This document shows positions 1 through 54,721 of a stretch of 54,721 bases of DNA, piece after piece; the first letter of the stretch is position 1; each line of letters opens with the position of its first letter. Made by a program: the position numbers and the translations under genes. This DNA is from a virus (lineage: Duplodnaviria; Caudoviricetes): IMG/VR virus record IMGVR_UViG_3300014962_000394, positions 1 to 54,721 of that record; one strand, given 5' to 3'. The notes beneath the pieces are model-generated. The model made no database searches, was not told where the DNA came from, and saw only the letters and a list, made by a program, of their open reading frames with translations.

Positions 1-112
1 GGCCAAATCTAGGTATTTTTAGAGAATTGTCTACTACTATCCCATTGGATGCAGTCACCGAATACAGGTGAGCATCGCTCCCACTTACGATTAGTTGTTT
101 CCATTCAGACAA
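1..112 (-). CDS. 5' part of a probable virion/fibre protein (runs off the window; TTG start)
   Basis: Hand translation (M)SEWKQLIVSGSDAHLYSVTASNGIVVDNSLKIPRFG; GGAG 7 nt upstream of TTG; SGS/TAS motifs like the structural genes; absent from the ORF track. Confidence 0.55.
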   Translation of the reverse strand, partial: MSEWKQLIVSGSDAHLYSVTASNGIVVDNSLKIPRFG

Positions 113-174
113 ATTAGAACTCCAGATATTTGTAGTTTAACAAATATAAATATGGAATGGAAAAAAATACCCTA

Positions 175-2937
175 TTATTTTTTTAATAATTTTTTTATGT
201 GAGGTATTACCATATCAGATGTTATACTTTTACTACATTCAAATTGTCTTTCTGTTCCTTTATGCTCTGGACACCAATTCCAATCTCCCTTATCAAACAT
301 ATGTTTAGCCCAACACCCGTTGCATACATCTTTATTTATTATACGTACCACGTCTTTTTTCATTTCAAGGTCTTCATCGGTAAATCCACTTATTAATATA
401 GTTGGAACATTTAATCCCCAAGCATACCAAGAAAGTCCACTGGATACTCCTATGAATAAATCACTACCTAATAAAATCTCTCCAATTTCTTCTAATGATT
501 TATTTTGAATGTGTATTACACCATTTGGTATTTTATTTCCCATATAACCATCTTCTTCTTTTGATAACAAATAAACATCATATCCTAAAGATTTAACATA
601 ATCTACTGTTTCTTGCCATCCTGTTGGATTATTCCAATATTTTGATTGGGCTGTTGAGTGCATTGCAATAGTTACATATGGTTTGTCTGTCTTATATGCA
701 ACCATATCTTTTATTTTTGGTTTAATTTCTTCATAATCTAAACCTAATATTTCAGTTGCAACTTTTTGTAATGGAATAGTGTTTGGAAGTGTTTTATTTT
801 TATTTATATTATAGACACCGTTATCAACAAATAGACCTAGACGATATTGAGCATATACATCTTGAACAGAATTTCCAGGTAATATAAATTCTACTTTAGG
901 ATATTTTGATTCAAACAGATATTTTAATGGCGTAGAAACTATAACATGGCAATCCCATTTTTTTCTAAATTCATCAACATAAGGAATCCAAGCAATAGTA
1001 TCTCCAAGTGAAAACGATTCAAAGGAAATAAATATTCTTTTTCCTGTTGGATTGAATTTGTGTGTAGTTTCTACTCCGGTAGAATCTGTTACAGAAATTT
1101 TCCAATTTATTTGATAAACTTTATCTGTTTTTGCCCATGTATTGTTATTCAATGTTGTTGTGTAATTTATTTCATCATTACCGTCTATAAATCTTACAAT
1201 ATATTGTTCTTTTAATTTTCCTAATATTTCAACCGTAGCACCATCAATAAAACTAAAATTTATAGAATTTGGTAAAATTTGATTTTCTTTTATTTTTTTA
1301 TTTTTCATTTCATCATTAATAGTTGTTATTGAATTATTTTTTCTAAAAGTTTCTATATCCATTCCTAAAAATTGATTGAATACTTCAACTCCATTGTAAT
1401 TTACATATACCGTCTCACCTTTTTTATATTTTCCAATATCTATAAATTTATATTCATATTGGTGTAATGTTGTAAATTGTTTATTTTTACCGTATCTATA
1501 TTCTATCAAATAATCTTCATTTGGCTTATAGTCAAAGAAACCTGAAATTAAACATAAGTACAAATCATCAAATTCATCAACACCTAAATATATTTGAAAT
1601 GCAGCATCATCCCTAAATACACCGTCTCTATTCCAAACTGCTTGTGTATTAAGTTCTTCATCATTAGCAATATATGGTGTTATGTAGATATTGTCTGTAT
1701 GTTTTTTTAATTCTCTTAAAAAAGATCTTTCAAGTTGAAATCCTTTTGGCCTTCCGTTGAAATATTCCCACTTTGAATTAATCTCATTTATAGCCTTTAA
1801 CGCAATATCTGTTTTTATTGAAAAAATATAAGTTGCTATGTACTCTGCTAAATCTTGACTCGATGATGAATGTTCGTGGTATTCATAAACAACTACATCA
1901 TAATTTTTTGATTTCTCTAAAAAAGCTTGTTTGTATTGAAAAACATCTACTATATTATCATATTCCATAAAGTGTATTCTTTTTTTACCAAGCATATCAC
2001 AAAATTTAAATGCCTTTTGCATCATTGTCCATATTGCATAATCGTGTTGAAACAAATTTTGTGATGTTAATTTGTGTGTTGCGTTTTGTGCCCACAAACC
2101 ACTTGAAACACCATACATATCGTATTCACTACTATGTAAAAGTGGATTTTCTTTATCAAATAGATAATAGTCCACCATATTTTGAATTTCTGGCTTTATA
2201 GGATAATGTGATACCAAAAGAATTGGAACAGGACTAAACTGTTTTAATTTTTTTATACATTCTATTAAATCGTTTTCTTTATTTTCTGTATCTGGCCATG
2301 TATCAACAACGAATATATCATCAGGAAATTCATCTTTATGTGTTATAGGTAATATATTATCTGTTTTAAATTTATTATTATTTTTTATACCACCCTTTAC
2401 ACCAAAAAAGTACAAATCTCCATTTTGTTCGTTATATTCAAATATACCATCTGGAAAATTATTTTCAAAATTTTTAATAGCTTTAACATCATGTTCTGTT
2501 AAATTTTTGTAATAGTGTGACCAATCTTCTGATATTTCTCTAAGCAAAGGTGCTGCCCAACTACCGTCTGAATTTACAGTTCCGTGTTCTGCTCTACCTA
2601 TCGAAGCACAAGTAAATATAAATGCTCCACCTGGTTTAAGCATACGAATTATATTATTTATTGTTTTTTCATAAAACATATCATGTTCAAATACTTCGGT
2701 AGAAATTATAGTGTCAAAATATTCATCTGGAGCATCATAAAGATGTCCAACACATACTATATCAACATTATTTCCCTCACCAACATCCAATCCAATGTAG
2801 TTACAGTTATTAAAAAGAAATCTATTGTTTCCATTTATATCCAATGATCCTATATCTAAAACTTTTTTATTTGTAAAATGTTCCGAAAAGTTATTTGACA
2901 TTCTAGTACAAAAATCTTGTTGAGCTTGGTGTGCCAT
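175..2937 (-). CDS. Multidomain protein: class I SAM methyltransferase + central domain + autotransporter O-heptosyltransferase (Aah/TibC-like, GT-B) domain
   Basis: VLDIGSLD/STEVFEHD/LKPGG methyltransferase motifs; C-terminal SLGDTIAW, FIGVSSGLSW, ISGFT and Cys cluster CNGCW...WCP.H...FECSK. Confidence 0.8.
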   Translation of the reverse strand: MAHQAQQDFCTRMSNNFSEHFTNKKVLDIGSLDINGNNRFLFNNCNYIGLDVGEGNNVDIVCVGHLYDAPDEYFDTIISTEVFEHDMFYEKTINNIIRMLKPGGAFIFTCASIGRAEHGTVNSDGSWAAPLLREISEDWSHYYKNLTEHDVKAIKNFENNFPDGIFEYNEQNGDLYFFGVKGGIKNNNKFKTDNILPITHKDEFPDDIFVVDTWPDTENKENDLIECIKKLKQFSPVPILLVSHYPIKPEIQNMVDYYLFDKENPLLHSSEYDMYGVSSGLWAQNATHKLTSQNLFQHDYAIWTMMQKAFKFCDMLGKKRIHFMEYDNIVDVFQYKQAFLEKSKNYDVVVYEYHEHSSSSQDLAEYIATYIFSIKTDIALKAINEINSKWEYFNGRPKGFQLERSFLRELKKHTDNIYITPYIANDEELNTQAVWNRDGVFRDDAAFQIYLGVDEFDDLYLCLISGFFDYKPNEDYLIEYRYGKNKQFTTLHQYEYKFIDIGKYKKGETVYVNYNGVEVFNQFLGMDIETFRKNNSITTINDEMKNKKIKENQILPNSINFSFIDGATVEILGKLKEQYIVRFIDGNDEINYTTTLNNNTWAKTDKVYQINWKISVTDSTGVETTHKFNPTGKRIFISFESFSLGDTIAWIPYVDEFRKKWDCHVIVSTPLKYLFESKYPKVEFILPGNSVQDVYAQYRLGLFVDNGVYNINKNKTLPNTIPLQKVATEILGLDYEEIKPKIKDMVAYKTDKPYVTIAMHSTAQSKYWNNPTGWQETVDYVKSLGYDVYLLSKEEDGYMGNKIPNGVIHIQNKSLEEIGEILLGSDLFIGVSSGLSWYAWGLNVPTILISGFTDEDLEMKKDVVRIINKDVCNGCWAKHMFDKGDWNWCPEHKGTERQFECSKSITSDMVIPHIKKLLKK

Positions 2938-2940
2938 ACA

Positions 2941-3606
2941 TTACCTTTTTGTTATTATTATTATTCCGTTTAAAAAATTTATAGACTCAATATCTTTTCT
3001 GATATTAATTTCTTTATCAATAATTTGTGGTATTAAAAAATCTTCTCTACGAGCGTGGACATTCCAAAAATTTTCTTGATATTCTCCCATAAAATTTATA
3101 TCATCAATTAAATTTTTAAAATATTCAACCATAGTGTTATCTTTTTTATATCCACCACCCCATTCTTCCCAATATGAACATGCAACATCTTCTACTACAT
3201 ATATTCCACCAGTTTTAACATAATCTATCAAATGTTTAAAACTAAAAATAACGTCTTCACTAATATGGGATCCATCATCCAATATCATATCAAACGGTCC
3301 CCATTTACTAACTACTTTTTTTAAAAATTCATAGTCATTTTGTGAACCAATTTCTACCCATATATTTTTAATTTTGTCTGTGTATCTATAACATTCTTCC
3401 ATTATATCTATACCAACAACTGTTGAGTTGGGATAATATTCTTTCCAACTCAATAATGATTGACCATTCCACACACCAATTTCCAAAATTTTTATTGGTT
3501 CCAATCTATCAAATGGAAAATATTTTTCATATTTTTCACAGTAGTTATGAATTTCGGATGATTTATCTGTTCCAAAATGTTTTGCTATTTTATCTAATGA
3601 TTGCAT
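2941..3606 (-). CDS. SAM-dependent O-methyltransferase (MycE/TylE-like sugar methyltransferase)
   Basis: GTDK..HNY, ILEIGV, VGIDI, GSQND, ILDDGSH, GGIYVVED. Confidence 0.75.
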   Translation of the reverse strand: MQSLDKIAKHFGTDKSSEIHNYCEKYEKYFPFDRLEPIKILEIGVWNGQSLLSWKEYYPNSTVVGIDIMEECYRYTDKIKNIWVEIGSQNDYEFLKKVVSKWGPFDMILDDGSHISEDVIFSFKHLIDYVKTGGIYVVEDVACSYWEEWGGGYKKDNTMVEYFKNLIDDINFMGEYQENFWNVHARREDFLIPQIIDKEINIRKDIESINFLNGIIIITKR

Positions 3607-3607
3607 A

Positions 3608-6415
3608 TTATTTCCAAAAATATATTAATTGCAAAGCATTATCAGTTCCACAAAAAGTAACAAATGAATTAAACCCAATAGTATTTAATCTTTGAATAAA
3701 ATTATGTCTCAATACTTCATCAAATTTTAAATGTTCATGGTGATATTCAACCGCAATATTTCTAACATTTTTTAAGTTGTCATCGGATATTCCATTGAGT
3801 GCCATGATTTCTGAACCCTCTATATCAACTTTTAGAAAATCTATTCTTGGTATTATACCCATCTCTAATATGTAATCTAATGTATAAACGTTTACATCAT
3901 ATTGATTTAATAATCCATGAGATTCTGTCCAAAGATTAGATCCACCAAGATGTGAGCTCTCGGTTAATTTCATTTTACCCAATTTATTACCAATAGCAGC
4001 ATTAAATACTATTGCACTCTTTGGTGCGTTTAATTTTAATATACTGTAATATCTTTTATCAGGTTCAAATGTTACTATTTTTTCTGCACCCATTTGGTGT
4101 GCATATCTTGTAAAAATTCCTATATTTCCACCTAAATCAACAACATAATCTCCTTTTTGAACTTTTACCATAGAATCAGCATCAGTCCTTGCAGGAAACT
4201 CATAGTCCCTCAAATTGTATATTTCATGGTATATTGCATAGTCCCATCCATAATTTACAGCAATATCTAATGTTCCGCCTGGAACACCATCTATTAATCC
4301 TAAATTTTTTATAGAATTTTTTGATGTATAAAAATATTTTGTGTCATGGAAATTATCATTCTTTTTTGAATAAATAAAATCTATCATTATATCTGCAAAT
4401 TCAAAGTCTTTATTACCATGAAAATATAATATGTTGCTTTTGTCTTTTGGTACTTTTTGCCAACCATATATGTAACCAAAGTTTTTTTGTTTTTTTGAGT
4501 TCCAAAATGATAAAAAATGTTCCATTGCTCTTTGGTCATTTGCCATTTTTACACCATTCCAATCGGAAACATCAAAATTACTCAAAGGTAAGAATTTATC
4601 AAATCCATATTTAGACCTTAAAAAATTATCTATACCTTCATCATTCCATTGTAATAAAGGACTGTATTCATCTAACGGCGTCTCTTTGTAAACTTTTAAT
4701 ATTTCATCGAACCACCATTTACATTCTTTATTATACACATACATACAAATATGTGCCATGGTGGACAGTCTTCCAACTCCATGTTTTTCATTTAATTTTT
4801 GATTAAATAATTGAGTTTGACTAACTCCATTTTTATCCGTATAATATCCTATAAATTCTTCTTGAATATGAACATCTGGAAGTGGATAATTTTCTATTTC
4901 AGAAAAATATTTTGATATGTCATCTATATTGTAATTAACAACAACATCACCATCAATCCAAATAAAATTTTCAAAATTTTCTTTTAAGGATTCAATACAC
5001 GCATATTGTTTCCAATACCATTTATCATGCTCGGAATATTTTGGTGTTTCCAATTTACGAGCTATTACATTTGGGTGATTAAACGGTACTTCACAATCTA
5101 TACCATATACTAAAATTTTTCTATCTGAAAATTTATTTAATGATATTACTAATTTTTCTATTAAACTCATGTAATTTAAATTACCACAAGTTACAAATGC
5201 AAAATCATCAATATATGTTTTTTGTTCCATTTTTATTTCCGGTTTTATTAACAGTTCGTCAATATATGATTTTGCTGTTATTGCAGCATTTTTCCAATCA
5301 AAATTTTTTCTTATAGATTTAGAATCTTCTATTGCCTTATTTTTATATTCTTCATAATTTTCAAAAACCATTCTCATTTTTAATTTTAAATCATCATAAT
5401 CTGGTTCACAAAAATTACCAGGAGCATCTTTTATCCAAGATTCATTGTTATCAACAGCGGCTGGTATTTCACCTTTTATTTTTATAGGTATTCCCTTTCC
5501 TTCTGCAAATTGTAACTGTGCTCCCCATTCTGAATATGTAGATGGTATTCCACAGGCCATTGCTTCTATTAGTGGTAAATTCCAACCTTCGCTTCTTGCA
5601 CAAGATAAAAATACATCTGCTGTATGTAGTAACTCAATATATTTTTCTTTTGATTGGTGATGTATTATTTTAATATTTTTATGATTTATACCAAATTTAT
5701 CAAGTCTTTGCTGTGTATTCGATAATCCATCTGTTGCAAAAGGATTATCAACGCTTATCAATAATTCTACATTTTCTTTTTCAGAAAAAGTATTAGCAAA
5801 TGATTGTATTATTTCCCTTATTGATTTTCTATAATCCCATCTACCAACCAATAAAAATCTAAAAGTTTTATTTTTTGTTTTTTGTTTTTTTGGTTTGTAT
5901 ATGTTAATATCAACCCCTTCAGGAACTACTTTTACTTTATGTTCTGATATACCCTGATTAATAGTACATTGTCTTTGCCATTCAGATGGAACCCATACTT
6001 GATCAAAACGTTTTAAATTTTCAAAAAATTGTTGTGGCTGTAATGTAGTCTCCCAAACGTTATATGCAATTTTTTTACCACTATAATTTTCATAAAAATA
6101 ATGATGATTATTGTCATTTAATATTATATGAACGTCAGGTGTACCTTCATTTTTATATGAAGTGTATAGGGGAAATTCACTATTACCATCAGGTGTTCTT
6201 AATGTTTGTTCAATCAACATTGTTTTTACATCATCAGTCAAACCAAATTCTTCATTGTGTGGTTCATCATTTTGATAACCTTTCCAATTTGGTCCAACCG
6301 ACCAATTTCTAACCTGCACTGGATAAATTGAATGTAACTCTTTAAAAAAATTTAATGCGTGAGTATTGTAGCCGGTATCACCTATCAACGAGGTGTGAGC
6401 TTTTATTATAGGCAT
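3608..6415 (-). CDS. Fusion: GT4 glycosyltransferase + GT-A-like (DxD) domain + FkbM-family methyltransferase
   Basis: RSEGWNLPLIEAMACG (GT4 E-x7-E); WIDGDVV; VVDLGGNIG and LKVDIEGSE (FkbM). Confidence 0.8.
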   Translation of the reverse strand: MPIIKAHTSLIGDTGYNTHALNFFKELHSIYPVQVRNWSVGPNWKGYQNDEPHNEEFGLTDDVKTMLIEQTLRTPDGNSEFPLYTSYKNEGTPDVHIILNDNNHHYFYENYSGKKIAYNVWETTLQPQQFFENLKRFDQVWVPSEWQRQCTINQGISEHKVKVVPEGVDINIYKPKKQKTKNKTFRFLLVGRWDYRKSIREIIQSFANTFSEKENVELLISVDNPFATDGLSNTQQRLDKFGINHKNIKIIHHQSKEKYIELLHTADVFLSCARSEGWNLPLIEAMACGIPSTYSEWGAQLQFAEGKGIPIKIKGEIPAAVDNNESWIKDAPGNFCEPDYDDLKLKMRMVFENYEEYKNKAIEDSKSIRKNFDWKNAAITAKSYIDELLIKPEIKMEQKTYIDDFAFVTCGNLNYMSLIEKLVISLNKFSDRKILVYGIDCEVPFNHPNVIARKLETPKYSEHDKWYWKQYACIESLKENFENFIWIDGDVVVNYNIDDISKYFSEIENYPLPDVHIQEEFIGYYTDKNGVSQTQLFNQKLNEKHGVGRLSTMAHICMYVYNKECKWWFDEILKVYKETPLDEYSPLLQWNDEGIDNFLRSKYGFDKFLPLSNFDVSDWNGVKMANDQRAMEHFLSFWNSKKQKNFGYIYGWQKVPKDKSNILYFHGNKDFEFADIMIDFIYSKKNDNFHDTKYFYTSKNSIKNLGLIDGVPGGTLDIAVNYGWDYAIYHEIYNLRDYEFPARTDADSMVKVQKGDYVVDLGGNIGIFTRYAHQMGAEKIVTFEPDKRYYSILKLNAPKSAIVFNAAIGNKLGKMKLTESSHLGGSNLWTESHGLLNQYDVNVYTLDYILEMGIIPRIDFLKVDIEGSEIMALNGISDDNLKNVRNIAVEYHHEHLKFDEVLRHNFIQRLNTIGFNSFVTFCGTDNALQLIYFWK

Positions 6416-6447
6416 AAAAAACGAAACCCTTATATTATTATTTTTAT

Positions 6448-6747
6448 TTACAAATATATGTATACGTTACTTCCTGATGTCATAATACTACCAACTTGTG
6501 GCAAACTAGAATTAGAACTACCGGATGGGATTACCAAACTTCCTGTAAAAGAATGAATACCACTAAATGATCCGGTTCCATGAGTTTCTAAATTAAAAGT
6601 TTCTATTGTTCCGGAAACAGCAAGAGCAGTTACAAGTGATCCTGTTCCATCTAGCAGTGTTTTATCGTCTACCGGATCAGTTTGAATTATTCGATAAAAA
6701 GATTCAGATATGCTTAGATTGGTTAAATCTCTTTGTGTACTTGACAT
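6448..6747 (-). CDS. Small TGS/SGS-rich probable virion protein
   Basis: 99 aa, GGAG upstream, five [ST]GS motifs. Confidence 0.6.
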   Translation of the reverse strand: MSSTQRDLTNLSISESFYRIIQTDPVDDKTLLDGTGSLVTALAVSGTIETFNLETHGTGSFSGIHSFTGSLVIPSGSSNSSLPQVGSIMTSGSNVYIYL

Positions 6748-6788
6748 TTATATCTCCAATTTTACATATAAATATATGATAAAATTTT

Positions 6789-9700
6789 TTAAGCATATAT
6801 TTTTGAATAACCATTTTCTTTTTTTATTTCAATTTGATTATCAACAATATCCTTAACAACATCAATGTGTGAAATTATGATAACAAAGTCGAATTGAGTT
6901 TTTAGGTATTCTAAAAATAAAGAAAAGTTAGTTAAAACGTTTGGATCCATAACACCTAAACCTTCATCTATCGCTATGAAATTAGGTCTTGGTAGTGATG
7001 AAACTTGAACTAAAGCATTTCTTATTGCAAGTGATGATATAAATTTTTCCATCCCACTCGATAACTCCAATGGCCAAAACTTTTCATCATCATATACGAT
7101 ATAAGTGTTTATACTCTTACCATCAGTATCAAAAAGAACTTGAAAATCAACTATTTGAGAAAGAATATTATTTGTTTCTGTTTGTATTCTTGGTAGTGCA
7201 TCGGAAATCAATTCATATGGAACACCATTTCTATTAACTGCCTTTAAGTAATAATCGTAAGCATAAAACTCTTTTTCAAGTTCTTTTAATTTTTCTAAAG
7301 ACCTTTCACATTCTAATATTGTTTGTTCATTTATTTTTAAATTACCACTTGTTTCTATTATTTCTTCCTCTAATGATTTAATTTCTTCCGATGCAATTTC
7401 TTTTTCTTTTGTAATATCCGCCAATATAGATTTAATTTTTATATTATTTTCAACTATAATCTGATTACTTTCTATTTTTTCAAGTTTTATTTTTAATGTA
7501 TTGCATTTTAATTCAATTAATGATTTTTCTTCCTTCTTTTCCAGTAATTCTTTTTTTAAATTTAGAGTAAAATTTTCTGTTTCTGATAATTTTTTCTTTA
7601 ATTGAATTAACTTATCAAATGATTGATATACCGATTCATTTTCATCTAATTCTGTTTTTATGTAATTCACTTCATATTTTAGTTCATCTCTATCTTGTTG
7701 TAATCCCCACAATAATCTTTTTGCTTCTTCGGCATCTTTAACAAAAACATTATTAACACAATACTGACAATTAGGATCGTATTCGTGACTTTTTAAATTA
7801 TCTATTTTTTTAACACAATGATCCAATCTTAATTCTGCATTTGATAATTCTGATTGTTTTTTAGCAAGAAATTTTGTTTTGTTATCTAAATGATCTTTTT
7901 TATTTATCAATTCTTCTTCGTCATATTCCAAAATTATTTTTTTAAGTTCTTCTATTTTTTTATCGTATGATGATAAATCAAACTCAATATCTACTATTTC
8001 TGCATTTGTAAATAATAATTTTTTTCTACAATTTTCTATTTTTTCATTAAGATTGCCAATACTTTCAGTATCATCTATGTCTTCTATTTCTTCTATATTT
8101 ACAATTTTTCTATTCAATTCTACAATTTCATTATTGATTTCTTCATTTCTTCTTTTCAAGTATTCACGCTGACTTGTCAATTCATCCATTTTGTCAAAAC
8201 ATTCTTTGTATTTTACTTTTGAATTTGCAATCTTTGTAGAGTAATCTTGTTTACCAAATTCTTTTATCAATGCTTGAACTTCTTTTACTTCTTCAGTTGC
8301 AATTGAATTTAATTCTTCAAATAAATCCAAATCCAAAAATTGTGCCAACAGGTCTTTTCTTTCTCTTTGTGCCTTATCTACAAAATTTGTATTGTTACCT
8401 TGAACAGACATTGCCGTTAAAATAAAATCATCGTATGTTCCAATATATTTTCTTATTGTAAAATTTGTTCCGTCTCTATCTTCACCGTTTAGAGAATGTT
8501 TATCACCGTCTTTTATGTAATAAAAATTTACAATAACTTTAGCGTTTCCTTTTTTATCTCTCGTTGCAACCCTTTCAATATAATAATCTATTTCACCAAT
8601 CATAAAATGTAATTTACACTTAAAAGTGTTTTGTCTATTATTCATCACTTGTGATGCCTTAAATGTTCTCGAACACTTATCGAATAAACAAAACATTAGT
8701 GCATCTAATATTGATGATTTGCCACTAGCATTTGGTGCAAACAATCCGTAAATACCATTCATAGTATCGAAGTTTACAACGTTTCCTTCACCATATGAGA
8801 ACATATTATCAAATTCAAATCGTATTGGTTGCCATACAACATTACGAACTATATCAGTATCTTTTAATTTTTTATTTATTTTTGAATTTACATCTTCTAC
8901 TTTGTTTAATATATCATAAGTTACACTAAATTTATTTTTTATGAATGTTTTTATCAGTTTGTTTTGATAACTAATGTCTCGTATGTCACCAATTATTTTA
9001 TTAGTTATGTTATTATTATTTGTCAGTTTATTGCTTACCCTTTGAACACGAATATCAACAACATTTATTTTTGTTTTTATATCCGTGATTATATTGAATA
9101 AGTCTGAATTATTTGTGTTTGTAGATTTAATTCTTACTATATTATTTTTGGAATAGTTTGAACTATCTCTTGTAATTTTACCGTCCTCAACTTCTATTGT
9201 ATGAAAAGACCAATCATTTTTTATTTCAATAAATTTTGATTTACCATTTTTAATATCCCATTCTATAATACCGTGTTCAAGTCCTTCACCAAAATTTTGT
9301 TGTATGAGTGAACCTGCATAAGCAAATTTACAACCAATATCAAGATATTGAAACTTATGTATATCGCCAAACATACCGTAATCATATCCATCAAATTTTT
9401 CCATAGTCAAACTTTTATTCTTCATAAAAGTTCCCATGTCTGTTGATGCCATATCTATTGCACCGTGAAATAAAACTATTTTGGTATTATCGGATTCAAC
9501 ATTTTCAGCAAGAATAAAATTTTCTGGCTTTTCATAAACAGAATTTAGAACAAAGTCTACATTTTTTAGTGTATAGACTCCAGTTTCTTTTAGGTAAAAT
9601 AATGTATTGAAATCACTATTTATCATTGAAACAATCGGTGAAAGTGCATCCATTCTCGATCTATTGTTCAAATTACAATCGTGATTACCAGCTATCAAAA

Positions 9701-9974
9701 TTGTTGGTGCAATTCTTGAAAGAGTATCAAGAAATTCAGTAACCAAATCAATCAATTCAGGTGTCATATCTGTTTTAGAATGAACAATATCACCGGCAAG
9801 GTAAATTATTGTATTAGGATTTTCTTTTACTTTTTCGTTACAAAAAGTATACAGTTTATCAAATACTATTCTATATTCTTCGTGTCTTTTGTAATTACGA
9901 ATGTGAACATCAGCAATGTGTAAAATGTTATCTACTTGTGAAATTTTACTTGTCCATAGTTTTTCTTTAAGCAT
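6789..9974 (-). CDS. SbcD(Mre11)-SbcC(Rad50) fused recombination nuclease/ATPase (gp47-gp46-like)
   Basis: Phosphoesterase motifs DVH, GD, GNHD, GDIH; Walker A APNASGKSS; coiled coil with CQYC hook; signature SSGME; Walker B IAIDEG. Confidence 0.9.
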   Translation of the reverse strand: MLKEKLWTSKISQVDNILHIADVHIRNYKRHEEYRIVFDKLYTFCNEKVKENPNTIIYLAGDIVHSKTDMTPELIDLVTEFLDTLSRIAPTILIAGNHDCNLNNRSRMDALSPIVSMINSDFNTLFYLKETGVYTLKNVDFVLNSVYEKPENFILAENVESDNTKIVLFHGAIDMASTDMGTFMKNKSLTMEKFDGYDYGMFGDIHKFQYLDIGCKFAYAGSLIQQNFGEGLEHGIIEWDIKNGKSKFIEIKNDWSFHTIEVEDGKITRDSSNYSKNNIVRIKSTNTNNSDLFNIITDIKTKINVVDIRVQRVSNKLTNNNNITNKIIGDIRDISYQNKLIKTFIKNKFSVTYDILNKVEDVNSKINKKLKDTDIVRNVVWQPIRFEFDNMFSYGEGNVVNFDTMNGIYGLFAPNASGKSSILDALMFCLFDKCSRTFKASQVMNNRQNTFKCKLHFMIGEIDYYIERVATRDKKGNAKVIVNFYYIKDGDKHSLNGEDRDGTNFTIRKYIGTYDDFILTAMSVQGNNTNFVDKAQRERKDLLAQFLDLDLFEELNSIATEEVKEVQALIKEFGKQDYSTKIANSKVKYKECFDKMDELTSQREYLKRRNEEINNEIVELNRKIVNIEEIEDIDDTESIGNLNEKIENCRKKLLFTNAEIVDIEFDLSSYDKKIEELKKIILEYDEEELINKKDHLDNKTKFLAKKQSELSNAELRLDHCVKKIDNLKSHEYDPNCQYCVNNVFVKDAEEAKRLLWGLQQDRDELKYEVNYIKTELDENESVYQSFDKLIQLKKKLSETENFTLNLKKELLEKKEEKSLIELKCNTLKIKLEKIESNQIIVENNIKIKSILADITKEKEIASEEIKSLEEEIIETSGNLKINEQTILECERSLEKLKELEKEFYAYDYYLKAVNRNGVPYELISDALPRIQTETNNILSQIVDFQVLFDTDGKSINTYIVYDDEKFWPLELSSGMEKFISSLAIRNALVQVSSLPRPNFIAIDEGLGVMDPNVLTNFSLFLEYLKTQFDFVIIISHIDVVKDIVDNQIEIKKENGYSKIYA

Positions 9975-10920
9975 ATAATATCCTTTGTTTAATTATATCA
10001 TAACTGTCTGTTGATGGTGTTACCGATTTTAAACTTGAAAAGTCTTGAAAACCCATTTCATTTATATCTTTACTTTGCATTTGAACTATTGATACATTTA
10101 TTCCTTCTGAAAGAAGTGATGACGATATTTTTATTGCATCTGAATAAGCATCATTGTCAAGTGCAACAATTACTTTTGGTGGTTTACGAAGTAAAATTCT
10201 TTCTCGAAGTTTTGGTTGAATTATTTTGCCGAAGAGTGGAACTGCATTATATCTGGCAGTAATTGCATCAAATACACCCTCAACGAGTGTAACCGGTTCA
10301 TCCCAATCAATAAAACAATCAAATCCAATAACATCTTTACTCCATTTTGGATTTTTATATTTTAGTGTATCTTCTTCAAATATAGAACGAGAAACAAAAA
10401 AGTTTAGATTGAAGTTTTCATCATACGATGGAACAATTATTCTACCAGAATAACTACCATTAGGACAATATCCAATACCGTAACGAAGTATATCTGTTCT
10501 ACCAATTCCTCTTGATTTCAAATAATTTAATGCTTGTTTCATTTGCATCTTTACTTGAATATCTTTTATTCTTGGAAATTCATATAGACGGATAAATTCT
10601 TTTGGTAAAACTAATGTTTCTATTGTTTCAGTTTTATCTTTGATGTATAGATTTTTCGTTTTTAGGATTTTATTTAGGTCATCAAGATATTGTTTGCCAG
10701 CTTTTACTTTTTTGAAAAGAGAAACTATACTTCTACCCTTAGCATTACTAACCCAACAATGCCATGGATTTTCACCGTTATTATTTACAGTTAAATCTAT
10801 TTCAAGTTTTGGTTTGTAATGACTTATGAACGGTGAAAAAAACGAATAGTTATTACCAGACGTTCTTCTGCCTTTACCCAAAACCTTTTCTATCAGAGAT
10901 AACAAATCGTAGTTTATCAT
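9967..10920 (-). CDS. DNA primase (TOPRIM)
   Basis: YLKSRGI, GRIIVP, KYKNP, LVEGVFDA, ALDND. Confidence 0.85.
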   Translation of the reverse strand: MINYDLLSLIEKVLGKGRRTSGNNYSFFSPFISHYKPKLEIDLTVNNNGENPWHCWVSNAKGRSIVSLFKKVKAGKQYLDDLNKILKTKNLYIKDKTETIETLVLPKEFIRLYEFPRIKDIQVKMQMKQALNYLKSRGIGRTDILRYGIGYCPNGSYSGRIIVPSYDENFNLNFFVSRSIFEEDTLKYKNPKWSKDVIGFDCFIDWDEPVTLVEGVFDAITARYNAVPLFGKIIQPKLRERILLRKPPKVIVALDNDAYSDAIKISSSLLSEGINVSIVQMQSKDINEMGFQDFSSLKSVTPSTDSYDIIKQRILYA

Positions 10921-10951
10921 AACCACACTTTAAGGAAAATAATACTTGTAA

Positions 10952-10985
10952 CAAATATAAGAAAAATTTGTCACAATTACAAGCA
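10952..10985 (-). promoter_or_regulatory. Bacteroidota-type promoter for primase/SbcCD
   Basis: Minus strand TGCTTG-N20-TATATTTG. Confidence 0.65.
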
Positions 10986-11384
10986 TTCTTTTAACCAATC
11001 ATTAGGAATTTCTTTCTTTGCCCAACGCCACCCTTTTTTATCACAGTATTGTGCATAAGTAGTTTTACTACCTTTGTATAATTTAGCATTTGGATTTTGG
11101 AATATAAAACGAATATCTATATCTGGATATTGTTCAAATATCAAATCAAATTTCAATCGGTCTGTTTTAACCCATCTACCTTTTGTTTCGATATACATTT
11201 TATTTCCATCAATTTTGTTTAGAACAAAATCTGGAGTATAATTGTGTTTTGTTTGGGGTTGTATGTAAGATATTTTTTCACTTTCGTAACTAAATGATTT
11301 ACCGTTTTCTTTAAGCATATCATTTACAGTATCTTCTAATCCACTACGAAAACCGTGTTTTATTGCAACTTGATTTCTACGCAT
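10977..11384 (-). CDS. T7 endonuclease I-like Holliday junction resolvase
   Basis: GFRSGLE, YTPDF, IETKG, IRFIFQ...K.TYA. Confidence 0.85.
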   Translation of the reverse strand: MRRNQVAIKHGFRSGLEDTVNDMLKENGKSFSYESEKISYIQPQTKHNYTPDFVLNKIDGNKMYIETKGRWVKTDRLKFDLIFEQYPDIDIRFIFQNPNAKLYKGSKTTYAQYCDKKGWRWAKKEIPNDWLKECL

Positions 11385-11385
11385 A

Positions 11386-13236
11386 TTACATATCAAACCT
11401 AATTATTACATTTATATCTATATCTTTTCTTTTCTTTATTGGTGTTGCCATTTTAGCAATAGCAACTAAATCATTGTTGTCATTGTATAATCCAATACTT
11501 GTAACATACGGTGAAAAGGCAGAACCTGTAACAAATGGTCTAACATTATATGATTTATTATATTTTACAAATGTTGTTGGATTTTGAGTGCTATTAAATT
11601 CTCCTCTTGGAATTTTACAAACAACTTCATGTTCATATAAAGTAGTAGTTGTTTTTAATGATGACTCAAAACCATACTCCAATCCTTCATAATCAAATCT
11701 TCCATTTTTACCTAATAATAAATTTTTATATTTTGGTCTTGGATCCGATATTGTTATTATTCCTTGATCATAAAATATATTACCTATTTGATTTGTTTGA
11801 TATGCATAACCATTTGCATAACTATTATCACTTAAACCTTCAATTTCAATTTCAGTTAATGGTTTACTATAAATCCTTATTTCATCCATCTTACCATAAT
11901 AATAATTTTTATCTGTTCCGTTTCCACCTATGTAAAAATTATTATTATTTTGTACATTATCTGCTATTGTAAATGAATCCGATGAAACCAATTCACCGTT
12001 TAACCAAATTTCATATACATCATTATTTTTTTGACAAACAACATGATTCCAAACACTAGCCGTTAATTCTGGACTTATTAATTCTAAAGTTTGTATTCCA
12101 GAAGACTGTTTAAAATTTATAGTGTTTGGGTTTTGAGAATTATGATTATTTAATTCTATATCAAATGGATATTGGGTAGATGTTAATACAGAATCTACTG
12201 AAAATGTTCCTGTATTATTTTTAGAACCATCTACCATCTTTATAGTTTTTTTATCAAATAAAGGATTGGAATTAAAATTTTGTACAGACTGTGTTGGTGG
12301 TATGTTTAACCAAAAACTAATTGCAAAATTAAATTCATTTGGAAAATTGAACAATTCTGAATTTTCTACACGAAGATATGATTCTGAAAAATTAGCACAA
12401 ACACCTGAATTATCTAATCCCTCTTTTGTTACTATTCCAGGATGATACGATATTTTTTTTGGATTTACTACGGTTACTTTATTTAAATTATCCGAATAAT
12501 CTAGTACATAATTTAATTTTTTATTTATTAAATTGTATTCTCTATATTTTTCATTAAAACCAATATAAATTAAATTATGTTTTTTACTTACAAATTTGTT
12601 AGAATCAAATGTTGTATCTAAAATGCTACCAAATCCGTCATCTATTACATCAAATTTCAATACACTTTCATTATTAAAGTTTGATAATTTAAAACTATTT
12701 TTTACAACACCTTCACCGTAAAAAGTTCTTGGTAAAAGCAATACGGACCCAGTTTCAGAAAGATAACTGTTTGAATCAAAATCTGTAATTGTTGCAGAAT
12801 GTCTACTTTCATTATAGTCTTTGTAAAAATTATGATCAACATAGTACCATATTAATTTTGGATCTATTGTTTGATATTCAAAATCATTAGAATACAATGA
12901 TGATGAAACATTTAATATATTTCCAAAATATTTATCATTTTCTGGATAATAAAATCTAAATACACCTATTTCTTTACCATCAATATTTGTAAATCTAGAT
13001 GATGGTTTTATTGTTATCTCTGTTGTACCTAATTGTTGAATCCAAGCATAAATCATTGCAGCAAACGTTGAACTTGCATTTCCCCAAACAATATCTACTT
13101 CTTCCTTTAAATCATCTGCAGGTCTTATTACATCATCAGATGAATAATACCAAGTTTTATTAGCAACAAATGGTCTAACATTATAGTCACCATTTCTCAA
13201 TTTTTTCATAAAAATATTTATGCCGGTTGTATTCAT
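11386..13236 (-). CDS. Tail/baseplate protein with LamG/ConA-like domain (paralogue family member)
   Basis: WNHVV...GKMDEIRIYSKPLT LamG motif; C-terminal FNSTQNPT...YVTSIGLYND..LVAIAK. Confidence 0.7.
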   Translation of the reverse strand: MNTTGINIFMKKLRNGDYNVRPFVANKTWYYSSDDVIRPADDLKEEVDIVWGNASSTFAAMIYAWIQQLGTTEITIKPSSRFTNIDGKEIGVFRFYYPENDKYFGNILNVSSSLYSNDFEYQTIDPKLIWYYVDHNFYKDYNESRHSATITDFDSNSYLSETGSVLLLPRTFYGEGVVKNSFKLSNFNNESVLKFDVIDDGFGSILDTTFDSNKFVSKKHNLIYIGFNEKYREYNLINKKLNYVLDYSDNLNKVTVVNPKKISYHPGIVTKEGLDNSGVCANFSESYLRVENSELFNFPNEFNFAISFWLNIPPTQSVQNFNSNPLFDKKTIKMVDGSKNNTGTFSVDSVLTSTQYPFDIELNNHNSQNPNTINFKQSSGIQTLELISPELTASVWNHVVCQKNNDVYEIWLNGELVSSDSFTIADNVQNNNNFYIGGNGTDKNYYYGKMDEIRIYSKPLTEIEIEGLSDNSYANGYAYQTNQIGNIFYDQGIITISDPRPKYKNLLLGKNGRFDYEGLEYGFESSLKTTTTLYEHEVVCKIPRGEFNSTQNPTTFVKYNKSYNVRPFVTGSAFSPYVTSIGLYNDNNDLVAIAKMATPIKKRKDIDINVIIRFDM

Positions 13237-15917
13237 TAATTGGTTCTAATTTTTATATTAAAAATATATTCATGTCCACTATCTTTTAATAGTGGTTTTC
13301 TTAATTTAGCAACAGCAAGAAGTTCTTTTGCATCGTTGTACAAACCAACTGTTGTTATGTATGTTTTTGATGTTGCATTAACAACATCGTAATAAAACTT
13401 TCTATCAGAGCCGCTAATATATGTATAATTATTAGTATAATTAAATTGATTTTTGTAAATTCTACAAAAGAAATTTAAATCGGAATATAGTTCTGCTGAT
13501 CTACAATACCAATATTCGTGATTTGTTCTAACATTATTTGGTGATAAAGAACCACTTATAGATAAAAATAATTTATTTATATTATCACCATCAATTGAAG
13601 CGGTTACGGTATTAAAAGAACAAGAATAATCTAAAGTTTTTCCATCCAAAATAATAAGACCCTTATTTGGAAATACCAATCCCCATATATCTAAATTATC
13701 ATCTTCTGATAATCCTTGTTGTATTGTACCTTCAACTAAAGAATAATATTCATTTATATCATAAGTTATATCATTGTAAGTTTTTGTAATTCTACTATCA
13801 TCTATTAGTGTAAAAATTTTGTTAGAATTTTGATCGGATATAAAATTACTACCAGTATTTACCAATTGATCAGAACTGGACGATAAAGGTGATAGAGATA
13901 TTTGTAATGTTGTGTTGTCTAATCTATCTTTAAAAGCATTTCTATCAAATTCTATAACATAAAAATACTCACTTGTTTTTCCATTTTTAAATGTAAGAAT
14001 ATCTGCATTACCAAAACAATCTGCCATGTATTTTTTATACATAACTTTTGCAGGATATAATTCTGTATTTTCTTTTACAAATGTTGAACCTAAACCATCT
14101 TTGTGGGCATAAGATATATCAAAAACTTTTGAAAAATTATTATCAATACTATTTTTTGTATTAATAGACATATAATATTTTTTATGATTGTCTATTACTG
14201 AACTTGTAAAAAATGAATTACATCTATCATTATTTATATTAAATAATGGTTTTGTTACATAATATTTATCTGAATATTTAATATCAGCATTTGTACTTAT
14301 TAATTGTTTATATGAGTATATGGAATTTTCATCAATGGGTGGAATATCTATTGTAATAAACGGTGAAGTTTCATAAACATTTTGAATAGATTGATTATCA
14401 AGTAATGTATCTATTGGTTCCGTATTATTTATTTGATCTATTACATTTATATTACCATTTCCATCTCTAGATACAACATAAAAAACATTATTAGTATCTA
14501 TTTCTGGATTTAAAAAATTACTTAAAACGAATTTTTCAGAATGAACTATACTGTTAAAAACATCAAGATTAAATACAACATTTTCCCTATTTGGTAATGA
14601 ATTTTTTAATTGAAAATCAACATAATCCATTAACAATTTTATTACTTTTATTGAAATATTATTATTTTTACTTGAAATTTTTGAATGCCTGTCCACTAAC
14701 AACTTGTCTAAAAAATTTGATCTATCTTGAAAAAATCGTGTTAATATTGCTTGTTGATCTTCAAGTGTATCTGTTTCCCCGCCACCATTATCAACACTGG
14801 TACCATCTATGTTTATATCTGTATTATTTATTGTAAAAAATTTATTATCACCATTAACAATTTCCAAGAAAAAATCACTTGCAACAACATCCTCTACTAA
14901 TTCAATATCTGTTACTGCCGGATCAATTTTGTAAATTTCTTCATTAAGTAATATATCTAGTATATTTTCTTCCATTAATTTAAATTGATCATTTTCGTTA
15001 ATGGTATCAAACATAAAGTTATACATTTTTCCATATTTTTCTTTTTCTTTTCTTTTTTCATTTATCCAAGGTATAGGATTAAATTTAGTAACAACATCTG
15101 TTGGTGAAATTTTTTGATTAGACATTTCTTCAAAATATTCTTCAAGATGTTGTAGCATTAAATCAGGAACTAAAAACACAAATGGTGTGTATTCTGCGTT
15201 TGTATTTTTGTAAAAATCAGAGTAAACTAAATTATTTCTATCATTTATATCAATAGAATAACTATCCCATTCATTTGATATTTTTACAGAACTAAATTCT
15301 ATTTGATCTGGATATTCCGTGTCAAATAAAAATAATACTGGTAATGTTTTTAAAAAATCAATAGATATTCTTGTTTCTTTTTCTAATTTTAATAATTGCT
15401 CATCTGTTAAGTAATGTAATTTGTAATACTTTTTAGAAAAACCAATATCATATGGAATTTTTTTACTTAAATCATTTAAAACTGTTTGAGTTTCTTGTTG
15501 TCTTGGCCAAATAATATTTTTGTTTGAAGTAAAATATATGTTTTTTTGACAAGATAAACTGCCTGATGGAAATGATATACCATTGTAAACATAATTACTA
15601 CCAGAAATATTTTGATTTATACAAACTTCTGTATTAGTAACATTTGTTACTTTTATAGATTTTCCTATATTTTTTATTACAAAAACTGATATAGAACTTG
15701 TTGGATTTGTTAGAGTAAATTGGGTTTCATCTGGAGTTTCATCAACAACATCTCTTATTCTTGATTCTAATAATCCTGTAACTGGATTTATTATGTAAAC
15801 ATTATTGTCCTGAACTCCCAACGAAACATTTTTTCGTAAGTTATCGCCGTCATTATCTGCTCTTTCTTCTATAAAAGAACCGATGTAACCACTACTTGTA
15901 ACTTCAAATTCTTTCAC
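13236..15917 (-). CDS. Tail/baseplate protein (paralogue family member)
   Basis: C-terminal FNYTNNYT...TYITTVGLYNDAKELLAVAKLRKP. Confidence 0.65.
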   Translation of the reverse strand: MKEFEVTSSGYIGSFIEERADNDGDNLRKNVSLGVQDNNVYIINPVTGLLESRIRDVVDETPDETQFTLTNPTSSISVFVIKNIGKSIKVTNVTNTEVCINQNISGSNYVYNGISFPSGSLSCQKNIYFTSNKNIIWPRQQETQTVLNDLSKKIPYDIGFSKKYYKLHYLTDEQLLKLEKETRISIDFLKTLPVLFLFDTEYPDQIEFSSVKISNEWDSYSIDINDRNNLVYSDFYKNTNAEYTPFVFLVPDLMLQHLEEYFEEMSNQKISPTDVVTKFNPIPWINEKRKEKEKYGKMYNFMFDTINENDQFKLMEENILDILLNEEIYKIDPAVTDIELVEDVVASDFFLEIVNGDNKFFTINNTDINIDGTSVDNGGGETDTLEDQQAILTRFFQDRSNFLDKLLVDRHSKISSKNNNISIKVIKLLMDYVDFQLKNSLPNRENVVFNLDVFNSIVHSEKFVLSNFLNPEIDTNNVFYVVSRDGNGNINVIDQINNTEPIDTLLDNQSIQNVYETSPFITIDIPPIDENSIYSYKQLISTNADIKYSDKYYVTKPLFNINNDRCNSFFTSSVIDNHKKYYMSINTKNSIDNNFSKVFDISYAHKDGLGSTFVKENTELYPAKVMYKKYMADCFGNADILTFKNGKTSEYFYVIEFDRNAFKDRLDNTTLQISLSPLSSSSDQLVNTGSNFISDQNSNKIFTLIDDSRITKTYNDITYDINEYYSLVEGTIQQGLSEDDNLDIWGLVFPNKGLIILDGKTLDYSCSFNTVTASIDGDNINKLFLSISGSLSPNNVRTNHEYWYCRSAELYSDLNFFCRIYKNQFNYTNNYTYISGSDRKFYYDVVNATSKTYITTVGLYNDAKELLAVAKLRKPLLKDSGHEYIFNIKIRTN

Positions 15918-15921
15918 AATT

Positions 15922-18888
15922 TTACCAATTTAATCGTATTTTTATTAAAATATCTTTATTAGGTGTCTTTAATATCGGTTTACTTAATTTAGCAACTGCA
16001 AGTAATTCTTTTGCATCATTGTATAATCCAACTGTTGTTATGTATGTTGTTGGGTTATATTTAAAATAGTTGTATTTTATTATATTGTTATTTACAATAT
16101 TTTGATCAACCATTGTTGGATTGTTTGAATAATTTGCAGAACCAGCTGTTACTTTAACAAAATAATGATTTGATTTATTATTTTTTGAAGCTCTTGCCTT
16201 TAAGTCATATCCTAAAGCGGCAGCACCACTTATTGATGTAAATAATTTATATGAATTATCTGAATTTAAATTGAATGTCAATCCACTAGAAAAATCTAAT
16301 TCATTATCTAATTTTTCAGCATCAAATATTATTATGCCCAAACTTGGATAAACTTTACCATATGTTGTTATGTTTGAATTTGTTTCTATACTTCCTGTTC
16401 CAGAATCATGTATTCCGTTACTTAAACTACCACTAACTATATCAAACGATGTAAATGAATAATCATTTGAAAATTCTGATTCTAAAATATCTTTTGAATT
16501 ATCGATAAATGACATTATATTATTTGACATTGGATTTAAAGATTTTAAATTTATTTCAAAGTTACCAGGATCAATTCTATCAGATAAAGAATCTCTATTG
16601 AAATTAATTACATAAATATCACCTCTTGTTCCAAGAGTTCCATTTGTATAAAATTTAAATTCTGTTTCATTTGAGTCTAATGTCAATAATCTAGCTTGAC
16701 TATAAATTGCACGTGTTGGTGAATCATTGGTTTCATATCCTTCATATAATGATCCGGAACCGTTTTTATTACCATAAGCAACGGAAAAATATGATATTGG
16801 TTTTTGATTCTGACAAACCGATGTATCTACTATTTCATAATAGTATTTTTTTTGAAGTTCATTTTGAGTAGAACTTGTGTGGTATGTTTCTGGTGACTGT
16901 TTTTTATTAAAAGATCCAACAGATTTTAAATTATCTCTGCCAACAATAACATCTGTTCCAACATGAAATGGATGAAAAACTTTTACAGGAGTATCAATAC
17001 AATCTGCTTTTGTTATTTTTCTATTTAATTTTATTCCAGGACCTAAACCACTATAATTTTGTGTTGATAAAACTTCAGGACCTTTAATATATCCTCTTTC
17101 ACCTGGGTGTTTATAGTCTGCATATTTTTTAAATATTTTACTTGTTTGTAATTCATAACAACCATTAAAATCAGACATATCAACATACGGTTCTTGTTCT
17201 CTTGCAATATCAATTGGTATACAGTTTTCACTAAATCCAATTTCTGTTCCTGCAAATTCTACATCTTCCCACACTTCAAATGTAGTACCTCTGTTAAAAA
17301 ATTCTGTCTCGGATTCTCTCCATTCATATTCTGTAAAATTTCCAGAAATACATTCCAGCTCAACTTCCCATCTTCTTTCCCAATTGTAACCACGAACATA
17401 TTTAGTTCTAAATCCTCTATAACAAGGATCATTTGGCAATCTTTCTGGAAGTCCAGGTCTACTTAATAATTTTACTATTTCATCACCAACAGGTCTTGTT
17501 TGAATTGTTTGTCTTTCTGATGTAATAAAACATCCTGTTCTTGGTTGAAGACAATTTAATCTACCAAAAGATTTTTTTGAAATAAATCCAATGTTTAATT
17601 GTCTAACATAATTTCCTGAAATATCTGAATTTAAATCTACTATTGAAGCGTTTATTAAATTTGGTGAACGTCTTTGTCTATTTTCACTAAAACCACCATA
17701 TATTTTTACTCCATTCTTTGAAGTCAATTGATTAGATAAAACTTTTTGTATGTATACTCTATCTGTATCGTTTCCTCTTTGACATGATGTTTGGTTGGGT
17801 TTATTTGAATCAAATGTTCCCCAATATGATTGATTTATTTCAATTTCTTCTTTTAATTCCATTATGGAATCATTAAAATTCTTCAATCCAAGTGTATTTG
17901 TTATAGAAATTCCAGGAGCAATTTGATTATTTTGTATGTCATACTGTTCTTTTACAACAGATGACCAATTTTCTAAATCCGTTGAATCATCTAAATCATA
18001 ATAATATTGATATGTAGGTCTTAATCCACCTAAAAAATCATTGCAATTTTCATACCAAAATGATCCAATTCCTTTTGAAATTATTACATCGGATAATAAT
18101 AGTTTTTGTACTTGTTTATCCTCACCGACTGGTGTATAACATTGCCAAATATCAGCAACGAGAGCAGCTCTAAATTTTGTTGTTTCATTATCAAAATAAG
18201 GAGAATTTATATCTGGATTATTTTTTGAACTATAAAATATTTCTCTAATATTTTTTAGTGTTAGTATTCTAAAAGTACCAGTTTTTCTTTTTGCTAAAAT
18301 TTTACCAACACCAGTATCTACAACGGGCAGTGCATTTCCTTTTATTGATGCAACATTTGAACCACCTTTTGTGTTACTTACAAATCTAATTGTTGCAGAT
18401 ATTGGATATAATCCTGTTGGTGAAAATTTTACGTCAAATGATTTTGTTTCATTAGGTTTTATTGTTAAAGGTATATCAGATGTTATATCCGGCCAAGATA
18501 CTGGTGATAAAATATCGTATGATATATTTTTTCCAAAACCAGTGTATCCTGTTATTACTAAATCTATGTTACCAGTGTTTTTTATTGTTAATGGTAAAAT
18601 TGTTTCAGTATTTAATATTATATTACCGAAATCTATACCAATTACTTCTATTACTGCTTTATTTTCAACCGGTGGTGGTATATCGCTCGGAACAATAGCT
18701 ATAACAGCAGCCAATTGATCTAAATATTCCAGTCGTTTTGCTTCAGCATCAACTGTTAATAAAGAATATTCTTCTTGTGTTATTTCGGTATTAATAAGTC
18801 TTCTGCGAATTAAATCTAATTCTGTTTCTATACTTGCAATTAATGCCTCTAACCTTTTAATTTCTGCTTCTTTTTCAGCTCTTGTCAT
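15922..18888 (-). CDS. Tail/baseplate protein with Ig-like (ASH/choice-of-anchor-D-like) domain (paralogue family member)
   Basis: IDFG...LTIKNTG...LTIKPNETKSFDVKFSPT; C-terminal NYSNNPT...TYITTVGLYNDAKELLAVAKLSKP. Confidence 0.65.
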   Translation of the reverse strand: MTRAEKEAEIKRLEALIASIETELDLIRRRLINTEITQEEYSLLTVDAEAKRLEYLDQLAAVIAIVPSDIPPPVENKAVIEVIGIDFGNIILNTETILPLTIKNTGNIDLVITGYTGFGKNISYDILSPVSWPDITSDIPLTIKPNETKSFDVKFSPTGLYPISATIRFVSNTKGGSNVASIKGNALPVVDTGVGKILAKRKTGTFRILTLKNIREIFYSSKNNPDINSPYFDNETTKFRAALVADIWQCYTPVGEDKQVQKLLLSDVIISKGIGSFWYENCNDFLGGLRPTYQYYYDLDDSTDLENWSSVVKEQYDIQNNQIAPGISITNTLGLKNFNDSIMELKEEIEINQSYWGTFDSNKPNQTSCQRGNDTDRVYIQKVLSNQLTSKNGVKIYGGFSENRQRRSPNLINASIVDLNSDISGNYVRQLNIGFISKKSFGRLNCLQPRTGCFITSERQTIQTRPVGDEIVKLLSRPGLPERLPNDPCYRGFRTKYVRGYNWERRWEVELECISGNFTEYEWRESETEFFNRGTTFEVWEDVEFAGTEIGFSENCIPIDIAREQEPYVDMSDFNGCYELQTSKIFKKYADYKHPGERGYIKGPEVLSTQNYSGLGPGIKLNRKITKADCIDTPVKVFHPFHVGTDVIVGRDNLKSVGSFNKKQSPETYHTSSTQNELQKKYYYEIVDTSVCQNQKPISYFSVAYGNKNGSGSLYEGYETNDSPTRAIYSQARLLTLDSNETEFKFYTNGTLGTRGDIYVINFNRDSLSDRIDPGNFEINLKSLNPMSNNIMSFIDNSKDILESEFSNDYSFTSFDIVSGSLSNGIHDSGTGSIETNSNITTYGKVYPSLGIIIFDAEKLDNELDFSSGLTFNLNSDNSYKLFTSISGAAALGYDLKARASKNNKSNHYFVKVTAGSANYSNNPTMVDQNIVNNNIIKYNYFKYNPTTYITTVGLYNDAKELLAVAKLSKPILKTPNKDILIKIRLNW

Positions 18889-18899
18889 CTATAATCACC

Positions 18900-20069
18900 T
18901 TAATAATCTAATTTAATTTTTATGATCACTTCCGAACTTGATGTCTTTTTAATTGGTTTACTCAATTTAGCAACAGCCAATAATTCTCTTTCACTATTAT
19001 ACAAACCAACAGTTGATATGTATGTTACATTTCTATTCACATTTGTTAAACCACGTGAATTTACTCCTTGACCAGATGACAATAATAATGGTTTTATTAA
19101 TTGTTCACTACCAGATTCATAATAGGTTATATTATTACTATAATTAAATTCACCATTACCAATTCTTGCAAAATATATTGTAGAATTTATACTCTCCAAT
19201 GTTCTGCCTTTTGGTGCATTACTAGATGTTACTGCAAGTGCACCACTAATAGATGTAAATAATCTATAAGCATTTTCTGTACCACTTGATGTTGCTGGTG
19301 AACGATTTGTATACATTGAAGCAGAAACATCTAATGCCTTACCATTTAATACTATGAGACCTGCATCTGGATAAACAATCCCAAATGGAATTGATGAATT
19401 TGGTCCTGAATAGATACCTCCCATCAAACTACCACTATAAACATAATAGTATTGTCCACCTGGACCGCTTCTTACAAAATTATTTGTTTGTTGATATAAT
19501 CGACTTAATGATTCATCCACCAATTTAGTTACAGATGTTCCATCGGTTTGAATTTGAAAAGAACTACTCATTGAATGTAAACAAATTTCCCAAGATCCTG
19601 GTGCAAGTTTTTCTTTGTATCTAGATCTATTTACATTTATTACATATACGTATTCTGATGTTTCTGTGTATACATCAATCTCATTGCCTAAACTATCTTG
19701 CCCTCTATTTTGTGAAACAAATTCAAACAAATTTGTTTCAGAATTTAGTAAAAGTTGTTTGTATTGTGAATACATTACTTTTGATTCTAGCAAATATGAA
19801 TCTCCTCCTGATCCTGATGAAGATCCGCTATTTAAATAATCGCAATAAACTATACTAAATTGTTTTTCTGATCTACTTCCTGTGTTATTATACACATCCA
19901 AATAATACAATTTTTGTAAATATGATTGTATTGAACTTGTGTATACCGATTCTAAAGATGTTTTATTACCCGACCATAGTGGCCTTGAAATATAATCTCT
20001 CCTATCGTAAGAAATTGAACCTGTTTCAAAATCTTTGTAAACATAACTTTGTGCTAGTATTTCTGCCAT
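18900..20069 (-). CDS. Tail/baseplate protein (paralogue family member)
   Basis: FNYSNN.T...TYISTVGLYNSERELLAVAKLSKP. Confidence 0.65.
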   Translation of the reverse strand: MAEILAQSYVYKDFETGSISYDRRDYISRPLWSGNKTSLESVYTSSIQSYLQKLYYLDVYNNTGSRSEKQFSIVYCDYLNSGSSSGSGGDSYLLESKVMYSQYKQLLLNSETNLFEFVSQNRGQDSLGNEIDVYTETSEYVYVINVNRSRYKEKLAPGSWEICLHSMSSSFQIQTDGTSVTKLVDESLSRLYQQTNNFVRSGPGGQYYYVYSGSLMGGIYSGPNSSIPFGIVYPDAGLIVLNGKALDVSASMYTNRSPATSSGTENAYRLFTSISGALAVTSSNAPKGRTLESINSTIYFARIGNGEFNYSNNITYYESGSEQLIKPLLLSSGQGVNSRGLTNVNRNVTYISTVGLYNSERELLAVAKLSKPIKKTSSSEVIIKIKLDY

Positions 20070-20072
20070 AGA

Positions 20073-21200
20073 TTAATACTCTAATTTAACTGTTACAGAA
20101 ATTTCACTACTAAATGATTTTTGTAAAGGTTTACTTAATTTAGCAACAGCAAGTAAATCTTTATTATCATTATACAAACCAATTGTAGTAACATATGTGT
20201 ATGGATTGTAAATAAAACTATCAAAATATGGTCTATTAAATTTTCCTTTTGTTATATCTTTATTTGAAAACGTTGGATTATTTGAGTAATTCATTTCGTT
20301 TCCGTTTACTCTAATAAAAATAGATTCTTGATGTTTTACAATAACAGACCTAGCTATAAATCCTTTTGAACGATTTGATGCAGATCCACTCAATGCTGTA
20401 AATAATTTCATTATATTTTCACCATCTGCATTACTACTTGTTACCGTATTAAATGATGCGGATAAGTTTAATTTATCAGCAGATACTAGTATAACTCCTT
20501 GTTCTGGATAAACCTTTCCATAATAATGAGGTGATGATGCATTGTATATTCCATTTGCAATACTACCACTAACTAAATTACGTGCAATTGATGGTTTCTG
20601 ACTACTCTCTATTATATCAAGTGCATCCAGTGAATCATCTATTAATGAAATTACTTTATTAGAAGATGAAACTGCAACATTACTTCCAGTATAATCACTA
20701 TTTGTAAAAGCATTACCATTTAATTCTATTATATTTAATTCAAAATTTCCTGGATCTAACTTGTCACCAAATCTATGTCTATTTATATTAATTGCATAAA
20801 AATGATCAACACTTTCACTATTTTGAAGAACAAATCCTGATCCTGTTTCGTCTCCATCTAAACATAAAAGTTTATATTGAGAATAAACTGCACGTGTTGG
20901 TGTATCTCTTACTTGTCCAAGAACATCAAAAGCATCACTTACATATTTTGATCCAAGACCATTTTTATTTCCGTATGCAATAGAAAACATTTCGTTTTCT
21001 TTTGTATTAACAGATGCAGTTTGCCATACTTGAACATAGTATTCTTTTGATTTACTATTTTGTACAGAACTTGTATTAAAAGAAAGTAAAGTTCCAGAAT
21101 ATGAAGACCACAATCCTTTTGTATAAAGATATGTGTAAATATCATTACCAACTAAATTATCAGCTTCATTTCTAGATACCGGTTTAAAAATATTTGACAT
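20073..21200 (-). CDS. Tail/baseplate protein (paralogue family member)
   Basis: MNYSNNPT...TYVTTIGLYNDNKDLLAVAKLSKP. Confidence 0.65.
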   Translation of the reverse strand: MSNIFKPVSRNEADNLVGNDIYTYLYTKGLWSSYSGTLLSFNTSSVQNSKSKEYYVQVWQTASVNTKENEMFSIAYGNKNGLGSKYVSDAFDVLGQVRDTPTRAVYSQYKLLCLDGDETGSGFVLQNSESVDHFYAININRHRFGDKLDPGNFELNIIELNGNAFTNSDYTGSNVAVSSSNKVISLIDDSLDALDIIESSQKPSIARNLVSGSIANGIYNASSPHYYGKVYPEQGVILVSADKLNLSASFNTVTSSNADGENIMKLFTALSGSASNRSKGFIARSVIVKHQESIFIRVNGNEMNYSNNPTFSNKDITKGKFNRPYFDSFIYNPYTYVTTIGLYNDNKDLLAVAKLSKPLQKSFSSEISVTVKLEY

Positions 21201-21242
21201 AGACTAATCCAGATTAAATTTAATAACTACATACAATTAAAA

Positions 21243-21926
21243 TTATGGAGTTGTATTATTTGTAAATGTTGTTGTTACTGCCTGTGAAATTTTTATAGGA
21301 ATAACAAATCTTGCACCCGTTTGATTACCACTAATAATCAATTTGGTAGTTGCAACTGAACCTTGTGGTAGTTCTGTTCCTGTTGCCACAATAACTACTC
21401 CTTGGGAAGAAGCAACATCTGGAACTGAAACCGATCTACCTGCTAACATAGTAGTTTCTGTTGAAAATGTTGCATACGTATTATCTAATATATGATATGA
21501 GTATGAACTATTTGGATCGGTAATTTGTCCAGTAGAACTTAATTGAATTGTTCTTGGTTTTATAGGTCTTCCTAATACCTGTGTGGTTCTATTTGTTGTT
21601 AATTCTATAACGCCTGCCTGAAGACCCTCGCTTCTTGGATCAATATAAGGTATTTGAGTTGTACCTTGTGGCATTGTTATTAATTTATATTTAAGTGATT
21701 GAGTTTCATCAGGTACTGCTTCGGTTATTGGCATATTCTCAATAACTGCACCATAATAATCTGTACCACCTGGATGTGAAGGATTCCATAAATCATAATC
21801 AATTTCATCATCTGCAAGAGCAAATTGTGTAATATTGAATTGATTTCTTCCTTTTGCTAATAACTCTCGACCTTTTTTTGTCAATATTGCATCTACCGTA
21901 ATGGTAGTATTATCTAAATAACCCAT
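21243..21926 (-). CDS. Baseplate/tail-fibre attachment protein
   Basis: AILTKKGRELLA...ITQFALADDEIDY resembles the N-terminus of tail-collar/fibre (DUF3751-like) domains; GGAG upstream. Confidence 0.6.
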   Translation of the reverse strand: MGYLDNTTITVDAILTKKGRELLAKGRNQFNITQFALADDEIDYDLWNPSHPGGTDYYGAVIENMPITEAVPDETQSLKYKLITMPQGTTQIPYIDPRSEGLQAGVIELTTNRTTQVLGRPIKPRTIQLSSTGQITDPNSSYSYHILDNTYATFSTETTMLAGRSVSVPDVASSQGVVIVATGTELPQGSVATTKLIISGNQTGARFVIPIKISQAVTTTFTNNTTP

Positions 21927-22036
21927 AATCAGGCACTCCTAAAAAATTATATCTGTAAACAATCTAAATAATAAATAGTCATCTTTATGAATAAATATCA
22001 TAATATGTAATTTTACTATTAAATTTTAACCACACT

Positions 22037-25000
22037 TTATTGAATTTGTGGGAAAAATATACTATTTGGAACTTTTGGTCTACTTAAATCTATAAACATT
22101 CTTTGTGTAAATCCGTAATCAGGTCCTATATTTGGTACATTATTATTTGATCCAGACCATATTAAAACCCAAGGAAAAGATCTTATATGTTCTGGAGATC
22201 CAGGATAATTTAAATATTTTTTTGTTCCAACAATTACGGACTCTTGTAGATAAGTTGGTGAAAACAAATTTTTATCACTTAAATCTGGATGGTTAGTATC
22301 TAATATTATTATTCTTGGTGCACTATCTGTCATTCCATAAACATTTTTATTTGTTGCATCTGTAAAATAGTTTCCTCTTATTGCAGTTTTCCAATACTCA
22401 CTTTTTGGAAAAACATTATTTTCAACTAAATTATATGAACTACTTGGTATCCAGTCATATATTTTATTGTAAACTAAAGATAATTTATTATTTTTTTCAT
22501 GTGTAGGTCTTTCAAAATTTTCGTATATTTGTGTAAATTCTGTATAATCTTTTATGGGTGATATTATTTGGGTTAAACTTTCTAAAACTTTTTTATATGG
22601 ATATGCATAATCATTACAACCAAAAAAATCTCTATTTTTCTTTGGTAAATTTAAAGAATTTGGATGTATGTATGATGAACCACTTATTAATTTATATCCA
22701 TTATTTTTTAAATAAGTTTTACTTTGTATTGGATATACAGTATCATAATAATTTGTTTGTTCGTAATTTGATATTTCATTTTGGTTTGAACCAAAAATAA
22801 AAATTTCTTTATCTGATGAATTAAATTTTAAATTAAAATTAGCATAACCATTTACGTTTATTATATTTGATTTTACATTTAATTTATCAGAAAATTTTAT
22901 TTTACTAGGTATTGATTGAGTTTTTAAAATTATATTATTATCTGTTAATTCTGTTTTTAATGTAGATCCGTACGATTTATATTTTACATCAAATCTTCCA
23001 TTTCCACTTTTACCATCTATAAAATCAAAAAGTTTTATTTTTACATTTTTATTTATTGCCTCTCCACCCTTTTTAATTTGAACATCATGTTCTCCTTCTT
23101 TAATATTTTCATCAGTTTCTGTTAATATATCTGTGTAAATTTCTTTTTCTGTTTCTATATCATCCAATTTAATAATATCTCCATCATCAAATCCTATAAA
23201 CAAAGTTGTATTTTTTGTTGGGTAATATGTATTATTTGTACTTGGAAAAATATTAATATCATTTGATTCTTGATAATGTTCTGTATTTCCAGACATTCCA
23301 CGAACTGGAAGTGTTTTTGATCTTTCTAAAATATTTGGTTCAATTACAAGTCCCAATATTTCATTAGTTCTAATTGGAATTGTTTGTGCAATTTGTTCAA
23401 ATACACTAAAATCAAATTGTGATATTATACTAATATATGCATTAAAATCATTTCTATTATCATACTTTTGCCAATATTCGTTTGCAAACATTTTTAAATT
23501 GGTATATTCGTCTGATTGTATTGTAGAGTAATCACCTATAAATTCACTAATGTCTATACCACCTATTGCCTCGTAAATATCTTCATTTATTATATGTTGT
23601 GGTGAAAATGCCACCATCAATCTATTTGAATCTAAAGAATTTCTTTTTAGTGAAGTTCTTTCATATGAATTATGCATACTTAATGCACCACCCAAAGATG
23701 AAGATTCTATTCTAATTTTTTGTCCGTAATCAGAATGTGCACCTACACTAGCAACTTCCATTAAATACATTTCGGTTAATGGCTCAAATGATTCACTTGT
23801 AAATCCTAACAATATTGCATCTTTTGAAGAAGTTTCAAAGTTTTTATATTTTTGATTTGGATGACTACTTGATAAACTGTTTGTCACAAATAAATCAAAT
23901 GGTTGCCAAAATTTCCATTGGGCTTGCAAATCATAAAATGAAGAAGTTGCATCATTTCCATTATATGATCTAGCTGATAATACATGATTATTAAATGAAT
24001 CTTGTAATAATGCATTTGACCAATATCTTAATTCAAAAATTGAACCAGTTATTGGTGTTTGTGTTAAATTATTTATTCCTGATCCAATATAAAGTTTACC
24101 GTTTGAACTCCAAGATTCATTAAATTTAGATTCAATTGTACCGTCAATACTAATTGATCCTGATTTTTCTATTGCAAGTTTTCCATATTTTTCAGTTTTT
24201 AAAATAAACTCATATGTTTGATTTGAACCAGTTTGATCAGTTTGATTTAAACGTTTTATTAAAATATTTAAAGGTGTGTCATCAAAAAGGTATTCATCTA
24301 CTATTGATGTAGATTTTAAATTTGAACCACTTGAAATATAAAATGTAAGTGATCCTTTTTGAGGATCAGTACCATTATTGTTTATAGTTACAAACCAATC
24401 AGCACCATTTGATGAACTTTTTTGAAGTACAGTTTGATGTTCTGTTCCAGTGTAATTGTATAACTGATCCGGTTCCATTTTCCATCTAAATGAAACTGAA
24501 TCTGGATATAACCAATTATTATTGTAATTTACTTTTTCCCAAGGAACAGTTGCCTTTTGACTGCTTGATGAAACAAAACCTTCTATATTTAAATAATACG
24601 TTGGTTTTTCATACCATTTCTTCTTAAAATCGTATGTTTTTTCACTATAAGAACCGCCGTATTCTCTTATACTCAATAATGTTTGTGGTATACCATAAGC
24701 AGCAAGTAAAGCATTTATACCACGTGAAGTTCCTTTTGTTCTATAAATGTATGGTAAATTGTTTAAAATACGTCTCCAAACTTCTTTTGTTCTTTCTTCT
24801 TCGGTTTTATTGTATTTTTTACCTAATACATTATCTTTATTTTCTTCATCTTCATTTAATCCTAAAACATACTCCCACAAATTTTTATCTTGTGTATTTG
24901 ATGCAAGTTTCCAGCCAAAATGTTCTGTTACTTCTTTTATTAAATCCTGTGATAATCCAGATTTTGGATTTTCTTTTCTTAAATTTTTCTGTAAAATGTG

Positions 25001-26410
25001 ATTAGTGTATGTGTATATTATATCAAAATGTTGTCCTATCATATTAATAAAAGAAACAAATTGACTATTTTGAGAATCTAATAATATATGGTCAGGAAAA
25101 ACTCTTACTAAAGCATTTTCATTATTTTTATCAAATTCTTCAGCAAGAGCAAGTGTTGCCTCATACCATCTAATAGTAGGACCATCTTCTACTGTATAAA
25201 ATTTGTATGTTCCAGATTTTGTTGAAATGTGGTATTGTGATGGTGATTCGTACTTTGGGTATGGTACTATAAAATTTGTTTCTGTTATTTGTACATCTTC
25301 TTCAAAGTCTTCATAATATAACCATTTTTCCCATTCATCAAACCCTTCTAATAACTTATCTATTAAATTATTAATTTTTGCTTTACTATTATTAATATCA
25401 ATAACAGAAGCCATGTAACTATTTAGATTTGAAATTTCATTTCTATATCCTTCTAATATTTGCATCTTGTAAAAAAAGTTTTCTAGTCTTTCTTTTGCCG
25501 ATGAATAAAAACAAAAATTTTGAAATGAAGAAAAATCTATGTTTAATCTTACAGATTTTTGATCACCGTTTACAAATTTTGATAAAATTTCTTGTGATGT
25601 GTTTACATTTGTTGATAACAAATCTGTCCAAGATTTATAGTCAGTTTCAGTTACCATATTATATTTGTAATTTGCATTGTAATTTGGTCCTCTTAAAACA
25701 TTTTCAGGATTAATTACAACTTCTCTTGTTTCAACAATGTCTATTTGGTCTATAAATGGTTTTAATAACTGAATTGCTAACCAACACTCATATCTTAAAT
25801 CAATATCATCTGGAAGAGGAAACATAAGTTTTGCATAAAAATATGTTTGACTTCCATCGGATGCAACATTTACTACATCTAATATTTTATTTTCACCAAA
25901 ATTTAATACTAATGGTGGCAAATATTTTTTTGGTTTTAGATATTCTAATACAAATGTTGTTAATTTTTCAATTTGAATTGCATCTGTTGGATTTGTTAAT
26001 GCAAGTGTAATTTCTTTTCTATCATTTGATATTTCAGATATAAAAAGTTTTGTTCTATCAAATTCTCCAGAAATTAAATTTCTAAAGAAATTGTATACAA
26101 CTCTATACCTTCCGTTTTGAAGATTAAAAACTTCTAAATCGTTTAATAAATTTAATTGTATCGTTTGGGGATCATCTACATTATCTACTTCCCAATTTGA
26201 TATGTTATACGATGAACCCAAATAAGATGTATCTGCATAAAAAACATGCATTTCAAATGAATCTTTTGATATATTTAATTCACTATCATTTTGTGTAATA
26301 ATTTCTGGAACTATTATTCGTTTATCACGTCTAACATAAAATCTTGATCCACGAATTGGACCGGTTGCATTTATTACTTCATCTATATTTTGATATTGAA
26401 AATTATTCAT
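22037..26410 (-). CDS. Large baseplate wedge protein (gp7/P2 gpI-like core)
   Basis: IYRTKGTSRGINALLAAYGIP motif; position in baseplate cluster. Confidence 0.65.
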   Translation of the reverse strand: MNNFQYQNIDEVINATGPIRGSRFYVRRDKRIIVPEIITQNDSELNISKDSFEMHVFYADTSYLGSSYNISNWEVDNVDDPQTIQLNLLNDLEVFNLQNGRYRVVYNFFRNLISGEFDRTKLFISEISNDRKEITLALTNPTDAIQIEKLTTFVLEYLKPKKYLPPLVLNFGENKILDVVNVASDGSQTYFYAKLMFPLPDDIDLRYECWLAIQLLKPFIDQIDIVETREVVINPENVLRGPNYNANYKYNMVTETDYKSWTDLLSTNVNTSQEILSKFVNGDQKSVRLNIDFSSFQNFCFYSSAKERLENFFYKMQILEGYRNEISNLNSYMASVIDINNSKAKINNLIDKLLEGFDEWEKWLYYEDFEEDVQITETNFIVPYPKYESPSQYHISTKSGTYKFYTVEDGPTIRWYEATLALAEEFDKNNENALVRVFPDHILLDSQNSQFVSFINMIGQHFDIIYTYTNHILQKNLRKENPKSGLSQDLIKEVTEHFGWKLASNTQDKNLWEYVLGLNEDEENKDNVLGKKYNKTEEERTKEVWRRILNNLPYIYRTKGTSRGINALLAAYGIPQTLLSIREYGGSYSEKTYDFKKKWYEKPTYYLNIEGFVSSSSQKATVPWEKVNYNNNWLYPDSVSFRWKMEPDQLYNYTGTEHQTVLQKSSSNGADWFVTINNNGTDPQKGSLTFYISSGSNLKSTSIVDEYLFDDTPLNILIKRLNQTDQTGSNQTYEFILKTEKYGKLAIEKSGSISIDGTIESKFNESWSSNGKLYIGSGINNLTQTPITGSIFELRYWSNALLQDSFNNHVLSARSYNGNDATSSFYDLQAQWKFWQPFDLFVTNSLSSSHPNQKYKNFETSSKDAILLGFTSESFEPLTEMYLMEVASVGAHSDYGQKIRIESSSLGGALSMHNSYERTSLKRNSLDSNRLMVAFSPQHIINEDIYEAIGGIDISEFIGDYSTIQSDEYTNLKMFANEYWQKYDNRNDFNAYISIISQFDFSVFEQIAQTIPIRTNEILGLVIEPNILERSKTLPVRGMSGNTEHYQESNDINIFPSTNNTYYPTKNTTLFIGFDDGDIIKLDDIETEKEIYTDILTETDENIKEGEHDVQIKKGGEAINKNVKIKLFDFIDGKSGNGRFDVKYKSYGSTLKTELTDNNIILKTQSIPSKIKFSDKLNVKSNIINVNGYANFNLKFNSSDKEIFIFGSNQNEISNYEQTNYYDTVYPIQSKTYLKNNGYKLISGSSYIHPNSLNLPKKNRDFFGCNDYAYPYKKVLESLTQIISPIKDYTEFTQIYENFERPTHEKNNKLSLVYNKIYDWIPSSSYNLVENNVFPKSEYWKTAIRGNYFTDATNKNVYGMTDSAPRIIILDTNHPDLSDKNLFSPTYLQESVIVGTKKYLNYPGSPEHIRSFPWVLIWSGSNNNVPNIGPDYGFTQRMFIDLSRPKVPNSIFFPQIQ

Positions 26411-26921
26411 TTGATAAGTTGTCTATTAAAGAATTTATAGTATTTGTTAATTCATCTATTTGTGAGTCTTTTTCTCCAATTAATAAATTTGCATTTATTA
26501 AATTTTCTGTTTGTTGGTATATTTCTTCATTTTTTAACAAAGATTCTGTTTTTAAATTTTCAACTTCTTGTTCTAATCTATTTATTAAAAATCTTTGTGC
26601 AATTGGATTTTCCGAATCATTATTTATTAAATTACCAATATCGCTTAAAAATGTATCAACAGTTGGAATTTCTGTTAAATTTAGTGTATTTTCAACATTA
26701 ACTTCGTTTATTTGACCACCATTTATTAAATCTAATACACTTAAAACATATTCTTGGGCAGTTACAGCACCTTTTAATGATCTAAAATTTACATCAACTA
26801 CATAAGTAAAATCTTGCATTAAAAATCTTTCATCCAACACTCTAACAGGAATTAAAGCATCGGTTGTTTTATTTTTATCTATTACTAAACGGCCTCTTTG
26901 ATTTCTTTTTGCTTCTTCCAT
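26403..26921 (-). CDS. Hypothetical coiled-coil protein of the baseplate operon
   Basis: Overlaps both neighbours (coupled translation). Confidence 0.6.
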   Translation of the reverse strand: MEEAKRNQRGRLVIDKNKTTDALIPVRVLDERFLMQDFTYVVDVNFRSLKGAVTAQEYVLSVLDLINGGQINEVNVENTLNLTEIPTVDTFLSDIGNLINNDSENPIAQRFLINRLEQEVENLKTESLLKNEEIYQQTENLINANLLIGEKDSQIDELTNTINSLIDNLSNE

Positions 26922-28018
26922 TATCTAGTTACCTTAAAATAGTAATTGTTGTCATATATTTGAACTATGTTTCCGTTATCAGATTCTACTTTTATTAAAA
27001 TTCTATAAAATCTTTCAGGTTGAAATGAAGACATCCATAAATAAAAATAATTACCATTAGAATCACAACTTAATTTTGTTGCATTACTATCAAACGGTAT
27101 TATTATTTCGTCACTATGTGCATCTCTTATTTCGTAATATGTAGTTTCTGGTAAATAATATTTTTGTATATTATATGCCGTTGTTGTATACGTTTTTTGA
27201 GGATATTTTTCATTTGCATTTACTTTTATTTTTACATTTTCATTAGATGAATAGTATTTTTTTAATTTTACATTTAAATTCAAATTATCTAAATTTGAAG
27301 ATGTTAAACTTCCTGTTGTAAATGTTGAATCATCCCACTTTACGTGAAGTCTTGGGACATATATTGTATTACTGTCTGTACTAAAAAATTGTATTTTTGA
27401 AAAAGATTGCGGGAGAGATTCCAATGAATCTGAAAATTTAATTACCATACCATCATTATTGATGGAACCTGTGATCCATTCATTTATCATTGGAGTAATA
27501 TCCATGTATAAATCGGATGATTGATAATTGAATGATTGTGAACAAATTAAATTTTCATAAGTCCACCAAGTAGATCCACCTATGTTTGTACCATATGATC
27601 CAGTTACATTTGGATTTAAACTTTGTGTTGGTTCCCATTCGGTTCCTATTTGTTTCGATGTTCTATATTTCCAAGATACACCGTCTGTTATATTTGGTCT
27701 AGTGTTGTACTGTCCTGTTCCGTTTATCCAAGAAGAACTAATTGGATATGCGTATATTGTATATTCTTGTGGAACTTCTTGAACATCTACCGTTCTTAAT
27801 GATAAAAAATAATTTGAAGATGACGGTATTTTTTGAGAATTTATTTTATCTTTTAATTCTTCTAAATCTAATTTTAATAGTATTCTACTATTATACAAAG
27901 AAGCTGAGGGATCTATCAATTCATGTGTTAGTTCTATTATAGAATCTATACCAGAATTTAATGATTCTGTTTTTTCATAAATTGTTGTATCTTTTAGGGA
28001 AAAAATAGTATAAATCAT
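26921..28018 (-). CDS. Virion structural protein, DNRLRE/CBM96-like domain
   Basis: KDTTIYE...SRILLK.D, W..GTG, DIT..INEW...NDG, PRL. Confidence 0.55.
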   Translation of the reverse strand: MIYTIFSLKDTTIYEKTESLNSGIDSIIELTHELIDPSASLYNSRILLKLDLEELKDKINSQKIPSSSNYFLSLRTVDVQEVPQEYTIYAYPISSSWINGTGQYNTRPNITDGVSWKYRTSKQIGTEWEPTQSLNPNVTGSYGTNIGGSTWWTYENLICSQSFNYQSSDLYMDITPMINEWITGSINNDGMVIKFSDSLESLPQSFSKIQFFSTDSNTIYVPRLHVKWDDSTFTTGSLTSSNLDNLNLNVKLKKYYSSNENVKIKVNANEKYPQKTYTTTAYNIQKYYLPETTYYEIRDAHSDEIIIPFDSNATKLSCDSNGNYFYLWMSSFQPERFYRILIKVESDNGNIVQIYDNNYYFKVTR

Positions 28019-29913
28019 TATAGTGACCTTGCTTTACCTAATATATCATTATCAGGATATTTAATTTCAAAAATAGAAGGATCTAATGATGGAAATAAAA
28101 TTCCATCTTTCATAGCCGAATTTATATCATAAATATTTTTTGAATATCCAAGAGATTCATCGTGTAAATTTGTAATTCTAATATCAACAACGGTTTGAAC
28201 TCCCTCTATTCTATCTAATTCTGTGTAAAGATTACTTATTACTATTGGTTGATTTATTTGCCATTTTTTTGTATCAAAATAATCTTTTAATTTTTGTATA
28301 CATCTCATTATTACTTGATTACCATTTTGGTTTGGAATTGTAATTATTTCAAATTCTACACCAATATTAATAATATAAGCATTTTTAATAGTAATAGCAT
28401 CAGTCAATATTCTATATTGATCTAAATATGTTTTTAGATTTTCTTTAGTTGCATCGCTTACAGTTGTTAATTTATTATTACCATCATATCCCAATACATA
28501 AAAACTTATCCCTAATTGATTTTGCATAAAATTATCAACATTTGAATAATTGTATTGTAATTCCGTATCTTTTATTACATATGCCTTTGCAATAGAACCG
28601 TATTTGGGTGGTAAACTATAAGCTCTTATGATATAATCTTCTTTTGTTACGGCTCTATTTTGAGAAGCAAATTGTGCAAGTGCATTTTGTCTTACTTCTT
28701 CTATATTATCTGATACTTTTCCACCTGAAGCTGGTTCTGGATTTGTTACAGCAAGACTGTTTAATACTTGATTATACAAAACACTATCTAATCCGGTTTC
28801 ATCTACCAATACATTTTTACTAACTATTTTGGTCAATACATCGGATTCAACGTTATCTGCACTTCCACCTCCAGTTGTATATCTTATTCTTAAAGTAGTA
28901 TTACTTGGTGCAATACCATAGCTTTTTGTATACAAGAAATTTGCTGGGTTTAAATCTTTTGTTAATGGATTTTCAATGTTGTTTAATCCTGAACCCACTA
29001 AATCGGGATTTGGTATTAAAATTTCGTCATTAAAATTACTAACACCGGATCCAAACTGTATTTCAAAAACTCCTTCTTCTATTTGTCTTGAAGTAAATCT
29101 TCTAGGTATTCTTCTTAATTTTAACAAGTATGGTGTTAAACCTCTATCTTTTGCTAAAAATTTATCATTTCTTGGAATATTTGGTACTGATTCAAAAATC
29201 GTATCTTGTACCAAATATGGAACATGATACCATATATTTCCATCCGTATCAACCGCATTTATTATTTCTATCAAATTTGGTTCTTGTATTGTTATTTTAT
29301 TATATGGTATAGGTTCTGTAAAAGATACATTTCTATTTTGTATAACTCCTGAAACAGCATTTACAGATTTTTTTAATAACCAAAATTCAACTTCTCCTGT
29401 TAAATCGTTTATTTCATATGGTGTAACTTCTGTTGGATCCATACTACTACTAAATTTAAAATCAACATAATCTATTGTTCTAAATCTAGATGCTAATGTT
29501 CCGGTATTTGGTGATACAATCATTCCTTCATCTAAAGCAAGTGCATATCTCCAATCTGGCATCATTATACCATATCCATTGTCAATTGATGGAACTAATT
29601 GAAATACATCTAATTTTACAACTGATGCAATTCTATTTTTGGGCATATAACCCATTGATTGAGCTATATTTAATATGTTTTGTCTTTCTGTTGCATGAGT
29701 TATCAGAGACTCTTGTAGAGTTACATCGGTATAATATGATAAAACATCTCCAACATATGATGCCATTTCTAAAAACATCATTCCTGGAGACGCTTCATTA
29801 AAATCTTGATAAGTATTTGGAAAATACGTTTTAGCAAAATCAATTAAATTTCCTTTTAAAGAATTAAAATCTCTTGCAAGATAACGAATATCTTTTTTTA
29901 ATAAATCTGCCAT
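28018..29913 (-). CDS. Baseplate wedge subunit (T4 gp6/baseplate J-like)
   Basis: DFNSLK..LI, MFLEMASYVGDVLSYY.D, IQFGSG, SGG...E.VR, QNRAVTKEDY. Confidence 0.85.
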   Translation of the reverse strand: MADLLKKDIRYLARDFNSLKGNLIDFAKTYFPNTYQDFNEASPGMMFLEMASYVGDVLSYYTDVTLQESLITHATERQNILNIAQSMGYMPKNRIASVVKLDVFQLVPSIDNGYGIMMPDWRYALALDEGMIVSPNTGTLASRFRTIDYVDFKFSSSMDPTEVTPYEINDLTGEVEFWLLKKSVNAVSGVIQNRNVSFTEPIPYNKITIQEPNLIEIINAVDTDGNIWYHVPYLVQDTIFESVPNIPRNDKFLAKDRGLTPYLLKLRRIPRRFTSRQIEEGVFEIQFGSGVSNFNDEILIPNPDLVGSGLNNIENPLTKDLNPANFLYTKSYGIAPSNTTLRIRYTTGGGSADNVESDVLTKIVSKNVLVDETGLDSVLYNQVLNSLAVTNPEPASGGKVSDNIEEVRQNALAQFASQNRAVTKEDYIIRAYSLPPKYGSIAKAYVIKDTELQYNYSNVDNFMQNQLGISFYVLGYDGNNKLTTVSDATKENLKTYLDQYRILTDAITIKNAYIINIGVEFEIITIPNQNGNQVIMRCIQKLKDYFDTKKWQINQPIVISNLYTELDRIEGVQTVVDIRITNLHDESLGYSKNIYDINSAMKDGILFPSLDPSIFEIKYPDNDILGKARSL

Positions 29914-29916
29914 TAA

Positions 29917-30414
29917 TTATACCTCTATTTCGAGTGCTAAATTTCCAGTTTCAGATATAAGTAGTCTAACTGGAAGATATATGTTTGTTCCTGATATGAA
30001 AAGATTTAATGTTATTACAACAGCGTGATTAGGTTCAACAATTCTTGTGTCTTGTACTGGATTTGTATTTACATTTACATCTTGTATTGAAACATAAGGC
30101 ATCCAAAAAGTCAATGCTGAACGTATTTCACCAATTAATTTTTCTTGAAATTCAAATTCATCAGTAATTTGTTCAAACAGATAATATTGTAAATCTGTTC
30201 CAAATTCTGGTTGCATTATTCTTTCACCTTTTCTTGTAAGCAAAAGATTTTTTAAATTTGAAATAACTTGTTCTCTATCAGTATAGCTTTGATTAAATAT
30301 ACCACTTTCTTTATTAAAAGGTAATGTAACACCAATTGGTTTTAAATTTTTTAATTCCTCTTGTGTTAATTGTGTAGTTGATTCACGATATATTTTTCGT
30401 CTGTGTTTAATCAA
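29917..30414 (-). CDS. Baseplate protein gp25/GPW-like
   Basis: NLKNLLLTRKGERIMQPEFGTDL..YLFE. Confidence 0.9.
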   Translation of the reverse strand: MIKHRRKIYRESTTQLTQEELKNLKPIGVTLPFNKESGIFNQSYTDREQVISNLKNLLLTRKGERIMQPEFGTDLQYYLFEQITDEFEFQEKLIGEIRSALTFWMPYVSIQDVNVNTNPVQDTRIVEPNHAVVITLNLFISGTNIYLPVRLLISETGNLALEIEV

Positions 30415-30417
30415 CTA

Positions 30418-30837
30418 TCATCTCCCTTTTTTTTCATCTATTTTTTTCATTAATGATGAATAGTCTCTTGTCAAAGCAGACATAACTTCATCTGGAATAT
30501 ATTCGGAACTCATACCATTTGGTATCGCTGCATGATTTATCGGTTCTACCATGTCAGATGTAAACCTAAATTCTGATTCTAAATCTGAACTTTCTTGTAA
30601 AGTTCTTTTTGTTTCATTTAAAATGTCTTGAATACTGTTAAAATGTGTTGGTTGTTTTTTTGTTTTTACAACTGGTTTTTTCTTTTCTGATTCTTTTATC
30701 ATACGAATACCTTGTAAAAGAGCTTCTGTTTGTTCTTTTTTTACATTATTTTTTTTACTTAATGCATAATCAATTTCTTCACGAATAATCTCTCTTATTT
30801 TTGAGAAAAAAACTTTTGAATCCATGTCAATCACCAT
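30418..30837 (-). CDS. Hypothetical late protein
   Basis: Open ORF in operon; TATTTAT motif upstream. Confidence 0.6.
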   Translation of the reverse strand: MVIDMDSKVFFSKIREIIREEIDYALSKKNNVKKEQTEALLQGIRMIKESEKKKPVVKTKKQPTHFNSIQDILNETKRTLQESSDLESEFRFTSDMVEPINHAAIPNGMSSEYIPDEVMSALTRDYSSLMKKIDEKKGR

Positions 30838-30883
30838 ATAATATTGTTATTGATAAAACTATAAATATCTAAATATGATAAAA

Positions 30884-32443
30884 TTACCAAGTAAGTATGC
30901 TTGGTAGTTTTCTACCCATATCTATATTTTTTACTAAAAATTTATTATCTTTCATTAAAAAGGTAGATCCACCACCATCAAGAAATAGTGCATCTTTTAT
31001 TCCAGTTATTTTCATCATACTATCTCTTGCTTGTATAATATCTTTTGATGTACAAACATAAATTATAGCTTGCCCATCATTTGTCACACCCACTGCTGTT
31101 CTTTCTGCTTTATCTCCTTGTCTTCCTTCTAAAGAAAGATTTTGTGGAACTCCATTTAAAATTGCCATTGGGGTAGAGCCAATAATATATTTTGCATTTT
31201 TTGGAGCGGACTCTGAACTACCAAATTTTTTTATATGTATTCCAGATGAATCAATCCATATTAAATTTTTATGATACATTGTGTAATCAGCGAATGTATC
31301 ATCTTTGTAGGGTGGATCCCATTTACCACTTGGACTGTAAAAAGATAAATTTATGGCATTGTTTATTTTAAATTTTTCTTTTGCTTCATTTACCAAATCT
31401 TTTACAGACCATCTACCATTACCTTTTGAATAAAATCTAATAGAAAATGGATTTATTCTGTAAATAAAATCATTTCCAGATGTACTTTGATTAGATTGTG
31501 AACTTATTTCACTTGATAACGTTTCCCAATACAAATGACTAGATGAATCATTAAATTTTTCATAAAAACCAACAGCAGATGCAGTTCTTTTTTGTCCACC
31601 TTCGCCTGAAAATAATTGTCTTGATGTACAAATACTACATCCTTCAAAAATTTGAGCAAATAAAAAACAACATTCTTTAGGATCCGTAGGATATGGTTCA
31701 CTACTTTTAATAAATTTTTTACATTTTGGTGTATTTAATAAGTAATTTATTTGTGACTCAACCGTTCTTCCTATCACATCAAACATACCTTCAACAGTTT
31801 TTGCACCAACATAACTACCACCATTAAATTGAACTAAACCAACTGATGGCAGTCCATTACTATCAATAGTGTTTGCATTTGGATTAAAATTTGATTCAGA
31901 TTCCATGTTTCCCATAATTCCTGCAACTTGAGCTTTACTTAAACCTGATGCTTTCAATCTCTGAGCAATTTCTCTTTTTATAGACTCTTTATCCGAATTT
32001 CCAGTTTTATATTCACCCATAACATCTGGTGTATAGTATCTGTTTGCTAATGGTGTACCTTTTACTAAATTTTTTACGGGTTCTAATTTTACAGTAATAT
32101 ATTTGTCAGGATCACTTTTGTATTTTGGTTTGTAAACTTCAAGTGAATTTTTTGAATCAACAGCATATTTTTCTTCTTTTTGTGTTTTTTTGTAATTGTC
32201 TTTTATTGTTGATATATTTTTATCGGATTCTTGTTTTTCAAAAATAGAAGCATCTTCCCAAGGAAAAGCGGGTCTTCTTAATAATGAATCTCCAATTTTT
32301 ATTTTTTTATTTCCAAAATATAATTCGTCAGTTCTATCATCTACTATTTGTTTTTTTATTACTTCGTTTGATGATTTTTCTGATATATTTTTCATATCAT
32401 TGTTATTTGGATTTACCGATTCTTTTTTTATGTTATTATCCAT
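30884..32443 (-). CDS. Virion-associated hydrolase: phage tail lysozyme domain + phosphodiester glycosidase (NAGPA-like) domain
   Basis: AGIMGNMESESNFNP...GLVQFNG; ERTAVGV...ALFLDGGGST; start moved to ATG 32443, just after the upstream stop. Confidence 0.75.
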   Translation of the reverse strand: MDNNIKKESVNPNNNDMKNISEKSSNEVIKKQIVDDRTDELYFGNKKIKIGDSLLRRPAFPWEDASIFEKQESDKNISTIKDNYKKTQKEEKYAVDSKNSLEVYKPKYKSDPDKYITVKLEPVKNLVKGTPLANRYYTPDVMGEYKTGNSDKESIKREIAQRLKASGLSKAQVAGIMGNMESESNFNPNANTIDSNGLPSVGLVQFNGGSYVGAKTVEGMFDVIGRTVESQINYLLNTPKCKKFIKSSEPYPTDPKECCFLFAQIFEGCSICTSRQLFSGEGGQKRTASAVGFYEKFNDSSSHLYWETLSSEISSQSNQSTSGNDFIYRINPFSIRFYSKGNGRWSVKDLVNEAKEKFKINNAINLSFYSPSGKWDPPYKDDTFADYTMYHKNLIWIDSSGIHIKKFGSSESAPKNAKYIIGSTPMAILNGVPQNLSLEGRQGDKAERTAVGVTNDGQAIIYVCTSKDIIQARDSMMKITGIKDALFLDGGGSTFLMKDNKFLVKNIDMGRKLPSILTW

Positions 32444-32453
32444 TTGATATATC

Positions 32454-34340
32454 TCATTGTATAATATTACCATTAACATCATATAAATATGGAGTTCCTG
32501 GTGGAGCGGTTGTTGATGATACATTTGGAACCCATGTAAAATGCCATCTTTCTCCTATCGCCTCACCCCAATACCAACCCCATTTCCATCCATTAAGCAT
32601 AACCCATTGATGTCCTAACGTTATTGTACTATTGTATGGAGAAACTCCTGTTCCACTAATATCAGCTGCTCTACCATTACCGTGATTGGATTCTCCTGGA
32701 GTTGCTGCTAATTCTCCGCCTCTATAATTGTCATCATACCATGATGCCCATTGTGTTCTACCTCTATTTAAACCACGGGCTCTTAATTCATAATCTTCAC
32801 GGCCTATTCCAGAATTTCCACGTGTTCCAATTGGTCTATAACCAGAATTTAATGTTATTGTTATATTTTCCGCCTTTGCAGCTTGTTGCATTAATAAAAA
32901 TGATTCCGCAGCACTTTTTTCTAAAAAATCATTTCCATCAACTCTAACAAGTAATGAAAAATTTAATTGTCCATTTGATTGTCCATTTGGTCTACTTGAT
33001 GTTGGTCTTAATACTTTGCCAGATTCAACTATACCAACATACGTAACATTTCCATATCTTTGAGACCTTGATGTTACTAATTTATTGTTTGCACCAACTA
33101 GACCCAATCCATTAACTAATGTTGTAAATTTTCTGCCAGTTGAAGGACCTCCTGGTGTTGGTGGTGATATTTGAGTTGGTGTTTTTTCCAAATACTCTGT
33201 TATCTGTCCTTTATACTTTGCTCGTAATTTTTCTAATTCAGCGGGTGTTAATGCGGTAACGCTTATTCCCGCACCTGAACTATATGTTTCCTTACTGGTT
33301 ACTGTTATTGTTACATTAAATTTTATATTTTGTGCAATCCATGACGAAGACATTTGTGCACCTTCATGGTGTCCTGTTGCAGTAAATACATTATTTGGTG
33401 GTAATTTTGCTGCTATTTGTTTTTTATACACAGTATCTGCTAATTCAGAAGTTTTATCTATACCTCCGGCTTGAATATAATATACTTTTCCACTTGCTAT
33501 TGCTAAATGTTCATCACAAGATGCTTGACTACCAATAGCAGGACCAACTATATGTACCAAATTCCAGTTTCCTATTGGATGTCTTGATAGTACACCAGAA
33601 TACATTGAACCTGCTCCACCCGAAAAACCAACAAGTATTTTTTTAGTAAAAGTAATTCCTATTTCTTTTGCTACTTGGACACATTCATTCCATCCATTAC
33701 CAGAATTATTATGTCTTTTACAAACATATACATGAAAATTTGTCAAATTACCAAATCCATTTTTCTTCCACATATACCCTTCTCTGTTGGTTTCATCACC
33801 GGAATACCATAGCACACCATTTTGTTTTGGTTCTATTGGAATACCACCAACAACAAATACTAGAGGAGCGTTTAAATATGTTTTTGAGGGTCTTAATGTA
33901 CCATGTGTTCTTTTTATTATTGGGTTTCCTGAATATGGTTTTCCATCTGCTTTATATGTTTCTGGTATACCAGTGTATGTTACAGATACACCGCCACCTC
34001 CTCCTCCTCCAATACCAATAGATTGACCCCTTCGGTATATTATTGTTCTTTTATTTAATATTGGTGAAGCTTTTGATAATGTTGCTTTTTGTAAACTAAC
34101 TTTTGTAAAGTTTTTGTTTACGTCTTTACTTGCAATTATTCTATCAGCTACATCTTGTTCCCAAGGAAAAAAATTTCTATAACTTCTAGTTGTAATATTT
34201 TCTTTGTTAGATATTATTATATTTTCAACACCTTCATCTATTATTACTGGAGATGGGTTTGTATTTTTATTTTTTCCAGATAAATTTTGAATATCATCCG
34301 AATTTGCATTTACATTTTCTTTTTTAATTTTATCAATCAT
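32454..34340 (-). CDS. Virion-associated hydrolase: alpha/beta-hydrolase-like domain + M15 (VanY-like) peptidase
   Basis: GFSGG elbow; SGYR...PGESNHGNGRAADI...WGW...ERWH. Confidence 0.75.
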   Translation of the reverse strand: MIDKIKKENVNANSDDIQNLSGKNKNTNPSPVIIDEGVENIIISNKENITTRSYRNFFPWEQDVADRIIASKDVNKNFTKVSLQKATLSKASPILNKRTIIYRRGQSIGIGGGGGGGVSVTYTGIPETYKADGKPYSGNPIIKRTHGTLRPSKTYLNAPLVFVVGGIPIEPKQNGVLWYSGDETNREGYMWKKNGFGNLTNFHVYVCKRHNNSGNGWNECVQVAKEIGITFTKKILVGFSGGAGSMYSGVLSRHPIGNWNLVHIVGPAIGSQASCDEHLAIASGKVYYIQAGGIDKTSELADTVYKKQIAAKLPPNNVFTATGHHEGAQMSSSWIAQNIKFNVTITVTSKETYSSGAGISVTALTPAELEKLRAKYKGQITEYLEKTPTQISPPTPGGPSTGRKFTTLVNGLGLVGANNKLVTSRSQRYGNVTYVGIVESGKVLRPTSSRPNGQSNGQLNFSLLVRVDGNDFLEKSAAESFLLMQQAAKAENITITLNSGYRPIGTRGNSGIGREDYELRARGLNRGRTQWASWYDDNYRGGELAATPGESNHGNGRAADISGTGVSPYNSTITLGHQWVMLNGWKWGWYWGEAIGERWHFTWVPNVSSTTAPPGTPYLYDVNGNIIQ

Positions 34341-34351
34341 AATTTAATATA

Positions 34352-35572
34352 TTATTTTGATGTGTTTTTATTTAAAAATACAAGTTGAGATTTTAATGTA
34401 TCTATTCTATCGGATAATCCTTGCATTTGTGCTTTTAATGATCTAAATGCTCCACTATTTATTGGAATACCGGATGGACCAACACTTGTTGTTACTGTTA
34501 AATTTGCTATTTGATTTAACATATCTCCAACTAAAACACATAAATCATTTAACCAAACTGCAGTTGTATCTCCTAATAATGCAGGTTCGTTTGCATTTAA
34601 TCCTAAATTTATTCTTTCCGATTCCATTTCTATTAATTTTTTTGAATCTAGAGAAAATATTTTTTCCGTTGAAAACCCAATACCTTCCTTACTATATCCT
34701 ATTATTTCTTGTTTTTTGGCATTCAATATTATTCTATCTGATGATACAACTACTTGATGTCCTGCATTATTATTTAAAACGTGTAAATCAACACCCTTAT
34801 CTGTTATTGATTTTGTATAATCAGATGCTGGTGTAAACGATATTTGTTGTCCTGATGTTAGCCATATGCATGAATCATCAGTATCTATATTTTCCAATAT
34901 AAATTCATTATATCTTTTTTTTGGTGGATTTGTTCCGTTTGATATTATCATTATTGGATTTCCGGTTGAACCAAAACCACTTTTCCAACTTGGACTTTTT
35001 GGATAAGATCGTCTTTCATCAACGGTTGAACCGAATCGGATAGACTGTCCCCATCTTCCCTCTAATATTAAATCACCAGAATACGGTTGTATTGGATAAA
35101 CGTCAAGACGTTCTGGAAATGTAGGATCTATTTTATTGGATAGTTGTTTTCTATTTTGCGTTTTATTTGGTATTCCATCGCGGGTTTGATCTCTATTAAC
35201 ATTATTATTCGATGGTGTGTTTATTATACCAAATTCTGTTGCACCGGGAAGGCCGTTATGATGGACTGAACTTTGTATTGATACCGGATTTGTGTAGTAA
35301 TATTCTTGTGATGTCATTGCTGCATTATTGTAAGCACTGGGTGCTTTTAATAATAAAACAATTTCACCAGATATTGGTATATTTTTTATATTAGCATCTA
35401 AAGCTCTTGCAGAAACAACATTTTGTGGTGATTGTGAACCACCAGCACCTATTAATTTACAAGTTATAGAATACAATCTCTCTTTACTAATACCAACATA
35501 ATCAAAATCAATAACCTCTGCAGGTACTATTTCATATTCACTACCATTTATTATCGTCTTTTGTGGATTCAT
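34352..35572 (-). CDS. Baseplate central spike/hub protein (gp5/gpV-like)
   Basis: P.SGEIVLL, YY...., GDLILEGRWGQSIRFGS, SDRIILNAK, EPALLGD, T.VGPSG.P. Confidence 0.65.
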   Translation of the reverse strand: MNPQKTIINGSEYEIVPAEVIDFDYVGISKERLYSITCKLIGAGGSQSPQNVVSARALDANIKNIPISGEIVLLLKAPSAYNNAAMTSQEYYYTNPVSIQSSVHHNGLPGATEFGIINTPSNNNVNRDQTRDGIPNKTQNRKQLSNKIDPTFPERLDVYPIQPYSGDLILEGRWGQSIRFGSTVDERRSYPKSPSWKSGFGSTGNPIMIISNGTNPPKKRYNEFILENIDTDDSCIWLTSGQQISFTPASDYTKSITDKGVDLHVLNNNAGHQVVVSSDRIILNAKKQEIIGYSKEGIGFSTEKIFSLDSKKLIEMESERINLGLNANEPALLGDTTAVWLNDLCVLVGDMLNQIANLTVTTSVGPSGIPINSGAFRSLKAQMQGLSDRIDTLKSQLVFLNKNTSK

Positions 35573-35924
35573 TGTTTTTATTCTCCTCTACTTCTTTTTG
35601 TATTTCTTCAATACCCTTTAGAAGCGCTTCTTTTTCTTCATCTGTTAAAAATGATGCAGATTCTTCACCTTTAGCACCAAGAGAACGTTGAATCACAGCT
35701 GCTAATTTCACAAGATGTTCGTCATTTTTTATGGAAACTTCCATAAAATCTTTAATTACAGGTATTAATACTGCAGCATCGGATATGTTATTTATCAATG
35801 GTTTTAAATCAGCGATAAGCAAATTAATTTGTCTATCCTTTTTTTTCTGATTATCGTAAATATCTTTTAAAAGATCAGAAAATTTTTTACTACCAAATAT
35901 GTCATCGTTAAAATTCATACTCAT
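35541..35924 (-). CDS. Hypothetical helical protein
   Basis: ORF in operon context. Confidence 0.6.
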   Translation of the reverse strand: MSMNFNDDIFGSKKFSDLLKDIYDNQKKKDRQINLLIADLKPLINNISDAAVLIPVIKDFMEVSIKNDEHLVKLAAVIQRSLGAKGEESASFLTDEEKEALLKGIEEIQKEVEENKNNESTKDDNKW

Positions 35925-35930
35925 AAATAG

Positions 35931-36665
35931 TTAGTTCTTAATAATATTTTGTATATCAAACCAAGTTAATTTTTCAATGTCTATATTACTTCTATACATT
36001 TTGAATAATTCCATGTATATTTTTTTTATCTTATTTAATACATTAGTTATATTTTGTGAATTTACACCTGTTCTTTCTCTTATTAGAATATAAATTGCCT
36101 TTTTATTGTAATTTTCTATATTGTCTCTTGATTTAAATAAATAAAGTATTGTATCAGCAACTTGAATATCTCTCTGTTTTGTAAAAATTGTTGATAAATA
36201 TTTTTCAAATACTTTTGAAAAAATATCCATAAAATCACTTTTTTCTTCTACAAAAGAATTTCTTATTACTTCATTTATTACAATTCTTTCGGAATCTATT
36301 GCATCTATTTCTTTACTTCTTTTAAAATGATGATAATTTTTATTATTTTCTGCAATTAAATAGTTTTTAGCAACAATAGAAAAATAAGAAAATGCTTTAC
36401 CGTTTTCAGCTTTATACTTATTTATTTTTTCGTGAAGAAATGTTATCACTTCATGTTTAACATCTTCATGTGATACATCAAAATTGTAAAATTTAAATCT
36501 ATGTATCATAATTTCAGCTAATTTGTAAAATGCAGGGTGTATTTTTTTTGTATAAATTATATTTTTTTGTATTTCATCTTCAAGTTCATTATACAAAATT
36601 ATTGCATTTTCTGTTTCTTTTGTAAAGTAGATATTTGGTTTTTTTGGACTTCTTTTTTGTTTCAT
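35931..36665 (-). CDS. Phage sigma factor-like protein (gp55-like, putative late sigma)
   Basis: YFT...E.AI..YN; DVKHE.I.FL.EK..KY....GKAFSYFSIVAKNYLI (sigma region 2-like); C-terminal HTH-like segment. Confidence 0.65.
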   Translation of the reverse strand: MKQKRSPKKPNIYFTKETENAIILYNELEDEIQKNIIYTKKIHPAFYKLAEIMIHRFKFYNFDVSHEDVKHEVITFLHEKINKYKAENGKAFSYFSIVAKNYLIAENNKNYHHFKRSKEIDAIDSERIVINEVIRNSFVEEKSDFMDIFSKVFEKYLSTIFTKQRDIQVADTILYLFKSRDNIENYNKKAIYILIRERTGVNSQNITNVLNKIKKIYMELFKMYRSNIDIEKLTWFDIQNIIKN

Positions 36666-37039
36666 AAATAATAGTCCTTTTGTTGATTTTCAAATTTTGC
36701 ATCAAATTTTTGTTTTTCTAAAACAGAACTTCTTTGGTCATCCAAAGGTGTTTCGCCAAAATAAATTACAATATCGTTTACAATTTCTTTCATTTCTTTA
36801 AAAAAATATCCAGTTTCATCATCTGCTTCAAAAGCACCAATCCTATCTAATTGTCTTAAATAGGATCTTTGTGACATTATTCTATTTTTCAATTCCGTTA
36901 AAAACTTTTCATTTTCCAATAGTGTATCAACACTTTCTTCTGACATTGTTTCTAACTCTTCATACTTTTTTGTCAAGTTTATATTAACAAAAATTGAGAC
37001 TGATAATAAAATAGATAAAATAATTATTGTTATTACCAT
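36662..37039 (-). CDS. Membrane-anchored hypothetical protein
   Basis: N-terminal hydrophobic helix. Confidence 0.6.
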   Translation of the reverse strand: MVITIIILSILLSVSIFVNINLTKKYEELETMSEESVDTLLENEKFLTELKNRIMSQRSYLRQLDRIGAFEADDETGYFFKEMKEIVNDIVIYFGETPLDDQRSSVLEKQKFDAKFENQQKDYYL

Positions 37040-37040
37040 A

Positions 37041-37700
37041 TTAACCTCTTGTGTGTTTTGGAAGAATTACTGTATCTATTACTCCAAGATTTAATGCATG
37101 AGTTGGTGTGATATAAAAATCTTTAATAGTTACATCTTTCCAAAATTCTTTATCTTTATTTGAATTTGATTTTAGTATTTCCAAAAGTATTTCTTCTAAT
37201 TTTTCCATATGTTGAACGTTTGCTTTCATATCAGAAGATTTACCGTAAATGTCTGAACTTATTTCATGGAACATTATTGTACTATATTGTGAAGCAGCAC
37301 GGACACCTGTTCCTGCACAAAGTATAAGAGCAGCGGCAGACATTGCTCTTCCTCTACAAATTGTATTGACTTTAACATCAAGACTCTGCATATAATCAAT
37401 AATACCGAGTGCCTCGTATACAGAACCTCCATCTGAATTAATAATTAAATTGATAGGATCGTTTTTATGTTCATCCTTTCTCATGTGCATTATTGCACGA
37501 ATACGAGTAATTATATCATATAAACTCCCATCCATTATTTCACCAAACAATAAAATAGAAGAAGCATTTACATCAATACCATAATCCATTTGTGTTGTTG
37601 CTTCTTTCCATCTAACCGGTATATCATTTTCAGCATCTTTTGTTTTTGCAACATAAGTTTCTTCTTTCATAACATCATCGCCATCATAAAAATCGTTCAT
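37041..37700 (-). CDS. clpP: ClpP-like protease subunit
   Basis: INSDGGSV, GRAMSAAALIL (catalytic Ser), IMFHE (catalytic His), A...G.ID. Confidence 0.85.
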   Translation of the reverse strand: MNDFYDGDDVMKEETYVAKTKDAENDIPVRWKEATTQMDYGIDVNASSILLFGEIMDGSLYDIITRIRAIMHMRKDEHKNDPINLIINSDGGSVYEALGIIDYMQSLDVKVNTICRGRAMSAAALILCAGTGVRAASQYSTIMFHEISSDIYGKSSDMKANVQHMEKLEEILLEILKSNSNKDKEFWKDVTIKDFYITPTHALNLGVIDTVILPKHTRG

Positions 37701-37715
37701 AACAGAACTCCTATA

Positions 37716-38852
37716 TTAATTTATTCTTCCTCGTCTATATCCGCTTATCCAAGGACTTTCATCATAAAATGTTTGTTCTTCATTTGGTTTATTTTCATCT
37801 AATATACGATTTTCTTTCGTATTTGGCAAGAACTTTTTTCTTTTTTTTATTTTTTTTGGTTTATTATATGTTGTAACAGCATCTGTTATCTGTGATTCAA
37901 CATTTTCATAAATTTTATTTAAATTATTTTCTTCAATATTCTGTTCTAAATTTTCTATTTCTATTGGTTTTTCATCTTCTAAATTTTCTATTTCTATTGG
38001 TTTTTCATTTTCTAAATTTTCTTCTTTATTATTTATTTCAATTTCTTTTTCTTCTAATTCTTTATGACGAAGGTGATTGGCTGCAATAACTAAACTAACT
38101 GCAAGTGGATCAAATACAGATACAAGAACTAATATAAACCAGTTTACTATAATATCCATTGGTGCACCGGTTAATCTACTCAAATATAATAGAGGTCCTA
38201 TTTCAGATGTAAATGTTGAATTTTCCAAACCCAATTTTTCTTGTTCCAATTTTGCAATACTATCAGATAAACCAATAGATTTTTGATTTAGTTCCGATAT
38301 TTCTTTATTTAGTGTTTGTGTTGAATTATCAACTGATTGTATATTTCTCTGTAATCCTTTTGTTCCTTTCTTGGAAGATAATTGCGTATTTAGAGAATTT
38401 TCTTGGGTAAGTCTTAATTGGTCATACGATGATATTCTTTGTGATTTTTGTTTAACAAGAGTATCAATTTGAGATTTTTGTTCAAGGTAAATATCTTTTT
38501 TCTTATCAATCAATACAATTTTATTTTGAGTTTCATATATTGATTTTGCAGTTTCTTGATAAGAATTGGTGAGATACCCATAGACACCAACAGATGTTAG
38601 TATCATAAGGATAACTGCGGAAGTCATAAGGTATATTTTAAATGCAGTTTTAAGAGTCTTGAAATGGTCATGTAGGAAAGTTATTACTACTAATTTTGAA
38701 AATTCAAGCATTGCTGCCATTCCCACTATTGACCAAGAACCACCAGAAAATAATTTAGATATACCGTAAACAGAATAGTAACCCGAAAAAACAGCTAATC
38801 CGATAGCACAAAACCAGATTAAATTTTTAAGAGAAATCAATTTGTTTAACAT
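37716..38852 (-). CDS. Membrane protein with coiled coil
   Basis: Three N-terminal TM segments, coiled coil, further TM (VFDPLAV). Confidence 0.7.
   Translation of the reverse strand: MLNKLISLKNLIWFCAIGLAVFSGYYSVYGISKLFSGGSWSIVGMAAMLEFSKLVVITFLHDHFKTLKTAFKIYLMTSAVILMILTSVGVYGYLTNSYQETAKSIYETQNKIVLIDKKKDIYLEQKSQIDTLVKQKSQRISSYDQLRLTQENSLNTQLSSKKGTKGLQRNIQSVDNSTQTLNKEISELNQKSIGLSDSIAKLEQEKLGLENSTFTSEIGPLLYLSRLTGAPMDIIVNWFILVLVSVFDPLAVSLVIAANHLRHKELEEKEIEINNKEENLENEKPIEIENLEDEKPIEIENLEQNIEENNLNKIYENVESQITDAVTTYNKPKKIKKRKKFLPNTKENRILDENKPNEEQTFYDESPWISGYRRGRIN
37944..38020. repeat. 33-bp in-frame tandem repeat (about 2.3 copies; EKPIEIENLE)
   Basis: ttctaaattttctatttctattggtttttcat occurs twice in tandem. 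Confidence 0.85.
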
Positions 38853-38911
38853 TTTAGTCTCACAATATTCATAAATACATAATAATAAATATGAATATTT
38901 GAGATAATTTA

Positions 38912-39817
38912 CTAAATTCCGTATTCAGTTAGATATTGTTTAAGAGCTAATTCTTTAGCTTTACATTCTAACATAATATCAACATCATGTCCGTATGTGT
39001 TAATTTTTTCTAATATGTAATCGGCGTGTGCTTGTGGTTTTTCTTTAGGATTGTTTGTTTCTTTCAAACGTGATGAAGAATAATGAACAACGGGTGTAAT
39101 AGCGTCTGGCCATGTTGAAATGGCAAGTTCAAGTGCTTGTTGTTCGGATAAGTCACCTGTGCAAAATTGGTGGTGATGATAGTCGAATACAATAGGAATA
39201 CCCACACATTCGTGAATACGCATAAGGTCTTTAACCGAATACATACTGGCTTTGTCATCATTTTCAATAGTAAGTCTTGAACGAACACTATCTGATAATA
39301 GATGAAAGTTACGGCACCAACGGTCAAGTGAGGCAGTTTTGTCACCATAAACACCGTTACAATGTATATTGATTTTGTTGTAAGGCGTGTGTGACAACCC
39401 CATCATATCGAATACCTTACCATGTAATTCCAAATCAACTATGGTATTCTTTACAACATTTTCATTTGGTGAACATAGAACATTGAACGGACCAGGATGG
39501 CATGATAAACGAACACCATGATAGTTTGCATAATCACCAATTCTTTTTAGAACAGTTTTGATTTCTGCAATATCTGGTAATGTTTCCAAGTCATATTCAG
39601 AACCCCAAGGAAATACATTTGATGATGTTCGGAAGAAATAGATACCATTTTCAACATTCCATTTAAGTATGGTTTCCATGTCACGAACATTTAGGAGAGC
39701 GAGTTCGGAACAATAATTGATACCTTTTTGAAGAAAGGTTTTCTTAATCATTGAACGATTGGTGGTAATCTTATCTTTGGATAAGGTCATATTGATACAG
39801 GCATAGCCGAGTTTCAT
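38912..39817 (-). CDS. uvsE: UV damage endonuclease
   Basis: LGYACIN, HPGPF..L.S, IENDD, FDYHHH, AHAD, DIMLECKAKELAL. Confidence 0.92.
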   Translation of the reverse strand: MKLGYACINMTLSKDKITTNRSMIKKTFLQKGINYCSELALLNVRDMETILKWNVENGIYFFRTSSNVFPWGSEYDLETLPDIAEIKTVLKRIGDYANYHGVRLSCHPGPFNVLCSPNENVVKNTIVDLELHGKVFDMMGLSHTPYNKINIHCNGVYGDKTASLDRWCRNFHLLSDSVRSRLTIENDDKASMYSVKDLMRIHECVGIPIVFDYHHHQFCTGDLSEQQALELAISTWPDAITPVVHYSSSRLKETNNPKEKPQAHADYILEKINTYGHDVDIMLECKAKELALKQYLTEYGI

Positions 39818-39861
39818 AGTAGTTGGCGTTAATAATTAATACTTAATGATTTATTTTAATA

Positions 39862-39892
39862 CAATATACAAAATTTTTGGTTAAGATCAAAA
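39862..39892 (-). promoter_or_regulatory. Promoter for uvsE
   Basis: Minus strand TTTTGATCT...TATATTG, a variant of the early consensus. Confidence 0.55.
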
Positions 39893-39955
39893 TAAAAAAT
39901 CCACCGGTTGGCATTTCTGCATAAACACGGTGGATATACCCATTCCGAACAATGG
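39893..39955 (-). terminator. Two-hairpin element ending in an intrinsic terminator with a 21-nt loop
   Basis: CCATT/AATGG hairpin, then ATCCACCG-N21-CGGTGGAT-TTTTT. Confidence 0.65.
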
Positions 39956-39956
39956 A

Positions 39957-40226
39957 TCACTTTTGTTTTGGTTTTCTTGTTTTTTTGGTAGTTTGTTCTA
40001 CTTTTTTTGTTGGTTTTTTTACTTTTGGTTTAGGTTTTTTTATCACTACATCTTCTTGTGTTTTTTCAACTTTATTTGTATAGTTTTTTAACTCATTGAT
40101 TATTATTTGTTTGTCATCAATAGTTTGTTTTAACTCTTTTACAGATTTTCTATAAAAATAAATAATAGATGTGATTACCAAAAAACCACAGACAAAAGAA
40201 CCAAAAATAATGTTCGTATCTGTCAT
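39957..40226 (-). CDS. Small membrane protein with Lys-rich tail
   Basis: TM helix; GGAG upstream. Confidence 0.65.
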   Translation of the reverse strand: MTDTNIIFGSFVCGFLVITSIIYFYRKSVKELKQTIDDKQIIINELKNYTNKVEKTQEDVVIKKPKPKVKKPTKKVEQTTKKTRKPKQK

Positions 40227-40234
40227 AACAACTC

Positions 40235-40744
40235 CTAATGTGTTATTGAAAAAATATATTTTGTATTGCTAACCTTTCTTATGTTTACAATATCATATGA
40301 ATTTATTATATTATTTATTACATACAAAATGCTAAAATTGTAATCTTTTCTATATTTTTCTACATCCATTGTAAAAATTGTTTTGTAAGCAAATTGAAAA
40401 CATTTTTCAATGACTGTTGATATAAATATGTATTGTTTTTCTTCATAAATTGGTTTATCAAAAATTCCTGTAATTAATGCATATTCAAATACATGATATT
40501 CATTGTCTATAAAATCTTGCATTGTTCTTTTTTGGAAAGCATATTTGTCATATTCCGAATACTTTTCAATATATTCATCAATTTTATCCGATGGATCAAT
40601 ACCTAAATAAAAAACATCCGATGTACTATTTAATTTTTCTAATAAGTTTAATTCATTATCACATGAACCAAAATGTATTATTCTATCATCATTTTGTAAA
40701 CCAAACGATTTTAATTCTTTTATCAGATAATCAGAATATTCCAT
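40235..40744 (-). CDS. Degenerate class I methyltransferase-like protein
   Basis: IIHFGS...YLGID Rossmann-like pattern. Confidence 0.45.
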   Translation of the reverse strand: MEYSDYLIKELKSFGLQNDDRIIHFGSCDNELNLLEKLNSTSDVFYLGIDPSDKIDEYIEKYSEYDKYAFQKRTMQDFIDNEYHVFEYALITGIFDKPIYEEKQYIFISTVIEKCFQFAYKTIFTMDVEKYRKDYNFSILYVINNIINSYDIVNIRKVSNTKYIFSITH

Positions 40745-40747
40745 GTC

Positions 40748-41413
40748 TTACCTCCAATTTAATGCCTCTGAAATATTTGGAAATTGATTAACGAAAATTG
40801 ATTTAACATCTTCTGCTATTTCTCTATGTTCCTTTTGAGTATCTGCTGAACATCGTAATTCAATATAGTGAATCCAACTACGAACAGATCCCTTCATATA
40901 CATAGTTGTTTCCGTTGATAGTGGTAGAACATCACGAGCAGTTTCTCTTGAAATTCCTTGTTCTATTAATTTTTGATATAACATTTTTGAATTTGCAATA
41001 TGTTGTTCTACGTCTCTTTGAAGTGTATAATTTTCGATAATATCTTCACTGCTCTGTCTGTTTGTTTTTCCTTGTTTTCTTAATTGAATTGGCTGTATTT
41101 CTGTAGCAGTTGAATATCTTTGTGAAAATTCTTGAAAAGAAAATGACTTGTGACGAAGTATTTGAGCGGCTATACTTCTACGAGTAACTATCTCAAATGT
41201 CACATCAACAAATTCAAATGGAGACCAGTGTTTATGTTTAATCAAATAGTTTATCAATTTAGGAGCAGTTTCCATATTCATTTGATTGGATGGATTACTT
41301 ACTCTTGCAATATAAACTATCAATTCTTCCGGTGAGATTATCTTAAAGTTACCATTAAAATTCCCTTCCATGAGTGAGGTTGGTTCTGTAAACGAAACTA
41401 ATTTTACGGACAT
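40748..41413 (-). CDS. thyX: Flavin-dependent thymidylate synthase
   Basis: H.SPFE, QILRHKSFSFQEFSQRY, E.AR.VLP, LR...TQ.EHR. Confidence 0.95.
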   Translation of the reverse strand: MSVKLVSFTEPTSLMEGNFNGNFKIISPEELIVYIARVSNPSNQMNMETAPKLINYLIKHKHWSPFEFVDVTFEIVTRRSIAAQILRHKSFSFQEFSQRYSTATEIQPIQLRKQGKTNRQSSEDIIENYTLQRDVEQHIANSKMLYQKLIEQGISRETARDVLPLSTETTMYMKGSVRSWIHYIELRCSADTQKEHREIAEDVKSIFVNQFPNISEALNWR

Positions 41414-41416
41414 AAC

Positions 41417-41878
41417 TTATTTTTTACCTTTATTTATTTTTATCAGTTTTATATTGATACCATTTTTATCTTCGGTTATGACAACAGTGTGTTCACCTGA
41501 ATATAGAATCAATGTCAGCCACCTTAAAAATTTGTTTATATCGGTTGCTATTGGATCATTTAAATCAAATGAATCTAATTCTTCACCAATACTATCATCT
41601 TTTTTTAAATCATCATTTTTGTTTTTATTTTTTTTAGGTAACATTGGATCGTCTTCTTCTTCATCTTCATACTCAGAATCATTTTCATCTGATTTGTTTT
41701 CTCTTCCCTTTTTTATATTTTTTATTATTTCTTCTAAAATGTAATAATCCATAAATTGATTAAAACGATCTAAAAAATTTTTAAGTTGGTCTTTGCTCAA
41801 CTTTTCATCTTTTACACCAGTTAATTCTACTTCAAAGTAGTTTAACATAGATTTTAATTTTTTTTCATGTTTTGTCAT
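41417..41878 (-). CDS. Hypothetical acidic protein
   Basis: ORF in operon. Confidence 0.6.
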   Translation of the reverse strand: MTKHEKKLKSMLNYFEVELTGVKDEKLSKDQLKNFLDRFNQFMDYYILEEIIKNIKKGRENKSDENDSEYEDEEEDDPMLPKKNKNKNDDLKKDDSIGEELDSFDLNDPIATDINKFLRWLTLILYSGEHTVVITEDKNGINIKLIKINKGKK

Positions 41879-42110
41879 TTTTATTTTGTTTTAATTTTTC
41901 TATAACTTCGATGTATTCAAAACTACCGTTTTTTATTTGATCAAATGAGTAGTTTTTAATTTCTTTACATATTTTATCATTTTTACAAAAAGCATTTGCA
42001 ACTTCTATCATATTATCTTTCATGTGTAAATTAGATGACTTTGTGTAATCTATTCTAGTTGCAATCCACATTGCAACAAATCCTACTATAAACGCTGATA
42101 ATATTTCCAA
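41865..42110 (-). CDS. Hypothetical protein with N-terminal TM
   Basis: GGAG upstream of TTG start. Confidence 0.55.
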   Translation of the reverse strand: MEILSAFIVGFVAMWIATRIDYTKSSNLHMKDNMIEVANAFCKNDKICKEIKNYSFDQIKNGSFEYIEVIEKLKQNKNDKT

Positions 42111-42143
42111 TTTTATCTCCTGAATTTTAAAATAAGTATTTTA

Positions 42144-42187
42144 ATACGAGAGAAAAATGGCCGGTATGTAAAAAAAATCTCTCGTAT
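42144..42187. other. Inverted repeat with 24-nt loop
   Basis: ATACGAGAGA-N24-TCTCTCGTAT, intergenic. Confidence 0.7.
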
Positions 42188-42202
42188 ATGATATAATAAA
42201 TA

Positions 42203-42721
42203 TTATACCTTGTAACCCCGTTCTTTTAGGTCTTTATAGACCATCTTTGAAACTTTATTCCAATAGTGCCGAGTAGCACCTTTTTTATGTCCATTAGGAC
42301 CTCCATTCCACTTTCGTGCAATTGTCTCCATCTCACTCATTGTGATGGTTTCCCAGTTAATGTTGGGATTGTAGAAATTCTGAAAAATCCAAAACATCTG
42401 TTCAGACTTTTCAGGATTTAGCCTATCTTGTAAAGTAAAAGTTTTATTTATACCTTTCATTTTACAGATTCGGTTCACTTCCTTCACCATTACTGGTAAA
42501 ATTTGTACTATACCAAGTGAACCATCCTTTGATCGTGCGGTTGTATTGCCTTTTGACTCAACCCAAACGATAGATGAATATAACACTTTCTTCATTGTTG
42601 CCGATTTACTCTCAGCACTTTTATTAACAGTAGTAGTCATCGCTACAATTGGAAAACAAAAGCCAATTAAGAACATTGCTATAACCCGTTTACATTTGTT
42701 AGTCATATCTCTTGTCCTCAT
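42203..42721 (-). CDS. Lysozyme-fold muramidase/transglycosylase with signal or SAR-like N-terminus
   Basis: IVWVESKG, GIVQI, ARKWNGGP.G...T..YW.KV; hydrophobic N-terminus. Confidence 0.75.
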   Translation of the reverse strand: MRTRDMTNKCKRVIAMFLIGFCFPIVAMTTTVNKSAESKSATMKKVLYSSIVWVESKGNTTARSKDGSLGIVQILPVMVKEVNRICKMKGINKTFTLQDRLNPEKSEQMFWIFQNFYNPNINWETITMSEMETIARKWNGGPNGHKKGATRHYWNKVSKMVYKDLKERGYKV

Positions 42722-42820
42722 TTATGGATAATATATTTAACGAACCATTCTGTTGGTATCAACGAAATGGTTAAAACATATACCGACCATGTTTTCAAAG
42801 AACTTACTTTGAGTATCTAT

Positions 42821-42854
42821 CAAAGATACAAAAAATATAAATATTAAGCAAGCA
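42821..42854 (-). promoter_or_regulatory. Bacteroidota-type promoter
   Basis: TGCTTG-N20-TATCTTTG. Confidence 0.65.
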
Positions 42855-42867
42855 ATTTTTATTTATT

Positions 42868-42952
42868 AGATCTATAGATCTAGATCTATATTAGATCTAT
42901 ATTAGATCTAGATCTGATCACTTTCTTTGTGTTCACACTTTCTCCGTGTTCA
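42868..42952. repeat. Six AGATCT plus one GATC, followed by two 17-bp direct repeats (candidate origin)
   Basis: AGATCT at 42868, 42876, 42882, 42893, 42904, 42910; cactttctttgtgttca / cactttctccgtgttca at 42919 and 42936. Confidence 0.8.
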
Positions 42953-42956
42953 CTGG

Positions 42957-42990
42957 CAAGATAATAAATTTTACCTATATGATCAAAGCA
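42957..42990 (-). promoter_or_regulatory. Early-type promoter pointing into the repeat cluster
   Basis: TGCTTTGATC...TTATCTTG on the minus strand. Confidence 0.55.
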
Positions 42991-42997
42991 ATATCTA

Positions 42998-43654
42998 CTA
43001 CCAAGCAAGCACATTTGGATATTTCCTCATTTTTTTAATTGGCGATTGTACATAATCATATTTGTTTCCACGATATAGAAATGTAGAACCACCGCCATCC
43101 ATGTTTATGGCATCCTTACAACCCAATTCCAATAATCTCTTGGGTAAATCAACAACTCTTATACCTGTGTTAATATAAATAAATACACTATCTTGATGAT
43201 GACTGCCAAACACCGTTCTCGGCCTTCTGGCTGTTGTAAAACTATTATTTGGTATCTTTTGTGGTAAACTGTCCTTAACGAGTAATGGCGTTCCCGCAAA
43301 GATGTATTTTGACCATATAGCAGGTACACCAAGCCGGTCGCTGAAGTGTAAATGTGGCCTTAAATTAGGAACACCAAAATCGTGTGGATCATCAATAGAC
43401 ACAAATGGCCAACTATGTGGATTGTTTGGTTTGATATAATCATGGTTTTTGAACGGTGGAACTACCGATTTTGTAGTAAAAAATGATAAATTAACCATAT
43501 TCCTAATTTTATACTTTACAGAATACCATGATGGGTGACGTAGAGTATCAGAAGAAAATACATGAACATCTTTGACCGCCAACTTAATCACCCATTCCTT
43601 CCCCAAAATCATCGGTGATACTAAAAATAATAATAAAATAAACCTTAACATCAA
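42998..43654 (-). CDS. Secreted phosphodiester glycosidase (NAGPA-like)
   Basis: Signal peptide; AGTPLLV, RRPRTVFG, AINMDGGGST. Confidence 0.8.
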   Translation of the reverse strand: MMLRFILLLFLVSPMILGKEWVIKLAVKDVHVFSSDTLRHPSWYSVKYKIRNMVNLSFFTTKSVVPPFKNHDYIKPNNPHSWPFVSIDDPHDFGVPNLRPHLHFSDRLGVPAIWSKYIFAGTPLLVKDSLPQKIPNNSFTTARRPRTVFGSHHQDSVFIYINTGIRVVDLPKRLLELGCKDAINMDGGGSTFLYRGNKYDYVQSPIKKMRKYPNVLAW

Positions 43655-43699
43655 TTTCCCTCAATGAAAATAATAACTATGATAAAAAATTTTAAAAAA

Positions 43700-43733
43700 T
43701 GCTTGCTTTGTATTAAACTATTTCTTATATTCG
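43700..43733 (+). promoter_or_regulatory. Bacteroidota-type promoter
   Basis: TGCTTG-N20-TATATTCG. Confidence 0.55.
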
Positions 43734-43777
43734 TATCAAATATAATCATTTTAACTCACATTTCCAAAGGAATTGTT

Positions 43778-43984
43778 ATGGCGTTCTACCTAGCAAAAGT
43801 TCAATTTGAAATCACAAATGAACAAGGTAAAGTAAAAAAGCACAACCGCACTTATGTAGTTGATGCAGTTTCGGTAACTGATGCAGAAGTTATGGTGAAT
43901 AAATATCTAAAAGATAGCACCGAACCTTTTGAAGTTAAAACTATTGCAGAATCAAAAATTGTGGATTGCATTTATGAACAATAA
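43778..43984 (+). CDS. DUF4494-like protein
   Basis: FY.AKV......QGKVKK....Y.VDA.SVT.AE...FEV..I.ESKI. Confidence 0.7.
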   Translation: MAFYLAKVQFEITNEQGKVKKHNRTYVVDAVSVTDAEVMVNKYLKDSTEPFEVKTIAESKIVDCIYEQ

Positions 43985-44417
43985 CAAATTTAATTTACTA
44001 CTAAATGAATTTAAAGAAAATTTCATATTTGTTTCAAATGCAGAAACTCTTGAAGATCTAAAAGAAAAATATATCTCCCTTGAAATAACAAGAGAGAATA
44101 TTCACGAATGGATATTGAGTAATTGTCCAGATGATGAACAAAAAGCTGAACATTTTAATAAGTTTGGTAAATTTGAAAATTCACTTTGGACAGAGGATTC
44201 AAACGGAGAAGTTCTCGTTGGTGTCCCCATTTTTGATTTAGATATTAGTTTTGATGAAATTGATCAAATGTTTGATGATTATGGATCTTATTTTCAAAGA
44301 TATGGTTGTCTCTCACCTGATCAAATTGTATCATGGGATAAAGAAAATGTCCTATTCGATGATGAATTTGGAAATGTGGAAATAGTAAAAAGACCTGATG
44401 TTTTGTTGAATATCTAA
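43974..44417 (+). CDS. Hypothetical acidic protein
   Basis: ATG overlapping the previous gene. Confidence 0.65.
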   Translation: MNNNKFNLLLNEFKENFIFVSNAETLEDLKEKYISLEITRENIHEWILSNCPDDEQKAEHFNKFGKFENSLWTEDSNGEVLVGVPIFDLDISFDEIDQMFDDYGSYFQRYGCLSPDQIVSWDKENVLFDDEFGNVEIVKRPDVLLNI

Positions 44418-44428
44418 CAAAAATTTGT

Positions 44429-44520
44429 TAAGTCTTTTATTTTCAAGGATTTACGTCATTTCAGGCGTAAGTCCTTTATTTTTATAGACTTAGCGTAACT
44501 CCTTACAAATCAACAACTTA
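44429..44520. repeat. Three 25-bp imperfect palindromes TAASTC-N13-RAYTTA
   Basis: Copies at 44429-44453, 44468-44492, 44496-44520. Confidence 0.8.
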
Positions 44521-44537
44521 AAATTTTTTTTTATTAT

Positions 44538-44573
44538 TGCTTTGATCTTTGAAGAAAATGCCTTATATTTGTA
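44538..44573 (+). promoter_or_regulatory. Early promoter
   Basis: TGCTTTGATCT-N15-TATATTTGTA. Confidence 0.8.
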
Positions 44574-44631
44574 GTATAAAATGATGACAACCAAAACAAA
44601 TATGAACAATTTTCAAAATAATTTCAAATAG

Positions 44632-44667
44632 TGCTTTGATCTTAAGAAAAAATGTCCTATATTTGTA
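44632..44667 (+). promoter_or_regulatory. Early promoter
   Basis: TGCTTTGATCT-N15-TATATTTGTA. Confidence 0.8.
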
Positions 44668-44705
44668 GAGTAAGAAAAACAACAACCACATTCAAGGATC
44701 TCAAA

Positions 44706-45038
44706 ATGAGAAAAGTAACATCCCTCGCCGTATCAAAATGGTTAATGCGTAAAAAATTCCGCAGAGACAATACACACACAGACGGCACAACATTATATCT
44801 ACATGGTCATGCTATTGCAAAGATTGATGATAGTGACGGAATGATATATGTTCGTTCTGCAGGTTGGGAGACTAAGACTACAAAAGAAAGATTGAACGGT
44901 ATTCCAGGTGTCCGTATTCATCAGAAAAATTGGATGTGGTTCTTAAATAACCAACCTTGGCCTCATAGCCAAAATTGGACACCAATCGGTAGATATTCTT
45001 CTGAAAATGGTGGTATGGTAATTACAAACCATATTTAA
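44706..45038 (+). CDS. Hypothetical early protein
   Basis: LHG..IA...GW.T.TTKERLN; start moved downstream of the promoter. Confidence 0.7.
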   Translation: MRKVTSLAVSKWLMRKKFRRDNTHTDGTTLYLHGHAIAKIDDSDGMIYVRSAGWETKTTKERLNGIPGVRIHQKNWMWFLNNQPWPHSQNWTPIGRYSSENGGMVITNHI

Positions 45039-45093
45039 TCTACCAACAAAAACGGTAATAACAAAAAATTTATTAAGATAAGGAAATAAAAAT

Positions 45094-45651
45094 ATGAAAC
45101 GCAAAGGAACTGCAAAAAAACAAACAAGAAATCTTGAAAATATCAAGATGCGAACCGTAACTTGTGAGGGTGGCAACCCAACAAGTAAATGGTATTCCGG
45201 CCGTGACTGCAACGAAAAACTGCGTGTCATGGAAGGCGTAGTCTCTGCCACTTGTTGGAAATGTGTTGCTGGAAAGATTCCTGGTCCTACTCTGAATGAG
45301 AAAACAGTTTCCACTGGTTTTCCTCGCGGCTGGAAATTCTTTAAGGAATTTGTCCATGAGAATGGCAAGGTATATCATAAGGGCGTAGAGAAGCCGGAAT
45401 TGTTTGGTAGTTTACCTGCAACGGAAATCAAACCAACGGAACCAAACAAGAAAAAGAAATTGACGCTCGATGATAAAATTTCTGCTGAAGTTACGAAGAA
45501 ATTGAAAAAGAAAAAGTCTCCTGCAAAGGCGGCTCCGAAAACTACGAAGAAAACTGCTAAACCGAAGACTGCTAAGGTAACGAAGAAAACTACAAAGAAA
45601 ACAACAACAAAATCTATTAAACCAACAAAAACAACCAGGAGAAAGAAATGA
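45094..45651 (+). CDS. Putative DNA-binding protein: Cys4 motif + histone H1-like K/T/A-rich tail
   Basis: C...C...CWKC; SPAKAAPKTTKKTAKPKTAKVTKKTTKK. Confidence 0.65.
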   Translation: MKRKGTAKKQTRNLENIKMRTVTCEGGNPTSKWYSGRDCNEKLRVMEGVVSATCWKCVAGKIPGPTLNEKTVSTGFPRGWKFFKEFVHENGKVYHKGVEKPELFGSLPATEIKPTEPNKKKKLTLDDKISAEVTKKLKKKKSPAKAAPKTTKKTAKPKTAKVTKKTTKKTTTKSIKPTKTTRRKK

Positions 45652-45938
45652 TTGATACCCCACAAGGAAAATGGTATACGGTTCCAGAAGTTGCAAAAAT
45701 TCTCGGATGTTCGTTTCAGTATGTTCGCCGTCTGACAAATGGAAGAACCCGAAAATACCAAAGTTACAAAATACATGAGAAACCAGTAGTTGATCAAACT
45801 CTTGTCCTCAAAGTCCAGAAAGAGAATCAGAAGAAAGTAAAATATCTGGTTCACGAAGATGCTGTTAAGTTGTTGGTAAATAAGAAATTATCAAAAATTT
45901 ACAAAAAACTTGAAAATAATGCTTTGATCTCTCAATAA
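45648..45938 (+). CDS. Helix-turn-helix protein (excisionase/MerR-like)
   Basis: WYTVPEVAKILGCSFQYVRRL; AGGAG upstream. Confidence 0.7.
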   Translation: MIDTPQGKWYTVPEVAKILGCSFQYVRRLTNGRTRKYQSYKIHEKPVVDQTLVLKVQKENQKKVKYLVHEDAVKLLVNKKLSKIYKKLENNALISQ

Positions 45939-45955
45939 AATGCCTTATATTTGTA
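45920..45955 (+). promoter_or_regulatory. Early promoter
   Basis: TGCTTTGATCT-N15-TATATTTGTA. Confidence 0.8.
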
Positions 45956-45999
45956 TATCTTAAAAAACAACCTTATTCATTTCTTACAGGAATTGTTCT

Positions 46000-46947
46000 A
46001 TGTCTAGAACCAAAACAACCAAAACCAAATCACAAAATTTGTCTGTTGCAGATATTGTTGCTACAGCCCCAACATTCCGTCCGGAATCTCTTATTCTATC
46101 GGACATAAAATGGAAATATCTTGTCCGTAGTGTTCTCCGTGGTCAAAATCTTATGATAACTGGTCCTGCCGGCTCCGGTAAAACTCTTGCCGTCCGAACC
46201 GTTGCAGATGCTATGGATAGACCGTTCTATTATTTCAATTTGGGTTCAACACAGGATCCAAGAACGGCTCTCATTGGAACCACTCATTTTGACAAAGAAA
46301 GTGGAACATATTTCAATCAATCAACCTTTATCAAGGCAATTCAAATTCCTGATGCAGTTATCCTGCTTGATGAATTGTCCCGTGCTCATCCAGAGGCATG
46401 GAATATCTTGATGACCGTTCTTGATGACGGACAAAGATATGTTCGTGTTGATGAAAGTCCTGATGCTGAAGTTATCAAGGTTGCACCTGGTGTTTCTTTC
46501 CTTGCTACCGCTAATATCGGTGTGGAATATACCTCAACCCGTGTAATTGACCGTGCTATTCAAGACCGTTTCCTCATTCTTGAAATGGACTTGTTGGACA
46601 AATCACAACAAGGCAAGCTAATCAATTATGTTTGTCCAAATCTTGATGAACAAACAGTTGATATTTTGACTTCAATCTATACACAAGTTTACAATGAGGT
46701 TCTTTCCGGTCACGGTAAAGTTTCAACCACTATATCAACCAGAACCATTCTTCGTGCCGCTGCTCTCATTTGTGACGGATTTACTATCGGTGAGGCACTT
46801 GAAGTGTGTGTATTCCCATATTTCACCGAAGAAGGTGGTGCTGATAGTGAGAGAACCTATGTTCGCCAGATTGTTCAAAAGTTTATTCCTATTGAAAGTC
46901 TAAACAATGACAATATGTTTGATGAAGGCGATACTGCTAAGAAATGA
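46000..46947 (+). CDS. MoxR/CbbQ/NirQ-family AAA+ ATPase
   Basis: GPAGSGKT, ILLDELSRA, ATAN, DRA..DRF, STR. Confidence 0.9.
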   Translation: MSRTKTTKTKSQNLSVADIVATAPTFRPESLILSDIKWKYLVRSVLRGQNLMITGPAGSGKTLAVRTVADAMDRPFYYFNLGSTQDPRTALIGTTHFDKESGTYFNQSTFIKAIQIPDAVILLDELSRAHPEAWNILMTVLDDGQRYVRVDESPDAEVIKVAPGVSFLATANIGVEYTSTRVIDRAIQDRFLILEMDLLDKSQQGKLINYVCPNLDEQTVDILTSIYTQVYNEVLSGHGKVSTTISTRTILRAAALICDGFTIGEALEVCVFPYFTEEGGADSERTYVRQIVQKFIPIESLNNDNMFDEGDTAKK

Positions 46948-46966
46948 AGATATGTTATTCACAAAT

Positions 46967-46998
46967 AGTAGTGTGGGGGTTCGCCCCCGCACTGCTTT
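46967..46998 (+). terminator. Strong UUCG-capped hairpin between the AAA+ and VWA genes
   Basis: AGTAGTGTGGGGG-TTCG-CCCCCGCACTGCT-TT. Confidence 0.65.
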
Positions 46999-47041
46999 AT
47001 ATTTATAGAAACAACCAATAACAACCATAAAGGGATATGTA

Positions 47042-49189
47042 ATGAGTAAATTCAAAAAATCAGTAAAGAGTATTCTTGCAGAAGCAAGTGCCAGAACAAA
47101 TCAATTTTGGAACAAATATGCTTCCGATTATACAGACGAGTATTCAGCCGGAACCAATTACTGGCTCAAAGGTAGTTTGTTTGACAAGAAGGAATCCATG
47201 TTCAAAGATGAATATGGTTTCAAAGAAGAAAAACATGACTATTTTGCACTTGCACAATACCAACGAGCCGTTGCAAACTTTGTTCATATTATGACCGGTG
47301 ATCCTAAAATTCGTGTCCAATACAACAACAATGGTCAAAATATGACCGATGGACAAACGGTTCACCTTTCTGCATCCGTAAATGAAAAAGACTTTGATTC
47401 AAATGTTGGTCTTGCCCTCCATGAGAGTAGTCACATTCTCTATACAGACATGAAAAAGTTTCGTGACGCAGTTGCTGACTTGGTATATTATTCACATCAA
47501 CACTTGACCGATGAAAATGGTAATCACATTTTTGACAGTCAAGAACAAGTAGATAAATTGTTTGAAGGGTATCGCGATAAACAAGAATTTTTCAAATCTG
47601 TTGTCAATATCATCGAAGACTTGTATATTGATGCCATGACATATACTGCTGCTCCCGGCTATCGTATTTATTACAAAGCTCTTTACAACAAGTTTTTTGG
47701 TGACGAAAAAGTTACTCGCGGTTTTTATGATGAAGAATTTATGAAACCTACCGCTCACAATTATCTTTTTCACCTATGTAATTTCCGCAGTCCATACCGC
47801 AATCTAAATGCTCTCCCTGCATTGCAATTAGTTTGGGACACACTTGACTTGCAGAACATTCGTAGATTGAAAACAGATGAAGACCGTATCAAACTTTCTG
47901 AAAGAATTGCAGGTATCATTCTCAAACAATTGAGTGAATTACCCAAAGACGATGATACTGACAAAGAACCTATTGACCAAGACGGCGATGAAGGAGGCGT
48001 AGGCGATGGTGAAGGTTATGACCATGAACCAATAGGTGGCAATCCTGGTCCTCAAATACCTGATGGCGTTAGTGACAAACCACTAACAGACAAACAGAGA
48101 GAACAAATTGAAAAGTTGTTCAAGAAACAATTAGACCTTATCAACGGTGAAACCAAAAAAACAAAATTGACAAAGGCAGAGGCACAAAAAGTTGATGCTA
48201 TAACATCGGTAGATTTCGATGAAGAAATTGTTGCAAGAAATTTTGTTGATGACTATGGTAGATTTAATCCACGCGGTGTCAAAACTTTTATTGTCCGTAA
48301 TATCAATAAAACATTCATGGGTAGTGAAGTATCCGCACCATTCGGTGTGAGATCATACGGTTGGAAAAGACGCGATATATCCAGATATATTGCTCTCGGT
48401 AAATTACTTGCTAAGAAGTTACAAATTCGTAATGAAGAAAGAGTAACTACATCTACCCGTCTCAAATCTGGCAGAATTGATGCAAGATTGTTACATGAAA
48501 TTGGTAGTAGTAATTATGACATATTCAAACAAATTACTATTCACGAATATCAACCGTCATATATTCACCTGTCCATTGACCAATCAGGTTCAATGAATGG
48601 TGACAAGTTTGAAGAATCAGTAAAACTTGCGGTTATGTTTGCAGTTGCTGCTAAACAAATCAAAAATCTTCATGTTGTTGTTAGTGCTCGTTCTGTATAT
48701 TCAGACAATTATTCGTATGGTAGAGGTAAATCAACAATGCATGATACGCCATATCTTATTTACCTATACGATTCCAACAAACATAACCTTGCTCATATCC
48801 GTGATGTGTTTGAAACTATACAGACAACAAACACAACACCAGAAGGACTTTGTTTTGAGGCAATCATGGGTGAAATTATGAAACAATCTGCTAATACGGA
48901 TGCTTACTTTATCAACCTATGTGACGGCCAACCATTCATGGTAAATGATAAAACACAATTTGCTTATCGCGGACAAGCAGCTCAACAACACTCCAGAAAA
49001 CAAGTTGAGCGTATGCGTGCTCGTGGTATCAATGTCCTCACATATTTCATCGGTAGTAGATACGAATTTCAAGATGTTGTGAATACATACAAGACAAATT
49101 GTGTTCATCTAAACCGTGCCGATGAAATTCCAAAAGTTGTTAAGGCCATGAATGCCGAACTACTATCTGCGGCTAAAAAGAATGGTTAA
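47042..49189 (+). CDS. VWA (CobT-like) protein with N-terminal HExxH domain
   Basis: LALHESSH, N.IED; acidic linker; MIDAS DQSGS...T...DG. Confidence 0.85.
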   Translation: MSKFKKSVKSILAEASARTNQFWNKYASDYTDEYSAGTNYWLKGSLFDKKESMFKDEYGFKEEKHDYFALAQYQRAVANFVHIMTGDPKIRVQYNNNGQNMTDGQTVHLSASVNEKDFDSNVGLALHESSHILYTDMKKFRDAVADLVYYSHQHLTDENGNHIFDSQEQVDKLFEGYRDKQEFFKSVVNIIEDLYIDAMTYTAAPGYRIYYKALYNKFFGDEKVTRGFYDEEFMKPTAHNYLFHLCNFRSPYRNLNALPALQLVWDTLDLQNIRRLKTDEDRIKLSERIAGIILKQLSELPKDDDTDKEPIDQDGDEGGVGDGEGYDHEPIGGNPGPQIPDGVSDKPLTDKQREQIEKLFKKQLDLINGETKKTKLTKAEAQKVDAITSVDFDEEIVARNFVDDYGRFNPRGVKTFIVRNINKTFMGSEVSAPFGVRSYGWKRRDISRYIALGKLLAKKLQIRNEERVTTSTRLKSGRIDARLLHEIGSSNYDIFKQITIHEYQPSYIHLSIDQSGSMNGDKFEESVKLAVMFAVAAKQIKNLHVVVSARSVYSDNYSYGRGKSTMHDTPYLIYLYDSNKHNLAHIRDVFETIQTTNTTPEGLCFEAIMGEIMKQSANTDAYFINLCDGQPFMVNDKTQFAYRGQAAQQHSRKQVERMRARGINVLTYFIGSRYEFQDVVNTYKTNCVHLNRADEIPKVVKAMNAELLSAAKKNG

Positions 49190-49658
49190 AACAAAATATC
49201 TCAAACGATTTGCAATGGCTCCGCCGGTTAAACCAATACCGGCGGAAACCATGTATCTTTCCAAGAACAAAGTGGATGATGAAACAATTGATACCATAGT
49301 TGATTATACAATGGAATGGTGTATAGAAAAATTTGGTATCAATGAACATAGAGGTAATCCGTATGTTTGTTGGGAATGGAATAGTCTTGATGGTGAAGAG
49401 GATAAAGATTGTCTTGCATTCTTCGATGACGATGACAATACAATTATCATTAGAGTTCGTGGTCATAGAACTGTAAAAAACTTTGTCAAAACTCTTATAC
49501 ACGAATACATCCATTACCTACAACCTGCAAAGGGCGGTTGGTATGAAAGATGGGAAGAACAATATGGGTATGAGAAGAACCCGTATGAAATTGAAGCATA
49601 CTATTTGAGTGACTTGTATGCACAAACCGCAACCAATTTTGTTATGGAAAAAATATAA
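49182..49658 (+). CDS. Zincin-like metallopeptidase
   Basis: TLIHEYIHYLQ...NPYEIEA; start uncertain. Confidence 0.7.
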   Translation: MVKTKYLKRFAMAPPVKPIPAETMYLSKNKVDDETIDTIVDYTMEWCIEKFGINEHRGNPYVCWEWNSLDGEEDKDCLAFFDDDDNTIIIRVRGHRTVKNFVKTLIHEYIHYLQPAKGGWYERWEEQYGYEKNPYEIEAYYLSDLYAQTATNFVMEKI

Positions 49659-49665
49659 AAAAGAT

Positions 49666-49699
49666 TGCTTGCTTTTTACACAAAAAAATGTTATATTTG
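49666..49699 (+). promoter_or_regulatory. Bacteroidota-type promoter
   Basis: TGCTTG-N20-TATATTTG. Confidence 0.7.
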
Positions 49700-49718
49700 T
49701 TAATAAACTTTTTAAGAT

Positions 49719-50051
49719 ATGAAACTACTATTTGAAATACTCAAAAACGGAATGAAATACACATTTTTGTTCATTCTATTTGTAATTTTGTCGGTTATAT
49801 TCTCAATTTTATTCATGTTTGGGTTTGCATACTACATAAAACTTTGGGAAATAATACCAAATGACTTACACTTTTTGTTGCTTATACTTCTTCCAATCAT
49901 TATTATTGTCGGTATAATAACAACAATAATAAAAAAAATATTTGGTAGTGATAATTCCGAAGAAAAACCTAAACAAAGACAACCAGTAGATATATTAGAA
50001 CTTGCTAAAACTATAAGAAAGGAAATAGACGATGAAAAACTCAATAAGTAA
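49719..50051 (+). CDS. Two-TM membrane protein
   Basis: Two hydrophobic helices. Confidence 0.65.
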   Translation: MKLLFEILKNGMKYTFLFILFVILSVIFSILFMFGFAYYIKLWEIIPNDLHFLLLILLPIIIIVGIITTIIKKIFGSDNSEEKPKQRQPVDILELAKTIRKEIDDEKLNK

Positions 50052-50235
50052 TATCTCAATTGAAACAATAAAAGAAATTTCCATAGTAATTCTTTTATTA
50101 ACTCTATCAGTGAGTTTCAGTATATTGGTGTGGGATTTACACAACCAATCAATATTAGACAGAGAATATGGAAAGTTACTCATACAAGAAAAAGAAATAC
50201 AATTGAAAACTATCGAAGACCATTGTGGTCACTAG
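50032..50235 (+). CDS. Small membrane protein
   Basis: One TM helix. Confidence 0.55.
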   Translation: MKNSISNISIETIKEISIVILLLTLSVSFSILVWDLHNQSILDREYGKLLIQEKEIQLKTIEDHCGH

Positions 50236-50245
50236 AATAAAAAAT

Positions 50246-50319
50246 GGGCCTTTAGCTCAATTGGTTAGAGCAAACGACTCATAATCGTTAGGTTGCCGGT
50301 TCAAGTCCGGCAGGGCCCA
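50246..50319 (+). tRNA. tRNA with CAU anticodon, most likely tRNA-Ile2 (lysidine)
   Basis: Cloverleaf GGGCCTT/AGGGCCC, anticodon arm AACGA-CTCATAA-TCGTT, GGTTCAAGTCC; C4-G69 and C5-G68 as in Ile2; CCA not encoded. Confidence 0.9.
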
Positions 50320-50336
50320 CACACATTAGGAACAGT

Positions 50337-50486
50337 ATGGAACCACTTACTATTGAAAAATTAGAATCTTCTATAAAAATTGCTAAGGAATGGCTTGAAG
50401 AAAATCCACATGATACTTGGGTTCAAAAAGGACTTGAAGTAATGGAACAAGAATTGAATAGATTGAAAGGAGAAAGATTTAAATAA
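50337..50486 (+). CDS. Small hypothetical protein (49 aa)
   Basis: Hand translation MEPLTIEKLESSIKIAKEWLEENPHDTWVQKGLEVMEQELNRLKGERFK; AGGA upstream. Confidence 0.6.
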   Translation: MEPLTIEKLESSIKIAKEWLEENPHDTWVQKGLEVMEQELNRLKGERFK

Positions 50487-50494
50487 TTACTCAT

Positions 50495-50562
50495 ACATAC
50501 CCCGCCCGCTTGGGGATGTTAGGGGCACCGTTTTCGTGGTTGTTTTCGGTGCCCCACTTTTT
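50495..50562 (+). ncRNA. Candidate two-hairpin sRNA/terminator with GUGGUUGUUUU loop
   Basis: ACAT-A-CCCC/GGGG-ATGT hairpin; GGGGCACCG-N16-CGGTGCCCC followed by a T-run. Confidence 0.5.
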
Positions 50563-50612
50563 ATTTTTGAGTATATTTATTGATATGGGTAAAACAATCA
50601 ATTGGATATAGT

Positions 50613-51038
50613 ATGAAAGATTTAATAACAGAAGGTAGAGAATTACAAGAAAAATTTTTATCATCTATGAATGAAGATGATAGTGATTTGGTTTCAAAAT
50701 CCAATGATTACCGAGTAGTACAAGACACAGATAACCATGTTCTTGCAATTCCAAGAAACTATAATGCTGTTAGAGAATTATTGGATGATACGAAGTGGGC
50801 ACAAACTTTCACAACTACAGCATTTAGTCGGTATCAAAAACAAAAATACACAATATATTTTATTGTTTTGAAAAAAGCATCACCCAAATACAACAACAAC
50901 AACTATAAAAAAATGGCAGTCCTAATAAGTCCATCTGGAGAATTTACTTGTTATGATTCAACCGGTTCACTAATTGATATAACAAATATCATAACCATAA
51001 CCGGAATACAAAGAAATGTATTTAAACAATTAAGATGA
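50613..51038 (+). CDS. Hypothetical protein
   Basis: ATG at 50613; TATTTAT upstream. Confidence 0.6.
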   Translation: MKDLITEGRELQEKFLSSMNEDDSDLVSKSNDYRVVQDTDNHVLAIPRNYNAVRELLDDTKWAQTFTTTAFSRYQKQKYTIYFIVLKKASPKYNNNNYKKMAVLISPSGEFTCYDSTGSLIDITNIITITGIQRNVFKQLR

Positions 51039-51044
51039 TATAAT

Positions 51045-51236
51045 ATGAAGGTTACGATAAAAGAATTGTCAGAAAAAATTGAAATGATGGACAAAAGAAT
51101 TGATATTATGATGTCAATGGTCAATCATCTTAATTCTATAATAACAGACAACGCAATCCAAAAAATAGAAATAGATTTTGAAGAAGCGGTAAATAGAAAA
51201 ATACAATCCATGGATCAAGAACAATCTGAACAATAA
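51045..51236 (+). CDS. Small coiled-coil protein
   Basis: ORF in operon. Confidence 0.55.
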   Translation: MKVTIKELSEKIEMMDKRIDIMMSMVNHLNSIITDNAIQKIEIDFEEAVNRKIQSMDQEQSEQ

Positions 51237-51238
51237 AA

Positions 51239-51412
51239 ATGATAGTAAAAAAGAAACTTACCTTATTTGAAGAATCCTACAATGAAGGTTATACACAAGC
51301 AATGGAAGATATGTTGAATAAACTATACGATAAATTTCCAAAAAGTAAATCAAAATATTCACAAATAATAGATGAAATACTTTCATCATTTGAGGAGGAT
51401 AAGAATGAATAA
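51239..51412 (+). CDS. Small hypothetical protein (57 aa)
   Basis: Hand translation MIVKKKLTLFEESYNEGYTQAMED...; fills the gap exactly. Confidence 0.55.
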   Translation: MIVKKKLTLFEESYNEGYTQAMEDMLNKLYDKFPKSKSKYSQIIDEILSSFEEDKNE

Positions 51413-51641
51413 TAATATATCATTCCCCCATCTATATGAATTGATAACGGCAGATGGCGAAACGTTTTGGATAAATGTATCTAATATAGATAAGATAGAA
51501 TACTCCAGACAAAGTGCAAATTGGTGTAATGTATATTTAAAAGACAACACAACGCCATTTCTAATTAAGAATACACCAGATGAATTTTATGAACTGATAA
51601 TAGAAGATTATTTAAGATTGAAAGAAAGGTATCGTCTATGA
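51405..51641 (+). CDS. Hypothetical protein
   Basis: GGAGG upstream of ATG 51405; WINVSNI..IE motif. Confidence 0.6.
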   Translation: MNNNISFPHLYELITADGETFWINVSNIDKIEYSRQSANWCNVYLKDNTTPFLIKNTPDEFYELIIEDYLRLKERYRL

Positions 51642-52531
51642 AAAAAACAAAAGGGATAATACTTGCAGGTGGACTTGGTACAAGATTATATCCTGCAACG
51701 TCTGTGGCGAACAAACAATTGTTACCCATACATGATAAACCAATGATATATTATCCACTCGCCACATTGATGCTTGCAGGTATCAGGGACATTATGATAA
51801 TATCAACTCCAGTAGATATTCATAATTTTGAAAGAGTATTGGGAAGTGGTAGAGATATTGGTCTGAATATAACCTATGAGATACAATATGAACCAAAAGG
51901 AATATCTGATTCATTCATCATAGGTCAAAAATTTATAGGTGAAGACCAAGTTTGTCTGATACTCGGTGATAATCTTTTCTATGGTAAATTAGATTTCCTA
52001 CGAAAGGCAATCAACGAAAATAGGGGTGGAACTGTATTTGGTTATGAAGTCAAAGACCCACACCGCTACGGTATCGTAGAGTTTGATAGTGATAACCGTG
52101 TCGTTTCTATTGAAGAAAAACCAAAAGAACCCAAATCAAACTACGCCATACCCGGCCTATACATTTTTGATTCCCATGTCGTTGGTATAGCCAAATCAAT
52201 AGAACCGTCAGCGAGGGGTGAATTAGAAATCACGGATGTACAAAGGGCATACCTTGATAAAGGATGTTTAGATGTAGTAAAGATGGGTAGAGGTATCACA
52301 TGGCTTGACACCGGAACACCAGAGAGTTTAATTGAAGCAAGCCAGTTCATCAGTATAATAGAAAACAGACAAAATCTTAAAGTTGCTTGTCTTGAAGAAA
52401 TTTCTCTTGATATGGGATATATTACAACAACAGAATATAAAAAATTATTGTCATATATGCCCAAATCACCATATAAAGATTATTGTCAGAAAATTTTATT
52501 AGACAGAACTAATATATCAAGAAATGATTAA
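51638..52531 (+). CDS. rmlA: Glucose-1-phosphate thymidylyltransferase
   Basis: GIILAGGLGTRLYP, KQLLP..DKPMIYYPL, LGDN, EEKP, SARGELEITD, WLDTGT. Confidence 0.95.
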   Translation: MKKTKGIILAGGLGTRLYPATSVANKQLLPIHDKPMIYYPLATLMLAGIRDIMIISTPVDIHNFERVLGSGRDIGLNITYEIQYEPKGISDSFIIGQKFIGEDQVCLILGDNLFYGKLDFLRKAINENRGGTVFGYEVKDPHRYGIVEFDSDNRVVSIEEKPKEPKSNYAIPGLYIFDSHVVGIAKSIEPSARGELEITDVQRAYLDKGCLDVVKMGRGITWLDTGTPESLIEASQFISIIENRQNLKVACLEEISLDMGYITTTEYKKLLSYMPKSPYKDYCQKILLDRTNISRND

Positions 52532-52569
52532 TAATAACATATTTAGATAATAGAAGGTATTTTGTCACT

Positions 52570-52695
52570 ATGAAATACAGAAATTATTTGTTTCAGAAGT
52601 TTGCAGGTCGTGTCATTCGTTGGATGATGAATCATCCACTCATAACACTCATACTGATTATCATAACAGTTGTATTAATGTCCTCTGGCAAATAG
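52570..52695 (+). CDS. Small membrane peptide (41 aa)
   Basis: Hand translation MKYRNYLFQKFAGRVIRWMMNHPLITLILIIITVVLMSSGK. Confidence 0.45.
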   Translation: MKYRNYLFQKFAGRVIRWMMNHPLITLILIIITVVLMSSGK

Positions 52696-52766
52696 TCTAC
52701 TAATAGTAACAAATATAATAATTGAAAATTCGTTACAGATGACTAAACCAATAATGGAGTATCGTT

Positions 52767-52979
52767 ATGAAAAGAAAAGATACTATTTTAAATGAATTGA
52801 ATAATGTAAAACCAATTATTACAAGTTATGATATATGGATGGGATTCATTATCTTAATAGGTATGGTTGTTATTATTTTTGCTACTATGCATTATGCAGA
52901 AACAAAATCCAATTGGATTCAAAAGGACACCAATGTTCGAGAAGAAACTATACAACATTTCAATCCTAACATTCCGTAA
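52767..52979 (+). CDS. Small membrane protein
   Basis: GGAG upstream; one TM. Confidence 0.6.
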   Translation: MKRKDTILNELNNVKPIITSYDIWMGFIILIGMVVIIFATMHYAETKSNWIQKDTNVREETIQHFNPNIP

Positions 52980-52985
52980 ATAATT

Positions 52986-53076
52986 TTTCTTCCAATACCC
53001 GTAAAGTATTGGGGAGAGTTGGGGAGGCCATAGGTATCAACTGTTCATTCTCCGTGTAGGCCTCCCCTATTTTTTT
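52986..53076 (+). terminator. Two-hairpin element ending in a terminator with a 29-nt loop
   Basis: TTCCAATAC/GTATTGGGG hairpin; GGGGAGGCC-N29-GGCCTCCCC-TATTTTTTT. Confidence 0.65.
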
Positions 53077-53090
53077 AAAACTATGTAAAA

Positions 53091-53639
53091 TTAAAATAGT
53101 GTCATTGTCTGAATGGATGGAAACAGAATCCAAACTGCATACCAGATGATTACTGAATATATGGTTATGTGCAGGACGGGTAAACCGCCGGTTTCTCGGC
53201 CATTGATTTTGTCCCATATTCCCATGGGTGTCCACCATAACCAGAACATATTACCATAACCTAACATATCTTTTAATTTGCCCATTAGAACATAAAAAAG
53301 AACATCACACACGCCCATCCACCATAGGTAAATAAAACCTATCGTTGTCCATAGATTCCAATGTGTGAGTAGACCAAGAACTAAAAAAATCGTCCATTGA
53401 AATACTGTTTGAATGATGCGGTATCGGACTAAATTATCTCTATCCTTTGAATTTTCTACGGAAGCATATCCGAACACATCAAAGGCAGTAAAAATAATTA
53501 AACCGAATGCCAGTATAAATGGGTTTGGGATGTCTATGAACGCACTACCAATTAAACCTAATAGTGAGAAGACTATGGCTGGAAACGCCCAATCCCTTCT
53601 AATAAGGTTAATAAATAAATTACCGTCTCCGTCTCTCAT
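53091..53639 (-). CDS. Polytopic membrane protein
   Basis: About five TM helices, Trp-rich; AGGAG upstream. Confidence 0.7.
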   Translation of the reverse strand: MRDGDGNLFINLIRRDWAFPAIVFSLLGLIGSAFIDIPNPFILAFGLIIFTAFDVFGYASVENSKDRDNLVRYRIIQTVFQWTIFLVLGLLTHWNLWTTIGFIYLWWMGVCDVLFYVLMGKLKDMLGYGNMFWLWWTPMGIWDKINGRETGGLPVLHITIYSVIIWYAVWILFPSIQTMTLF

Positions 53640-53717
53640 ATCTTTCTCCTATTAGTAAAAAATGATTACATAGATAATTATAGGTATAATAATTTTACCA
53701 ACCGACTGGAGTATGTT

Positions 53718-53909
53718 ATGTTTATGAGAAAAGATATTACCGAACTGAACCCCAATGAAAACCTACATCAAATGGCAAATGACTTGATATTCACAAGTGC
53801 TGGGGAATTGATGCAAGTTATTGTAGAGAAGAAAGAGAAGAAAGGATGTGATAATGGTTGTGAATGCCAGGATTGTGATGATGACCATGGCGACAATGTA
53901 ACATGGTAA
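53718..53909 (+). CDS. Small protein with Cys/His-rich C-terminus
   Basis: GCDNGCECQDCDDDH; GGAG upstream. Confidence 0.55.
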   Translation: MFMRKDITELNPNENLHQMANDLIFTSAGELMQVIVEKKEKKGCDNGCECQDCDDDHGDNVTW

Positions 53910-54003
53910 TTTAATTATTATACCCATCTGGGTATCCCAGGAAACGATTTTCCTATAGCAAAAAATTGGCTCCGGTCTGGAAACGGACTAGCCCCGGCAG
54001 GCC

Positions 54004-54194
54004 TAACCCCCTACCCCATAAGGATTTACGTTAAATACCCCCACTCCCCCTACCCTCTCTATCTCTATAAAAATCAACAACTTATGTCACCCCCCTCCCC
54101 CTACCCCTCATTTTCCTAACTCATTGCGCAACATAGGGTTAGCCACCCCCTCCCCTAACTTATTGCAGTGTAAGGACTTAACCCCCCTCCCCCC
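54004..54194. repeat. Four 25-bp imperfect palindromes interleaved with poly-C tracts
   Basis: Copies at 54004-54028, 54060-54084, 54117-54141, 54156-54180; CCCCC(A)CTCCCC-type spacers. Confidence 0.75.
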
Positions 54195-54196
54195 TT

Positions 54197-54215
54197 ATTT
54201 AGACTAAATCTAAAT
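54197..54215. promoter_or_regulatory. 19-bp inverted repeat, possible Fur-type operator
   Basis: ATTTAGA-CTAAA-TCTAAAT just upstream of an early promoter. Confidence 0.4.
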
Positions 54216-54234
54216 TACACTTTTTTTAAAATAG

Positions 54235-54270
54235 TGCTTTGATCTTTCATGCCAATCACTTATATTTGTA
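54235..54270 (+). promoter_or_regulatory. Early promoter
   Basis: TGCTTTGATCT-N15-TATATTTGTA. Confidence 0.8.
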
Positions 54271-54305
54271 TAAGAAAGTTGATAATAACCCTATACGGAA
54301 TGACT

Positions 54306-54428
54306 ATGAAATACCTTAAAAACCTCGTAACTACCTTATTTCTCATAGTGTTATGCTATGGTATTACCGTTCCTACGGTATCTAATGGTAAAAAAAATGT
54401 AGTTACCACCGTAAAAAAAGATAAATAA
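54306..54428 (+). CDS. Small membrane/secreted peptide (40 aa)
   Basis: Hand translation MKYLKNLVTTLFLIVLCYGITVPTVSNGKKNVVTTVKKDK. Confidence 0.45.
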   Translation: MKYLKNLVTTLFLIVLCYGITVPTVSNGKKNVVTTVKKDK

Positions 54429-54464
54429 TGCTTTGATCTTACGAAAAAATGCCTTATATTTGTA
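54429..54464 (+). promoter_or_regulatory. Early promoter
   Basis: TGCTTTGATCT-N15-TATATTTGTA. Confidence 0.8.
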
Positions 54465-54504
54465 TTAAGATAATAACAACAACCACTATTAAGGAAACAA
54501 CCTT

Positions 54505-54721
54505 ATGAAAAAGAACAACAGAATCCATGAGTACCAGGTTACAGTAACCGGTTTCCAACCTAATGGCGTGCCAGTATCTATGGATATGCTCGTCCATGCC
54601 AATACAGAGACAGCTGCTATGTTCAAAGCCGAGGATATTCTTATGAATACCTATGGTATTGATAATGCTATTACAGAGTCTATCGAATTGAATCGTTATG
54701 AGAATAACACTGGTGCAGGTT
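54505..54721 (+). CDS. Early hypothetical protein (partial, runs off the window)
   Basis: Hand translation MKKNNRIHEYQVTVTGFQPNGVPVSMDMLVHA...; AAGGA upstream. Confidence 0.65.
   Translation, partial: MKKNNRIHEYQVTVTGFQPNGVPVSMDMLVHANTETAAMFKAEDILMNTYGIDNAITESIELNRYENNTGAG

Follow-up and report, generated by a model that had tools for sequence, protein, structure and literature searches.

Many early genes of a large phage carry a sharply defined, strand-specific box, (A)ACAACC(A), which occurs in the early class only and is under selection. The box is complementary to the loop of a conserved hairpin in the early arm, and the sequence pattern suggests that early genes are switched off by one small RNA; a protein that reads the box is a serious rival. 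The source of the candidate RNA is a large freshwater phage of Bacteroidota, within a clade of ~175-200 kb phages. The window, that is, the whole stretch of DNA analyzed (54,721 nt; Caudoviricetes; IMG/VR record IMGVR_UViG_3300014962_000394, positions 1 to 54,721; W in identity comparisons), was compared with relatives including contigs G001, G002, G005, G006, G007, G009, and G010. No lysogeny genes were seen in the examined parts of this large phage. Relatives of the window phage encode ribosomal protein bS21.

The early box and its two settings

Table 1. Features of the early arm, in window coordinates
Feature	Position (strand)	Description
Early promoter P1	44538-44571 (+)	-33 TTTG, 19-nt spacer, -7 TATATTTG; downstream, box ACAACC at 44587-44592, then a conserved ~60-nt leader without a conserved ORF
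Early promoter P2	44632-44665 (+)	Leader of gene 44706-45038 holds box AACAACCAC (44681-44689)
Box-like AAAACAACCA	45628-45637 (+)	Within the Lys/Thr-rich 3' end of CDS 45094-45651, 11 nt upstream of ATG 45648; may in part be a coding accident
Early promoter P3	45920-45953 (+)	Box at 45964-45972 in the leader of MoxR-type AAA ATPase gene 46000-46947
Control terminator	46967-46996 (+)	Ordinary intrinsic terminator with a 4-nt loop; internal control
Weak -7-like element TATATTTA, then two boxes	46998-47027 (+)	Boxes at 47009-47016 and 47020-47027; leader of 715-aa gene 47042-49189
Promoter-like site without box	49665-49699 (+)	Read from sequence; apparently the closest such site upstream of the hairpin-ending operon (genes 49719-50235, tRNA, ORF 50337)
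tRNA-Met (CAT)	50246-50320 (+)	
49-aa ORF	50337-50486 (+)	Conserved; between tRNA and module
Noncoding module	50483-50568 (+)	~86 nt: single-stranded 5' block, hairpin 1 (50495-50519), hairpin 2 (50522-50555), U run (50556-50568); candidate small RNA or 3' end of the operon mRNA
Loop of hairpin 2	50531-50546 (+)	16 nt, TTTTCGTGGTTGTTTT
Early promoter P4	54235-54290 (+)	Variant box ATAACC at 54285-54290
Early promoter P5	54429-54507 (+)	Promoter-proximal box at 54478-54486; start-proximal AAGGAA-ACAACC at 54495-54502, ahead of ATG 54505

The Bacteroidota sigma-A early promoter (-33 TTTG, a spacer of about 19 nt, and -7 TAnnTTTG, the -7 box lying at -12 to -5 as described in PMC9723704) was present in the window as five exact copies, all of them on the + strand. 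The original prediction had listed ACAACC sites ahead of early genes, and its coordinates were all right: the motif is found on the + strand at 44587, 44682, 45631, 45967, 46015, 47011, 47021, 54479, and 54497. The site at 45631 is within the 3'-terminal part of the CDS before it, and that at 46015 is within a CDS. A box at -40..+3 was found for none of 35 late genes and 5 of 21 early genes (Fisher p = 0.005); over the -40..+20 span first proposed, enrichment was weaker (5/21 early versus 2/35 late, p = 0.09). By region, the 1,510 noncoding nt of the early arm held seven boxes, its coding sequence (about 9.6 kb) six, and the sense strand of the 43.6-kb late arm seven.

Boxes occurred in two settings, either at about +12 past the Bacteroidota-type early promoters or abutting the start codon in the arrangement AAGGAA-ACAACC-ATG. 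Across the clade, the box was found in 31 of 87 clustered promoter-downstream sequences, a set that includes many unrelated chance contigs; dinucleotide shuffling gave an expectation of 2.7, and none of 1000 shuffles exceeded 8. The first box began 15-16 nt past the -7 element in 41 of 55 unique box-bearing sequences, which were drawn from 129 unique downstream sequences before clustering. Only the -1 and +1 flanks of 27 nonredundant promoter-proximal boxes were conserved (A in 25/27 at each), with no preference at -2 (9/27), and the selected core is therefore AACAACCA. Among 428 unique start sites with a Shine-Dalgarno-like motif in the family loci, ACAACC occupied -6..-1 42 times, compared with 7 for the runner-up hexamer and at most 4 for each one-mismatch neighbor. 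The one-mismatch variants of the start-adjacent box comprised 6 transitions and 7 transversions, with no excess of wobble-preserving transitions. Adenines at -3, -6, and -12 are positive determinants in Flavobacterium under a Kozak-like rule of Bacteroidia (PMC6847099). AAGGAA-ACAACC-ATG has A at all three positions, so part of the start-adjacent pattern has a simpler cause.

Restriction to the early class extended to relatives. A box ending 0-3 nt ahead of ATG was found for 10/54 early-zone ORFs in G007, 3/32 in G010, 4/29 in G006, 7/36 in G001, and 3/20 in G002, and for 0 of 847 ORFs outside the early zones of these contigs. The early 14 kb of G010 contained AACAACCA 12 times in sense and once in antisense orientation; the remaining 123 kb had 3 and 4 copies on its two strands. 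Both boxes ahead of the 715-aa gene were kept in G006, G007, and G010, and the variant box of P4 is ACAACC in the G010 ortholog. The P5 start site is the first of a series of stereotyped early start sites that, in relatives, runs past the window's end. The most distant relatives, L334 and L335, had sense-strand ACAACC at background frequency (6 in 9 kb and 4 in 16 kb) and contained neither the promoter string of the family in exact form nor the string of the loop.

A hairpin with an invariant loop

The predicted hairpin was recovered as described, with a 9-bp stem (50522-50530/50547-50555), a 16-nt loop, and a following T run. Eight of the nine stem pairs are G-C, the stem is followed by ACTTTTTATTTTT, and the hairpin is almost certainly a transcription terminator. 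Loop conservation, which had been proposed as a check, was complete: the 11 distinct module variants, which represent three lineages, agreed at all 16 nt. Terminators with short loops (3-8 nt) and drifting sequence are a poor description of hairpin 2, in which loop and stem were invariant across the 11 variants apart from two stem changes, both giving G.U pairs. The other + strand terminators of the early arm have 4- to 6-nt loops. The control terminator, 3.5 kb upstream of the hairpin, differed wholly in stem and loop in G006 and G007. Identity at fourfold-degenerate sites of the 715-aa gene was 0.48-0.52 between W and G006 or G007, 0.69 between W and G010, and 0.71 between G006 and G007. Within the module itself, the linker and hairpin 1 had diverged, the pairing of hairpin 1 being kept by compensatory changes at three pairs; recent transfer therefore does not account for the loop identity. 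These sequence comparisons support very strong purifying selection on the loop.

The module folded with z = -3.6 and combines an accessible seed with a terminator hairpin in conserved noncoding sequence, an architecture expected of a small RNA. It starts directly 3' of the stop codon of the upstream ORF, whichever ORF that is. No promoter of its own was visible upstream, and its 5' block did not recur elsewhere. The original prediction had an RNA processed downstream of the tRNA. The module does always lie downstream of tRNA genes (tRNA-Glu and tRNA-Met stand at the corresponding place in relatives), but the 49-aa ORF, 58-64% identical over 37-39 aa in G006, G007, and G010, intervenes, and relatives differ in the distance from tRNA to hairpin (about 200 to 870 nt); the predicted origin of the RNA is only partly correct. 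Rfam searches of the window brought only the tRNA to the gathering threshold, and searches of the module at E values up to 10 gave nothing except a chance SAM-II match inside the ORF. Membership in the C4/CI antisense RNA family was rejected, there being no covariance-model match in window or module.

Complementarity of loop and box

The complementarity between loop and leaders that had been predicted holds over the 8-nt core defined by selection and continues over the AUG. The loop center TGGTTGTT, at positions 7-14 of the loop, is complementary to the core AACAACCA, and the CGT of the loop is complementary to ATG with one G.U pair; conserved complementary sites lie at or near early start codons. 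By base composition, the chance of finding TGGTTGTT in a 16-mer is about 1e-4, and that of finding GGTTGT about 1.4e-3, and complementarity by chance is unlikely. The loop alone was predicted to pair with canonical early start sites (AAGGAA-ACAACC-AUG) over 12-14 bp at -15.2 and -18.1 kcal/mol and with the promoter-proximal boxes of the window at -10.3 to -13.4 kcal/mol; these boxes were predicted to be 0.82-0.97 unpaired. However, the U-rich loop pairs loosely with any A-rich leader: within the window, -9 kcal/mol was reached at 11 of the 21 early start regions and at 5 of the 35 late ones, and 4 of 300 shuffled loops did equally well on the early set. Covariation of loop and box had been suggested as a check; both were invariant in every relative found, so the result is co-conservation only, and no variant loop was present in the viral contigs or metagenome loci examined. 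Boxes without the hairpin were seen in G001, G002, G005, and G009, which are fragments lacking the syntenic region, so that the missing hairpin is uninformative rather than contrary.

No published description of a phage small-RNA system with such a loop and early box was found in the literature. The P4 CI RNA and the c4 antisense RNAs of P1 and P7 (Rfam C4) are small stable phage RNAs, matured from a longer transcript, with an exposed loop complementary to repeated leader sites of the operon they control. The candidate shares this loop complementarity to repeated leader sites. Those RNAs are immunity factors of temperate enterobacterial elements and act on two or three targets within a single operon, whereas here a large phage has dozens of sites on many transcripts. 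Small RNAs from bacterial mRNA 3' ends and Rfp18 of Flavobacterium likewise combine a terminator hairpin and U tail with a single-stranded seed that is conserved, and hit multiple mRNA targets through the same pairing region, and Rfp18 also has its seed within a stem-loop and a Bacteroidota host; those are host genes with host targets, whereas here regulator and targets are viral and one exact box defines a temporal class (PMC9723704). PAK_P3 sRNA1 and sRNA2 and the T4 band C and D RNAs are comparable in being ~100-nt RNAs, abundant in their case, that virulent phages encode beside or between tRNA genes, but the account of them in PMC4933390 reports only single 11-nt matches to phage genes and describes no shared target box. 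As described in PMC3014915, the T4 RegB endoribonuclease and RegA translational repressor shut off early genes as a class after transcription, much as is proposed here. They recognize a short motif in the translation initiation regions of early messages, whereas middle and late messages escape, and they are themselves made early; however, they are proteins reading GGAG or A/U-rich sites, unlike an RNA loop matched to ACAACC. Compared with an intrinsic (Rho-independent) terminator, hairpin 2 has the GC-rich 9-bp stem, the T run, and the position at an operon end, but its loop is far longer than others in the arm and its sequence is frozen while that of the neighboring terminator drifted completely.

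Candidate readers of the box

The best reading, to which we give slightly less than an even chance, is that a trans-acting RNA from the operon 3' end represses the early genes. From the box, its early restriction, the invariance of the hairpin, and the complementarity, we infer that such an RNA exists, that it pairs with the boxes, and that it would repress rather than activate. The module forms the 3' end of an early operon containing the tRNA gene and would accumulate as a stable small RNA, either excised from the mRNA or as a terminated 3' end. The GC-clamped terminator hairpin would present the 16-nt loop, whose center 5'-UGGUUGUU-3' would pair in trans with (A)ACAACC(A) on early mRNAs of the phage itself. 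At start-adjacent boxes, the CGU of the loop would pair with the AUG as well, and the resulting 12- to 14-bp duplex, spanning roughly -10 to +3, would keep the 30S subunit from binding. Boxes near the transcript 5' end, at about +12, would instead let pairing affect stability or standby binding. As the RNA accumulates, the predicted outcome is a delayed, class-wide early shut-off that would parallel T4 RegA/RegB with RNA as the regulator. Against a trans-acting RNA stand the loose pairing of its U-rich loop with any A-rich leader, the lack of a visible promoter and of any recurrence of the 5' block, the need for a single gene to titrate dozens of sites, and the partial account of the start-adjacent pattern by the Kozak-like rule (PMC6847099). 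The invariant 9-bp stem is not required by a seed and hints at a constraint at the protein or DNA level, and the box variants lack the excess of wobble-preserving changes.

These last two features would suit a box read by protein or ribosome instead, with the hairpin recognized by a protein, and such a reader is a real possibility that we nonetheless would not call probable. It could be a phage factor like T4 RegA/RegB by which early mRNAs are singled out to be repressed or cleaved, a host factor that early transcripts recruit, e.g., for antitermination, or a cis-acting translation signal of the early class; the hairpin would then be an operon terminator or 3' stabilizer whose conserved sequence serves another purpose, and the complementarity would be coincidental. 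The sharpness and early restriction of the box suit any sequence-specific factor equally well, T4 does exactly this with proteins (PMC3014915), the adenines of the start-adjacent box are favorable in Flavobacterium (PMC6847099), and the early arm encodes uncharacterized small proteins, including a Cys-rich, Lys-rich 185-aa protein without family match. On the other hand, this explanation leaves to chance, at about 1e-4 to 1e-3 per loop, a centered 8- to 11-nt complement in the one invariant loop. If the box were a Kozak-like or unstructured enhancer, neighbors such as ACAACA or AAAACC should be tolerated, yet these are tenfold rarer than ACAACC. If it were an efficiency signal, late genes, which are heavily expressed, should use it too, yet they never have it (0/847 ORFs). 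RegA (PF01818) and RegB (PF10715) matched in none of five records (G000, G010, G001, G002, and G007), which is weak evidence, as these are fragments and no positive control matched.

It is very improbable that the box is a double-stranded DNA operator at which an early repressor, e.g., the helix-turn-helix protein encoded at 45648-45938, blocks promoters from about +12, with the loop copy as a further operator in opposite orientation. This would explain the motif in both orientations; the offset of the box from the -7 element is fixed in 41 of 55 box-bearing promoter sequences, and an HTH_17 match, weak and below the Pfam cut-off, is present in an early gene. However, the strand bias in the G010 early zone is strong, many boxes lie far from promoters yet right at ATG within operons, which points to RNA, and there is no evident logic for an operator in a terminator loop. 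We consider it very improbable that the loop acts in cis only. In that case, the operon mRNA 3' end would fold onto the boxes in its own 5' leaders (45964 and 47009/47020) and so tune the stability or translation of that operon, and neither a free small RNA nor a regulon would exist. Bacterial mRNAs whose 5' and 3' untranslated regions pair with each other are known, as for icaR of Staphylococcus, and the module lacks its own promoter and ends an operon whose leaders hold three boxes. Most boxes, though, are on other transcripts (P1, P2, P4, P5, and start sites beyond the window) and would need a separate explanation.

How the early program of large virulent phages ends is understood only for a few model phages, in which proteins bring it about. 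If a trans-acting RNA is the reader, one small RNA would govern a whole temporal class through one shared box, a simple regulon. Bacteroidota, the host phylum, are not known to have Hfq; they make no use of Shine-Dalgarno pairing. Promoter plus box would then also offer a way to call early genes when annotating metagenomic phages of this clade. Should the RNA model fail, the exact box that only early genes have next to their start codons is still a clear cis element, and one in need of a reader. Tentatively, and with more doubt than confidence, we propose that a virulent ~175-200 kb Bacteroidota phage may mark its whole early class with a single exact RNA box, placed both near the 5' end of transcripts and at the start codon, and then erase that class via one small RNA from an early-operon 3' end, whose frozen loop would cover box and AUG together. 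If so, this RNA and the bS21 encoded by relatives would make up a two-part viral reprogramming of translation, with the RNA silencing early starts and the ribosomal protein retuning ribosomes to late ones, in a phylum of hosts that translate without regard to Shine-Dalgarno sequences.

Early promoters and relatives of the virus

An uncultivated virus record supplied the window, a 54.7-kb fragment with a completeness estimate of 26%, for which no DNA-level resemblance to any named phage was found. Its relatives came from IMG/VR and metagenomes and fell into three groups. The close lineage comprises G010 (137 kb) and loci L006-L010, in which the 715-aa early gene has 83-86% amino-acid identity; the deeper lineage comprises G006, G007, L328, and L331, with 51-53% (best-segment) or 56% (whole alignment) for the same gene; and a sister group with the same promoters comprises G001, G002, G005, and G009. 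Completeness estimates imply a genome size of about 175-200 kb for the clade.

One promoter occurs five times in the early arm, always on the + strand, with TTTG at -33, a 19-nt spacer, and TATATTTG at -7. It is of the Bacteroidota sigma-A type; in Flavobacterium psychrophilum, -12 to -5 is the position of the -7 box (PMC9723704, available text). The unit of early promoter P1 holds a conserved ~60-nt leader with an ACAACC box and no conserved ORF, and tandem units like it, two or three at a spacing of about 95 nt, occur in relatives. The 715-aa early protein has no Pfam match, and together with the ATPase encoded before it gives the impression of a CobS/CobT-like or MoxR/VWA pair. Most starts in both arms are preceded at 7-10 nt by Shine-Dalgarno-like AGGA, AAGG, or GGAG.

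Coordinates of features in the window, related viral contigs (G), and metagenome loci (L)
Feature	Record	Position	Strand	Description
Structural arm	window	175-43654	-	
Early arm	window	43664 to window end	+	
Genes preceded by Shine-Dalgarno-like motifs, examples	window	15922-18888, 21243-21926, 40235-40744		
P1 unit	window	44538-44631		promoter and leader, then P2 directly
Early operon	window	46000-49189		MoxR-type AAA ATPase (AAA_5, CbbQ_C), then 715-aa protein
Ordinary terminator	window	46967-46996		internal control
Promoter-like site nearest for the module's operon	window	49665-49699		without box
Module	window	50483-50568	+	candidate small-RNA region
Module part 1	window			5' block, single-stranded
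Module part 2	window			small hairpin; pairing kept by compensatory changes at 3 pairs (CCCC/GGGG vs CTCC/GGAG)
Module part 3	window			linker, short and variable
Module part 4	window	50522-50555 (loop 50531-50546)		9-bp GC stem and 16-nt loop, then U run
GC-rich stem	window	53021-53075		GGGGAGGCC / GGCCTCCCC, 28-nt loop, T run; between convergent genes
Repeated intergenic block	G007	18862-19904, 22355-22916		TATTTTAATTACCG, ahead of AAGGAA-ACAACC-ATG sites
Near-copy of loop core	L007	13170-13190		TTTCGTGGTTGTTT, upstream of tRNAs
Near-copy of loop core	L010	13205-13240		TTTCGTGGTTGTTT, upstream of tRNAs
bS21	G010	88663-88812	+	PF01165, above curated cut-off
bS21	G001	107971-108120	-	PF01165, above curated cut-off
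bS21	G002	110686-110835	-	PF01165, above curated cut-off

Distribution of the ACAACC box

The original prediction placed ACAACC shortly upstream of several early genes. Its coordinates for boxes and hairpin were all correct on recheck, but the sites at 45631 and 46015 fall within coding sequence. On the sense strand, 13 copies lie in the 11.1-kb early arm, seven of them within 1,510 non-coding nt, and seven copies lie in the 43.6-kb late arm. A box at -40 to +3 was found for 5 of 21 early genes versus 0 of 35 late genes (p=0.005). Over -40 to +20, as originally suggested, the counts were 5/21 early versus 2/35 late (p=0.09).

The box also occurs in a second setting, directly abutting the start codon in a stereotyped AAGGAA-ACAACC-ATG. 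A single instance (54495) had been seen in the window, and the arrangement is abundant in relatives just past the point where the window ends. Among mechanically called ORFs, spurious ones included, start-adjacent boxes were present in the early-gene regions of G007 (10/54), G010 (3/32), G006 (4/29), G001 (7/36), and G002 (3/20) and in none of the 847 ORFs elsewhere on these contigs. Of 428 unique starts in family loci that have a Shine-Dalgarno-like GGA, 42 had ACAACC as the hexamer at -6 to -1, counts that are not fully independent because some genes are paralogs with common upstream blocks; the runner-up hexamer reached 7/428, and each one-mismatch neighbor of ACAACC was found at most four times. 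The repeated block on G007 is associated with several small paralogous genes and suggests that start-site cassettes spread via tandem duplication.

Promoter-proximal boxes were present in 55 of 129 unique sequences downstream of the promoter pattern, and in 41 of these 55 the first box began 15-16 nt past the -7 element, near transcript position +12. Clustering left 87 representatives, many of them unrelated chance matches to the promoter pattern; 31 carried a box, versus 2.7 expected from dinucleotide shuffles (maximum of 8 in 1000). The spacer from the -7 element to the box varies freely among promoters and among orthologs. Of 27 non-redundant boxes, 25 had A at -1 and 25 had A at +1; position -2 had no preference and nothing else was conserved, and the selected unit is therefore AACAACCA. 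This unit is strand-specific, with 12 sense versus 1 antisense copies in the early-gene region of G010. For promoter-proximal boxes, a single-stranded state is predicted (unpaired probability, 0.82-0.97). A wobble signature was sought among one-mismatch box variants and none was found: transitions that keep wobble pairing numbered 6 versus 7 transversions, with no excess.

In hosts, the promoter-plus-box pattern gave 17 single matches in 596 Gb, mainly in Bacteroidota and at most two per genome; with this strict pattern, there was no sign of the box as a general host feature. L348, from a Flavobacteriaceae genome bin of a deep lake, has a promoter-plus-box leader near-identical to a phage-family leader; the contig is probably of phage origin and was placed in the bin of a possible host. 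In the more distant loci L334 and L335 (48-49% identity), sense ACAACC is at background (six and four copies, respectively), and the exact family promoter and loop strings are absent.

A conserved hairpin module downstream of tRNA genes

An alignment of eight relatives showed that conservation of the module begins directly after the stop codon of the upstream ORF, in three differing upstream contexts. The module folds with z = -3.6, has no Rfam family match, and is present once per genome region searched. It is always downstream of one or more phage tRNA genes, as proposed for the RNA, but is not directly adjacent to them: about 200 to 870 nt intervene, which in the window, G006, and G007 include a conserved 49-aa ORF. 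Its loop of 16 nt compares with 4-6 nt in the other + strand terminators of the early arm. A search for a promoter of the module found no recurrence of its 5' block, and when further seeds were sought within the module, nothing but the loop exceeded A/T-rich noise. For the GC-rich stem between convergent genes, no counterpart was seen in excerpts of G006, G007, and G010 taken at approximate coordinates. The near-copies of the loop core in L007 and L010 appear to sit within a hydrophobic coding region.

The loop was identical in all 11 distinct module variants, and the stem showed two changes only, both giving G.U pairs. Identity at fourfold-degenerate sites of the adjacent 715-aa gene is 0.48-0.52 for the window against G006/G007, 0.69 for the window against G010, and 0.71 for G006 against G007. 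In G006/G007 the control terminator differs throughout its stem and loop, yet the two boxes right after it are kept; within the module itself, linker and 5' block have diverged between relatives. Because these sequences diverged, loop identity does not stem from recent common descent.

A variant loop, with which covariation could be tested, was sought by several routes. The stem pattern with any loop matched at least 119 stretches; among the matches listed, 26 stems had a T-rich tail (≥6 of 12 nt), and one of these carried the module's loop. The exact 16-mer loop occurred in 55 stretches, with the stem in only eight, all of the clade, and fixed flanks around a free 4-10-nt core recovered those eight and one unrelated GC-rich match. 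Over 750 kb of loci, a covariance model built on the module recovered only the four copies already known above E=0.2; a plain terminator in G001 came next. A viral protein search with alignment yielded no further relatives. A metagenome protein search gave 18 loci, of which all eight reaching the site had the identical loop and eight others, by their tabulated extents, ended short. Loop and box are thus co-conserved without covariation, since neither ever varies among the relatives found.

Predicted loop-box pairing and a proposed control of early genes

Loop positions 7-14 complement the selected 8-nt core exactly, which bears out the complementarity originally noted, and the CG that precedes them pairs with UG of AUG or with AC after several promoter-proximal boxes. 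With the loop alone, predicted duplexes are 12-14 bp (-15.2 to -18.1 kcal/mol) at canonical early start sites and -10.3 to -13.4 kcal/mol at the window's promoter-proximal boxes; RNAcofold of module and target was uninformative, as it cannot represent the loop-to-target contact. By base composition, a 16-mer would hold the 8-mer complement with a chance of about 1e-4 and the 6-mer complement with about 1.4e-3. With ten or so candidate loops allowed for, the probability of chance complementarity is still at most of per-cent order. When the loop was shuffled 300 times, four versions matched the real one in the number of the window's early start regions that reached -9 kcal/mol.

Our preferred reading, to which sequence comparison lends just under an even chance, is that the module is a trans-acting RNA whose loop pairs with the boxes in a delayed, class-wide shut-off of early genes. 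It would be transcribed within the early operon holding the tRNA, end at its own terminator, and persist as a stable RNA, whose loop would pair with boxes in trans. A duplex at a start-adjacent box would span about -10 to +3 and keep the 30S subunit out; one at a 5'-proximal box would alter stability or ribosome loading. Such an RNA would work like trans-acting small RNAs from mRNA 3' ends. Phages P4 and P1 have antisense RNAs acting loop-to-leader, to which the module may be likened in action, with no match to their Rfam family. T4 follows the same shut-off logic, but via RegB and RegA (PMC3014915, available text).

The main rival, to which we give an appreciable but smaller chance, is that a protein or the ribosome reads the box and that the hairpin is an unrelated terminator. 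Translation in Flavobacterium follows an A-3/A-6/A-12 rule (accessible part of PMC6847099); that the start-adjacent box also meets this rule counts against the trans-acting RNA, as do the invariant stem, which a seed model does not require, the ability of a U-rich loop to pair with any A-rich leader, the co-conservation of loop and box without covariation, and the box variants' lack of excess wobble-keeping transitions. On the other side, no RegA or RegB homologs were found in five records, which are fragments and in which no positive control matched. That the box is a DNA operator is very unlikely, given its strand bias and the boxes set against ATGs inside operons, and equally unlikely is a fold-back of the operon's 3' end acting in cis alone, which would leave most boxes unexplained.

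Small RNAs without known function lie beside phage tRNA genes in PAK_P3 and T4 (PMC4933390, in the text available); the same text contradicts PAK_P3 sRNA2 as an RNA aimed at many ribosome-binding sites. The original prediction knew of no description of such a system, and the literature searched, supplements aside and including the available text of small-RNA review PMC12197685, likewise yielded no phage RNA aimed at a box common to a whole temporal class. Three relatives encode ribosomal protein bS21, of which the window and the G007 fragment have no copy. Bacteroidia ribosomes are reported to ignore Shine-Dalgarno sequences unless bS21 is missing (PMC9976891 and PMC13000453, available portions), and freshwater bS21 phages of Bacteroidota have been described (PMC9723584, available portion). 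The bS21 genes in relatives place the clade among or near these phages; given this link, viral control over the initiation of translation is a plausible theme here.
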